A model generated the notes under the pieces. It saw only the letters and a list, made by a program, of their open reading frames with translations, was not told the origin of the DNA and searched no databases. DNA of 58,907 nt from Catajapyx aquilonaris (taxonomy: Eukaryota). Position numbers and translations under genes: made by a program. The stretch spans positions 124,001 to 182,907 of the forward strand of contig KZ537987.1 in NCBI GenBank assembly GCA_000934665.2, given 5' to 3'. This document shows, one piece after another, positions 1 through 58,907 of this stretch (within the stretch, counting starts at the first letter, position 1; the number at the start of each line of letters is the position of its first letter).

Positions 1-249
1 TCTTTATTTGCCCTGCATTCGCCCAGATTAGAGCCATATTGTGTAGTCATAGCAGTGTTTGCAGTCCGAGTTGGCTCTGCGAATTTAGTTGGCGATGCTT
101 GTTGGCCAGATTGTTTTATGAGGGTTGGATTAGGCTGCCCAGACTTACGTAGATCCTGACTTACGCAAAAACATGGCTCCGAGTTACGCACAATTTGACT
201 TACCGTAAGTCAGAGGTTTTCTGTATTTAATCTAGATAGCCTCGAGGAA

Positions 250-428
250 GAGAGTCGCCATTCTCTGACGTCACGTCGCCTCTGATTGGCTGTAGGCTCC
301 AGCCAATAGGAGTCGACCGTGACGTCATAACCAGCCACTGTTTCCATAGCGACGCAAGATGGCGGCCTCCATTGGCCACGTTACTCCAGCCAATCAGATA
401 CGATGTGACGTCATAAGTTGGCGACTCC
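250..428. mobile_element. Palindromic MITE, family 1
   Basis: TIRs GAGTCGCCA..TGACGTCAC..TCTGATTGGCTG. Second copy at 21436-21713. Confidence 0.7.
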
Positions 429-3400
429 TAATTTAGTCACATTGAATATAAAATGTATAAAGCAACAAATACAGCGGAACTGTTGCTGGGATTACTGCGC
501 CGCGCCGGAATCACTGGTAGAATGACCAAACTGCTTACACTCGAAGGTGGTATATGCCCGGAGATTTATCAACGCCTTCTGACTCCGATTCTCCCCCCCA
601 TCTTCTTTTTCAACTTTTCTCTCTCTTCTCCCTTTTTGGAGGAAAAGAGGCGACGGGTTACAAAGTGGGCTGTCAGGGGAAATGCTATCCACAAAGGGCA
701 AGAGACCAGTAAAAACAATTACTCCCAGCATCCAGAGACCCAAAGTTAGTCCAGTGTGGGATGGTTGCCATCACCAACGGCTGTCCGCAGCCATCACTCT
801 CCAGTGTTACTCTCCACTTCTCTCTTCTTTCTTTCCCCCCCCCCCCATCCAAATAATAGTGTGCTCAATGCGACCCAAAATCTCTCAGACCTGCTCCTAA
901 TTAGTTCCTCCAAATTAACGTCCCCTTCAGTACACCGGGTTCTGGCGAAAGCTGAAGGAAGCCATGGCTAATTTGGTGGTATCAGGGTTGTGATACTTGG
1001 GCAAAAGTGTAGCTTAGTAGTTGCAGAGACAAGAATTTGCGGCGAGGGTCCGATGGGATAGATCTGATCGACATGGTTCGTTGATGTAGCTCGCATATTG
1101 ATATTGTAGATTCAGCTAAACACTTGGGAAGGTCGAAACTGGCGCTGTACGGTTGATATATTAACAGCTGACTATTCTGTGACTACCAGTCGTAAATCTG
1201 ACTTATTCTCCCCCCCACAGAAAGCAAAGTTTTACTTTTCAATCATGCTTCCTTCCAAACCCCCTTTCCCCCCCTTTCATTCTCGGTACTATGTTGGAGT
1301 GGAGTAAATCGGTCCGGTTTGAACGCCCGAAAGGTAACTTAGCACTTGGCGGAGCCTTCGATCCGAGACCTACATCTTTCTTCTCCGTTTCTTCCTCTGT
1401 AACTCTCCCTCTCCACATCTACAGTAGGGGTCTCCCTCCTCCCCCTCCACTAATCTATCTCTGTCGCACTAAATGGCTGATCTGTTGGCTAAGAGGATTT
1501 CTGGCAAGAGCCGGCCAGCCATGGTTAACCGGAGCCACAGTGTCATCAGGAGAGGAGGAGGAGGAGGGAGGTGGGAGGTTGGGGAGGGGGGGATGTCACC
1601 ACTGATGACCTGCATGACGTGGCCTCAAATCCCATGGATTTAGCCTGGTCGCAGTTTGGTCCGAATGAAGAGTCTGGGCCCAGCACCGGGCAGAAACCCT
1701 AATGTAATTAGTGTCACTCGCCCAGCCAGTGTATTCCGGGGCTAAACATGGAAGGCTACTTAAGGGTTTTGGGAAGAGCATCATATGAGCGATCGAGCGC
1801 AATTTTGGCTCCAGGGTTTGGGAAGGGAAAGAGTCCTGCTGGTCAGGAAGGTTTTACTGCCACGTTTTGTGTCCCATGTGTCAATCTGTATAAGGTATTG
1901 AAGGCCAGACATTGTAAGATCAACATCGAAAGCTAACATTGCTGCATGGCCTTGGGTCTTGGAAATGGGAACGGTTTTCGACACGATTCTCTCTGGTTAG
2001 CCCAGGCTGAAACTTCCAATTCTGAGGGGTGGGGGAGGCAGGATGAGGGTTTGAGTTTCCGTCCCGGCAACTAATTGACGCTGCAAGTTGATTTTGTTCG
2101 GCTCAGATCGAGGCCATCCCCGGGTGGAATCAGCAAGTCAGACGGTTGGTTGGGTTGGTCAGCCTGCTGCCAACTAGCTCCAGGGGAAAATGGTGTGCCT
2201 TGAATTCTGACGCAGACGTCGGTACGAGTACCTGCACCACATGTCAAACGTGTGCTGGAGAACGGTATATTGAAACGAGGGATGAATCGAATATTAGGCC
2301 GATTTGAATTCATGCAGAGCTTCATACTATAGCAAGTGAACACTACGCAATTTAATGGTTGAAAAATGGCAAGAGTACAATATTTTAATTAGTTGCAGGA
2401 CATGAGCTACAAATAATTTCGTGACCAACAAGCCTTGTTTACTCGGCAACAATATATTTTTCAGCCGACGAAAAAAACAACAACTTTAGCTTCAGTTGAA
2501 TAATGAAGGCTTATTTACCTTCCCTTTATGGAATATGCTGTGAACATGTGCAATTTTTATCATTCGCAACACACTGGTAGGTTTTGATATTAACCCACAT
2601 TAATTTTATATGAAATTTACATAATGCTGCAATTATATAATTTTCTATATGTAATAAAAAGCGGAAATGACATTTGAGATGTAATATTCCTATTTCGGAT
2701 TTTGAGTTTTCGTTGTAAACTTTGTGCAGATTTTTATATACGAGAGAGATGGCTCACGATGTTGACCTGGCGCCAGTCAGCTAGCAACTGAATAGGTCCT
2801 TCGTCCATTGCGCAGGCGCAGAAAGTGAGCCAATAGGAAGTGTGGTGCAAACAATATACAGCGGACCAATCGGAAGCCTTGCACAAACGAGGGTTTTAAT
2901 ATTATATATTTTTATAAGTGACTTCATGTCATTTGAACATTTTTTTTTTGAAAAATCAAAGAAGAGCGACATCTTTGACACAAGTCTTGTGCAGCGTCGG
3001 CAGATGGTATAAACGGAGGGGGAAGGTTGCGCCATTATTAAATCTAAAGGTGCAGGCCCCGGGGTGGTGCGGCTCCGGAAACTTTGTCCATTAAGGAGAG
3101 GCATCTTCCTCATCCTGCGGTGCAGGCAACCCAAGCTCCTTTTCTCTCTCTTTTGTGTGTGGGGGTGTGTGTGTGTTTGTGTGTCGCACGATGCGGCCTG
3201 GTTTTGCGGGGCGTTGAAAGTCGGCTTCCCCTTACCCCGTTTGCATAATCCAAATGCCTGCATTAGCTTCTAATGCGCGCATCCTCCCTTTTCACCTGTA
3301 CATTCCCCTCCCCACAACCTGTTTCTCTCTCTCTCTCTCTCCCCCCCCCCCTTCCACTTTCTACTCGCCGAGCGTAATTTTGGCGCTAAACAAAGAAGCC

Positions 3401-6013
3401 CCCTTTGGCCGAGTCCATTAGCCGCGGTGTAAATGAAAGAAATGGAAGGGGTTGGTCCGGATTGCATAATGTCGGGGCGTCTCAGGCCATTTGCGGCCAT
3501 GCACACCCACTGAACATGCCCTCCTCCAAAAACAGTCAAGCTTTCGCCCAGATCAGGATCCAAGGGACCGCTGGGACCGGGCCTTCATAAACCGGGTCCA
3601 AAATCGATGCAACCGTTGGGATAGGGCCATGGCTTTTCACGCTTGGAGACCGGAGGACTTGCGCAGTTTTTTTTTTTTTTCCTTCTTTGAGGGGAGGTTT
3701 TGGGGTGAGTGTCAGGTCTGGGACGTTCTAATGACCTCGGCTCCGTGTCTCTCATCTTTTGGGAGGCGCCCTGCACGATGGGGTGAGGTCGAGAGAGAGA
3801 GAGAGAAAAAAAAAAAGAGATGTGGGTGAGGGGGCAGTTTGAAGGAGACATTCAGAGAGTTTCGGATGGGTTTGTAGACTGAAGGAGTGCGGTTGAGCTA
3901 GTCTATAGCTTAATATATAGGTTACCGTCAGTTGAGGGGAGATTGTGCCAGCTCATTTTTTGGACAACAGTGCACCCTACTGGCAGCAGGCATAAACTAT
4001 CGAATTTAGGCATATTTTTAGGGACCACCTCCCTGACCGCCAATTTCATTTACCGCCAAAAGTCCTGACCGCCAATTTCCTTTACCGCCAATAGTCAGGG
4101 GGCCGTTTCTAGGGATGATCAAGGCTGACAATGGCAGGCAAAATTCTCCGTAGGGTTGCACTGTTGTACAAAAAATGAGCTGTCACACTCTCACCCCACC
4201 TGGCACAATCTCACCCCAATTGATGGTATTGTGGCAATACACTTGTATTACACTACAGAAACGCGAAAGTCGATAAAAAATCTCATTCAATCGAGGTCCA
4301 TGATGCCCCTAAGCTGCATGGGGGATAATACAAATTGATTCTTTTTTTTGAAAACTAATGTCCGCAGCAGAAAAATTTCAGTGCACCAATTGCATACATG
4401 TGGTTTGAGTGGCTTTATACCGCTGCAGTCGGCTACTTTTCTGGCAGCCTGTCAATTCGGATTTTTTTTAGGGGGGCGGATGATTACTCGGGGCTGTTCA
4501 ATGAGAGTTGGTTTTTATTCCGAACTAGGGTATTTTTGCCGGTTCATCAATGATAAGGCAACATTGCTCGCATGTGTTGGGTGTATACGCCAAAGTGAAA
4601 ATGTAAGTCGCGTGCTGTCTGCTTTGCCTTCCGGTCGCCCCAATTCTAATATTTGGGGAGGGGGCGGGCGTGGAAGCAATTTATCATCAGGAGGACACGA
4701 CGACACGTGCACTGTATGCCACTGGCCGTTAAGAAAACCTCCAGAAAGTGAGCAACATCACGAGAACATCGCCGTAATTGATTACACGGCCATCCGGCGC
4801 TTTCTATATACGAAAAGCCCCATCATATTGAACTGCATATATCGAAAGGCAAGAAATGTGTACATTGATCATATGATCCGCTCGAATCGGCAATGACGCA
4901 GAGGGAGGTACAGCAACGAGAGAAAAAAAAAATGCAATCAAAGGTTCCTGTGGACATGGAAATTGAATCCATCGCCACTCACAAACCCAGATACAAATAT
5001 TTGTCGCTGTCCGCCTGTTTACGCTAACAAATTGGCCGTGAATGCCCGTAATAGTGTTAATGAATTGGGTTGAGAGTGGTAGTTTCCACTGTTTTCAATA
5101 ATTCCACATGGGGGAAAGAGAGAAGGGGGGAAAAAAAGTTTCCATGCATGACACACAAGCCTTGTTTCATTTCTCTAGAGGATTCATCCAGGCCGGTGTG
5201 TCTCTCCAGTTTTTTTTTGCTGTCTGCCAATCAGAGTTATTAGCCGAGCTGGTGTTGACCAACTGTCCAATTTGTACGGCTTGAAATGGATGTGACCTTT
5301 AAGTTATGAAGCTCTTGAGGAATTTCTGCGAGGTTTGGACCAGCCGTTTTTTGTGTGTGTGTATCAAGGCGGGTTATCCCTTTCGGTTTTGTCGCAACAT
5401 TTTTTCTATTTAGAGAGAACACCTCGAGAGGGAAGGGTGCGGGGGTGGGTGTGGGAATTGATCTCTTATTTTTTTTTTGGAGAGGGTCCGCGGTTTTGAC
5501 CACTGTTTGGAGACTGATAGGAATGCCGGGCTCGTGCGGGAGGGAATTTGGACTTGTTTATTCGACGCACGTGAGGAGACGGAAAAAGACTGGCCCGAGG
5601 GGATAAGGCGATTTTTTTTTTTTGGTCGGGGTGAAGGAGATGGGGGAATGGCCCGGGGGTTGAAAAGTTGTTTGGGACACACCCTCAAGACGCCGCGACC
5701 GGAATTAACCCCCTTAAATACCCCAGGACGAGTCGGACCTCGCCGCTTCCTTGTGTTACTCCAGGTCCTATAGTCTCGAAGGGAACCTGGTTTTTCTCAA
5801 AAACCTGCTGAAAACTTTTGTGACTCTCCTGTTCATCCTGTGAGTTGGACTGTACGCTCAACGGGGTAGAAAAAATGCTTATCCTAACTTATCAGAGCAA
5901 CCCATGCTGCTCTCTTGTGTGAAGGGTAGTCTAGCTTACAGGATAGATTTTGTGTTAAGGCCAACTCTGATGTTGATGTGACGTGTGACTGAATGTGACC
6001 TTTTTTTCGTCAG

Positions 6014-6269
6014 GTTTGACAACCCGGCGTCAGTGGCGGTGACCCCTGGCCGGCAGCTGACCTACAACTATCTGCTGAGTGTGAATGCTTGGCTTCTGCT
6101 CTTCCCGTGTGACCTCTGCTGCGATTGGACAATGGGCACCATCCCGCTCATCTCTTCCTTTCTGGACGCCCGAAATTTGGCCACCCTGGCCTTCTACTTT
6201 GTGCTGGGAAAGCTCAGTTACACAGGGTTGGTCAGCGGGAATCGCCAGCAGACGTCCATTGTCCTCATG
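6014..6269 (+). CDS. TMTC3: TMTC3-like protein O-mannosyltransferase, internal exon (first in window)
   Basis: cag|G...ATG|gtaag. Encodes [44 protein letters not shown], the TMTC DUF1736-region motif, closest to TMTC3 as I recall it. Confidence 0.92.
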
Positions 6270-8401
6270 GTAAGTTCCCCCCCACAAAATTGATATGCAC
6301 CTGTAACACGTTTCCAGGGCAAGTTCCAACTTCTCTCCGTGACTACTCCAAGAGTTATCTCAGTGTAAAAATATAAGTGATGTCCGCCACTTCATTTCGG
6401 AGATGTCGTTCCTAATCTTTTGAAAGCTAGACCGGGGAAGCTTCTAATGCCCCATTCATTCATTAAGCTTAATTAGAGTTCAGATGAAAGGGGAGGTGAC
6501 GTCCGGCATAATTAAGTAAGGCTCGGGACATCTTAAATGAACGGGTCTGGGAGCTTAGCCACCAGAGTCCTCCGGACTTGATTAAAGTATGCTCCTTGTT
6601 GCGTGAAATATAAGACTCGCAGAAATTTTTGGTCATAAACATTGCGGGTAAAACGGAATAATTGTCACGTTGTACAGAAGTATTCGCTGAGAGCTGTACG
6701 CATTGAGGTTTCTCCTGTACATGGCAACAATATGTTACATGCTGGTTTTAACTATACGTTGGCAATAAATAAGGATTGTCGGCTTCTTACAGTATATGTA
6801 GGATTTGAAGCAAGTGGTCCCTGCGGCTCTGCAGTCCGCAAAAGCAGGATCTGAGTTCTTCCGGGAGGGGAAAAAGAAAGAAAGAAGCAACCTTTTTTCA
6901 TTAAGATCAAGGGTATTACACTCACAGTTGCTTGCAGTCCCGACTGTTTTGGACAGTAGCTTCCAGCGTTTCTCTACCTTTTTTAAGTATCTTATGTAAG
7001 TTTTCATCTGGGGCAAGGGAAGTCGATTTATGTTAAGCAAGGAGAGGCTCATGACGTATACAGTACAGGAGAGTCAAGCACGAAAGGAACACTACTTTGT
7101 ATAGTAGAAGCTGTACTTATGTAGCTGTTTCGCAGTAAAAAGAAAGGTAATTAGTGTGTAAATTGAACTGTTATTTTCACTCATAAGCCACTGCGATTTT
7201 TAGATAAAAAAATATAATAACGGCTACTAGTTTTTGGGTCTCACATTTTGTCAAAATGTAGGCTTGTAATTATTTGCGAATCTGTCACATTTGAGTCCAT
7301 TGGCATTATTATGTACTGTACAAAGAGTGTGATTTTCAATTTGTTGTAAAAAATGCGTAAATAAGCCTGATTTTTTTAAATACATCAGGTCCTTGTTGGA
7401 CTTTTCCCTGAATACACACCCTGGTTGTGTTCGGAATCGGCAGAATTCCACGATTTTGGTCCCCAGGTCCATTTGTCTTGCACTCTGCAGAATCACTAAT
7501 GGAATTTTGCACTCCGCCCCTCCTCACTCGGGAGAATGTTTTCGACGGATCTTCGCCAAATAATCAAATAACATGCATCGCCGAGGAGGAATAAGGGAGC
7601 AAAAATTGGGGAGAGAGAGGAAACGGCTTATTCCCAGAGACGCGCCTACTTGATGTCATTCTTTTCATTACCATTTTTTGGGGGGGTCTCTCTCTCTTTT
7701 CTCTGGGAATGAAACGTTGCAGGACTTGGTATCTACCCCCTTTTCAAACATCCTCTCTGCCATCATTCCACATTTTCCCCCTCCCTTTTGTTATGATTTC
7801 CAATAACGAGAGTCCCGCGCCTTTTGTTTTTGTTGCCTCTTCCGGAAGGACGTCAAACATGGCAACAAACGCCATGGCTTGTATAGAAGGGCCCTGATTT
7901 TACTACTGATTAAAAGTCGTTGCGGGATAGGGAGGGGAGGGAGATCCTAGAGAATCATTACTGGGCCGTCGTAAAATCTACCCTTCCCCCCCCCCCCCTC
8001 CCCTGGAGGGTATTAGCCTTCTCCCTCCCCTTTTCCTATAGCACATATAGCCCACCCCTTGGAAGAAAACAATCGCAACGGGAGCCAATTTGACTGCACT
8101 TTCCCAGTCCACCAAAAGGGAGGCGGTGCGATATCCAATCAGCAGTCGGGAGTTTCCCCCGCAAGCAATCAAATCCGATCGATCCGACCCCGATTGGCTG
8201 AAGGAAGAAGGAAGAAGAAGGCACCCGTCTTACCAAAGGGATATACGGGTGATGGGATTATACGGGACGTGCGTACTAATTTAATTGGCAGTAGATGGTT
8301 GCACGGGTGAGAAGTTGGAAGAAGTTCACTTGTCGAGTGATCAAAATGTGGCAACACCACTGCAATTAAAATGTTACATCGAAAGTTGATAAGGGTTGTA
8401 C

Positions 8402-8912
8402 ACTGTGATTCATGTACCGATTTGGAGGTGGTTTTGGTATTTTGTTATTAAAAAATACCATCTACAAGTCAGTACTGTTGACGGTATTGACAATGCCCAA
8501 CATCCTAACTTCTCAAGAAATAGGCATGTCCTAAATATTGCGACCTCTGCGGTTAAGACATTGGTAGAGTTTCAAATTAGTATTTCTTCTGTACGGCACT
8601 GTACCCACCTACCTGATTGGTGGAGCAGAGGCCCCCCACTCTCTGCTCCACCAATCTTAGGGTGTCTGATATGGAGTGGAAGGGGAGAGGTCGCCTAATC
8701 CCTTTTTTGAGACTATGGGTACTGTAAAGTCCAAGTCGGTACATGAATCAGTACATAGTCAGTACATATGAATGATTGGATGTAAAGTCCAAGTCGGTAC
8801 ATGAATCAGTACGTAGTCAGGACATATGAATGATTGGATGTCTACAAGTCAGTACTGCAGACTATTTGCTGACCACAAAATACCACCTCCAAGTCGGTAC
8901 ATGAATTACAGT
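8402..8912. mobile_element. TIR-bounded MITE with an internal ~58-bp tandem duplication (8722-8840)
   Basis: ctgtgattcatgtaccgatttggaggtgg is inverted as ccacctccaagtcggtacatgaattacag. Confidence 0.65.
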
Positions 8913-9396
8913 CTATGAGTGCCCACTTGTTCTGTCTTCTATCTTAACCGGTTGCTGGGTGTAAACAACTCATATAACTTCCCCTCTTATACCTAGTACT
9001 GTGTGATGATGAAGACATGCTCCTAAAAATGGTTCCGTGTTATGTCATGTCAGAGGGGAATGGAATGAAAACGCTGTTAGCCGGCGGAGACGACGTGGCT
9101 TGAAACCCATACTTGTTGTTGTCACTGACTGCAGGTGCACTCAGGACTTGGTGGTATAAATACACATAGGAGTTAGAAGTTGCAGCACTTGTCACCTGGC
9201 AAAACCGCATGGCGTGTGTGTCTAGCATGCCAGCAAAATGTCTACATTTCTCTGGACTTGTGTTCATGAGATCAAGGAGAACGTTGAATTTGGTGCCAGC
9301 ATATTGTTAATATTAGAATATAGCTACAAAAAAACCCTATGTCGGCGCCCAAGGCACTTAACTTAATGCAGCCTTTATTCTTTGGTATCTTTTCAG

Positions 9397-9545
9397 AGCC
9401 TGGCCATGATCGTGTTTCCATTCCTGCCAGCTTCGAACCTGTTCTTTCCAGTGGGCTTCGTAGTGGCGGAGAGGATTCTTTACATCCCCTCCATGGGCTT
9501 TTGCATGCTGGTGGCCTATGGTTGGAGCCTTCTGGCGGCCAGACG
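9397..9545 (+). CDS. TMTC3: TMTC3-like exon (membrane region)
   Basis: ttttcag|AGC...CG|gtgag, phase 0 to 2. Encodes [36 protein letters not shown], a hallmark TMTC motif. This frame is absent from the ORF track. Confidence 0.93.
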
Positions 9546-10287
9546 GTGAGTTCTTCAGCTTGAAGGAGAGAAGAAGAGAGGGGCCCTCACTTTTGGCCTC
9601 GATCTCTTTTGGGAGATGGGATCAGGGCCTGGGCCCACATCTCTTCTCTCTCCAACCCTCCCACCCACTTCTGCAAACGGCTTGGGTTCCGGGACAGCCC
9701 AGTGAGCCTCAGATCTCTGTTCTTTGCCCGACTTGCCTTGAGGGAAAGGAAGGATGGGGAGGCTGGCAAACTTGGGGAGGGCGACTATAGAGAGTCTAAA
9801 AGGAGGATACACGTCTTGTCTTTCCACAAAAGGACGGGGGGCGGTCTCTGAGCTCACAGGATCATTCGAGTGTGCTGTCTTCTAGGGCAAGCCTCCACAG
9901 GGTGGTGCACTAGCCAAGAGCCTATAGTTCAACAACAGGAAATTGTTATACACCGAAAATTAGGAGCTACTATCACAAAGAAACGCTGGTGCCATTAAAA
10001 AAATTGATGCTGGCGTGAACAATCCGCAATCTGGTTTCTTGACTCTTGGACTTTGAGGGAACTCGGTCAGTGCGACACCCTATAACATGTCGAGTGCTTT
10101 GAACGTGGAGGATTGTCTAGAATCGTCGGATCGTTCAATCGGGAAGCACTACGCATGGACGAGGCTATTCACACGCCAGTAACTATCCGGAATCATTCAT
10201 TTGTGCCGCAGTTCGCAGCAACACGGTTGACTCGGTCGCCATATTTGGACCTCCCTGCTTGTTTTGACCCCTACTTTTCATTATTAG

Positions 10288-10325
<38 letters not shown>

Positions 10326-10421
10326 CGGATGACAAATGTTGGAGTCGGCTTCCTGAATGTCGCATGGTCCAGAAATGGTTTCTAACTTAAATCTACAATA
10401 TTAAAATCCTGTGCGTTCCCT

Positions 10422-10516
10422 CTGATTGGTCCGCCGCATATTGTTGTTACCGCGACTCTTCCTGTTGGCCCATGTCCTGCTCATGCGCAATGGGGTGGAG
10501 GCAGCGCCTCTGGTGG
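10422..10516 (+). repeat. Dispersed repeat, family 2 (also 40040-40120 on + and 2805-2875 on -)
   Basis: Shared gattggtcc..catattgtt..ctattggcc..catgcgca.tgg. Confidence 0.65.
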
Positions 10517-13500
10517 GTGGGAGGAGAAGCTGTCCATTCGTTCTCCGTCAGCCGTTTAAAATTAGATGTCACGTACAGCACATGGTTGTTTCGTGCATCA
10601 CCGCGACTTTGAGACAGTAACAGACAGCCTCTGTCTCTGCTGGAAAACAAACAAAATAGAGTCCGGAGTCTGTAAATCGCCAAGTAGGAGCGAATGACAT
10701 TCCCACCGCGGGTGCCACAAAGCAGAGTTTCCGGACCCGCGTTAGTGTCATCCGACGCGAGCGTCTGCGTTTGTCTCCCCGCGAAATCGTGCCATTTGGA
10801 CCAAAACCGTGGGGGGGGGGGGGGGGGGGNGGGGGTACGTAAAAATAGGGGAGACTGGACTCTTCTTTCCTGTGGCCCTCTTCTTCTCCCCCCTGTTTGT
10901 TGTGGCTTGGCTTCTGGCCCCATCACTATTAATTACCGGGCCTAGGTCGGGCCTCCTTCCTTGCTCGGGTTTGACAGCGCCAGCCTGCGATTTGGTGATT
11001 GATGGCCCTGTTTAGGGAAGCAGGAAGCCTCCCAGATTTTCCAAAAAGGTGGGGGCGGAGAGGAGGAGAAGCTTCCTAACAGATATTAATATTAGCGCGC
11101 GGTTGTAATGAACAATTTATGAGCAGACGGGGAGAATATGAGGCGATGACTAGGCCTGTTCAGGGTGGTGCACTGCCCAAGTGCGCAGATTTAAAGGGAA
11201 AGCACCAATATTGGTTAAATCAGAAATTTGCAACAGCTGTATATGTAGCGAAAATATTTGCACCACCGTATATTTTATTAGCGGAAAGATTTGCACCTCT
11301 TTTTATGCCTTTTGAGTTGGAGTCATTAGTTTGCAAGAGTTCAGGGCAGTTATTCATTTAATGCCCGATGGAATCCTAGGCGCGTATCCTGTATAACTAA
11401 ATAAGGAGAGGCGGGTTGTGAATCATGTTTTGTTTTTAATAACGCTTGGGAACAATAATAAATTACATGGTTCTTGTATTATGCAGGGATTTTGCAGCCG
11501 TGTAAAAGCCAAGGGGAAAAGAAGAATATGTGAGGGGGGCCATAAATACGTCACGTTTTGCGACCCAGGGCGTAACAGCGGTGCCCTGCACGTGTCACAA
11601 ATGTTCTTATATTATTTGCAAAAAAAGAAACAATTAGCAGGGCCCCCGTGAAATTTTGATATTAAGGCCTGCCAACCGTGCTCACTTCTTTGTAACTCCA
11701 GTTGGCAACCGGCCTTGTTATGCATGAGAGGTACAGGCCCTTCGTACAATTAATTAGACTAATACGTAACGGTCAGGGTTTGGCAAAGAAGAATGGACTG
11801 TTTTTCCTCCTGAGGGAGATAAAAATACGGTCGGACTCTTGACGGTCATCCTGTAATTGGAAGGTAATGGTAATCGATATGGCATTATTAATGAAACATG
11901 TACTCTCTTTTTTTCTATTCTCATTCCCCGAGCTGGGAAAACACTTTCTTGGAATGGCGTAAAGCAGACTAAAGAGATCGTGGGATAAGACGGACGTTGA
12001 TTAGTGCTGGTTCTCAGGAAAATAATTTATCAGTCTGCCCCTCCTGGATAAGTATGAGTCGACAACTAGGCTACTTTTCTTGTTAATAACAAATTGCAAT
12101 AGATGTAGCGGTGCTGAATATGGCTCATTCAGCTCAGAGTTGGGTGAAAATACTGCATTTTTTTGTGCGCTGTCCGAACCTCCCCGATCAGTCGGACGCA
12201 TTTTTTTTTTGTCCACCACCCACCCATCCTCTCCCCTCTAGGCCCATGCCTGGCAAGCAAAATGCGACAACGTGGTGACAGATGATGGTTGTACCTGTCA
12301 GTCGGTCACCGTTGTCGGGCGGCCCCCTGAACAAACGTGATTAATTTGCACGACTCGTTGCCATATCTCTGCGGCTCTCCCTGTGTGCTGCTGCGTAAAA
12401 CTCTGTCCCACGGATTCGTCAAAATATACCTCTCGACCTCTCCACCCCTCCTGTGGGTTTCCATGAAGGGGTGGGGGATAAGAGCTGGATAGAACCCAGA
12501 GAGAGATTAGTTGCATTGCAACGGTCGGCGCACACACTCGGAAATCTCTTCCGACTAGTGCTTGCCCAACTGGGCTTTTGAAGGGTGCTCCTGGAATATA
12601 CAGCTGTGTTCCTCGCCTCGAATCCCTTCAATCGATTGCAGTAATACGTTGGGGGGCGGAAATACACACACACATGCACACAAAAATGCTCGGATTCCAA
12701 AAGTGGGCCGTTTTTTTTTTTTGATTAATTGGTGCCCCAGGTTGTAATCGCGCAATTTGGAGTACATCTTTGTGGAGCATTTGAAATACTGGAAAACCGA
12801 CACGTGCTGTGGGGGTGTTGGAAGCACTGATTTATACATGCAAAAAATTGATTCGTAATTGAAGAGATAATTGGCCCAACAAATTTTTAGGCGAGAGGTG
12901 ATTTTTAATATGGGAATTGGGCAGATGTATGACAATTTCCGATTAATCTCTGCCGAGTCACACTGTACTGTGTAATCGACAAGCTTTTATAATTCCACCT
13001 AGTGAAAATATACGCCTTGGAGCAATGTTCCTCGTGTTTGCTGAATAACTATTGGGAATGGTGGAGCGAAATTTGATCCGAATCAACAATCCCCCCAAAA
13101 AAGAAGAAAGAATATATAAAAAAAAAGTAAGGGGAGGGACTTTGTTCTTGGCCAACCTCCCACAGTTCCATCACTCTTTTGCGAGTCGAATCTCTTGTTC
13201 TCTTTATGTGCTATTCCACCCAAACCCCTTTTCTCCCTGGACTCTCTCTCCCCCTCGGAATATCTCAGAATCGAATCATGAAGATTCGGACAAATAAGCG
13301 GAAATTAGAAAGGGAGAATTGGGAGTTGGATGAAGGCACAAAAAAAAGAGGTGACTTTAGAATGGCAGGGGGGGACTGTAGAGAGAAGGGGACGGAAGAA
13401 AATCTAAATGGAAAAATCAACAGACGTCCGTTGAAGAGACCATGTAAAATGGGGAATCTTAAAAGTCGTCGTTGACTTGGAAAAGGTACTGGGGGGGAGG

Positions 13501-14312
13501 GGAGAAGTCAAGGAATAAAAAATGGGAGTAGGACATTTGAAGGAGAGGGTGAAAAGAGGGGAGAGTGAAAAGTAAACATTCGGCATGAGAACTTGTTTTC
13601 TTTTGGAAATGGCTTTGCGACTGGTAAAGAAGACATGAGATGCAAAAGAGCACTGTCACTCGAGTGCGTATACAGTCCTAGACAATACTAAGTTGACTGA
13701 AAGTAGCGCATGTCCAGTTATTCTTACTCTATCCATATGTATGCATTACAGGTCAGAACCCGATATCTCACGTAATTGCCTGGTGTTTTAATATCTGGCA
13801 TCAATACCTTCAATCAAATCGAAATATTTGTAATTAATAGCGAGGCTCGCATTACAGCATGGTTATTTCTGGATATGATCCATCTGCGGAATTTAGTATT
13901 TTGAACGAACTAGCAAAGGGTTAGGTAGCCGTTACATACAGAAATACCAACAAACTTTCTGTATGTAAGATATGAATTTAAAGTGTTGAGTTCATTCATG
14001 TAACCAGAAATTAATACGCCTTTGACAACCATGAGATAGCCTGGTTTTGATAAGTACGTACTCAAATATTCCGCGTGGAAATGTTCTGTATTGGCCATAT
14101 TAAATCCATCTCCCGAGTTTAAAGTAGCGCACTCCTGCATGACTGACCTACTTTTCCCCCCTCGGATGAACCCGAGGGAGAGAAAGAGGAAAAAATAGCA
14201 AGTGGACGCTGGACATAATGAAGGGCCGAAGGCTTGGTCTCTATCTGAATCCTAAGGGACCCCCCCTCTTTTTACAACCTAAAAACCCCCCCTCCCATCG
14301 TTGCTCTTGCAG

Positions 14313-14534
14313 GTCCTTCTCCAAGCTGGCCTGGGCGGGGCTCAGCCTCCTGCTATTGATCCACGGCTCCAAAACCTATGTCCGGAACTGGGACTGGGAG
14401 TCCGAGTACACCATATTCATGGCGGGGCTAAAAGTAAACCAACGAAACGCCAAACTTTTTAACAACGTTGGACACGCCCTGGAGAGCCACGGGAAGTACC
14501 ACGAAGCGCTGGACTACTTTCAAGAAGCTGTGAG
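14313..14534 (+). CDS. TMTC3: TMTC3-like exon (last TM segment and first TPR)
   Basis: tgcag|G...AG|gtgag, phase 2 to 2. Encodes KTYVRNWDWESEYTIFMAGLKVNQRNAKLFNNVGHALE. Confidence 0.92.
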
Positions 14535-14928
14535 GTGAGGTTTTTGGATGGGAGGGATACGGGGGAATGTATTTCCAGGACTGGAGACTTGCTCGGGTGG
14601 GTGACGTCGAGGGTTCCGGATGGATGGGGTTGGTTTGGTGCAAAGGCGGTGGCCAATCCATTCCGACCGGTGTTTACAGGGTTGGAGCTAAGCTGTCACG
14701 CGTGTGGTAGTTTTGTTTCTGTCTTGAGCTGTCCCGGTAGATTGGATTGGGCTTGGCACGGACGAGTCGAACTGCAGAAACTTTCTGGGATTGCAGCTGG
14801 CAACCTTGTCCGTAACTGTTGGTTTGTCACTTAACTAACGGTTAACTGCCTTGGGGTGATATTTTCCTAGGTATGTTACATGAAGGCTATGTTGGGATGT
14901 AACATTTAATAGCATGCATTAATGTACA

Positions 14929-15273
14929 TTAATGGTGTCTTATTGGTGGCGCCAAGGAGCGAATCGAAGCGATGTGTTTAGACTTTAGAGCCAACATGAC
15001 CACATGGAGCTAGGCCTACCTAGGTCTAGCACCATGTGGTCATGTTGGCTCCAAACACGTCGCTTCGATTCATTAATGGTGTCGTACTGATTGCGCCATG
15101 AGCCGATGGCGGCAAAAGAGCTAATTGATTCGACGTATTAAAAGCCAACAGGGTCACATGGAGCTAGGCCTAATGAGCTAGGCCTACCTATGCTTAGCTC
15201 CCTGTGGTCCTGTTGGCTCTACATCGCTTCGATTCGCCCTTTTGCCGCCATTGCCACGAGTATGACGCCAATA
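14929..15273. repeat. Two tandem palindromic MITE-like units
   Basis: Each unit folds around agccaacatgaccacatgg / ccatgtggtcatgttggct. Confidence 0.7.
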
Positions 15274-16269
15274 ATGTCCAGCACTGTACCTAGTTGAAAA
15301 TTTTGATTATTTGATAGTTGCAATCAAATGTGACGTCACATTCCAGCTGGCATCTCAGACTAACCCGGGCATTTACAAGGGTTAACCCTAAGTTGTAATT
15401 TGCTCTGTACGGAGCTGGGATGACCATTATGCTCGCCTAAGTTATTAACTCAAACGCATTTGTAACTTTAGAGGAGAGAGAGCTTGTTCCTCCAGCTCAA
15501 GTTTAAACTAATACAGTCGGTTTAATATAGTTAGGCAAATGTTTGTTGAAGTCATTTGTGTAGAAAGGTGTGACCGTAGCCTGTTGTGTACCTTTTGTGC
15601 AACAGCTCCGGAGTTTCTCTCGGTTCCGGAGCCTGATTCATCAGCGCCTTTTCTAAACCGGCCCAAGCAACCTCCAGTTTCTCTTTTATTTGATCTCTTG
15701 TTCAAATCGGTGAACGTTGGGGCTATTTTGCTTGCTTAGCCGAACCACCCTCCCCGCGTATGCTAATTTAAATTAGTGGCTATGCTGTAGACGGCGATGT
15801 ATAATTAAAGCCTGAGCCCGTGAGAAGTCAAGGCTTGGTTCTGAATAGGCTATTGCTTGTCGAACCGCACCCGATTTTTTTTATTTCCCTGTAGACTTTT
15901 GCTGAACTTTCTCTGGCTGGAACGATATGGACACAACCTGCCCGTTCAAACGATTCACCTCACTTGAAGAGTACTGTACTTACCTATAATCATGCTGAGT
16001 TGGAGTGCGTTCTAACATCAGAAAGCTGGAATACTATTATAGTCGAAAAAAGTTCTCTTTGTGTGTGCGCAGCGGATTAACTCAGCTTGTAACCCTGATT
16101 GGAAAATTCACTTGTGGGAACAGCTGCAGGAACTTAAGTCTGAGTGCTTAGAAGAGAAAAAAAATTGGTCCGAAATTTATGTCACTTTTCAAACGACTGA
16201 CATTTTCATGAGGGAAATTTGGAAAGAAAAATCTCTGAAAAAACTTTTTTTTTCCTCCACCTCCTGTAG

Positions 16270-16363
16270 TGTTCAAGGAGACGACATAGGGGCGCACATC
16301 AACGTGGGACGAACCTTCAACAACCTGAAGATGTACAAGGAAGCAGAAGAAGCCTACATGAAG
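16270..16363 (+). CDS. TMTC3: TMTC3-like exon (TPR)
   Basis: tgtag|T...AAG|gtgag, phase 2 to 0. Encodes VQGDDIGAHINVGRTFNNLKMYKEAEEAYMK. Confidence 0.9.
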
Positions 16364-17550
16364 GTGAGTGCACCCCATAGGTTTTAATAGGCCACAGCCG
16401 GGGGCCCGCTTGATTACTCATCAGCGTGTTTGCTCAGCGCGTGTTTATCTGGCAAATATTGCCTCCAAACATCAATTGTGCGATGCAATTGGCGCGGAAC
16501 AAACATGCAGGGGTTTACACCGATTTTTATGTAGCCTATTTTTGGCGCATTGTTGCGGGCTTTTTGGTCCATCCTGGTTGTAAGAAATTAAGAGAGGTGA
16601 GCACCCATCGACTGACAGTGGAAATTATTCGCAATTTTTCTGCAGAAGTGACAAAATCGGTGCTCTACTAGTATTTGGCACACCAGAAGTAGCAAGAATC
16701 CAATTCTTGGGTTCAAGTGAGGGGGGGTTGGCCCCGTTTTCACCGGAGGCTGAAGATTCATTGATTATCCGGGTGTAGAGATGTTTCAGAGTCCGTGGTT
16801 TTGCGTTGCGATCCATTCCCTCCTCCCATCCTGCTATACAAGGCTCTCATAGCTACCTCTTCCCTCGGGAATCCTCAATCCTTGGGATATGCAGAGCGGC
16901 AGGGTCGAGGCCGCCAAATTCGCCAACTTGAGCCAATTTTCTGCTTGGCAAATATCCCCCCCTCCCCTCCTTCCTCCTATACCAAACGCCCTTTCGTAAT
17001 TCCACGTCCCTCTTTAGCTGATCTAAGGATTTTCCCAGTGACAAAACCCGCACCGAAAACGCATGAAACACCTGTACAATTTGCGTTCGTCGACCTGTGC
17101 TGCGTAAGTGCGGTTGAAATAAGGGCTTGCGGATTTTCCCATCTCTCTCTCTAGTGCAAAACCCTCCCTTTCCTTTTAACCCCTCCTCTCACCCTCGACT
17201 TTGCACAAACCTCTTTCAGGAGAATTTCCTTGGAACGCCTCCCTCCCCACTGTAATCAGGGAAATAACCATGGAGGCTGCCCTTTGCCGATGAATGCCAG
17301 CCCTGTTTAGACGAGCCATTTCGAAGGAAGAAGGAAAACAGAGATGGAGAGGTCGTTCTAGGTCAACCCTTTCAAAGGGCAACGTCTGGCCTATACTTTG
17401 TAGCAGCTTGGTTCTATAATTCGGATTCAAAACGGGATCAAAATTTTGTCATTTCTTGCACAAAGCATCTTACACAATAAAGCAGATAACGTATGTTTGT
17501 ATGTCCGGGCCAGCCCCCGGACACTTATACTACATTCTGATCTTATCGCC

Positions 17551-17610
17551 TGACGGGGCGTTTTGCAGGGGGTGCTCACGTGAGAGCGCCCCCTGCAAAA
17601 CGCCCCGGCA
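17551..17610. repeat. GC-rich long hairpin, probably the centre of a MITE spanning ~17510-17665
   Basis: cggggcgttttgcagggggtgctc ... gagcgccccctgcaaaacgccccg. Confidence 0.75.
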
Positions 17611-20600
17611 GGGGGTGGGTGGGAGTGACCAGACCTGAGTATTCTAAGATCATGGTCCGGGCTACCTAATCCTCTTTTAGACTACTGATAGACTGAAACT
17701 CGGCATACTTGCCAATGAATGAAGGAAAAGTCCGAAAATTGCACGTGTCTATAGGATAGAAGTCACCCAACATTTGTAACAAAGTATCTGGTTCGTATAG
17801 CAACAAACCCGGAAATGTAGTATACTAAAAATAATATTCGGACAACCTCCTGTGGACAACAGAATAAAATAAGCCTGCTCTTAGCTGAGATTATGTGCGG
17901 AACTGTGCAAGAGACGCATTTTAGAAAATACTGTACTGGTGTGTAAGGGCTTACTCACCACGTTTTCATCAAGGTAAAAACGAGCTAATTATGCGATTAG
18001 GAGAAAGTCGTCGTCAGGCGACGCTCCCTACCCTCTCCCCACAGTTAATCAGTTAATGCGGTCAAACCGTGCATTTACTTTTATTTACTCGTGTTGTTTT
18101 AATTGGACGTTCCTGGAAACTCGGGACACTCATGTCAAAAACAATGGCCGTCAATTCGATTGAGATTACACCGCTGATTGTTACGTGATGTACAACAGCC
18201 CAATTGAGGAAATTGACTCATTTGGAACCAGTCATCGGCAGGGTTGCCAATCTCTCGTAGTATAAACGGGAAAGGTTGTTGGTATTATGTTTGTCCGGGT
18301 TACCTAAACTACTGAGAGTACTAAAACTTTGCACACTTGTGGATTAACGTTGTGGTTAAGTTGTCTAATTATGCAAATATGAAATTGCAAATTGTTTTAT
18401 CGTAAATTTTTTTGCATATTCAATATAACGTAAACAATTAATATCTGAAGTTTCTTCTTGCTGTTCTGTCCAGATCACCATAATATTTGATCGTGATAGT
18501 ACTTCGTGTACTGATGAGTAATGTACTTGCGTGCGTTAGACTCTTCTGCCTCGTAAGTGGGACACAGGTCTCCAGGTCACTTGCCCAATATACACTACCC
18601 CACTTATAGACCTCTCCCCCACTTGACCTTCAGTCGACTTGATCGATCTCTGGTGTGAGGATGATAAATGGGATTTTTGGCCCCCCCTCTCACACCCTAC
18701 CCCCCCCCCCTCTCTCTCTCTCCAGCTCCCGCAGCGCAATGATTAAAAGATTCTCGACCAATAAAACATGGCGCCTGATTAAAAAATGCAGTGTATAGGT
18801 CCCCAGGGCCTGGAGTCTTGAGACTTTATTTTTGCACTTGGTGTGTGAATAATGGATGAGGACACCTGCTCAATAATGCACGCTCGCCTCTCGCCTCGTC
18901 CAATGTACAACTTTAATATACAATTAAGCTTTGGGACATCCTATCGGAACTGTATTGGTTTCTTATGCGTTTGAATATGTACGGGTTGGTTGTAACACCG
19001 GCCCTGGAATTTCTCCAGGTATTAAACTCCGGGGATTTAGTGCAAATCATTGGAGAGGGGCCCAGGAGTTTTGGTGTGCACCAAACTTGCTCTGGAGCTT
19101 CATATCGAGGAACAATGAGGCATGTGGTTCGATTTCTGTGGGTCGGTAATTAGAAAAGTAATTGGAGAGAGGAGGAGGAACCAACAGGTCAACAGTTCGG
19201 CCGGAAAAGGACCGGAAAGGGTTAATCGCAGATTAATTCTCAACCGATTTTGGGAGACAATTGTTGGAATTTTTGTTCCACTGATAAGTTATCAGTAGCG
19301 CGTTTTCTTACATAAAAATTGGTCTGGTTGTGCAGAAAATTGGTTCCGAGCCTGAGTAAACAAGTGACATATTTTTTTAAAAATGGAAGTGCATCATTTA
19401 TATGCGGGGGATTGAAATAGGATGGTATCGACTATACGCCCCTCTATTGAGAGAGAGCCTGGTAGTTTTAATGTATGGATTGAGGTAGGAGTCGCATTTA
19501 TAATAGAAGCATGAGGAGTAGTAGATTGGGGATGCATTTTTTTTTGCGACGAAAAAAAAAACTAGGAATTCGGGGAGGCCAGAAAATGTAGGACAGCAAA
19601 TGTTGAGTTTTAATTCGCTCTTCGATTTCCGATTTTCAATCCCCGTAACAAAAATCTGATTAAACTTTTTTGTTATCCCGTCCCGTCCCTATAGTGTACC
19701 CAATCTGAGTGACAAAAGTTGTGACGGCAGATTTGTTGGATGCTGCATTTTTTTGTGACACGAAAAAAAAAAAAAAAGGTGAGGCCTATCTCTGGGTCCT
19801 CTGGTTGTGAAAAGCCGGTTCTCTCCCTCCCTTTTACATTGATTTGTAGCTGCAGCTTGTACCGGAACGTGCTCGCCTGACAGTCCACCAGTGTTAAATG
19901 CACTTCCACCGTTCCCGGACACCTTGTAAAGCAACCTTCAATATCGGGTTTAGTCGAGTCCTCCAGCTGACGGGGGACCCATCCTGACATTTAGGACCTC
20001 AGGTGTACCCAATCCATTAACTTTTTAGCGAGAGAAAAAAAAATAATTACCTGGTAGCCTCCATTTAAACGTTTTATTCGTACGATATTGTGTTCGTAAG
20101 ACACAACAAAATATAAGTAAAAATATTCTTGAAAGCCCTGGGTCTATAGTTATAGAAGGGGGCTAAAAGGGGATGAGAGACTGAGGGCGCAAAATCAATA
20201 CTGACCCCGTAATTCCAATCCCAGGGGCTGCAAGTAAAGCCCCGGGAAGGGTTCAAATTTACGGCGGAGTTTTTGGGAGAAAAAAGGGGTGAGGGGGTGA
20301 GGTGGGAAGAAGACTTGTTGACGATTTACCTTATATTGGGGCCCACGACCTGGCCTCCCAAGTTTGCACGTACACAGTGTACGTAAATCACGCCTCGTTA
20401 TGTACCTTTTCGAATTTAATGCTGGTACCGCAATTATTGAATTTTTTCATGGACGGAGAAGGCAAAGGTCACATATTACGCAAAATGCGCAATTACACAC
20501 ATGGGGTCATCGGTTTGCCTTTAAGGATCTGGAGGGTAATTAGTGCGTACTATTTTTTTTAGAAGTTCTGTACTTGCCTCCTATTTAAAGACCACTGGGC

Positions 20601-21435
20601 ACAACAGGTGGTTTTGAATTCCATTTTTTTAAATAATAAAAAAACATTGCGCATTTTAATTCATGTTGCACGCGAGCTGACCAAAATTTTTGTAGTTTCA
20701 ACCCAGATTAGCGTACAGTGTCTTCGCGTGAGTGGAAACAATACAAGGCACAAAATTGCCTGAGAGTCGAGACACGTTGTGAGCTGGGAACCGACGGTTT
20801 GTTATACTCACTCATACCAGGCTGAGAACATAATTACCAGAAATAGCGGGCGTACGGCACCGACAAAACAACGAGTAATTACACCGTACATTTGCCAAAT
20901 TTTTTTGTAAATTCGTCCCCCCTCATCACCCCCCACTGGGCCAACAACATGTCGTAGCTAAAGGCATTTCGTGATTGACCCCGATGTATCATTCTGAATG
21001 GGTATGACATGCGGGCTGATGACACACGTCGTTTCGGGGGGGGGGCAAGCTTTCCGGATTGATGCCCACCAGTTGCTGTGAAAATCCAGGTTGATGTCGC
21101 TCCTGTCATTTGCGGGTAACCTCTTCTATCGGATGTCACTACCTCTAACATTCGCATGGGTCCTGTAATAGGCCGCCCGTGAACTACACACCCACACGCT
21201 ATATGCACTTTGCTGCAACAAGGCATATACGCGACCCGCACATGAGGGTGGCAGGGGAATAAGTCATGGATTGCGTCCGCCAGCCATCAAATCATATGTA
21301 ATTGGCTAGGCGTGACTTTGTCCGTAAACGCGTTGACTCATCACCAATGGGATGAAGGTACTGGAGTTACCACATGGTGGGAGTAGTGTGCAGTGAGGGA
21401 GGATTCGCGCCATCTAGTTGTGACTGGAGAGCCTC

Positions 21436-21713
21436 TAGGAAGAAAGTCGCCAACTTCTCTGATTGGCTGGAATGGACTGTTTACGTGTCTTATGAAGGCC
21501 GCCATATTGCGTTTCTATGGAAATAGTGGCCGGCTCTGACGTCACGATCGACTCCAATTGGATACAACCAATAGGACTCGACCGTGACGTCCCAACCGGC
21601 CACTTTTTCCATAGCAACGCAAGATGGCGGCCTCCATGGGACACGTAAACAGTCCTTAATATTACTCCAGCCAATCAGAGAGGACGTGACGTCAGAAGTT
21701 GGCGACTCTCTAG
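21436..21713. mobile_element. Palindromic MITE, family 1 (longer copy)
   Basis: Inverted arms AGTCGCCAACTTC / GAAGTTGGCGACT. Internal sequence shared with 250-428. Confidence 0.72.
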
Positions 21714-24700
21714 TTGCTACATATCAAACTACTGTATGTCCAAGTGGGAGGCGGGCAGGGCAGTGTTGCCAAATTTTTATTGTAGAATTGGCTAGGGTTT
21801 TGTTGTCCGGGACAGCGCCATTTATGTGAGAGATAGGTAGACTGACTTTGGTTATATCTTGGTTAGATATGGAGGTGACTAAGCCATCCAATCCAGACTT
21901 TACGACCGGAGGGGTGGATTGCATGGAAAATTAATATCGCTGATTGACAGCCTGGGAATGAGATGTGCGTGATTTGAAGGGTGAGTTAGGGGTGTTGGCC
22001 ACCTACTGGCACGGTCTCCTTTGCTTGGCGCCCATGATTTTTTACGTGGTATAAAAGGGGGGGAATGTGGCTTATAGGGTGTAGGGGGTTCCTGGCCGTT
22101 TTATAATTAGCTAGCCTATCAGTTAGTGTCAGGCGATTGGACGCGCCTTGCCTTCTCCGGATGATTAATTCGTTATCGGGATGAAGGAAGCTTGCCCCAA
22201 TTACGCTGTCCTATTATTATTAAGCGGCCATATTGCTTCGGAGCCCCCCGGTCGAGTGCCGGACAAGTGGAGCCTTTTCTTCCCTTTGTGGGGGATAAAA
22301 CATCGCAACAATGTTGGACCAAGTCTGCAGTTTCCTCATCTGTGCGCTGAAGAGGAAGGTAAACACACTCATCTTCTACGCGGTGCCAATCGACTCTTCC
22401 GTATAATTTCCACTAAATGGGCGGTAGTGGGGGGAAGCTGTTTACTTGTTGCGACCTCCAAAGCTGGTAAATAAATCATTCTTTACAAAGGCAACCTTTT
22501 TTTGTATACATTTTGTGCATGATATATTTTTTAAAACACAATTCTTGGATGGCATTTTGACTTAAAATGAGTTCTCACTTTGTTATGTAGAATTGCTTCA
22601 TTTTTAGGCTTGTTTATCGGGACCACCTTTTGTGCCGGGCTTGAATGACCATACCTCGAAAAGACGTTTATCAGGCTGCCGCGTATATGAAGCCTATTGT
22701 GTGAAGGTACGTTATTCATTAGAGTTACACCCACACGTTTTCGTCACGCACTCCATTGTCTGCGGTGTCCGATAAGCATCTAATTGCTTGCCAAATGGTT
22801 TCCTTAACTAACCTTCCCCTACTCTAAGTGGGTGATTAAAGAGTTGGCTCTTTATTGCTGAAAATATGGCGGGTCCGAAATAGGTGATACATGAGCCTTT
22901 TAAAAAATTATCTCCCTGCCATGCAAGCATCGTTTTTCACCATGCATAGAAAATAAGTTTTGCTTTTGTTGATGATTTAGAAGGTTATTAAAATTCGAAA
23001 ATTGCTTAATTATTTAGCAATTTTCGCGACTCAGGAGGTCAGTCACCCTGCCCTTTTTGGTTGGCATTGCAGAGAGTAGTCTACTATATATATGAGTGTG
23101 TCTGACGTGAGTCTGGGACACACCCAGAACACAGAGCAACCTCCTTTTTTTCTGTGCAGATAATAAGCCTGAGGGGCCTCGCGACGTCTTGGACTCCTTT
23201 TCTTCTTTTTGGGGGGTCCGTTCCTTTCTTTCTTTTCCTTTTCTTTTTTTTACTTTAGTTGGACGCGTCTGACAAGTCTGATTCCTCTGGTTGTTGCCGC
23301 GCGGGGTCCTCCCAAAGGCGTCATTTATCATGGGCCTGCTTCCAGGCTGTTGTTTCACTGGAAATCGCTGGGGCCGCTGGGACTCCTCGTCTTCTCATGC
23401 TCGTGATAAAAGCCGCCAATTGTGCTCCCAGATTGGGACATCCATGGGCAAACTTTTGGTGGTTGGAAAGTCACTGCAGCATTAAGAGGTTGGGGAGGGA
23501 ATGCTGCGATTTTGTGATCAGCCCCGTGGGCTAATCACCATAAGCTGACGGATATTGGTTGTGTTATATCGACGGCCAATAATATCGGCGCCTTACGAGA
23601 GAGAAGCCCATCTAGTTTTAAAGTGGCCTCTGTATAGACTACCAGGGTGCTGGGGGAGCCCTGCTGATAGTCGATGCTCAAACATTGTTGTGCAAACGCG
23701 GCAATTTTCCCTCCTTTCATCACCCCCAGTGCACACTTTAGTAGCAGCAGCAGTTTGTAATAACGTAGCCACATCATCAACAAAGATTTCAATTTGCCGC
23801 TGTGCTCTTGTCGTTTTCAAAGCGGTCGCAGGGGGTATTGGCCGGTGGCGTATAGCCCTCCAGGATCTGCCCGCAGGTTAGTTTATCACGGTGGCAGAGA
23901 GAAGGGCCAATGTTTGTTGTAATCAAGGCTTTAGCCCCCCCACACACAGCCATCGCGCTTGCTGCTATTACATGCAGCTGCTGAATTCGCGTGTCGTTTC
24001 GATCCGGACGCCAAAGAGAAAGGGAGTAAGAGACCAACACTTTTAACCTCTACTAATAAATAAATAAACAAATACAATTAAATGATGCTAGATCAAAACC
24101 CGCTGCAGGGAGTGCGCTCTCCTGTAAAAATTTCATGAGGGTTGTCACGTTTTTCAACCACATCCCTCGAATAATCTAGCAACAATGTGGCGGAGGCAAC
24201 AGCGTTATTAGGCCGTGTGTTTAATAATTATGGGCTGGATTTTTGTTTGAAGGTCGGTCCTGTATAGTATTGATCATGGCGTTCCAAACATTTAGAGCTG
24301 CTGCTGCTGTTGGGTTTATGTATATATTATTGGGATTTGCGTGAGGCGTGTCAACAGAGCGGATTGGAATGTTGACAGCCGCACTGTGCCAGTGAAGGTC
24401 AGCGGAATATATCAGGGTGGGGCTTTTTCCAAAAAAAAAATTGTTGCAAATTTTGATAATTCAGTGGATTGCTAATTGTTAGAAACATGCATGGTATTAG
24501 TGAGGTGTTGAATGCTAGAACAAAACCCCTGGCCGATATTATCACAGCATTTTTGAGGCTTATTGCTTATATAAGACGCCCTGCATTTTTCCGTCAGTTT
24601 TTAAATAGTCGTTTTAGGAAGGGCTCAGGTTGCGCCTGGCCCAATTGACACCATCTGGTTCCAAGTAAAAATAGCCAGCAAATGGCCAGAATGTAAGCAT

Positions 24701-25486
24701 TTTGGTGGGTGGGGGTGGGGGGTGGGGTGGTGGATAGGAGGAAAATCCCCCAGGATGGCGTGGCTGGTCCTCATTAAAATCCGGGTACACTGCTAATTTC
24801 CACTAATGTTTTTCTGAACGATTGCGCCTGCGACTGGTACTGGCTCTAATTGCAAGGAATGGGAAAAATTTTTGCAACACTCCCTTTTCCTATGAGAATT
24901 TGATCAGGTTGCCCTGATTGGATTTTTTTCGCCTTCCCCCCCTCTCTCTATTTTTTATATATATATTGAGGTGCATGTGTGGTTTGTGGTCCTTATCTGC
25001 TTTGTACGAGTGTTGTGACAGGTCGGTTCGAATTTGAATAAGTCCCTCCCCGGATTGTTGAGTCCCCCGTATCTGAAGGCGCCAGAATTTCCCCCTGGAA
25101 AAAAAAATCCTGGAGGCCCTCAACCTTATCCAAGTACCCCCGCTGCCTTTTCCTAGTCAGATCTATCAAACATCGTGGTCCTAATCCTCCAATAGCAGCA
25201 GGAGGTTGCTAGAGGGGAAGACTTGGTCGTATGCTTAGAAGGAAACGAGCAATTTTTCACGCGTGTATCCTCCTCCCATACAGATGATAATGTGATCATC
25301 CCCAAAGTCCAAACAAGCCGTGGTGTGGGGGAGATAGGGAGGGCCATCCAGCCCCACTTGCGAATGGAAATTGGGCTCCATTAAGGCTGTGCTAGGGTGC
25401 GATGAGGAGCCTAGGGAGAAGGGGAGAGGACCTCCCCTTGTTACCAGCCAAACCTCAGACTGACGTCACTGGTTTATGACGCTTGA

Positions 25487-25680
25487 TCTTTCTCCTAATG
25501 GGTTTATTATCTCCTACGGATGTTTGTCTGATCTGATAGTATCGCTATCTCTCGCACGATCTGAGGGTGGCAGTAGTGTGCGGGGCCATCTATGCGTGAA
25601 GTTTAGTGGTAAATCGGCGGACCATCTCATTAAAGTTGTCTGATTCTCATGCTGTCAAATTTTGGCAACGGATTCACTAG
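25487..25680 (+). mobile_element. Non-autonomous Helitron-like element (~194 bp)
   Basis: A|TC...CTAG|T boundaries and an imperfect subterminal hairpin. Homologous over its full length to 33441-33642 on the other strand. Confidence 0.7.
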
Positions 25681-25777
25681 TGGGTACATAATACGAAAAA
25701 TTTAACGTCAATTTTTATTAGACACTAGAATGACTTGATAACTTGCAATTATAAAGCAAAATACAACAAAAGTTGCT

Positions 25778-27046
25778 CTAAAATGATATGCCACAGTGTT
25801 TCAGTGAGTACTTCATTTCTTCAAAGGCGCTTACAAAGTGGTGCTTGAATAGCTCGGCTGTTTGTGGGTCGATTCTGGTGTTCTTGACCGCGTCCATGAG
25901 TATCCCGATCGGGTCTAATTCCTGGTCAGTAGTCCCTGGATCCACAAATGTCGACTTGGGAAAGAGCCGGATAGCCAGAAAGGTTGGCACGAAATTCAGT
26001 ATCAAAGCACTGCGTCGTCTGAAGTCCTCGGTCATTTCCTCCAGTGTGAACCCGCAGTCTTCAACGCCCAGTGAACTGACAGCCGACGTGAATTCCTTGT
26101 AATATATGCCCAACAATTGGTCCAGATGCTTCTTTCTCAGCTCCGGACTTGTGCTGGAGAAGAAGAAGTAGACCAGGTCCACAGTCAGAGCCTCCATTCG
26201 AAGCAGCTGCATGTCGAACATGACCACTTGGGTGGGATTTCCGTCCGAGTCGTACTTGAACATCATATTGTTGCTCCAACAATCTCCGTGGTTGATGACC
26301 TCGAACGGACCTGGATTTTGGACTAGTTGGATCGAAATGTCGTACCCTTTGTCCCCCACAGCTCGCATTTCTTTCACCGTCTTTTGGTACTTTGCGTCCT
26401 TTTCTAGCAACGTCAGACTGTTCTTAATCCCCTTCATGCTCATGTCGAAAAAGACTTCTTTGCCGGATTGTGAGAATACTTTTTCTTCCAAGAAGGGCCA
26501 TTCTTGCTTCGTGGGCCGACCTGTCTCCTTCAGCATGGCGAAGGAAGCCGCGTGGTAATTGGCCAGCGCCTCTAGGAACAGGCTGCAATGGGCAAAGTCC
26601 TGTCCTTCTCGACTCTTGTTGAACATCCGAAAGCCTTCCTTTGTTAAATTTTCCAAAGCAATCGCGTCAATTATGTCATCGTATTTGGCGTAGTAACACA
26701 CCGGAAAACGGAGCGGTATTGGACGACTTGCATTGATGGAACAAAATTCTTTCAACTCCGGTACAACCACCTCGTAGAATTTGATTTCCTTGAGCGAAAT
26801 CAGGTTGCTTCGCATCCTGTCTTGGTGCACTTCGTTGCTCGAGTTGTACTTGACGAACAGGTGCACTTCTTCAGCAGTTTTGTCTCCCAGGACATAGTCG
26901 ACTTCGAGTAGCTCTGTGGCGCTGACGAAATGGTCACCCGCCATGTCCTGCTGCTCCACTGTCATTTTGGTGATGACCAGACTCGGGTCGCTTTTAAGGA
27001 GTCGCATTGACGACTGCAGATCGTTGAGAGGGATGCACTTTGACAT
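25778..27046 (-). CDS. Ecdysteroid kinase-like (EcKL / CHK kinase-like) protein, copy 1, 422 aa
   Basis: Uninterrupted ORF with GDHFVS, LFVK, EIKFYE, LENL, LANYHA, the catalytic HGDCWSNNMMF motif, DMQ and DLVYFFF. AATAAA at 25714-25719 (-). Confidence 0.92.
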   Translation of the reverse strand: MSKCIPLNDLQSSMRLLKSDPSLVITKMTVEQQDMAGDHFVSATELLEVDYVLGDKTAEEVHLFVKYNSSNEVHQDRMRSNLISLKEIKFYEVVVPELKEFCSINASRPIPLRFPVCYYAKYDDIIDAIALENLTKEGFRMFNKSREGQDFAHCSLFLEALANYHAASFAMLKETGRPTKQEWPFLEEKVFSQSGKEVFFDMSMKGIKNSLTLLEKDAKYQKTVKEMRAVGDKGYDISIQLVQNPGPFEVINHGDCWSNNMMFKYDSDGNPTQVVMFDMQLLRMEALTVDLVYFFFSSTSPELRKKHLDQLLGIYYKEFTSAVSSLGVEDCGFTLEEMTEDFRRRSALILNFVPTFLAIRLFPKSTFVDPGTTDQELDPIGILMDAVKNTRIDPQTAELFKHHFVSAFEEMKYSLKHCGISF

Positions 27047-27056
27047 GGTCGTAAGC

Positions 27057-27411
27057 CTGAAACTGGTTTAAAATCGTCCTGTAAGTTACGAATGTTCGCA
27101 TTATGAATGTCTGGTTGCTGCTCATTATGTAAACTCATTGAACGAGGAAAGCAGATAAGAGCAGATGGAGATATCACTATTTGAACATGGAGGGAGCATT
27201 ATTGGGGATTGTAAAATGGTTATAACCGACACCTAATGTCATGTTAATTCAGTGACACTTCCCTATTACAGTAATATGGCAATTAAACAGCTGGTTTATG
27301 ACTCAAACTGTCAACACATTACTTGATCTGCAAGTCAGCCAGTAATACATGTTCATAAGTATATGTTTGTGACAGAATTTGCATTGTAGAATAAGCAAAA
27401 AAGTCCAGTAC
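27057..27411 (-). other. Predicted 5'-UTR intron of EcKL copy 1 (equivalents at 29287-29566 and 31568-31668)
   Basis: All three copies keep a CAG|GTAC donor and a YAG acceptor 10-12 nt before the ATG, while the sequence between varies in length (355, 280 and 101 bp). Confidence 0.65.
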
Positions 27412-27459
27412 CTGTACAGATGAATTAAATGAAACTACCACTGCTTCTGCGTTGTCCCA

Positions 27460-27560
27460 GATTGTGACTCGAGACCACATCTTATCCTCGAAGTGGCCTT
27501 TATCAGTGAAGGACAGAATCAGGAATGTTAAAAAAGCAAGTGTGAGATAACATTATCGAG
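27460..27560 (-). promoter_or_regulatory. Conserved GATA-rich putative core promoter of the EcKL genes (also ~29610-29710 and ~31720-31800)
   Basis: Block conserved in all three copies just upstream of the non-coding first exon, with several GATA motifs. Confidence 0.45.
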
Positions 27561-28010
27561 CTTTTACATTGCTAAGGACGTAATATTATTGCATGGATAT
27601 GGTAGCGTTGTTTACTTACGTTATTGCACACAGGTTTAGTTATGTAGCACAATATGCATTAGAATGTTATTTTACCCAAAATGTGGGCCATGGTCTTTTA
27701 GAGCCGACAACAGTAGTACTGCTTGTATATACATCCGTTAGAAAATGATGTACAGAACAAACGTATATTTTTGAGGGGCAGAAGTTAAAATACTGTATAT
27801 TTACAGACCATGAAATAGGTTTGTCAGCTTAGAGCGGAATGTTGTCATTGTCGCCAAGACCAAGGGTTTCGAATATGTGGAAATGCATATCAACTGCAGA
27901 AAAAACTGGTGGGTATATAGTGTATATATAAAACGAAAACTGTAACGTGCAATTATTTTTATTAGACACTGTATAAGAAAACGCATAAGCAAAACGCAAC
28001 AAAAATTGTG

Positions 28011-29276
28011 CTAGAATTGTATGCCGCAGTGTTTCAGTGAGTACCTCATTTCTTCAAAGGCGCTTGCAAGGTTATGTTTGAATAGATCCGATGTTTGCGA
28101 GTCGATTGAGGCGTTCTTGATAGAGTCCCTGAGTGTCTCGAACGCGTCTAGTTTCTCATCGGCCCCTGGATTAACAAAGGTCGACTTGGGAAACAGCCGG
28201 AGCGCCAGAAAAAGTGGGGTGATATTAAATACCACAGCACTGCGTCGTCTGAAGTCTTCGGTCATTTCCTCCAGTGTGAACCCGCAGTCTTCAACGCCCA
28301 GTGAACTGACGGCCGACGTGAATTCCTTGTAATATTTTCCCAACAATTGGTCCAGATGCTTCTTCCTGAACTCCGGACTTGTGCTGGAGAAGAAGTAGAA
28401 GACAAGGTCCACAGTCAGAGCCGCCTTTCGAAGCAGCTGCATGTCTAACATGACCACTTCGATGGGATTTCCGTCCGAGTCGTACCTAAACATCATATTG
28501 TTGCTCCAACAATCGCCGTGGTTGATGACCTCGAACGGACCCGGGTTTTGGACCAGTTGGATTGAAATGTCGTACGCTTTGTCCACCACAACTCGCATTT
28601 CTTCCACCGTCTTTTGGTATTTCTCGTCTTTTTCTAGCAGCGTCAGGCTGTTTGTATACACCTTTTTGTCCATGTCGAAAAAAATATCTTTACCGGATTG
28701 TGAGAATATCTTTTCTTCCAAGAAGGGCCATTCTTGCATCGTGGGCCGACCTGTCTTTTTCAACATGGCGAAGGAAGCCGCATGGTAATTGGCCAGCGCC
28801 TCTAGGAACAGGCTGGAATGGGCAAAGTCCTGTCCTTCTCGACTCTTGTTGAACATCCGAAAGCCTTTCTTTGTTAAATTTTCCAATGCAAGCGCGTCAA
28901 GTATGTCATCGTATTTGGCGTAGTAACACACCGGAAAACGGAGTGGTATGGGACGATTTGATGCATTGGAACAAAATTCTTTCAGCTCCGGTATAACCAC
29001 CTCGTAGAATTTGATTTCCTTGAGCGAAAGCAGGCTGCTTCGCGTCCTGTCTTGGTGCACTTCGTTTCTTGAGTTGTACTTGACGAACAGGTGCACTTCT
29101 TCACAAGCTTTGTCTCCCAGGACGTAGTCTACTTCGAGTAGCTCTGTGGCGCTGACGAAATGGTCACCCGCCATGTCCTGCTGCTCCACTGTCATTTTGG
29201 TGATGACCAGCCTCGGGTCGCTTTTAATGAGTCGCATTGACGACTGCAGGTCGTTGAGAGGGATGCACTTTGACAT
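28011..29276 (-). CDS. EcKL protein, copy 2, 421 aa
   Basis: Close paralog of copy 1 with all catalytic motifs intact. Confidence 0.92.
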   Translation of the reverse strand: MSKCIPLNDLQSSMRLIKSDPRLVITKMTVEQQDMAGDHFVSATELLEVDYVLGDKACEEVHLFVKYNSRNEVHQDRTRSSLLSLKEIKFYEVVIPELKEFCSNASNRPIPLRFPVCYYAKYDDILDALALENLTKKGFRMFNKSREGQDFAHSSLFLEALANYHAASFAMLKKTGRPTMQEWPFLEEKIFSQSGKDIFFDMDKKVYTNSLTLLEKDEKYQKTVEEMRVVVDKAYDISIQLVQNPGPFEVINHGDCWSNNMMFRYDSDGNPIEVVMLDMQLLRKAALTVDLVFYFFSSTSPEFRKKHLDQLLGKYYKEFTSAVSSLGVEDCGFTLEEMTEDFRRRSAVVFNITPLFLALRLFPKSTFVNPGADEKLDAFETLRDSIKNASIDSQTSDLFKHNLASAFEEMRYSLKHCGIQF

Positions 29277-30122
29277 GGTCGTTAGCCTGGAATTGGTTTA
29301 GACTCGTGTCAAAATGTTGCTTATGTTGCCAGCACTTGCCAATATTCATATCCCCTACGAATGACTGGTTGGTGTTCATTATGTAAACTCATTGGACGAG
29401 GAAAGCAGATAAGATCTCAATATTTGAACATGAAGCAAGTATTACCAAGTACTACTGTAAAATAGTAATGATGGACTCCCATATGTCACGTAATCTTAAT
29501 TATGGAGCACTTCCCTAGTAATGTGGCAAATAAACAGCTGTGAAATAAGAAAAAAAAATACTGTACCTGCACTGATGAAATAAATGAATCCATCCACTGC
29601 TTCTGAGATTGTGACTCTTGACCACTTCTGGTTATCATCTTATCGTAAAAGTGACTTCTATCAGTCAAGGGCAGCATGAGTAATATTAAGAAAGCAAGTA
29701 TGAGATAACATCATCGCGCTGTTGTATCGCAAAGTACGTTAAGTTATATTATTGCATGAATGTGATCTCGTTGTTTACCTATGTTATTGCACGCAGGTTT
29801 AGTTATGTAGCACAATATGCATTGAAACGTTATTTTAACCAAAATGTGGGCTATGGTTTTTTAGAGCAGACTACAGTTTGATTTTAAAATGCACATCCTC
29901 CACCTCTGAACAGTTTAGTCCACTCATGTGCGGTCTATCATAAGCACTGGTTGGAATTTTACCGAACGTTCCCATCACGTAGTCACAATTGTGAAGTTCT
30001 TGGGTCGTGGCGCACAGATTTCCGTCTGCTCACAGATGAAGTAGGAGTCACACATTTCACTTGCACTGGGGGTACAGAGAATCTCAAAGAACGTTAAACA
30101 ATAAATTAGCTTGTAAAAAAAA

Positions 30123-30200
30123 TCTATCTCCGGCCCTAATATGCCCGTACTAATACTGATTATTATGGGTTGTGTGAAATTTTGACAACTGATTCACTAG
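30123..30200 (+). mobile_element. Internally deleted relic of the same Helitron-like family
   Basis: Ends aaattttgacaactgattcactag|t at the same position relative to EcKL copy 3 as the element next to copy 1. The 5' boundary is uncertain. Confidence 0.55.
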
Positions 30201-30301
30201 TGGGTATATATAAAACGAAAAATGTAACGTGCAATTACTTTTATTTGACACTATATAACTGGCAACTATTAATTATAGAGGAAAACGCAACAAAAATGGT
30301 G

Positions 30302-31555
30302 CTAGAATTGTATGCCGCAGTGTTCCAGTGAGTACTTCATTTCTTCAAAGGCACTTGTAAGGTGATGCTTATACAGATCCGATGTTTGCGAGTCGATTGA
30401 TGCGTTCTTGACAGAGTCCATGAGTGTCTCGAACGCGTCTAGTTCCCCTGGATCAACAAAGGTCGACTTTGGAAACAGCCGGATAGCCAGAAAACATGGG
30501 ATGAAATTAAATACCAAAGCACTGCGTCGTCTGAAGTCTTCGGCCATTTCCTCCAGTGTGAACCCGCAGTCTTCAACGCCGAGTGAACTGACGGCCGACG
30601 TGAATTCCTTGTAATATTTGCCCAACAATTGGTCCAGATGCTTCTTCCTGAACTCCGGACTTGTGCTGGAGAAGAAGTAGAAGACAAGGTCCACAGTCAG
30701 AGCCGCCTTTCGAAGCAGCTGCATGTCGAACATTACTACTTCGATGGGATTTCCGTCCGAGTCGTACTTGAACATCATATTGTTGCTCCAACAATCCCCG
30801 TGGTTGATGACCTCGAACGGACCCGGATTTTGGACCAGTTGAATCGAAATGTCGTACGCTTTGTCCACCACAACTCGCATTTCTTCCACCGTCTTTTGAT
30901 ATTTCCCATCTTTTTCTAGCAGCGTTAGACTGTTTGCGTACACCTTTTTGTCCATGTCGGAAAAAATATCTTTGCCGGATTGTGAGAATACTTTTTCTTC
31001 CAAGAATGGCCATTCTTGCATCGTGGGCCGACCTGTCTTTTTCAACATGGCGAAGGAAGCCGCGTGGTAATTGGCCAGCGCCTCCAGGAACATGCTGCAA
31101 TGGGCAAAGTCCTGTCCTTCTCGACTATTGTTGAACATCCGAAAGCCTTCGTTTGTTAAATTTTCCAGTGCAAGCGCGTCAAGTATGTCATCGTATTTGG
31201 AGTAGTAACACACTGGAAAACGAAGCGGTATGGGACGACTTGCATTGGAACAAAATTCTTTCAAAGCCGGTACAACCACCTCGTAGAATTTAATTTCCTT
31301 GAGCGAAATCAGGTTGCTTCGCATCCTGTCTTGATGCACTTTGTTGCTCGAGTTGTACTTGACGAACAGGTGCACTTCTTCAGCAGTTTTGTCTCCCAGG
31401 ACGTAGTCGACTTCGAGTAGCTCTGTGGCGCTGAGGAAATGGTCTCCGGCCATGTCCTGCTGCTCCACTGTCATTTTGGTGATGACCAGCCTTGGGTCGC
31501 TTTTAAGAAGTCGCATTGACGACTGCAGGTCTTTGAGAGGGATGCACTTTGACAT
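30302..31555 (-). CDS. EcKL protein, copy 3, 417 aa
   Basis: Close paralog of copies 1 and 2 with all catalytic motifs intact. Confidence 0.92.
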   Translation of the reverse strand: MSKCIPLKDLQSSMRLLKSDPRLVITKMTVEQQDMAGDHFLSATELLEVDYVLGDKTAEEVHLFVKYNSSNKVHQDRMRSNLISLKEIKFYEVVVPALKEFCSNASRPIPLRFPVCYYSKYDDILDALALENLTNEGFRMFNNSREGQDFAHCSMFLEALANYHAASFAMLKKTGRPTMQEWPFLEEKVFSQSGKDIFSDMDKKVYANSLTLLEKDGKYQKTVEEMRVVVDKAYDISIQLVQNPGPFEVINHGDCWSNNMMFKYDSDGNPIEVVMFDMQLLRKAALTVDLVFYFFSSTSPEFRKKHLDQLLGKYYKEFTSAVSSLGVEDCGFTLEEMAEDFRRRSALVFNFIPCFLAIRLFPKSTFVDPGELDAFETLMDSVKNASIDSQTSDLYKHHLTSAFEEMKYSLEHCGIQF

Positions 31556-33440
31556 GGTCGTGTAAGCCTAGAACTGGTTTAAAATCGTGTGAAAGTTACG
31601 AATGTTGGCATCACCTATGAATGTCTGGTTGGTGCTCATTATGTAAAATAAGCTAAAAAAGCCAGTACCTGCACAGATGAAATAAATGAAGCTTCCCACT
31701 GCTTCTGCGTTGTCCCAGATTGTGACTCTAGAGTCTAGACCATTTTTGGTTATCATCTTATCGTAAAAGTGGCTTTTATCAGTGAAGTACAGCATGAGGA
31801 ATGTTAAGAAAACAAGTATAAAATAACATCATCTCTCTGGGTTGCATTGCAAAGTACAGAATATTATTGCATGAATGTGGTGGCGTTGTTTACTTACGTA
31901 TTGAACACAGGTAGCACAATGTGCATTATAATGTTATTTTAGCCAAAATATGATATATGTACTTTTAGAGCAGACTACAGTACTACCTGTATACAGTTAG
32001 AAAATTCTGTATCAAACCCAATTTTTTAATTGCCGCACTGGAAGAGTTACGAAAACACACTATTAATTTTCCATATTGGGAATATTGCATAAAAATTTCT
32101 GGTGAAACTATTACATTTTTTTCCCCTCCTGCTTGGTAATTACTAAAAATCGAATCATCTACCTCCATCCATGCCCTGTACTGTGCCGCATCGTTGCTAA
32201 AGTTTTCATGTGAAAGTACGGCCCCCCTGTTATTTTTTTTTTTATTTATTTTTTATCCCCCGTCTCCTTGCGCCATGAAATTACAAAGCATATCATATAT
32301 GCCTTAATGGAGTTGAGGAAATGAGTATGGAATTTTTAATAGGATTTTTGCCTACGGAAATTTGTGCTGTTGTATTACTAAGTTTGCTGAATAAACGAAT
32401 TTTTGCAAAATTATAACATGTTTTTAACTGCCAGTACTGCACGTCATGACTATGTTACAGGGTTTTAAAAAATCCTGACTGTTCAGGGTCTCATGTGCGT
32501 TTGAATTGCCTAACTGCCAGGATAATTTTATTGTTTACTTACTGTGCAATGTTTGCTGAAGTGAGCACTGCTTCACTCTGTACATTCTCATTCTATTAAA
32601 GGTCACAATGTCAACCACTTCCCATAATGCTTCGTTGTCCAGAGGAGGAAAAAAAAAAGCCTTTATCTGAGGAGCTGCCACGTGCATCTGGGGTGTCCCC
32701 CCAAAATTTCATTACCAGATGAATTACGGTCCCCGCCAAGCAATTATTTTTGCTCTGTCATGTGTTAATTCCGATTAAAGTGTTGCAATGTGGGTACGGA
32801 GGGGGGAGTATATGTTGAGGGGGAGAGGAGGGAAGTATATATTCATTAGGGTTATGAGCCCGACTTTATAGAAGTCAATTGTACACAGTTCATGGCCAGA
32901 TGGACTCGTACCGCAATGTTTGTGCTTCCAATGTTACAAAAAGCGGTATGGAGTGGGACCTCCAATTGAAAACCACTCGTCTCTAGTCCCCCCCCGCAGT
33001 TTTTGATTGTCCCCGCAACTGGTCTGAAATGACTCGTTTTGAGGATTCCCATGCAAGGTACTCCCCACACAGAGAAGGTTTTTACCCTAATTAAACTCGT
33101 TTAAAATCTGCGCAGACGGTTTGATTAAAAGTTTCCCCCCTTCCTGGCCCCGCCATTTTGATTGAGGCTTTATAGTCTTGCTTGGACACTAGATGGATCG
33201 AATTGGTCGCCTTTTTGACACACCAAATCCCCCGGTTAAGACAATCCCATTGCGGATAGTGCCACCTGATAATTAACTGCTCTATTTTACCGGGGTTGAT
33301 TGGACGACTGTTTTTACTGCCCACTGGCTTTAACGTATAGGTAACTCAAAACTTGAGTTAATTAGGGCTACTTAAGCTCATTGTACGAAGGGTGTCCCCC
33401 TGAATTTTTTGTATTTTGGAGTTTAAACTATTCTTGAATA

Positions 33441-33642
33441 CTAGTGAACCCGTTGCCAAAATTTGGCAAAACCTATAATGAGTATGACAGTCTGCCGATT
33501 TCCAACGTAGTGCTATTTTTCACACATAGATGGTGCATACTCCCTCTTCACACTCTTGCCACCCTCAGGGCGTGCGAGCGATAGCGATACTATCATGTCG
33601 GACAAACATCAGACGGAGAGAATAAGCCTTTTAGAAGAAAGA
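33441..33642 (-). mobile_element. Non-autonomous Helitron-like element (~202 bp)
   Basis: On - strand reads A|TCTTTC...TTGCCAAATTTTGGCAA-CGGGTTCA-CTAG|T: a 17-nt palindrome 8 nt before the CTAG, and an AT target. Confidence 0.72.
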
Positions 33643-36469
33643 TGCGATATTTTCATGCGTGTGTGCTTTTAAAAAAATCGACACATTAATTATACTGTAT
33701 GTTTAAAAATAACCATGCGTTCTTTGTTGGTTTAAATGACGTCACCCTTTGCGTGTCGCGCACTTTGTAGGTGCAAAAGCCGCAGTGCGAAAACTAATCG
33801 CAGGAAGCATGTGGCCTTCACCACTTTTGGGGGCGCAGTGTGGTTCAGCGGGCCGGGAGGGGTTGCAGGGTGGAAAGCTGGGGGGCGAGGGAGGAAAATT
33901 TCGCGTGCTAATTGATGCTGCCTCTTTATTCGAGCAAAGAGTACCAGAAAAGGAGGTGGAACACGATATGGGTTGCGGTATTATTGTGCAACTAACCACT
34001 ATTAATCAACTATTCCTGCATAAGAAAAGCTTGGGCGAAGCGAGTGTTTCTCTAATCGCAGCAGAGAGCGAAGCGAGTGTTTTAGTTTCTGCATATATTA
34101 ATTTGTGTCCGGATTATTTTTTTCTCTCGTTTGTGGAATACGGGCTATAGAGTCCTTACAGGATGGCTTGGAGGTGAAGACACCCTCCTTTTTTTCCCCA
34201 AGGTTTTTGGAGAGGTGGTGGAAGGCACCCTTTGGAAGGGGCTGGCAGTGATTAATGTCCCTGTGATTGGCACGCCGGACGCTCTGGTAATTGGCCGCCG
34301 GAGCTGGTGGTGGGATTTTTGCTGGGATCCGGAGTCGTTTCGCCCGTTCCCGCAAGACATGTCTGCACTTCTTAAACCGTTGGGGATTTTTTTTTGTGGG
34401 AGGGACGGTGGGTCGTCCAAGGGCATTGGCATTTTCGGATTAACTTTTTTTTTTTATCATTCGGAGTCCGCTAGATGGCAGTGCTTGTTTCCAGCCATCT
34501 AGCGGCAGACAGTTAAAGCTACCAGAAGGCATTGCCATCTAGCGTGCATTTTGGCGTACTTAGACGGCTCTATAAGTCAGACGCGTGTAAGAAAACATTT
34601 TTTTTAAATCCAGAAATGATGGCCGACGATTTTGCCACAGGTCGTTGTTATCGGTAATGCTCCAAATGGAAACTTTGTCACCGTGAGTTCTTTCTCTCTA
34701 CCACCCCCCCCCAAAAAAACCCTCTCAGGGGGGGACCCAGGGGGTGTTTGGAAGACATTAATTCTGTGATGAAGCACTGAGTGTGCGGATAAAAGATTAC
34801 GAATCTCTGGCGGTAAAATATGGCCGACACTTTTCCCTCCCTTGTGAAAGATGGCGTCTTTTTCTGTCTCTTCGTTCAACCGCCGACATATTGCGCCCCC
34901 CCCCCCCCCNCCCCTTCTTTTTCTTTTCTCCTTATATATAGGGGGGACTTTTCATGTCGATCCACAGCCATACCCATACATCAAGAGGCGCCCCGCAATT
35001 TTTCGGGAGGACAACTCCATAGTGAAATTTGCACTTCATCTCACCACACGCGCCTTATTAATACACCAAGCTTGGAAATAACATCATCGGGCTATATTAA
35101 CTCTATATAAGATGTTTGTTTTTTTGCCCACTCTGAATCGGAAGCAGTAGACTTGCGGCAGGAATCCGGCTTACATTCCAGGGAACGCGTTTTCCCCAAA
35201 CTGCGTCAGCTCTGGCTAATTAAGGAACCCCCCTCCCCTCCTCCTCCCCCGGCTTGCCTTTCGTACCAGCATTTAATTCCAGTTCAGTGCAGCACATCTC
35301 CTAGATGGTTCAGTTAATTATATAACGTTTTCCCCTGCCAGCTGTGATTGGCCAAGCACGTCTAATTAGGAATCTGTTGCTGTGGCCGGATGGGCAGAAT
35401 AGGCGCACATATTCTGTGCCACACTCTGTAGTGCTGGGGGGGGAAAGGCCTAAAATCTCCGCCTGCCAGGAACGATTTGGCGGAAAAACATTTTAGAGTG
35501 CCAGCGCCTATAGTGCCTGCCACCAGGATGTGGGTCTGCTGCACTTCAAATGGGATTATTCTAGGCTTTCCACTCGGAAGTTATGCCAAGAACTGCTTCA
35601 TAAAACGTGAATCCTTGCCACTACCGAAATCCTCCTGGTCTCGTGATCCTAATCAGACAATGATTCCCCGAACTGGATGTGACCAACAGGATATGTCCAA
35701 CAATAGCTGGTAACAATAGCTGGCACATTTTAAGTCGCGATTTTTATAACAAATTAACAGAAAAGTTGCGCACGCATACATGTATAATTAATGAGCCTAA
35801 TTGTGTTGGAAAATGGCCTTTGGGTATTATTAAGCTGACCACACGTAAGGTAAACTTCTCACTCCTTTCCAGAGGTACAACATTTTGAGATAATTTTATA
35901 TCCACCAGAAATAAGAGCATGTTCTACTTGGAGTCTAAAATTATTTTTTACTTTTTTAAGAAACAGGGTCGATGCCTGTTACTTACTGAAACCCTTTTTT
36001 TTAAATAAAAAAAGCAAAAATCCGTGACTCTCCACACCATAATAGTCATCTTCTAGTTTTATTGGTGCTTTCAAACACCAACTTCTACTGGACTTGGTCC
36101 GCTTTTCTCAAAAGGATTTCAAGCAATTTCCAAACCTGCTGTACCTGCACTATACTTCCCAGTGCACCACCCCTTCCTATAGGACGACTCCAATGATTGG
36201 ACGTGTGCTCGTGACCTACACAAGCCTTTACCCCTGTCCTGAAGAGTGATTTCTCTTCGCAGCACGTTCGGCCATTAGGAGCCAGGTTTCCCGGAGATTC
36301 GAAAAGCTCCAGGTTTCCATACTTCATGAGGATTCTCTCTCTCTGTGTGTTCGAATAGGGGGAAAGAGGTGGCGGGGGGGAAGCGAGCATGACTTCCCCC
36401 GCCAAGATTACCCACCCCTCCTGCGTGATAAATGCTCCGTAGCTAATGTTGCGCAGTCCAGAGAAAAGG

Positions 36470-36513
<44 letters not shown>
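36470..36513. repeat. (CT)n microsatellite (another at ~10290-10321)
   Basis: Direct dinucleotide run. Confidence 0.95.
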
Positions 36514-36517
<4 letters not shown>

Positions 36518-39127
36518 GTGCTAAACTCTCTGCATTAGCATTGGAGGAGCCCTGTCAAGGAGTATACACGGATCCAAACCCTCCTCCAAATACACAATCA
36601 GCAAAGCCTCCGCTTGCAAATCGACGGCAGGGACGTGTAATGAAGAGGTGTTTTCCTCTCCAAGTCTTTTTGCCTGCTGCAGTTATTGATAATGTCATTT
36701 TCTGGCATTCTGCCTGCATCTCGTTCCATTTTAGAGCTTCTCTTTGCATTCCGTGTGGAGGGGAAAAAGGAGGGAAAAAAAGTCGATTTTCTTCTTTTCC
36801 GTTTGTTGTTATCTGGCTTCTCTGTTGGACTTGAGATAAACTGATGTCTTTTTTTATCCGGTTTGTGTGAAATGTCGCTCGTTAAACAGCATGTTCCAGA
36901 ATTTCTTATCCACAAATCCGCTTATTTTGGAGCAATCTTAGCTGTTGTGAAATGCCAACATGTTTCTCTATACATAACTCTCATATAACGAGATCTTCCT
37001 TATTAAGATAGAAAAATCTACAGGTAGGATTGGAAGCCTACAAAAGTTCCCTCCCTGAGTAAGAATAGGCTTTGTGCTTCGTGCCACATTTTAATACCCG
37101 CTTTGTGAGCTTCCCCCTCTCCCCCCCCCCTCCTCCTCCTCTCCCCCCCAGTCAATGAGCTTCCCCTCTAATAGGCATGACAAAAGAGAACGCAAACGTT
37201 CAAATATTGACTCGTGCAGTATAAATGTGAAGGCGCACTCATTGGCTCATTTCCTGAGAGCAGCCTAGGAAACGAGAGAGAGCTCCCCCTGAATTGACAC
37301 TGGTTTACAGGCTGAGACTATATACCTTCCCTCGTGAGATTAAAACCAGAGAACTAACATGACAAAAATATATATATTGAGATCCAAGGCTGATAATGTA
37401 CAAATTTTAGCGTTTTAACCAGAATCGAAAAAAAACTGAATGTATTAGTCAGTTGGGTCAAGTTAATTGACAAAAAAAATACACGTGTGGATTTCAGGTC
37501 CGGTTTAAAATTATCACATCCGGATTTTTCTGTGCAAATCCAAGGGGGACACACTAGATTAAAATGTTAATCTTTCACGGCCCTTGCTGCTGGTTGGCGA
37601 AAAAATGGCGTGCGAATTTGAGCCTAGGATTTATAAGAACATTCATTTCGAATTAATATGATGTTAGGCTAATATTTAGGACTGGGAGAAACTCGGTAAA
37701 AACATTGCCGCCCGGATCTCACCCTAAAACCGGGCGTTATCAAATGTTTGTTAATAACAATTAATAACGAAATTCAGGGGAATTGTCTTATTAGATAATT
37801 GGGTGTTCCCTGCAATTATATAACTAGCAGGGTCTTCGCACTGTGATTGATAAATAAAAGAAATATGTGCCACAAAATGATACACCAAACATCATTTTAA
37901 AAAATCTAAATCTTTGGTATTTAGACTCAAAACATTGCAGTTTTCGGATTTGTCCCTAAATCAGCGGCACGTAAGACGTCAGTGTGACAAGTTTCAGCAC
38001 CGGCTCTCAATACACTGGAAGTGGGTTAGGTATATAGCCATGATGAATACCAACAAACTTTCTACTTTATATATTTGTAAGATTATACCGTTCTATGAGA
38101 GTGAACACTTTGTCTAATCTTCTCAACATTGCGCCTTCCCACCGACTGTGGACGTAGCACCATATGTCTCACGTAGATGGCGCCTTCAGTGCGAACTACT
38201 GATGACTCACCGCGGACAGAGACACAAAATTTTACCTTTTCCGTGCTGCTAATCATGATTTAAGAGGTTGTTAACCCTTCCTAATCCTATACTCAACCTA
38301 TATTATGACCTATGCTTCTAGAGGTCTTCGAACCCCCACTTTTTTTACCACCTTCCACCCCCTCCATTCCCCCCAACCCACACCATTTTTTTATTGTCGA
38401 GTTCCGGAACTTGTGACAATCCTGTGACTTCACGTGTCAGCACTTCACAGCTTCTCAGTAATCGTCGGGAGAGAAAATTCCTTCCTCTAATGGCGGTAAT
38501 TACGCCTTGCTTGTCTCGCTTTTGTTGGAAGGAAGGGGGGGAAAAAAGGTGGAGAAGAAGCGGAGGTGCAAAAAAAAATTGCGAAGCTGCGCAATTTATT
38601 TTTTTTCATCCAACCTTAGTCCTCTCTCTGCCATGTCAATTTTTCATATAAGCCTCCCCGTGTACTAGAACTCACTTTTGGAAAGCTGATAACGTTTACG
38701 TTGGGGTCTGGCACGGAATATAGGAGTTTCCCCCCGCAGATCAAATATTTTTTTTTGGGGGGGGGGGAGCTGGGTGCTTTTTATAGTAGAAGAGGAGAGG
38801 AGGGGGCGGGGGAGGAAAGTATGCGAATAATAGAAGGAATCCAATACCCACTGCCATTCTATAACTGGCTTTGTGATTACCGTCTCATAAAGAGTACCCC
38901 CGCCTGGTTTTTTTTTTGGTTGATACTTTACCCAAAATCCTATTTGGTAGTAAAGCAGGGGCTGTGGAGATTTATCGACTGATCCACTTCAACTGTGTGC
39001 AAAAATGGGCGGTGGAATTTTTTTTTTCGCGTTTCTTTGTAACGTTCTTTGTAACCATGAGCAATGTTGGTCCAGTGGCCCACTTTTGCAGTGTGAATGA
39101 ACCCCTTCTTTTTTTCTTTCTTTCCAG

Positions 39128-39345
39128 GCAAAGTCCCTGCTTCCGAAGGCAAAACCAGGAGAGTCTTACCAGGCCCGAATTGCGCCCAATCATCTGAACG
39201 TGTTTCTGAACCTGGCCAACTTGATCGCCCGAAACGAGACGCGATTGGAGGAGGCGGACAGACTGTACAGACAGGCCATCAGCATGAGGGCCGATTACAC
39301 CCAGGCATACATCAACCGGGGAGACATTTTGCTCAAAATGAACAG
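39128..39345 (+). CDS. TMTC3: TMTC3-like exon (TPR)
   Basis: ttccag|GCA...AG|gtaca, phase 0 to 2. Encodes [63 protein letters not shown] is typical of TMTC3. Confidence 0.92.
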
Positions 39346-41306
39346 GTACAGTATGGGGGGCTTGGTTGTGCGTAATTAGGGAGGGGGGGGGGGAGCTGTA
39401 ATTAACTTTAACTTTGTTGCCAGAGCTGGTTGTATATTTTTTTACGGCACAGAAAAAAAAATATATGGCGATATGTCAGCTTGTCCATCCGCGCTTAAAC
39501 ATGCTGCTAATTTTCTCGAGGGCGTGGCTGGGGTGAGAACTAATTACTCTCCTCCCATCCCCCCCCGCAGTTTCTTTTTGGAGATGGAAATTTTGACCTA
39601 GTTTTAGCATAATTTGGCGTTAACCCTACGTCAACCTTCCAAAAGCGCACTATGGACGAAAGAAAAAAAAAAGCGCGTTGAAAAAGAAAAAAAAGTCTTG
39701 GTCGTGAAACTGCGTGTGACTTAAAGTTAAACTCATAATAAATTAAACTCCTTGGCGTTTTAGCCGACTTGCTGCTTCATTATGGAAATGCTCGGCATGA
39801 AATTCGCATGGTCTATATTTTGAATTGTTAAAGCAACACGCGGGGTTGCCAAGGGAAGATCTCAGAATAGTTTGCAGCCACTTGTAGCTCTTTAGGAATA
39901 ATGAAGGGTGTGTTTTTTTTTAAGCTAGTTAATTATTAATTAGCTGTTCACGTGCTGTACGCACTTTAGAGGTTAAACATTTCATAAATAAAACTGTCTA
40001 TAACTTTAAAGTCGTAGTGGGCATGTTCTGCAAGCCCTATGATTGGTCCCCCGCATATTGTTGCTGCCTATTGGCCAGCGTTCTACGCATGCGCAGTGGG
40101 TGGAGGCAGCGCCTCTGGAACGCTGATGGTCGGAGAGTCAACTTCGTCCCCTCCTGTTCCACCCACTCATCCCTGTGGCCAGTAGTCAAAACTGTCAGGT
40201 TGTTAACCGTCAGTAAACAGTTGGGACTTCAAGACATGTTCTGATAAACCGGGCTGGTCGAAGGCCAAAACGATTAACAATATGGCCTGCACCACCGTGA
40301 GCCGCAGGCCTAGAAAAAGCGAATGCAAATGAATTTTTACGAGCTCACCGACAACGTTCCAGAGACTTATTGACAACGTCGCAAACGTCGGCTATTTTGT
40401 TCCTCCCCTCCAAACGTAGCGTTGGAAACAAGTGCAAAAGCTTATTTACCCACTATACAGATAGCTTGCCAGTTAATTCCAGCCGTGTACGCTGTGGTAC
40501 GCACTCACTGTCAGTTTTGTGTTTGTCCGGGGCGAGTCATCAGCCCTGTGTCCCTGAGAGTGGCAAGCCATCTATGTGAATGGGATGTGGACGAACCAAG
40601 GCGACAAATTGTGGTTGGGCATCCACAGCATCAGTGGTCCAAATGCTATCTGGGAGCATCCCCCCAGCCTGTTGTGATTGGCATTTCTTTCCGGCGCCTA
40701 TTGCCCCTGGGAATCAGGTCCCCCCCCCCCCCTCCCCCCCTNCACCGGGGAAAACAGCCTCCATGGACTGCGGAGTGATTTGTTCCGATTATCAAATTAA
40801 GGCCCCCCCCCCCCCCACTCTCTGGTATATGGGGGGTGGAGGGGGAATCAGCAGGCAGCACCCCTCAGTTCCAATCAATCAGCCAATCATGCAGTGAGAG
40901 CTACCCTGCACTCAAGGCGGGGAATTTCACGGGTTTTTGGACAAGTCCGGAAAGTGTGGGCCAAAATCATCTACTAAACAATATTGCAATGGTCCAATTT
41001 GGTCCTTTCCCTCTTCGCTATTATTCCGCTCTTAATTTTCCGGATTTTGTTGTGCGACTACTGCAGAATGCACTTCACTTGCAATAAAATATTTGTGCCC
41101 CTTTTCTTTCCCTTGTTTTTTTTTACCATTGCAAAGGCAGGTCAACAAGACTCTGCATGATTTATTGTCGACCCAACTTCTTTTTTTTTGAAGTTTCACT
41201 TTTTTTTAAGGAAAGTTGGCATAAAGGAGGGGGGGTGATGACAGATGAAGATGCTGTGCCAGAATTTAATTGAATATTCCTCCCTATTTTTTCTCTCTCT
41301 TTCCAG

Positions 41307-41379
41307 GACAAAAGAAGCACAGGAAGTGTATGAGCGAGCACTCTTCTACGACAGCAATAACCCAGACATCTATTACAAC
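41307..41379 (+). CDS. TMTC3: TMTC3-like exon (TPR)
   Basis: ttccag|G...AAC|gtaag, phase 2 to 0. Encodes TKEAQEVYERALFYDSNNPDIYYN. Confidence 0.9.
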
Positions 41380-41701
41380 GTAAGTGCAGGGGAAAAAAAG
41401 CAGATTGCTAATCCGATTACTTTTCACTATTTTTGGGGCTAAAACAACAGAGGGGGGGATATATATCTAAAGAGAGTGCGCGAAGATGATCTGTAATTGA
41501 TAGTTTATGGGCCCTCGTCTTTTGAAGGGCTGATAAAATATTAATTCTTAATCCGAGGAGTGCTGGCGATAATCCTTGGCAGCGGATTAGGTCTAGTTCC
41601 AACTCCCTTCTCTTTCACTCCTAATTTTATTACGGGCAACGCTGAGAGATTTTCTCATTCCCCTGCAGCTGTGTTACTTACATCATGTTAATATTTTCCA
41701 G

Positions 41702-42169
41702 TTGGGTGTGGTCTTCCTGGAGCAAGGGAAGGCGTCACAGGCTTTGGCATACCTGGACAAGGCTCTGGAGTTTGACCCTGAGCATGAGCAGGCTTTGCTG
41801 AACTCAGCCATCCTGATCCAAGAGATGGGTCAACCGGAGCTGAGGAAGGTGGCCAACGAGCGTCTCCTGAAGTTGCTTCAGAAGGATGAGAAGAACGAGC
41901 GGGTCTACTTCAACCTGGGTATGCTGGCCATGGATGACCAGGACTTCCAGGGTGCGGAGAAATGGTTCAGGAAGGCAGTGGAGCTGAAGGAGGACTTTCG
42001 GAGCGCCCTGTTCAACCTGGCCTTGCTTCTCTCTGACGACCACCGACCCCTTGAGGCTGCCCCCTTCTTGAACCAGCTGGTCAAGCACCATCCAGACCAC
42101 GTCAAGGGGCTCATTCTGCTTGGGGATATCTACATCAATAACATCAAAGACTTGGAGGCCGCTGAGAGT
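41702..42169 (+). CDS. TMTC3: TMTC3-like exon (multiple TPRs)
   Basis: ttccag|TTG...AGT|gtaag, 156 codons. Encodes LGVVFLEQG...FRSALFNLALLL...HVKGLILLGDIYIN. Confidence 0.92.
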
Positions 42170-43213
42170 GTAAGTCTCAACTCGGAGCCAAAAGGATTAG
42201 GGGGTCCAGGGTCGCTGACCACTGCTTTTGATCCCGCAGGAATATTCATGCTCGTTGTTGTGGTTTGCGCTATGTAAATAATTTATCAACATTAGAGATC
42301 AGGGTCGGAGTTTAAAACACAAGCTGCAGGCATGTTTGCATAATCTTTGCCAGCTAATTTATTGCCAGGAAAAGGTGGGACCTGCTGATATTAATTACAC
42401 ACATTTTGTTCAAGAAAAGTGTAGGTTTGTCGTGGAATATTTTTTGTGTGGAAGTTGCAGCTTGCAGGTGGTTAATTTCAAGGGAGCAGCTCCATTATTT
42501 TAATCAGGGCACTGGAAGCTACAGTACATTTTCTTTGTGTCCTAAAAGAAGGTTGTGAAGCTACAGTAAATATTATAATAGCAAAAGTGTTACGTTAATA
42601 CACACCTAGTTGCTCCAGTTATAACAGCACATTGTAAAAATACAGTCAGGGCATGTTAAAAGTGCAAATGGTTTCTTAACTATATGTACGTGACAGTAAT
42701 GACTTTTTCACATGAGTAACTGGGAATATCTTGAACCACATTGTGTTTGTCGGTAGAGAACTACTGATCTGGACAACTAGTTGAACCTAGTAACGTGCAA
42801 ACTGCACAAGAATTGGCAGCTCAGGCTCTGCTGGTCTCCCTGCGCACTAGCTCAATTCCACCTTTTGATTGTATTGGCATCAGAAGTAATGAAAGTTGAA
42901 GCTGCCAGAAATGATTACATAACTTCCTGTCAGTTTCCGATAGCTGCCTTTGTAGGCCAATGCACTAAAGTTGATGAACTTTGTGGTCTCATATGACCTC
43001 GTTAGAACCAAAATTTGACATACAATTAATCTTTTGTGTAGGTACGTCACAAGCAACAATGTTTTCCTATCTTTGGTGAATACCCATACATATTCAGAGA
43101 GGGAATTTTATACTTTGCATTATAATTAAATATTATTTTTGCCATTTTTATGCCGTAAGAGAAATTTTGTGTCTCACAGTGCACAGTACTGATACCTGTG
43201 TGTTACTTTCCAG

Positions 43214-43528
43214 TGCTACAGGCGCATCCTTCAGCTGGACCCCGAGAATGTGCAAGGACTACATAACCTGTGTGTGGTGTACGTGGAACGCGGTGAACTC
43301 CTAAGGGCTGAGTCGTGCTTGGCTCAAGCCCAGCAAATGGCCCCCCACGAGGACTACATTGGGAGGCACCTCAAGATAGTGAGGTCGCGAATAGTGCGAA
43401 ACACTCCTCCCTCTCCGACACCTTCAGCGTCTTCTCCGAGTAGCTCGCAGCAGCAGGAGTCTGAAACCTGCTCGGAGCCAACTATCTTCCAGGCAACCTT
43501 GAGCACCGATAGCAAGCCTGCATCTTAG
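43214..43528 (+). CDS. TMTC3: TMTC3-like terminal coding exon
   Basis: ttccag|TGC. Encodes [27 protein letters not shown], then a Ser/Pro-rich tail to TAG. The eight exons join in frame to about 597 aa. Confidence 0.9.
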
Positions 43529-46104
43529 CAGTTAAACGTCACCCAGTGGAATTTGACAAACTGGGGGTGATGTGCTAAAATTTGTGAAAAAAAAAGGGTT
43601 GGTTGCCCCCCCTTTGCCCCCCTGAATTATTATTTTTTGTATTAATTTTAATCCCCCCTGCTCCCTTCCAAACAAGAGTAGTTGTGTCAGTGTTTATTAT
43701 AGCGCACAGCCTAACTTTCGAAACGACTGTGATTTCTGGTTTTTCGTTTGTTTGTGGCGGGGTTGGTAACACCAGTGCTAATTTGGCCTAACTAATAACA
43801 TTAGTAATAATGACAGGACATTTTTTTTCTCATCCAAAGGGGGTGTATAGTCAATATTGGTGCCTTGTACAGTTTAAAAAAAAAAATAGATAATATAATT
43901 GAAGAGTTTTTTGTAATGAGGAAGTATTTTTGTAAGCGCGTCTCTCATGAGGTCACAACTATTTGTGCTATAGATTTGAAGTGTACAAAGTGATTGTTTT
44001 AATTCTTTCATATTATACCTTTGTTATGTTCGAGGATGAGAAGAGAAAGTACAGAGGGTACTTTTTTTGAGAGGTAATTTTTATATGAATTTGGATTATT
44101 GTAGATGAAACGGAAGATTTAAATGAGAGATGTGGCGAGGATTGAGCTGAAATGTCAAACCGTAAGGAAGGGAAAAACTTTAAATTAACAATAACCTGAA
44201 AAAATGGTAGACTCACAATAAAATTATGTTTTTTTTTAAAAAAATGGCAGGTTCTACCGCTATGGCTACTTAAAAATACCTAGAGGCATTAAGAATTATA
44301 GAAGTTATCCGACATGGAAAGAAAGAAAATAAAGCTGCTTCATTACCAATAATATTGTGAGGAAGGAATAACTGAGTGATTGATTGATTTGTTGTCACAT
44401 GTGGGTGTGTAGAGTGTTACTGTCCATAGAACCTGGAAACCATTTTGGGGAAAGCAATGACCGGTGAAGAGAATTTTAAAAATTAACTTGCTTATTTTCT
44501 GTTGTGGATAAAAAAAAATATTCCTGTGACTCGGGTAGGGACTTGAGATGTATTTTGTTTACATGTTTACTTGTTTGTCCACCTTCGTTCTCCCCTACCT
44601 TCCTCTGCCACCTGGTCATTGGTTGAATTTGTGTGTGTGATGAGAGATAAAGGTCTGATGGATATTTGACCTTCAGCAATGTTATATTGAGCTGAAGAGT
44701 AAAAAAGCTAAAAAAATAAAAAAAACTGGCAGTAACCATGTCCATTGATTCATGTTGTCTGTGATACGAGAATAAATAAGCATAACATTTTCGTAGCACC
44801 AGTAACAGTGTGTCTGTGTTTATTCATTTGAACCCATTTTCATGCAGGATATGTGCACGGTGATGGTAATGTTTGGGTTAATATTTTTTGATTATGCTGT
44901 TAAATCTGAGTGTCTAGTAAATTGAGGAGCTCGTTGAATCAGGTGTCCACTTGGTAATGTAATTGTGATTGGAAGGCTGTACTTCTTCCTAGGAAAAAAT
45001 TATGGTTACAAAGTGCAATTACAAGCAATCAGAATCAGAAGTACACTTGAAAACTGAGTGGTTTCCCTGTGACCAAGAGCATGTTATACTTCGCTTTTTT
45101 TGCAACACCTTCTAGACAAGCATGATCCGTATGTGTACGATAAATTGAAAAAGTACCACGTTGGACCAAAATATTGCGACATGAATTTAATTTATAATTT
45201 CATCTTAATTGTGATTCATGTTTAATCTCTGACACTTTAAAAGGTAAAACTCTGCACCATAATGTTATTGTTAATTCTTGCTTTGGAGCCGCATTTAGTC
45301 TGCTGTTCAAGTTTTGTGCAAATAGTTTCTTTTTTTATGGCTAATAATCTTCTAGAAATGAAAACCTAATGAAGGTGAGTTAATTAGCTTAAGTAAATTC
45401 TGAGTTAAATTCAACTCTTCCTCCCTTGAATGCTTAAACTGTGATTGGCATTGTGTAGTTGAAGGCCTGCTTACTTTAGCAATAACATTGGCACTCCAGC
45501 TGGCTATCCAAATGAGCCAATTCTGATGGGTGCTATTAAACTGGGTAGTAATTTTATGATGCAGCCAACAAGCCCAGCTGTAGTTTATGAGTTATTACAG
45601 TAATTATATTAGCATAAGTGGTTATTAGGCATCCACATGCAGGACAGAAATGACCCAAAATAAAGAATAATTCAACCTCAAAATTGGTTTAACTGGTATT
45701 TTCCCAAGTTCAGTTTGCCACTCAGGGTCATGCATGGGCTGTAAAGAAAAACGTGTTGTGGGGATAAAACTTTTTGGCTGGCAGTAAGGGAATTTTCTAC
45801 TCGAAATAATTTACCATTGTCACTTCTAAATGAGTCGTAGGAAGGTGAAAATTGCCAAACTGGTAGCCTCTGACACTGAATCTCAAGTTTTAATAGTCAA
45901 GTTCAAGAATAATATTGTTTTTGACTTCGTTTGACACATTTCGAACAGTTCCTAGGAGGCTACGTGGCGTCTATCCGAATGCTATGGAAACCAGAACTAA
46001 ACAGACGCCATGTCTGTTTAGTTCTGGTTTCCATAGTTTTCATCATTTATTCTATCTTTTTCTAATCCCTTCAAGACCCCCCTGCTTGTTCGTGGTGAGG
46101 AGAC

Positions 46105-46285
46105 ATGGCCACCGAACCACCAACCTCATCGTTGTCCCACATTGTGTTCCTCCTGGAACGAAGCCTGGCTCAGACAGACAGGATTGAGAGGACCATGGCA
46201 GATATGGACAGGAGGATGGCCAGGATAGAAGGGTGCATCCTGAAGGAACAGGAAAGGAGGAGGAGAAGGACTCATCATGATGAAG
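46105..46285 (+). CDS. C2H2 zinc-finger gene copy A, exon 1 (heptad and basic N-terminal domain)
   Basis: gacATGG start, GAAG|gtttg donor, phase 1. Conserved in paralogs at 51420 and 57645. Confidence 0.75.
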
Positions 46286-46381
46286 GTTTGCTGAAATGCA
46301 GAGTTGGGAATTCAAGCCCTTAATTATGCCCATTGCCTTTGTGGGAACATAATATACTGTTGCTCTCTATACTCTATACAG

Positions 46382-46506
46382 AAGTGCATCATGAAAGAAG
46401 CTCTGATGTGACTATTGAAGATCATCAGTCAGAGCAGCATCCACATCCAGGGACGTCTGCAAGTTTTGATGTTCTTGGAGGAAATGGAGGGCAGGCTGAA
46501 GAACAA
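46382..46506 (+). CDS. Zinc-finger gene copy A, exon 2
   Basis: tacag|AA...CAA|gtaag, phase 1 to 0. Conserved in paralogs. Confidence 0.72.
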
Positions 46507-46524
46507 GTAAGCAACTCTCTAGAG

Positions 46525-46787
46525 CAGTGGTTCCCAACATGTGGGTTGAGACCCCCTTGGGGGTCGTGAAGCCTTTTCCGGGGGGTCACATGGTGGTAAT
46601 TTTTGCAATGCTTTATATTAGTACCGCGAAGGTTTTTAAAATGTTTTAATACGAGTATATATACGTATGTCTACACGACATACATCAATCTTCTACTAAT
46701 ACTTGGACGAGGAGTGGGGGGGTGGGTCGCAGGTTACTTGACTATCATAAAAGGGTGTCGCGACCTGAATAAGGTTGGGAACCACTG
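46525..46787. mobile_element. hAT-type MITE
   Basis: 14-bp TIRs CAGTGGTTCCCAAC / GTTGGGAACCACTG, with a degenerate 8-bp TSD (ctctagag / gtcttgag). Confidence 0.85.
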
Positions 46788-46828
46788 GTCTTGAGAATGT
46801 GCTTTGAGGCTGATATACAGGTACTCCT

Positions 46829-47080
46829 GGGCGACACGGTGGCCGAGTGGTTAGCGCCTCAGCCTTCCACCTCTAAGGTCCTGAGTTCAATCTCCAGGTC
46901 GGAGAGGAGATACTTATGTGGGTAGAGTTTCGTTGGGTTCTCTCCATGTTTGCGTGGGTTTTCTCGGGGTTCTCCCGTTTCCTCCAGCAATCAAAATCCA
47001 TCACAGCGCAGGCAATGATTAAAGTTGGGTATTTAAGAGATGATCCCCTAAGAGGCGCAAGGAGGTTATCACAGGGTATC

Positions 47081-47141
<61 letters not shown>
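46829..47141 (+). mobile_element. tRNA-derived SINE with V-SINE-like core and (TTA)n tail
   Basis: A box TGGCCGAGTGG, B box GAGTTCAATC, core GTTTGCGTGGGTTTTCTCGGGG, a TTA tail and a 13-bp TSD tacaggtaYtcct. Confidence 0.88.
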
Positions 47142-47763
47142 TACAGGTATTCCTCGTTTTATGCCAGAGATTGGTCCAGAGATATTTGTCCATGGAAATT
47201 TATTGCTATTTCCATGTTCCTAAGTCATTCGTAACTCATAGTGGGCATTCATTTTGTCTTTGATTTGTTTTTGACCTCGGTGCAGTCAAAAAGCCAAAAT
47301 CCTCAAATATAGCAGTTTTTCCCAATCCAGTGGACCTACATGTTGCTAGACCATCTGCTGAAAATAATCACCAATTTGGGAATCAGAGAAATAGTGTGGC
47401 TGACAGGGAATTGTTGCTTCTGCAATGCCTGATGTGCTCCCATGGCACAGTCAAGCTGCCAAAAGTGTGGAACAGTAGCAACAACAGCTTAGAATAACTG
47501 GTTTATTTATTCTGGGGAAAAAGCCAACTCAATTTTAATATCTCAAATTCAGATAAGTAAGTAATCAAGTAAAGCATTCTTCACCTTTTCTTAATTACCA
47601 CAAACCACTGTGGCCTACATGAGGAGGACAAGCATAGCCCATTGTCTCTACACATGTTGATTTGTTACTTTCTTATGTTTTGCAACTTAATTTTGCATGC
47701 TGGTTTAGGGAGATAAAGGGTCTTTTGGCTGTAACTTATTTATATCCATTGATATATCCAAAG

Positions 47764-48501
47764 AACCAGCTGCCATCCAGGGACCCTTTTCAATGTGGCA
47801 TCTGCAACAAGTCTTTCAACATTCCCTCTGCTCTGGAAGAATGTGTCAAATCGCATGCAGTTAGAGTTGAAGAGGAAGAGGTGGTTGGGCAGGCTTCTCA
47901 CTCAGGACAGCAAAACAGCTTTGTGGTGCAGGGAGAATCATTTGAAGGAAGTGCATCTCCAGAGCTCCTCCAGGCAAATGAGACTGAGAGGACCCCATTA
48001 AGATGCGGAAGGGAAGAAAAGGGAGGGAAAGGGGCTGCGAAACCTGCATCGTTCTGTTGCAAACTGTGCTCATATGCTACCAGTGAAAAAGTAGAATTTG
48101 TTTCTCATCAGTTGGTCCATTCAGCACATGGTAAGGTCCGTCCAGGAGGGAGTAAATCAAAAATTTTCTGCAAATTGTGTGATGCCAGCTTCACCACCAA
48201 ATCTGGTCAGTCTGGTCATATGAAAGCTGTTCACCTTCGATTAAAACCTTACCTGTGTGAAGTGTGTGGAATGGCATTCAGCTGTCTGTTTAATAGGAAA
48301 AGGCACAGCATGGTCCACACAGGTGAAAAACCATTCGGTTGTCACGTGTGCCTTAAATGCTGTGGAACAAAATCTGATTTGAATAATCATATGCGCAAAC
48401 ATACAGGAGAAAAGCCATATTCTTGCCAATTTTGCAATCGTAAGTTCAGCGTGAAGCATTACTTGAGTGTGCATGTGCGACGATATCATGCCGCAACTTG
48501 A
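47764..48501 (+). CDS. Zinc-finger gene copy A, exon 3 (six fingers, first atypical); about 347 aa in total
   Basis: ccaaag|AAC acceptor, phase 0. CxxC...HxxxH repeats with TGEKP linkers. Confidence 0.85.
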   Translation, partial: NQLPSRDPFQCGICNKSFNIPSALEECVKSHAVRVEEEEVVGQASHSGQQNSFVVQGESFEGSASPELLQANETERTPLRCGREEKGGKGAAKPASFCCKLCSYATSEKVEFVSHQLVHSAHGKVRPGGSKSKIFCKLCDASFTTKSGQSGHMKAVHLRLKPYLCEVCGMAFSCLFNRKRHSMVHTGEKPFGCHVCLKCCGTKSDLNNHMRKHTGEKPYSCQFCNRKFSVKHYLSVHVRRYHAAT

Positions 48502-48979
48502 ACCTCACTCAATCCTGGGCCATCAGGGGACATTCCCTGGGGGGGAAAAAATTGTCTAGGTTTTGTGTTGTTACAGACGATTGAGGGTATGTTATGGGAA
48601 ATCACATTTCACTACTTCTACTGTATGCTACTCAGAAGAAGCAACTTTAGTTTGCTATTGCATTTAAAGATTTAAACTATTGCAACAGAAAGTTTGATAT
48701 GTACTGAGTTCATTATGACCTGTGTCAAAATGTAAGGACCAGGATAGGCTGACCCTGAGAAAAGACTTGGATGTGGGTTATTATGTACTGTATATAATTA
48801 TGTTGGTGATAATAAAGTTGCTGAGAAATATTTTCAGGGAACATTTGTTAGTGATTTCACTGATTGTATGAAACATTTGTCTATTCAAATATACACATGT
48901 CATGGCTTTCTCCAGCCCACATTGAAGAGTTTTATCTATAATGCCCCTTTCTGTCAATCCCTTGATCAGCAATGTAAAT

Positions 48980-49167
48980 TCGAACAGTTCCTTGGAGTCA
49001 ACGTGGCGTGGCGTCGATCTGAATACCTCGCGTATGTTCTTGTTACTTGATGTTTCCGTCGCTTCTTTTCCTCCCATTGGATTCCCTGCTGAAGGACCAC
49101 TAGTCGGAATTGGTGAGGAGACATATATGGCCACCCAACCACCAACCTTGTTGATGTCCCACATTGG
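48980..49167 (+). pseudogene. Truncated fourth copy of the zinc-finger gene 5' region
   Basis: Shares gaacagttcc...gtcgatc and ggtgaggagacat, and encodes MATQPPTLLMSHI, after which homology stops. Confidence 0.65.
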
Positions 49168-49494
49168 CAACGCGACCGAAACCGTCGACGACCTGTGTGA
49201 ATGGGTCTTTAGCCATTTAAAATGCCTTCCTATCTTTAAAAGTTCTGGACGAGGCTGTACAAATTATTATTATAAATCGCATTATGTCCCAGCCTGTGAA
49301 ATACTGGCTGTTCCAAAAATTTTGTGACGACAAAAGGAGTCTTCGTAAGTCCTTGCTTGTTCACTCGCTTATTGTGGTGGCAGTCTCAAGGAAAAGCATT
49401 TACGCATGCGACACGAATTTTACAGGATGAAGTACAATCATTTTTAACCTCTTGAGGGCCACGGTCTCTGGGATCGTTCCTGGATCCTCCGTGC

Positions 49495-50637
49495 TACCTG
49501 GGGAGGGGGGGGGGGAGGATAACCTCCCTTTCATACACATCCGGAAGTATCCTGGCCTACACCGGAAGCTCCAGCTGGGGTATCATGGTTGGGGTTTCTT
49601 CTACAAGACCATATGGTAGAGGCCCTGCTAGAAACCTATGACCAAATGAGAAGTGCAGGTGTTGTTTTCGAATGATTGTGAGAACAATTGCGGAAATGTT
49701 TTTAAAATCGCTTTATTTGCTTGGTACATGTTAATCTGCATTGTTTCAATAACACATAAATAGTCTCCGATAAATGTTATTCCACATTTGTTGCTTAATG
49801 TATCATTTTTTTCCCCAAGTGTTCCAAGAAAGAGTCAATTGATTCCGACATGTCCTGCTTATTATTCATTCTCTTGGGACATGCTCAAATAGTCGACATA
49901 ATTAGCATTTTTCCTGCTTTATTCCACATGTGGACCTAATATACACCATAACTCTGCAAGTCCACAGCAAAGGCCATGCGAGTATTCATTCTATCCATAT
50001 CCCCTTGTTGGATAGGCATTGGCAACTTCATAACAATAAGCCAGATCGACTACAGTCTTGAATGTCCGGAAAGGAAAAAGTGTTGCTGGCCTTATTTTTG
50101 CGCAAATATTTTACCTCAATATCTTGTTCGACTACAGAAACCACTTGACCTGCTTAGTAAACTATGTTCTTTGCACTGGTACCTGTAGGCTTGAACTTTA
50201 CATAGGAATGGGACGTCCCATACCTCACTTCCCTGCTTTGTCCCATTCCTCCCGAATAGCTCAAAATTGCAAACATGGCTGGCTTGCCTTTACAGAAGTA
50301 AGCATGGCAGACTATCATATCCAGCTTTATCTAAGGAAACATACACCATCCCACAGCTCCTTGTTCGACAAGTCTATCTGCATTAGGCTATATGTAGGCT
50401 ACGTCAAATTGCACTCAAACATTATAACGAAAAGGTACTTTTTAATGCCCAAATCAAGTATTTTGTACCAGGCTGAAAATGAGCTACCTACCTCTCTCAC
50501 TAACTCACAAGCTCAGACTGGAATTGATCCCAGTTGACACCTACCAGTCAATGAGTGCAATCTTGCAAGCACAATAAAGCAGGGATTTTGAAGGTGTCCC
50601 ATACCTCCCCCGTCCCATACCTCCAGACTTCCCCCTA
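49495..50637 (-). mobile_element. Degenerate pogo-family DNA transposon (boundaries approximate)
   Basis: 49936-50203 (-) translates, with a stop and a frameshift, to VKF...Y*AGQVV...EVKYLRK...FSFPDIQD...IVMKLPMP...FAVDL, resembling pogo transposase C-termini. TAGGGGGAAG-like end at 50637. Confidence 0.55.
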
Positions 50638-51419
50638 CCAAGAGCCCCTACTGAGTAGTTCATTATGACCTGTATCAAAATGCAAGGAATAATGCCCTGC
50701 GCATGCAGGAGAAATGAATGCAAGTTAAATGCAACACCGCCAGGACAAGCTGAGCCTGAGAAAAGACTTGGATGTGGGTTATGTACTGTTGGTGATGGAG
50801 TTGCTGAGAAACGTTTTCAGGGAACATTTGTTAGTGATTTCACTGATTTGTATGAAAGACTATTCAAATGCACATGTCATGGATTTCTCCAGCCCACAAT
50901 TGAAGAGTTTGAACTAATTATTAAATGTCACATTAACACAATCAAGTGGACACACACTTATAATAATGATATGCACTGACAAACAGCGAGTTTACATTCC
51001 AGGTTACATATTATTGTGTTGCCTCTCCCGCATGTCATGTGAATAAATGTGATCAAATTGGAAAACATTCAACCTGTTTGGTGACATGGCTGTATATTCA
51101 ATGAAGAGCCTCAATGAAGCTCAAGTCATGTTAATATTTATAATATTTGTTTATAATATTTTAAATGAAAATGCGTATGGTGACATGCAAGCCAGACCGT
51201 GACTTGCATTCCGAACAGTTCCTTTGAGGTGAAGTGACGTCGATCCGAATGCGCCCAACATGGCGTCTGTTTAGTTCTGCCACGTTCTGCTTCTCTCTTC
51301 CTTTTCCTTTCTTTCTTCTCTCCTCTGAACTCCCACCGCTTCGTTTCCTCACTTGCCGGCCTCTGGACAGGCTGAACCTGAATCTCTGCAGTACCACTTG
51401 TCGGAATTGGTGGGGAGAC

Positions 51420-51782
51420 ATGGCCACCCAAGGACACAACTTTTTTCCCCACATTGTGGCCCTCCTGGAGCGAAGCCTGACTCAGTCGGACAGGATTGAG
51501 AGGACCATGGCAGAGATGGACCAAAGAATGGGTCAGATGGACAGGAGGATGACTGAGATGGACCAAAGGATGGCCAGGATAGAAGGGTTCATCCTGAAAG
51601 AACAGGAAGAGAAAGGGAGGAAGAAGAGGAGGAGGAGGAGGACTTCTCATGAAAGAAGCTCTGATGTGACTATTCAAGAAGATGAGCCCAAGCAACATTC
51701 ACAAGGGACTTCTGCAAGTTTTGATCTTCTTGGAGGAAACTTGGGACAGGCCAAAGGACAAGTAAACACTTTGGAGGTAGAG
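51420..51782 (+). CDS. Zinc-finger gene copy B, fused exon 1+2 (alternative donor after 51761)
   Basis: MATQGHNFFPHIVALLERS..., GAG|gtgag donor, phase 0. The intron present in copies A and C is absent. Confidence 0.7.
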
Positions 51783-51939
51783 GTGAGCTGTACATGAATT
51801 TCTGGTCAGCAGAACACCATCCGACTATTTATTATTATTATTATGGAACCAATAACTCAAACACAATGTATGGTGGGGGAATATGCACAGTGGGTGAATT
51901 GCCATGGGGTGAACCTGTATCGGCTAGTCGTAACAGAAC

Positions 51940-52510
51940 CTACCCAGAATAATCACGATCTTTCAGGTTCTTGTTAACATTCAATCATTAAAAGTAACTT
52001 CTTATGTACTGCCAGACATAGCAAGGTTCATGGCATCAAATTGTTTCATATTAGGGAATTGCCAGGGAAAATAAATATGTGCAAAACTTTGAAATTCCAA
52101 TGATCTTTGTACTTATTCCTGAGAGCAGAGTTTACACCAGGTTTACAGTGCATTTCAATGGACTCCAGCTGATATTCATCACTTTTCTGACTGACATCAC
52201 ATGAGAATGGAGACGCAAACAGCTCAAAATCTTTCTCACACAATTTGAAAGTCTGTCATTTCGAATTCAGTAATTAACATTGTGATTATTTTTTTTCATA
52301 AGCATTGAAATTAAGTTCAAGTCCTTGTGCATATGACATTTGGGAATCTCAGAAGCTACATTTTTCCAGACTTCCCCACTGAACCTCATATGAAGGAATT
52401 TGTTGCTTTTCCATCACGAAATCGGTCGATATGTTGGCAATTGTCAGCTTGTTGGAATAGGACCATGGGCTGGAAATACGGTGCCTGCGGGCCGCATGTT
52501 TGAGACCTCT
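51940..52510 (-). mobile_element. Deleted hAT (Charlie/SPIN, GTF2IRD2-like) transposon
   Basis: Terminus CAGAGGTCTCAAACATGCGGCCCGC at 52510 and peptide DFELFASPFSCDV...YQLESIEMHC. Absent from the paralogous site at ~58220. Confidence 0.7.
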
Positions 52511-52549
52511 GGGTCAGAGCATTTCGTACCCATTGTACTCACTGAGGGG

Positions 52550-52729
52550 TCTTCTGTGTCCCGAAACTGCTTCACCCATCTTTCTGATGCTGTGATTGTC
52601 AGGGACTTTGTCGTGGCGTCCCAGCCCAAAATGGTGACAAAAGATCCCTTGTACAGCTATGGGCATCTCATTATTTTTAAAATACATCTCCATGACGAAT
52701 GGATGGTGTTCAGTTGACCATGATGCCAT
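52550..52729 (-). pseudogene. Tc1/mariner transposase N-terminal HTH (DUF4817-like) relic; second copy at 58270-58443
   Basis: MASWSTEHHPFVMEMYFKNNE...FGLGRHDKVPD..IR/WVKQFRDT, with a frameshift. Confidence 0.65.
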
Positions 52730-52827
52730 TATTTGTAAATGGCACATCTTTCCCACTCCTGCACATGCCCATATCCTGGGCATGCACAAACTACAACACT
52801 GTACCACGTGAATCAAATCCTGCTATA

Positions 52828-53245
52828 CAGGGTGAAGGGAAACTCATGAACAGTGGCCAGGTAGACTGATAGTACTCCCAAAACTAATATAGGGACGTGC
52901 AATTAGTTTTGGGCTCCTTTAAAGTGTAGAGGGCCGGATGGTAAATTATGAGGTAAAAACAACAAAGTACATGGGTGTTGTACCCAGATTTTTACTCTGA
53001 CGGCATTTGATCACCTCTGCACATGGACAATGAGTTACGGACCCAAGCCCGGATTGTTCGGAGGCCCTCGAGCTAGCTTTTGCTTCTTTGAAGCTAGCAG
53101 AACGGATGTGGCATCATGAAACTTTAACTGCGTCATCCCCATTAACTACGCAACGGTGCCAAAACAAATTGCACTAACCTGTATTAGTTTAATACTAGTA
53201 CTATCAGTTTACATGGCTATTGTCCAGGAGTTTCCCTTCACCCTG
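52828..53245. mobile_element. Tc1/mariner-type TIR element
   Basis: TA|CAGGGTGAAGGGAAACTC ... GAGTTTCCCTTCACCCTG|TA, imperfect TIRs of about 50 bp. The left end recurs at 58541. Confidence 0.75.
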
Positions 53246-53716
53246 TATAGTTTGCCCAACTCTGGTACTTATGCTTGCTGCAATGTAAAGGCATTTTTCT
53301 GCCATAGATTGAAACTAATGAAGTTTTTTTCCTCCAGGGAAACTGGAAGCAGGAGATGACTGAATTATTGACGGAACAAAATGAAGCAAGAAGCAGTGAT
53401 ATTATTTGCTCCATAAGTGAAATCTCATCCCTCTACCAGAGTAATGAAGTGGCTGATTCCTTCAATGGGCAATCGGAATTGCTTGTGTCTGGACATCAGG
53501 ATGTGAGTATTGCTTTGGAACAACTACAGTATGCATGGTTACTTGGATGCTGCATGTAAGAGAAATAGTGTGGCTGAGAGGGAATTCTTGTTTATGCAAA
53601 GCATGATGTGCTCTCGTGACACAGTCAAGCTGCCAAAAGTGTGGAACAGTAGCAACAATAGCTTAGAATAACTGGTTTATTATTTTATTATGGGGAAAAA
53701 GCCAACTCAATTTTAA

Positions 53717-55746
53717 CCCAGATATGCCTGAAAGATTTTTTGTTTAAATTTTGTTTTTTGTTTGTTTTTATTGGTTCATAATAGTCCCCACAACACAACA
53801 AAAATGATAAAAAAAATTATGGAATGCTAGATTGTAAGAAAAGGGCCGTCCCCTATAGGGGACACTCGGCAAATGTACCATCTAGTATGGAGCCCTATAC
53901 TGCACGAGGAAAACGTAAGATATAGACTGCTGTATTGAAATAAAGATAAAGGTTTAAAAAAAAAATTCATTGAAAAATATAGATAAGGAATGTTATAGCT
54001 AAGACCCAATGTCCTATATATAGGACATCTAATTTTGCAATGAGTGATTGCAACAAAAATATGAAATTCTGAAAAATGGCTTCTACACCTCCACTACATA
54101 AGGTTCTTTCAAAGTATTACTAAATAATTGCACAAATGGCTGCTCGGGTCTCAGGAGGGTATAACGGAAACTTGTTCATTGCGGAATTTTAGATTGACGT
54201 GCTATTCAGGTATGTACAGGTTTCGCTGTATATAAATATACAGTGAAACCTGTCCACAACGGACCCTGTGTATAACTTAACCTTGCCTATTGCGGAATTT
54301 TTCTGGTAACTGGCGTATGAAAATTACACAATTTCCGCTACATTCGACACGGAAATCGTGTTCGTTCCATACGCCAGTTACCAGAAAAAATCCGCAATAG
54401 GCAAGTTTTCGTTATCCACAGGGTCCGTTGTGGACAGGTTTTACTACCCATCTAGCTATATTCAGTGAAACCTGTGCATAGCGGAAATGCGGACTCGAAT
54501 ATTCCGCAATGAACAAGTTTTCGTTATATACCAGGTCCCTTATGGACAGGTTTTACATCCCATCTAGCTATATCAGTGAAATCTGCGCATGGCGAAAATG
54601 CACGGGATGATAAAATTTTCTGTAATGAGCAAGTTTCCGCTATATTCTACGCGGAAATCGTGTACTTTCCATACGCCCGTTACCAGAAAAATTTCGCAAT
54701 AGGCAAGGTTCCGTTATGTTCAGGGTCCGTTATGGACAGGATTCACTTTAGATAAATATGTAGTGAAACCTGTCCATAACGTAGCCTACCCTGAGTGTTA
54801 CACAAACTTGTCCATTATTGCGGAATTTTTCCGGGAACGGGCGTATGCGTAGGACATAAATACCGTGTTGAATATAGCGGAAACGGCTGATATACCGTAC
54901 TAGTCCTTATATTATATATTTATATCCGACATCGTTAAATGGTTCGCGTGCGATCCGCAAAAACAGCACCACTTTTTTTTTCTCCCCCCACTCTCTACCA
55001 CAATGCTTTGCGGCGTTGCAGCGTTCCCTTCCAATCTTACCCGTTTGGTGCTGATGACTAGGAAAATCGTAATTTTCAACGGAAACTTGTCAATTACGAT
55101 TTTTAGGGCACTGTGCTATTCTGCTATACACAGGTTTCACTGTATCCAAAAGCGAAAGTTTGTATGCATGTATGTTTGATTGTACATGGCAGTGGGTTAC
55201 CATAGCTACGAGGGTTCCTGGGTAACCCTCGTTTTAAAAATAGGGATTCATAAAAATTCAGTTCGACAAAACGCACAAAATCCGGACACAGACAGTAGCC
55301 TAGATTACCGGTACTTGACTTGCCGGTCCACATGTGGTGGATTTGCTGAGTGTCCCTCATAGGGGACAGCCGATTTCAACGCCACCCTCAGACAAGGAAA
55401 GTAAAAAATATGCCTATATTTCCACACCGACATCATCATTCATAAGTTTTCTAAGTATTACAAACAAAAAATGACTCACAATGCTAATCAACATTCGAGA
55501 ATTAATTACTAATCGTCTTCGGAACGTGGAGGTGCAGCCATTATTTCATGCGTTAAAATTCAAACTCCTGTATCCTAAAAAATCTGCTGCAATATTGAGC
55601 AGGTTTGAACTTGCATCGTTAGCTGGGACTCTCCTGAAGCCCCCGTGACTACTGCCAGCTCTTTAGCAGCAGAAGAACCTGCGCAAAAAATTAAAATGTA
55701 ACAACTGTGCAGGTGTCCCCTAAAGGGCACACTCGGCATATCTGGG
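53717..55746. mobile_element. Non-autonomous piggyBac-like element (2030 bp)
   Basis: TTAA|CCCAGATATGCC ... GGCATATCTGGG|TTAA. The paralogous intron at ~47535 has a single TTAA (empty site). Confidence 0.88.
54150..55143. repeat. Array of palindromic Tc1/pogo-type MITE units inside the piggyBac-like element
   Basis: Repeated TA-CAGTGAAACCTGT termini in both orientations (for example 54241-54445 and the end at 55142). Confidence 0.7.
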
Positions 55747-55972
55747 TTAATATCTCGAATTCAGATAAGTAAGTTAATCAAGTAAAGCATCCACCTTTTC
55801 TTAATTACCACAATCCACTCTGGCCTACATGAGTAGGACAGAGCATAGCCAATTGTCTCTACACATGTTGATTTGTTACTTTCTTATGTTTTGCAACTTA
55901 ATTTTGCATGTTGGTTTAAGGGGATAAAAGGTGTTTTGGCAGGAGTTAATTTTTATCAATTTCTTTCCAAAG

Positions 55973-56719
55973 AACCAGCTGCCTTCCAGGGACCCTTTTC
56001 AATGTGGCATCTGCAACAAGACTTTCAACATTCCATCTGCTCTGGAAGAATGTGTCAAGTCTCATGAAGTGAAAGTTGAACAGGAAGATGTGGTTGTGCA
56101 GGCATCTCAGTCAGGAGTCTCAGGACAACAAAACAGCTTGGTGGTACAGGGAGAATCATCTGGAGGAAGTGAATCTCCAGAGTATCTCCAGGCAAATGAG
56201 ACTGAGAGGACCCTATTAAGATGCAGAAGGAACGAAAAGGGAGGGAAAGGGGCCAAAAAACTTGCTTCGTTCTCGTGCCAACTGTGTTCATATGCTACCA
56301 GTGAAAAAGTGGAATTTGTTTCTCATCAGTTGGTCCATTCAGCACATGGTAAGGTCCATCCAGGAGGGAGTAAATCAAAAATTTTCTGCAAATTGTGTGG
56401 TGCCAGCTTTGCTACCCAAATTAATCAGTCTATTCATATGAAAGCTGTTCATCTTGGGTTAAAACCTTACCTGTGTGAGGTGTGTGGTATGGCATTTGGC
56501 TGTCCTTCTACTAGGAATAGGCACAGAAAGGTCCACACAGGTGAAAAACCATTCAGGTGTCATGTGTGCCTTCAATGCTGTGGAGCAAAATCTGATTTGA
56601 ATAAGCATATGCGCATACATACAGGAGAAAAGCCATATTCTTGCCAATTTTGCAATTGTAAGTTCGCGGATAATTCTTCCATGCATAAGCATATGCGACG
56701 TTATCATGCCTCAACCTGA
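55973..56719 (+). CDS. Zinc-finger gene copy B, finger exon
   Basis: ttccaaag|AAC acceptor. Intact paralog of 47764-48501. Confidence 0.85.
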   Translation, partial: NQLPSRDPFQCGICNKTFNIPSALEECVKSHEVKVEQEDVVVQASQSGVSGQQNSLVVQGESSGGSESPEYLQANETERTLLRCRRNEKGGKGAKKLASFSCQLCSYATSEKVEFVSHQLVHSAHGKVHPGGSKSKIFCKLCGASFATQINQSIHMKAVHLGLKPYLCEVCGMAFGCPSTRNRHRKVHTGEKPFRCHVCLQCCGAKSDLNKHMRIHTGEKPYSCQFCNCKFADNSSMHKHMRRYHAST

Positions 56720-57644
56720 ACCACACTCAATCCTGAGGTATCAAGGGACTTTCCCTGGAAGAAAATTTTGTGTAGTTATTGTGTTGTTACAGACGTTTGA
56801 GGGTATGGGAAACCACATTTTGCTACTGCCACTGTATGCTACTACTCAGAAGAAGCAACTATAGTTTGTTGTTTAATTTCAACTATTGCAACAAAAAGTT
56901 TGATATGCACTGAGTTCATTAGGATCTGTATCAAAATGTAAGGAATAATGCCCTGCACATGCAGGAGAAATGAAATGCAAGTTAAATGCAACACCAGGGC
57001 GAGCTGAGCCTGAGAAAAGACTTGGATGTGGATTGTGTACTGTGTAAATGTTGGTGATGGAGTTGCTGAGAAACATTTTCAGGGAGCATTTGTTAGTGAT
57101 TTCACTGATTTGTATGAAAGTCTATTCAAATACACATGTCATGGATTTCTCCAGCCCACAATTGAAGAGTTTGAACTAATTTTTAAAGGTCACTTTAACA
57201 GAATCAAGTGGACACTCTTATAATAATGATATGCACTGTCAAACTGAGTTTACATTCCAGGTTATACAGCTTGTGATGTTGCCTCGCTTCATGCAAATTA
57301 TCCTTTTGATCAAATTAGAAGACATTAACCTGTTTGGTGACATGGCTGTATAGTCAATGAAGAGCCCCAATGAAGCTCACGTCATGTGAATATTTATAAT
57401 ATTTGATTATAATATTTTAAATGGAAATGGGTATGGTGACTTGCATTCTGAACAGTTCCTTTGAGGTGAAGTGACGTCGATCCGAATGCGCCCAACATGG
57501 CGTCTGTCTAGGTCTCCTTTTTCTCTCCTTTCCCTTTCTTTCTTCTCTCCTCTGAACCCCCATCGCTTCGTTTCGTCACTTGCCCGCCTCTGGACAGGCT
57601 GAACTGAATCTCTGCAGTACCATTGTCGTAATTGGTGAGGAGAC

Positions 57645-57837
57645 ATGGCCACCCAGGGACACAACTTGCTGCCCCACATTCTGTCCCTCCTGGAACGAAG
57701 CCTGGCTCAGAATGACAGGATTGAGAGGACCATGGCAGAGATGGACAGGAGGATGGCCAGGATAGAAGGGTTCATCCTGAAGGAACAGGAGGAGAAAGGG
57801 AGAAAGAAGAGGAGGAGGAGGACTTCTCATGAAGAAG
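57645..57837 (+). CDS. Zinc-finger gene copy C, exon 1
   Basis: Paralog of copy A exon 1 with the same GAAG|gtttg phase-1 donor. Confidence 0.68.
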
Positions 57838-57920
57838 GTTTGGTGAAATATTCAAGCCCTATCTATGCCCATTGCATTTGCGGGAACATATACAATACTG
57901 TTGCTCTCTATTCCCTACAG

Positions 57921-58066
57921 AACTGCATCATGAAAGAAGCTCTGATGTATCTATCGAAGATCATCAGTCAGAGCAGCGTCTACATCAAGGGACTTCTGCA
58001 AGTTTTGATGTCCTTGGAGGAAACTTGGGACAGGCCAATGAACAAGTAAACACTCTGGAAGTACAG
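57921..58066 (+). CDS. Zinc-finger gene copy C, exon 2 (finger exon presumably beyond the window)
   Basis: ctacag|AA...CAG|gtgag, in frame with exon 1. Confidence 0.65.
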
Positions 58067-58907
58067 GTGAGCTGTACCTGAATTTGTGGTCAGCAGAACA
58101 CCATCCTACTATTTATTATTATTATGGAAACAATAACTGAAACACAATGTATGGTGGGCGAATATGCACAGCAGGTACATTGTCATCGGGTGAACGTGTA
58201 TCTGGCAGGTCGTTACAGAACTCTGGGGTAGAGCATTTCATACCCATTGTACCCATTGAGGGTTCCTCAGTGTCCCGGAACTGCTTCGCCCACCTTTCTG
58301 ATGGTGTGATGGTCGCTGGCTTTGTCGTGGCGTCCCAGCCCAAAATTGTGACAAAAGATCCCGTGTACAGTTATGGGCGGCTCATTATTTTAAAAATAAG
58401 CCTCCATGACGAATGGTTGGTGTTCAGCTGACCATAAAGCCATATTTGCAAATGGCACAACTTTCCCACTCCTGCGCATGCCCATATCCTGCGCATGCAC
58501 AAACTACAACACTGTACCACGTGAATCAAATCCTGCTATACAGGGAGAAGGGAAACTCATGGACAATCACCAGGTACACTGATAGTACTCGCAAAGCTTA
58601 TACAGAGACATGCAATTAGTTTTGGGTGGCGTCGGTGAGTCATTAATACGTGGCTCCTTTAAAGTGTAGAGGGCCGGATGGTAAAATATGAAGTAAAAAC
58701 AACAAAGTGCATGGGTGTTGTACCCGGATTTTTACTCTGACAGGATTTGATCACCTCTGCACATGGACAATGTGTTACGGACCCAAGACCGGATTGTTCA
58801 GAGGCCCTCGAGCTGGCTTTTACTTCCTTGAAGCTAGCAGAATGGTTGTGTCTTCACGAAACTTTGACTGCACCATACCCATGAGGGGTCGTCCATATAC
58901 CACGTGA

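What the first reader, a model, noticed from the sequence alone, without database searches (positions are those of the whole stretch)
46105..58066. Tandem zinc-finger family with an unrecognised N-terminal heptad/basic domain on separate exons
Seen: three paralogs share HI..LLERSL.Q.DRIERTMA.MD.RMARIEG.ILKEQE plus a poly-Arg/Lys tract. In copies A and B this splices in frame to a single exon holding all the fingers. Known: this layout matches KRAB- and ZAD-zinc-finger families, but the domain has no KRAB, SCAN, BTB or four-cysteine ZAD signature that I can see. Inference: it may be a lineage-specific effector or oligomerisation module of an undescribed, expanding zinc-finger family, possibly one that represses transposons.
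Basis: partly seen in the sequence, partly recalled or inferred. Interest (0 to 1): 0.75.

Follow-up and report, generated by a model that had tools for sequence, protein, structure and literature searches.

The report
Zinc-finger gene cluster with coiled-coil head
Three neighbouring copies of an animal zinc-finger gene start with a short, previously uncatalogued helical "zipper" plus a basic tract that probably lets the proteins pair up and enter the nucleus, a modest new variation on a well-known gene design.

Summary
Three paralogous units (A 46105, B 51420, C 57645) and one truncated remnant (48979-49166) start with the same conserved 5' exon. In A and B canonical GT-AG sites join it in frame to one exon that holds six fingers, giving 347 and 362 aa. 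No RNA evidence could be obtained, so support for the junctions is indirect. All reading frames are intact. All six exon indels are multiples of 3, against 9 of 36 in flanking DNA. The finger exon has no Met before finger 3. Copy B has lost intron 1, which fuses exons 1 and 2 in exactly the predicted frame.

The N-terminal module matches no Pfam family. It has no relative among 1.84 billion representative proteins apart from four unrelated heptad-repeat proteins. It is one confident helix with an unbroken heptad register, followed by an Arg/Lys tract. DNA-contact residues differ far more between A and B than the finger scaffold does (11/24 vs 18/104).

Best reading: a coiled-coil oligomerisation and nuclear-targeting head on a locally duplicating, diversifying C2H2 family. 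This is analogous to ZAD, SCAN or BTB but not homologous to them. Family size, expression, and any effector or transposon-repression role could not be tested.

The parts
45937..45982 (+). Copy A: conserved upstream block (CATT..GAACAGTTCCT..GAGG..GTG.CGTC.ATCCGAATGC), about 125-170 nt before the ATG. Possible core promoter or 5' UTR. In A it is followed by a 55-nt palindrome at 45982-46036.
   Evidence: Three-way DNA alignment; palindrome.
46105..46285 (+). Copy A exon 1 (181 nt, ends in phase 1): Met, heptad helix, RRRRR tract. Donor GAAG|gtttgc.
46382..46506 (+). Copy A exon 2 (125 nt, ends in phase 0): acidic, His/Ser-rich linker with the conserved GTSASFDVLGGN motif. Acceptor ..tatacag|AAGTGC, donor GAACAA|gtaagc.
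47764..48501 (+). Copy A finger exon: one atypical finger (Cys in place of the first His), a long spacer, then 5 canonical C2H2 fingers, with the stop at 48499-48501. The acceptor ..atatccaaag|AACCAG is the best of 4 phase-0 candidates.
   Evidence: Pfam PF00096 E 1.9e-13, PF13465 E 2e-18.
48979..49166 (+). Truncated fourth unit. It holds a piece of the upstream block (48979-49009) and the 5' UTR plus the first ~14 codons of exon 1 (49089-49166). Homology then stops.
   Evidence: tblastn; blastn 84% and 90% to unit A.
51207..51252 (+). Copy B conserved upstream block.
51420..51761 (+). Copy B fused exon 1+2 (342 nt, phase 0; alternative donor after 51782). The heptad helix carries two extra heptads from a 21-nt tandem repeat at 51507-51574. 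It is followed by KGRKKRRRRRR and the acidic linker. Intron 1 and 15 nt of coding sequence are absent.
55973..56719 (+). Copy B finger exon (six fingers, stop at 56717-56719). Acceptor ..tttctttccaaag|AACCAG, 15 of 20 pyrimidines.
   Evidence: Pfam PF00096 E 1.5e-15.
57444..57489 (+). Copy C conserved upstream block.
57645..57837 (+). Copy C exon 1 (193 nt, phase 1): heptad helix plus KGRKKRRRR.
   Evidence: AlphaFold2 gives one helix over residues 8-62, mean pLDDT 86.8.
57921..58045 (+). Copy C exon 2 (125 nt, phase 0; alternative in-frame donor after 58066). The finger exon is not in the window.

Best explanation
This is a local tandem array of paralogous animal (probably arthropod-related) C2H2 zinc-finger transcription-factor genes.

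Each protein reads as follows:
- a short variable N-terminus;
- a 39-residue amphipathic heptad helix (53 residues in B);
- an Arg/Lys tract;
- an acidic linker with a conserved GTSASFD(V/L)LGGN motif;
- six fingers.

Most likely mechanism (inferred):
- The helix forms a parallel coiled coil that makes the proteins homo-oligomerise, and perhaps pair with their paralogs.
- The basic tract serves as a nuclear localisation signal.
- Oligomerisation multiplies the DNA contacts of the short finger array, as the ZAD, SCAN and BTB heads do in other zinc-finger families.
- After duplication the copies changed the base-contacting residues of fingers 3-6 while keeping the head and fingers 1-2, so they presumably read different DNA sites.

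Shown: the sequence features, the intact frames, the heptad register, the helix prediction and the lack of relatives. Inferred: splicing of exon 2 to the finger exon, oligomerisation, nuclear import and DNA binding.
For: Gene structure:
- GT-AG sites with matching phases give intact ORFs of 347 and 362 aa.
- The finger ORFs have no in-frame Met before finger 3 (first Met at residue 195 of 288 in A, 171 of 264 in B). The well-conserved fingers 1-2 therefore need an upstream coding exon.
- B lacks intron 1, and its exon-1 and exon-2 frames run on as one ORF in exactly the frame the A and C splice would produce.

Coding constraint:
- All six distinct exon indels are multiples of 3 (9, 3, 15, 42, 3, 15), against 9 of 36 in adjoining introns and flanks.
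- Random substitution at the observed density leaves the frames open with P = 0.029 (finger exon), 0.28 and 0.25 (N-terminal exons), product 0.002.
- The + frame 0 is the only stop-free frame of the finger exon and has the lowest pN/pS in the B-C and finger comparisons.
- NG86 dN/dS is 0.44-0.66.

Head:
- AlphaFold2 gives one helix over residues 8-62, with 41 of 64 residues at pLDDT >= 90.
- The 3.5-residue hydrophobic periodicity is reached by 67, 0 and 58 of 5000 shuffles for A, B and C.
- There is one unbroken register with LIVMF at 8/11, 12/15 and 8/11 a/d positions. The later e positions are acidic and a g position is basic.
- B's insertion is exactly two heptads, from a 21-nt repeat of 3.2 copies.
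- 41 of 64 positions are invariant.

Fingers:
- Pfam PF00096 and PF13465 score above their cut-offs.
- Contact positions -1, 2, 3 and 6 differ at 11 of 24 sites, against 18 of 104 scaffold sites (Fisher p = 0.0055). All 11 lie in fingers 3-6.

Precedent: ZAD heads homodimerise (PMC7913770, start of abstract in the search listing).
Against: - No transcript evidence of any kind was obtained.
- Exons are no better conserved at the nucleotide level than adjoining non-coding DNA (86-88% vs 88-92%). dN (0.12-0.20) is about equal to or above the flank divergence, so the substitution-based evidence for constraint is weak.
- Within the helical core, pN/pS is 0.34-0.97 and no pair is significant.
- The A-C exon-1 frame test was uninformative (pN/pS 0.92).
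- Several alternative in-frame acceptors and two donors exist.
- The oligomeric state was not tested, because the complex-prediction tool never ran.
- A single amphipathic helix could equally dock on a partner protein.
- Only three copies are visible.
Confidence: 0.55

Rival explanations
1. The head is mainly an effector (repression or activation) module. The helix or the conserved GTSASFD(V/L)LGGN motif recruits a cofactor, as KRAB recruits TRIM28. The family would then be a fast-evolving transposon-silencing system. This does not exclude oligomerisation.
For: - The layout of small 5' exon(s) plus one finger exon in a tandem array resembles KRAB, ZAD and FiNZ families (PMC10547256 passages).
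- Contact residues are diversified (11/24 vs 18/104).
- dN is at or above flank divergence outside the core.
- The linker is acidic and carries an invariant short motif.
Against: - There is no match to any known effector domain.
- Only 3 copies plus 1 remnant are visible.
- No expression or target data exist.
- The transposon link is pure analogy.
Confidence: 0.2
2. Exons 1-2 are a separate small gene for a coiled-coil protein of about 113-125 aa. The finger exon belongs to another transcript whose 5' exon I did not recognise.
For: - In B and C the frame runs 12 codons past the CAA|gtaa donor to a stop, so an intron-retaining short product is possible.
- Intron 2 is 1257 nt in A but 4211 nt in B, and its content differs.
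- No junction reads are available.
Against: - In both complete units the order, strand and phases fit.
- No other conserved ORF lies between exon 2 and the finger exon. The shared intron blocks are no better conserved than the flanks and have no Pfam match.
- The finger exon lacks its own start codon.
- The whole unit was duplicated together.
Confidence: 0.13
3. The copies are young, unexpressed or decaying duplicates (pseudogenes). Their open frames are residual, and the 'domain' has no function.
For: - Exon identity is no higher than flank identity.
- A truncated remnant sits in the array.
- No homolog exists elsewhere.
Against: - Indel lengths preserve the frame (6 of 6 multiples of 3, against 9 of 36 in flanks).
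- The finger exon has one indel in 738 nt, while the flanks have 36 in about 2340 nt.
- Absence of stops has P ~0.002 under random substitution.
- Amino-acid changes are non-random and concentrated at contact positions.
Confidence: 0.08

Closest known systems
ZAD-C2H2 zinc-finger proteins of arthropods (Pfam PF07776)
   Same: An N-terminal protein-protein interaction head sits in front of a C-terminal finger array. The genes lie in tandem clusters, expand within lineages and diversify quickly. ZADs homodimerise (PMC7913770, start of abstract seen in the listing).
   Different: ZAD is a zinc-binding fold held by four cysteines. This head has 0-1 Cys, no PF07776 match, and is predicted as a single heptad helix.
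KRAB-ZNF (tetrapods) and FiNZ-ZNF (cyprinid fish)
   Same: A short lineage-restricted N-terminal module lies on its own small exon(s) ahead of one finger exon. FiNZ is likewise a short sequence (28 aa) with no similarity to known domains (PMC10547256, passages read).
   Different: There is no KRAB match. FiNZ is described as Glu-rich, whereas this head is a Met/Ile/Leu-cored heptad helix with an adjacent Arg/Lys tract. Those families have hundreds of members and documented early-embryonic or transposon-linked roles; here only 3 copies are seen and no function is known.
SCAN and BTB/POZ heads of vertebrate zinc-finger proteins
   Same: These are helical oligomerisation modules at the N-terminus of C2H2 proteins (established knowledge, recalled).
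   Different: They are globular multi-helix domains. No PF02023 or PF00651 match was found.
Cavin-1 (PTRF) HR1 coiled coil, PDB 4qkv
   Same: It is the best solved-structure sequence match. The alignment is ungapped over 39 residues at the same distance from the N-terminus. That HR1 is a coiled coil is recalled, not tested here.
   Different: E = 0.067 is not significant, and Pfam found no cavin family match. I treat this as coiled-coil resemblance, not homology.
bZIP transcription factors
   Same: A heptad zipper lies next to a basic tract.
   Different: The order is reversed: the basic tract follows the zipper. The core is Met/Ile-rich rather than Leu-rich. Pfam gives no bZIP match, and DNA binding is expected from the fingers.

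Membership tests
C2H2 zinc-finger proteins (PF00096 / PF13465) | Tandem C-x2-C-x12-H-x3-4-H fingers with TGEKP-type linkers | tested here: met
   PF00096 E 1.9e-13 (A) and 1.5e-15 (B), and PF13465 E 2e-18 and 4.7e-18, all above their cut-offs. Five canonical fingers plus one with Cys in place of the first His are listed.
KRAB-ZNF | KRAB box (PF01352) encoded upstream of the fingers | tested here: not met
   Pfam scan of the exon-1 and exon-2 translations at E<=1: 0 families for A and C, and 8 sub-threshold unrelated families for B.
ZAD-ZNF | ZAD (PF07776) with four zinc-binding cysteines | tested here: not met
   No PF07776 match. The head holds 1 Cys in A and none in B or C.
SCAN-ZNF / BTB-ZNF | SCAN (PF02023) or BTB (PF00651) domain | tested here: not met
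   No match at E<=1.
FiNZ-ZNF | Similarity to the 28-aa Glu-rich cyprinid FiNZ sequence | tested here: inconclusive
   No FiNZ profile or sequence was at hand. phmmer of B's head against 1.84 billion representatives returned 4 hits, and the three whose sequences were fetched and read contain no zinc fingers. I cannot confirm that FiNZ proteins are in that library.
Coiled-coil oligomerisation domain | Continuous heptad repeat with hydrophobic a/d positions in a helix | tested here: met
   Periodicity at 3.5 residues is reached by 67, 0 and 58 of 5000 shuffles. There is one register with 8/11, 12/15 and 8/11 LIVMF at a/d. AlphaFold2 predicts a helix over residues 8-62.
Coiled-coil oligomerisation domain | Self-association | not testable with these tools
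Cavin (PTRF/SDPR) | Significant match to the cavin family or its HR1 region | tested here: not met
   The PDB profile search gives a best E of 0.067. Pfam finds no cavin family at E<=1.

The most novel reading that the evidence does not exclude
The 39-53-residue heptad helix plus basic tract is the signature of an undescribed zinc-finger-associated domain. It would define a large, lineage-restricted, rapidly diversifying C2H2 family in a poorly sampled arthropod-related lineage. That family would be a coiled-coil counterpart of KRAB, ZAD and FiNZ, whose members pair through the head and track fast-changing targets such as transposons.
Probability: 0.2. Interest if true: 0.6.

Novelty: new variant of a known kind. 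Interest (0 to 1): 0.35.

Why it matters
C2H2 families with lineage-specific N-terminal heads (KRAB, ZAD, SCAN, FiNZ) are the main examples of fast transcription-factor evolution. Each new head shows another way in which finger arrays gain partners.

A head that is nothing more than a short coiled coil plus a basic tract would be the simplest such solution. It would also be easy to test. The natural two-heptad length variant in copy B offers a built-in probe of pairing specificity between paralogs.

The value depends on the family being larger than the three copies seen here and on its being expressed, and neither could be checked.

Tried and rejected
Expression and genome context:
- RNA evidence: the look-up of sequencing runs (kind rna, 46090-56089) listed no RNA holder.
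- Own genome: none is held, so the family size is unknown.

Searches for relatives of the head:
- The search for homologous proteins, longer proteins: none at E<=0.001 among 224 candidates.
- phmmer against 1.84e9 representatives: 4 hits at E 1e-5 to 8e-5. The three I fetched (P0122-P0124) are heptad-repeat proteins matching the MD.RM repeats of B. P0121 was not inspected.
- ESM Atlas: best scores were 0.82 and 0.81, within the range that shuffled proteins reach.
- NCBIfam: only noise at E>0.06.
- Metagenome contigs (291 pattern matches) and viral contigs (95 pattern matches): none confirmed by tblastn.
- Earlier findings of this scan: nothing relevant.

Finger exon search: the best 120 of 1476 hits are generic zinc-finger proteins at 26-53% identity, and none is a close relative with an N-terminal model.

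Structure:
- PDB profile search: cavin-1 HR1 at E 0.067, rejected as homology.
- Foldseek of the helix model against the PDB: 0 matches.
- Complex prediction (two copies of the head): the queue was full on every real try and the tool was then declared unavailable. No result exists.
- The second structure job (B exons 1+2 with fragments, alignment A3) failed twice and the machine then stopped answering. Disorder of the exon-2 linker is therefore only inferred from its composition.

Other checks:
- Antisense ORFs opposite exon 1 (for example 51138-51698, 186 aa) are open but have no support from pN/pS.
- AATAAA signals are no more frequent than chance in the window. One lies 310 nt after A's stop, and none lies on the + strand after B's stop.
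- tRNA and Rfam scans of the SINE-like intron sequence found nothing.

Literature: two full-text searches found no zinc-finger-associated coiled-coil head of this kind. The library cannot be searched by sequence, so this is weak evidence that the domain is unpublished. I did not look at the supplements of PMC10547256, where other lineage-specific N-terminal motifs might be listed.
Full report
**What the window is**

No whole genome is held for this window, and the tool says the source may be a eukaryote.
- The left 44 kb carries TPR-repeat exons on the + strand. PF07719 scores E 1.4e-16 at 41597-42277, and weaker TPR matches lie at 14170-14538 and 43193-43528.
- Three tandem single-ORF ecdysteroid-kinase-like genes lie on the - strand at 25778-31567. 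PF02958 scores E 3e-58 for the middle one.
- The best database relatives of the kinase gene at 30302-31555 are beetle and bug proteins at only 22-31% identity.
- I infer an animal from a poorly sampled, arthropod-related lineage. I did not try to go further.

**The observation**

Stop-to-stop ORFs and tblastn of each copy against the window show three units on the + strand. Each unit's exon 1 finds the other two. The two finger exons, 47764-48498 and 55973-56716, match each other at 77-79% amino-acid identity. Nothing else in the 58.9 kb matches, except 13 residues at 49127-49165.

A self-comparison shows that whole units were duplicated:
- A 46093-48938 aligns with B 51408-57178.
- B 50657-53142 aligns with C 56913-58882.
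- B and C share a long intron 2 that A lacks.

A sensitive blastn shows that the 49127 hit belongs to a truncated fourth unit. It keeps a piece of the upstream block (48979-49009) and the 5' UTR plus the first ~14 codons (49089-49166).

**Gene models**

I read the sequence directly and checked it by script.
- A = 46105-46285 / 46382-46506 / 47764-48501, 347 aa.
- B = 51420-51761 / 55973-56719, 362 aa.
- C = 57645-57837 / 57921-58045, with the remainder beyond the window.

All introns are GT-AG, and the phases agree between copies (phase 1 after exon 1, phase 0 after exon 2). The start context GAGACATGGCC is identical in all three copies.

Two uncertainties remain.
- B and C have a second, stronger-looking donor 21 nt downstream (after 51782 and 58066). 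It is also in frame.
- Each finger exon offers several phase-0 acceptors. The conserved ..ccaaag|AACCAG has the best pyrimidine tract: 15 of 20 in B and 11 of 20 in A.

**Are the exons real and joined?**

Direct evidence is lacking. What I have is indirect.
1. B has no intron 1. Its exon-1 and exon-2 reading frames are contiguous, in exactly the frame that the A and C splice would create. This is a natural confirmation of that junction.
2. The finger ORFs contain no in-frame Met before finger 3. Yet fingers 1 and 2 are the best conserved, with 0 of 8 contact residues changed. They must therefore be translated from an upstream exon.
3. Every exon indel between copies is a multiple of 3. There are six distinct events: 9, 3, 15, 42, 3 and 15 nt. 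In the adjoining introns and flanks only 9 of 36 indels are multiples of 3. The finger exon has 1 indel in 738 nt, while about 2340 nt of non-coding alignment has 36.
4. Random substitution at the observed density would leave the frames stop-free with P = 0.029, 0.28 and 0.25, a product of 0.002.
5. Of the six frames, + frame 0 is the only stop-free one in the finger exon. It also has the lowest pN/pS there (0.60) and in B-C exon 1 (0.29).

Some results weaken this.
- Exon nucleotide identity (86-88%) is not higher than that of flanking DNA (88-92%).
- NG86 dN/dS is 0.44-0.66, but dN (0.12-0.20) is as large as the non-coding divergence.
- Within the helical core, pN/pS is 0.34-0.97 and never individually significant.
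- The A-C exon-1 frame comparison was uninformative.

The reading frames are clearly maintained. The amino-acid sequence outside a few blocks evolves fast.

**The head**
- Forty-one of 64 positions are invariant among the three copies.
- With this shallow alignment, AlphaFold2 predicts one helix over residues 8-62. Mean pLDDT is 86.8, and 41 residues score at or above 90.
- Hydrophobic periodicity at 3.5 residues is reached by only 67, 0 and 58 of 5000 shuffles for A, B and C.
- A single heptad register runs through the whole core:
  - a = L, T/S/N, M, M, I.
  - d = I, S, I, M, I, E.
  - The first two e positions are hydrophobic and the later ones are E, D, E.
  - One g position is Arg.
- B carries 14 extra residues from a 21-nt tandem repeat (3.2 copies, 51507-51574). 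That is exactly two heptads, so the register is kept.
- The helix is followed by RRRRR (A) or KGRKKRRRR(R) (B and C). From general knowledge this looks like a monopartite nuclear localisation signal.
- Exon 2 encodes an acidic, His/Ser-rich stretch with the invariant GTSASFD(V/L)LGGN.

**Is the head known?**

No family or relative was found.
- Pfam at E<=1 gives nothing for A and C, and eight sub-threshold, mostly coiled-coil-type families for B.
- NCBIfam gives only noise.
- The word-indexed search over longer proteins found none.
- phmmer against 1.84 billion representatives gave four hits at E 1e-5 to 8e-5. The three I inspected are heptad-repeat proteins that match B's repeated MD.RM units.
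- ESM Atlas scores stayed at or below 0.82.
- A PDB profile search put the cavin-1 HR1 coiled coil first at E 0.067. The alignment is ungapped over 39 residues, but I treat it as coiled-coil resemblance.
- Foldseek found nothing.
- Scans of metagenome and viral contigs found no relative.
- The finger exon finds only generic zinc-finger proteins at 26-53% identity. No annotated ortholog with this head exists in that collection.

**The fingers**

There are six fingers. The first has Cys where the first His should be and is identical in this respect in A and B. The second stands alone after a ~70-residue spacer. The last four are linked, with TGEKP-type linkers between fingers 4, 5 and 6.

Between A and B the canonical contact positions (-1, 2, 3, 6) differ at 11 of 24 sites, against 18 of 104 scaffold sites and 21 of 117 sites outside the fingers. 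Fisher p is 0.0055 against the scaffold and 0.0027 against all other sites. All 11 changes lie in fingers 3-6. This is the pattern expected when duplicates acquire new DNA specificities.

**Interpretation**

My reading, at a confidence of about 0.55, has three parts.
- The head is a coiled-coil oligomerisation module with an adjacent nuclear-targeting tract.
- It sits on a young, locally duplicating C2H2 family.
- It works like ZAD, SCAN or BTB heads without being related to them.

ZAD homodimerisation and selective heterodimerisation between close paralogs are documented (PMC7913770, start of abstract in the listing). FiNZ is a precedent for a short, lineage-restricted head with no known similarity (PMC10547256, passages).

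The nearly identical cores of A, B and C suggest that they could pair with each other. B's two extra heptads may favour B-B pairing. Both points are inference.

The rivals are given in the Rival explanations section with their odds: an effector role, a separate small gene for exons 1-2, and decaying duplicates.

**Left open**
- Expression and junction usage were not tested.
- Family size in the genome and its relatives is unknown.
- The oligomeric state was not tested, because the complex predictor was never available.
- Disorder of the linker was not tested, because the second structure job failed.
- No link to transposons was tested.

Noticed in passing
window 25778-31567 (- strand): Three tandem single-ORF ecdysteroid-kinase-like (EcKL, PF02958) paralogs of 421-429 aa lie among the TPR-repeat exons of a + strand gene (14170-43528). 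The best database relatives of the one at 30302-31555 are only 22-31% identical (insects).
   Followed up: partly
window 52514-52822 (- strand); homologous DNA in C at 58217-58882: A weak DUF4817 helix-turn-helix match (E 0.0013, 18.7 bits, below the 22.6 cut-off) lies antisense in intron 2 of copy B. It is probably a decayed transposon fragment. B and C share this DNA, so it predates their duplication.
   Followed up: partly
window 48979-49166: A truncated fourth unit lies between A and B, holding only an upstream-block fragment plus the first ~14 codons. A duplicated 3'-flank piece (48739-48938 ~ 50740-50916) lies nearby. Together these are signs of unequal exchange in the array.
   Followed up: yes
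window 45982-46036: A 55-nt near-perfect palindrome (91%) is inserted in the conserved upstream block of copy A only.
   Followed up: no
window 54160-54884: A cluster of inverted and direct repeats (70-84% identity) with a foldback-like structure lies inside the ~2-kb stretch of B's intron 2 that A lacks.
   Followed up: no
window 46830-47140: A tRNA-like, SINE-looking stretch (..GGTGGCCGAGTGGTTAGCGC..) is followed by a long (TAT)n microsatellite in intron 2 of copy A. ARAGORN and Rfam report nothing there.
   Followed up: partly
window 51138-51698 (- strand): A 186-aa open frame lies antisense to B's exon 1, with shorter ones opposite A and C. They are open because of codon composition, and the substitution pattern gives them no support.
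   Followed up: yes
window 47385-47538 and 53559-53716: An intron-2 block is shared by A and B at 90.5% identity. In both copies it has a short ORF ending ..TVKLPKVWNSSNNSLE-stop. It has no Pfam match and is no better conserved than other non-coding DNA.
   Followed up: partly
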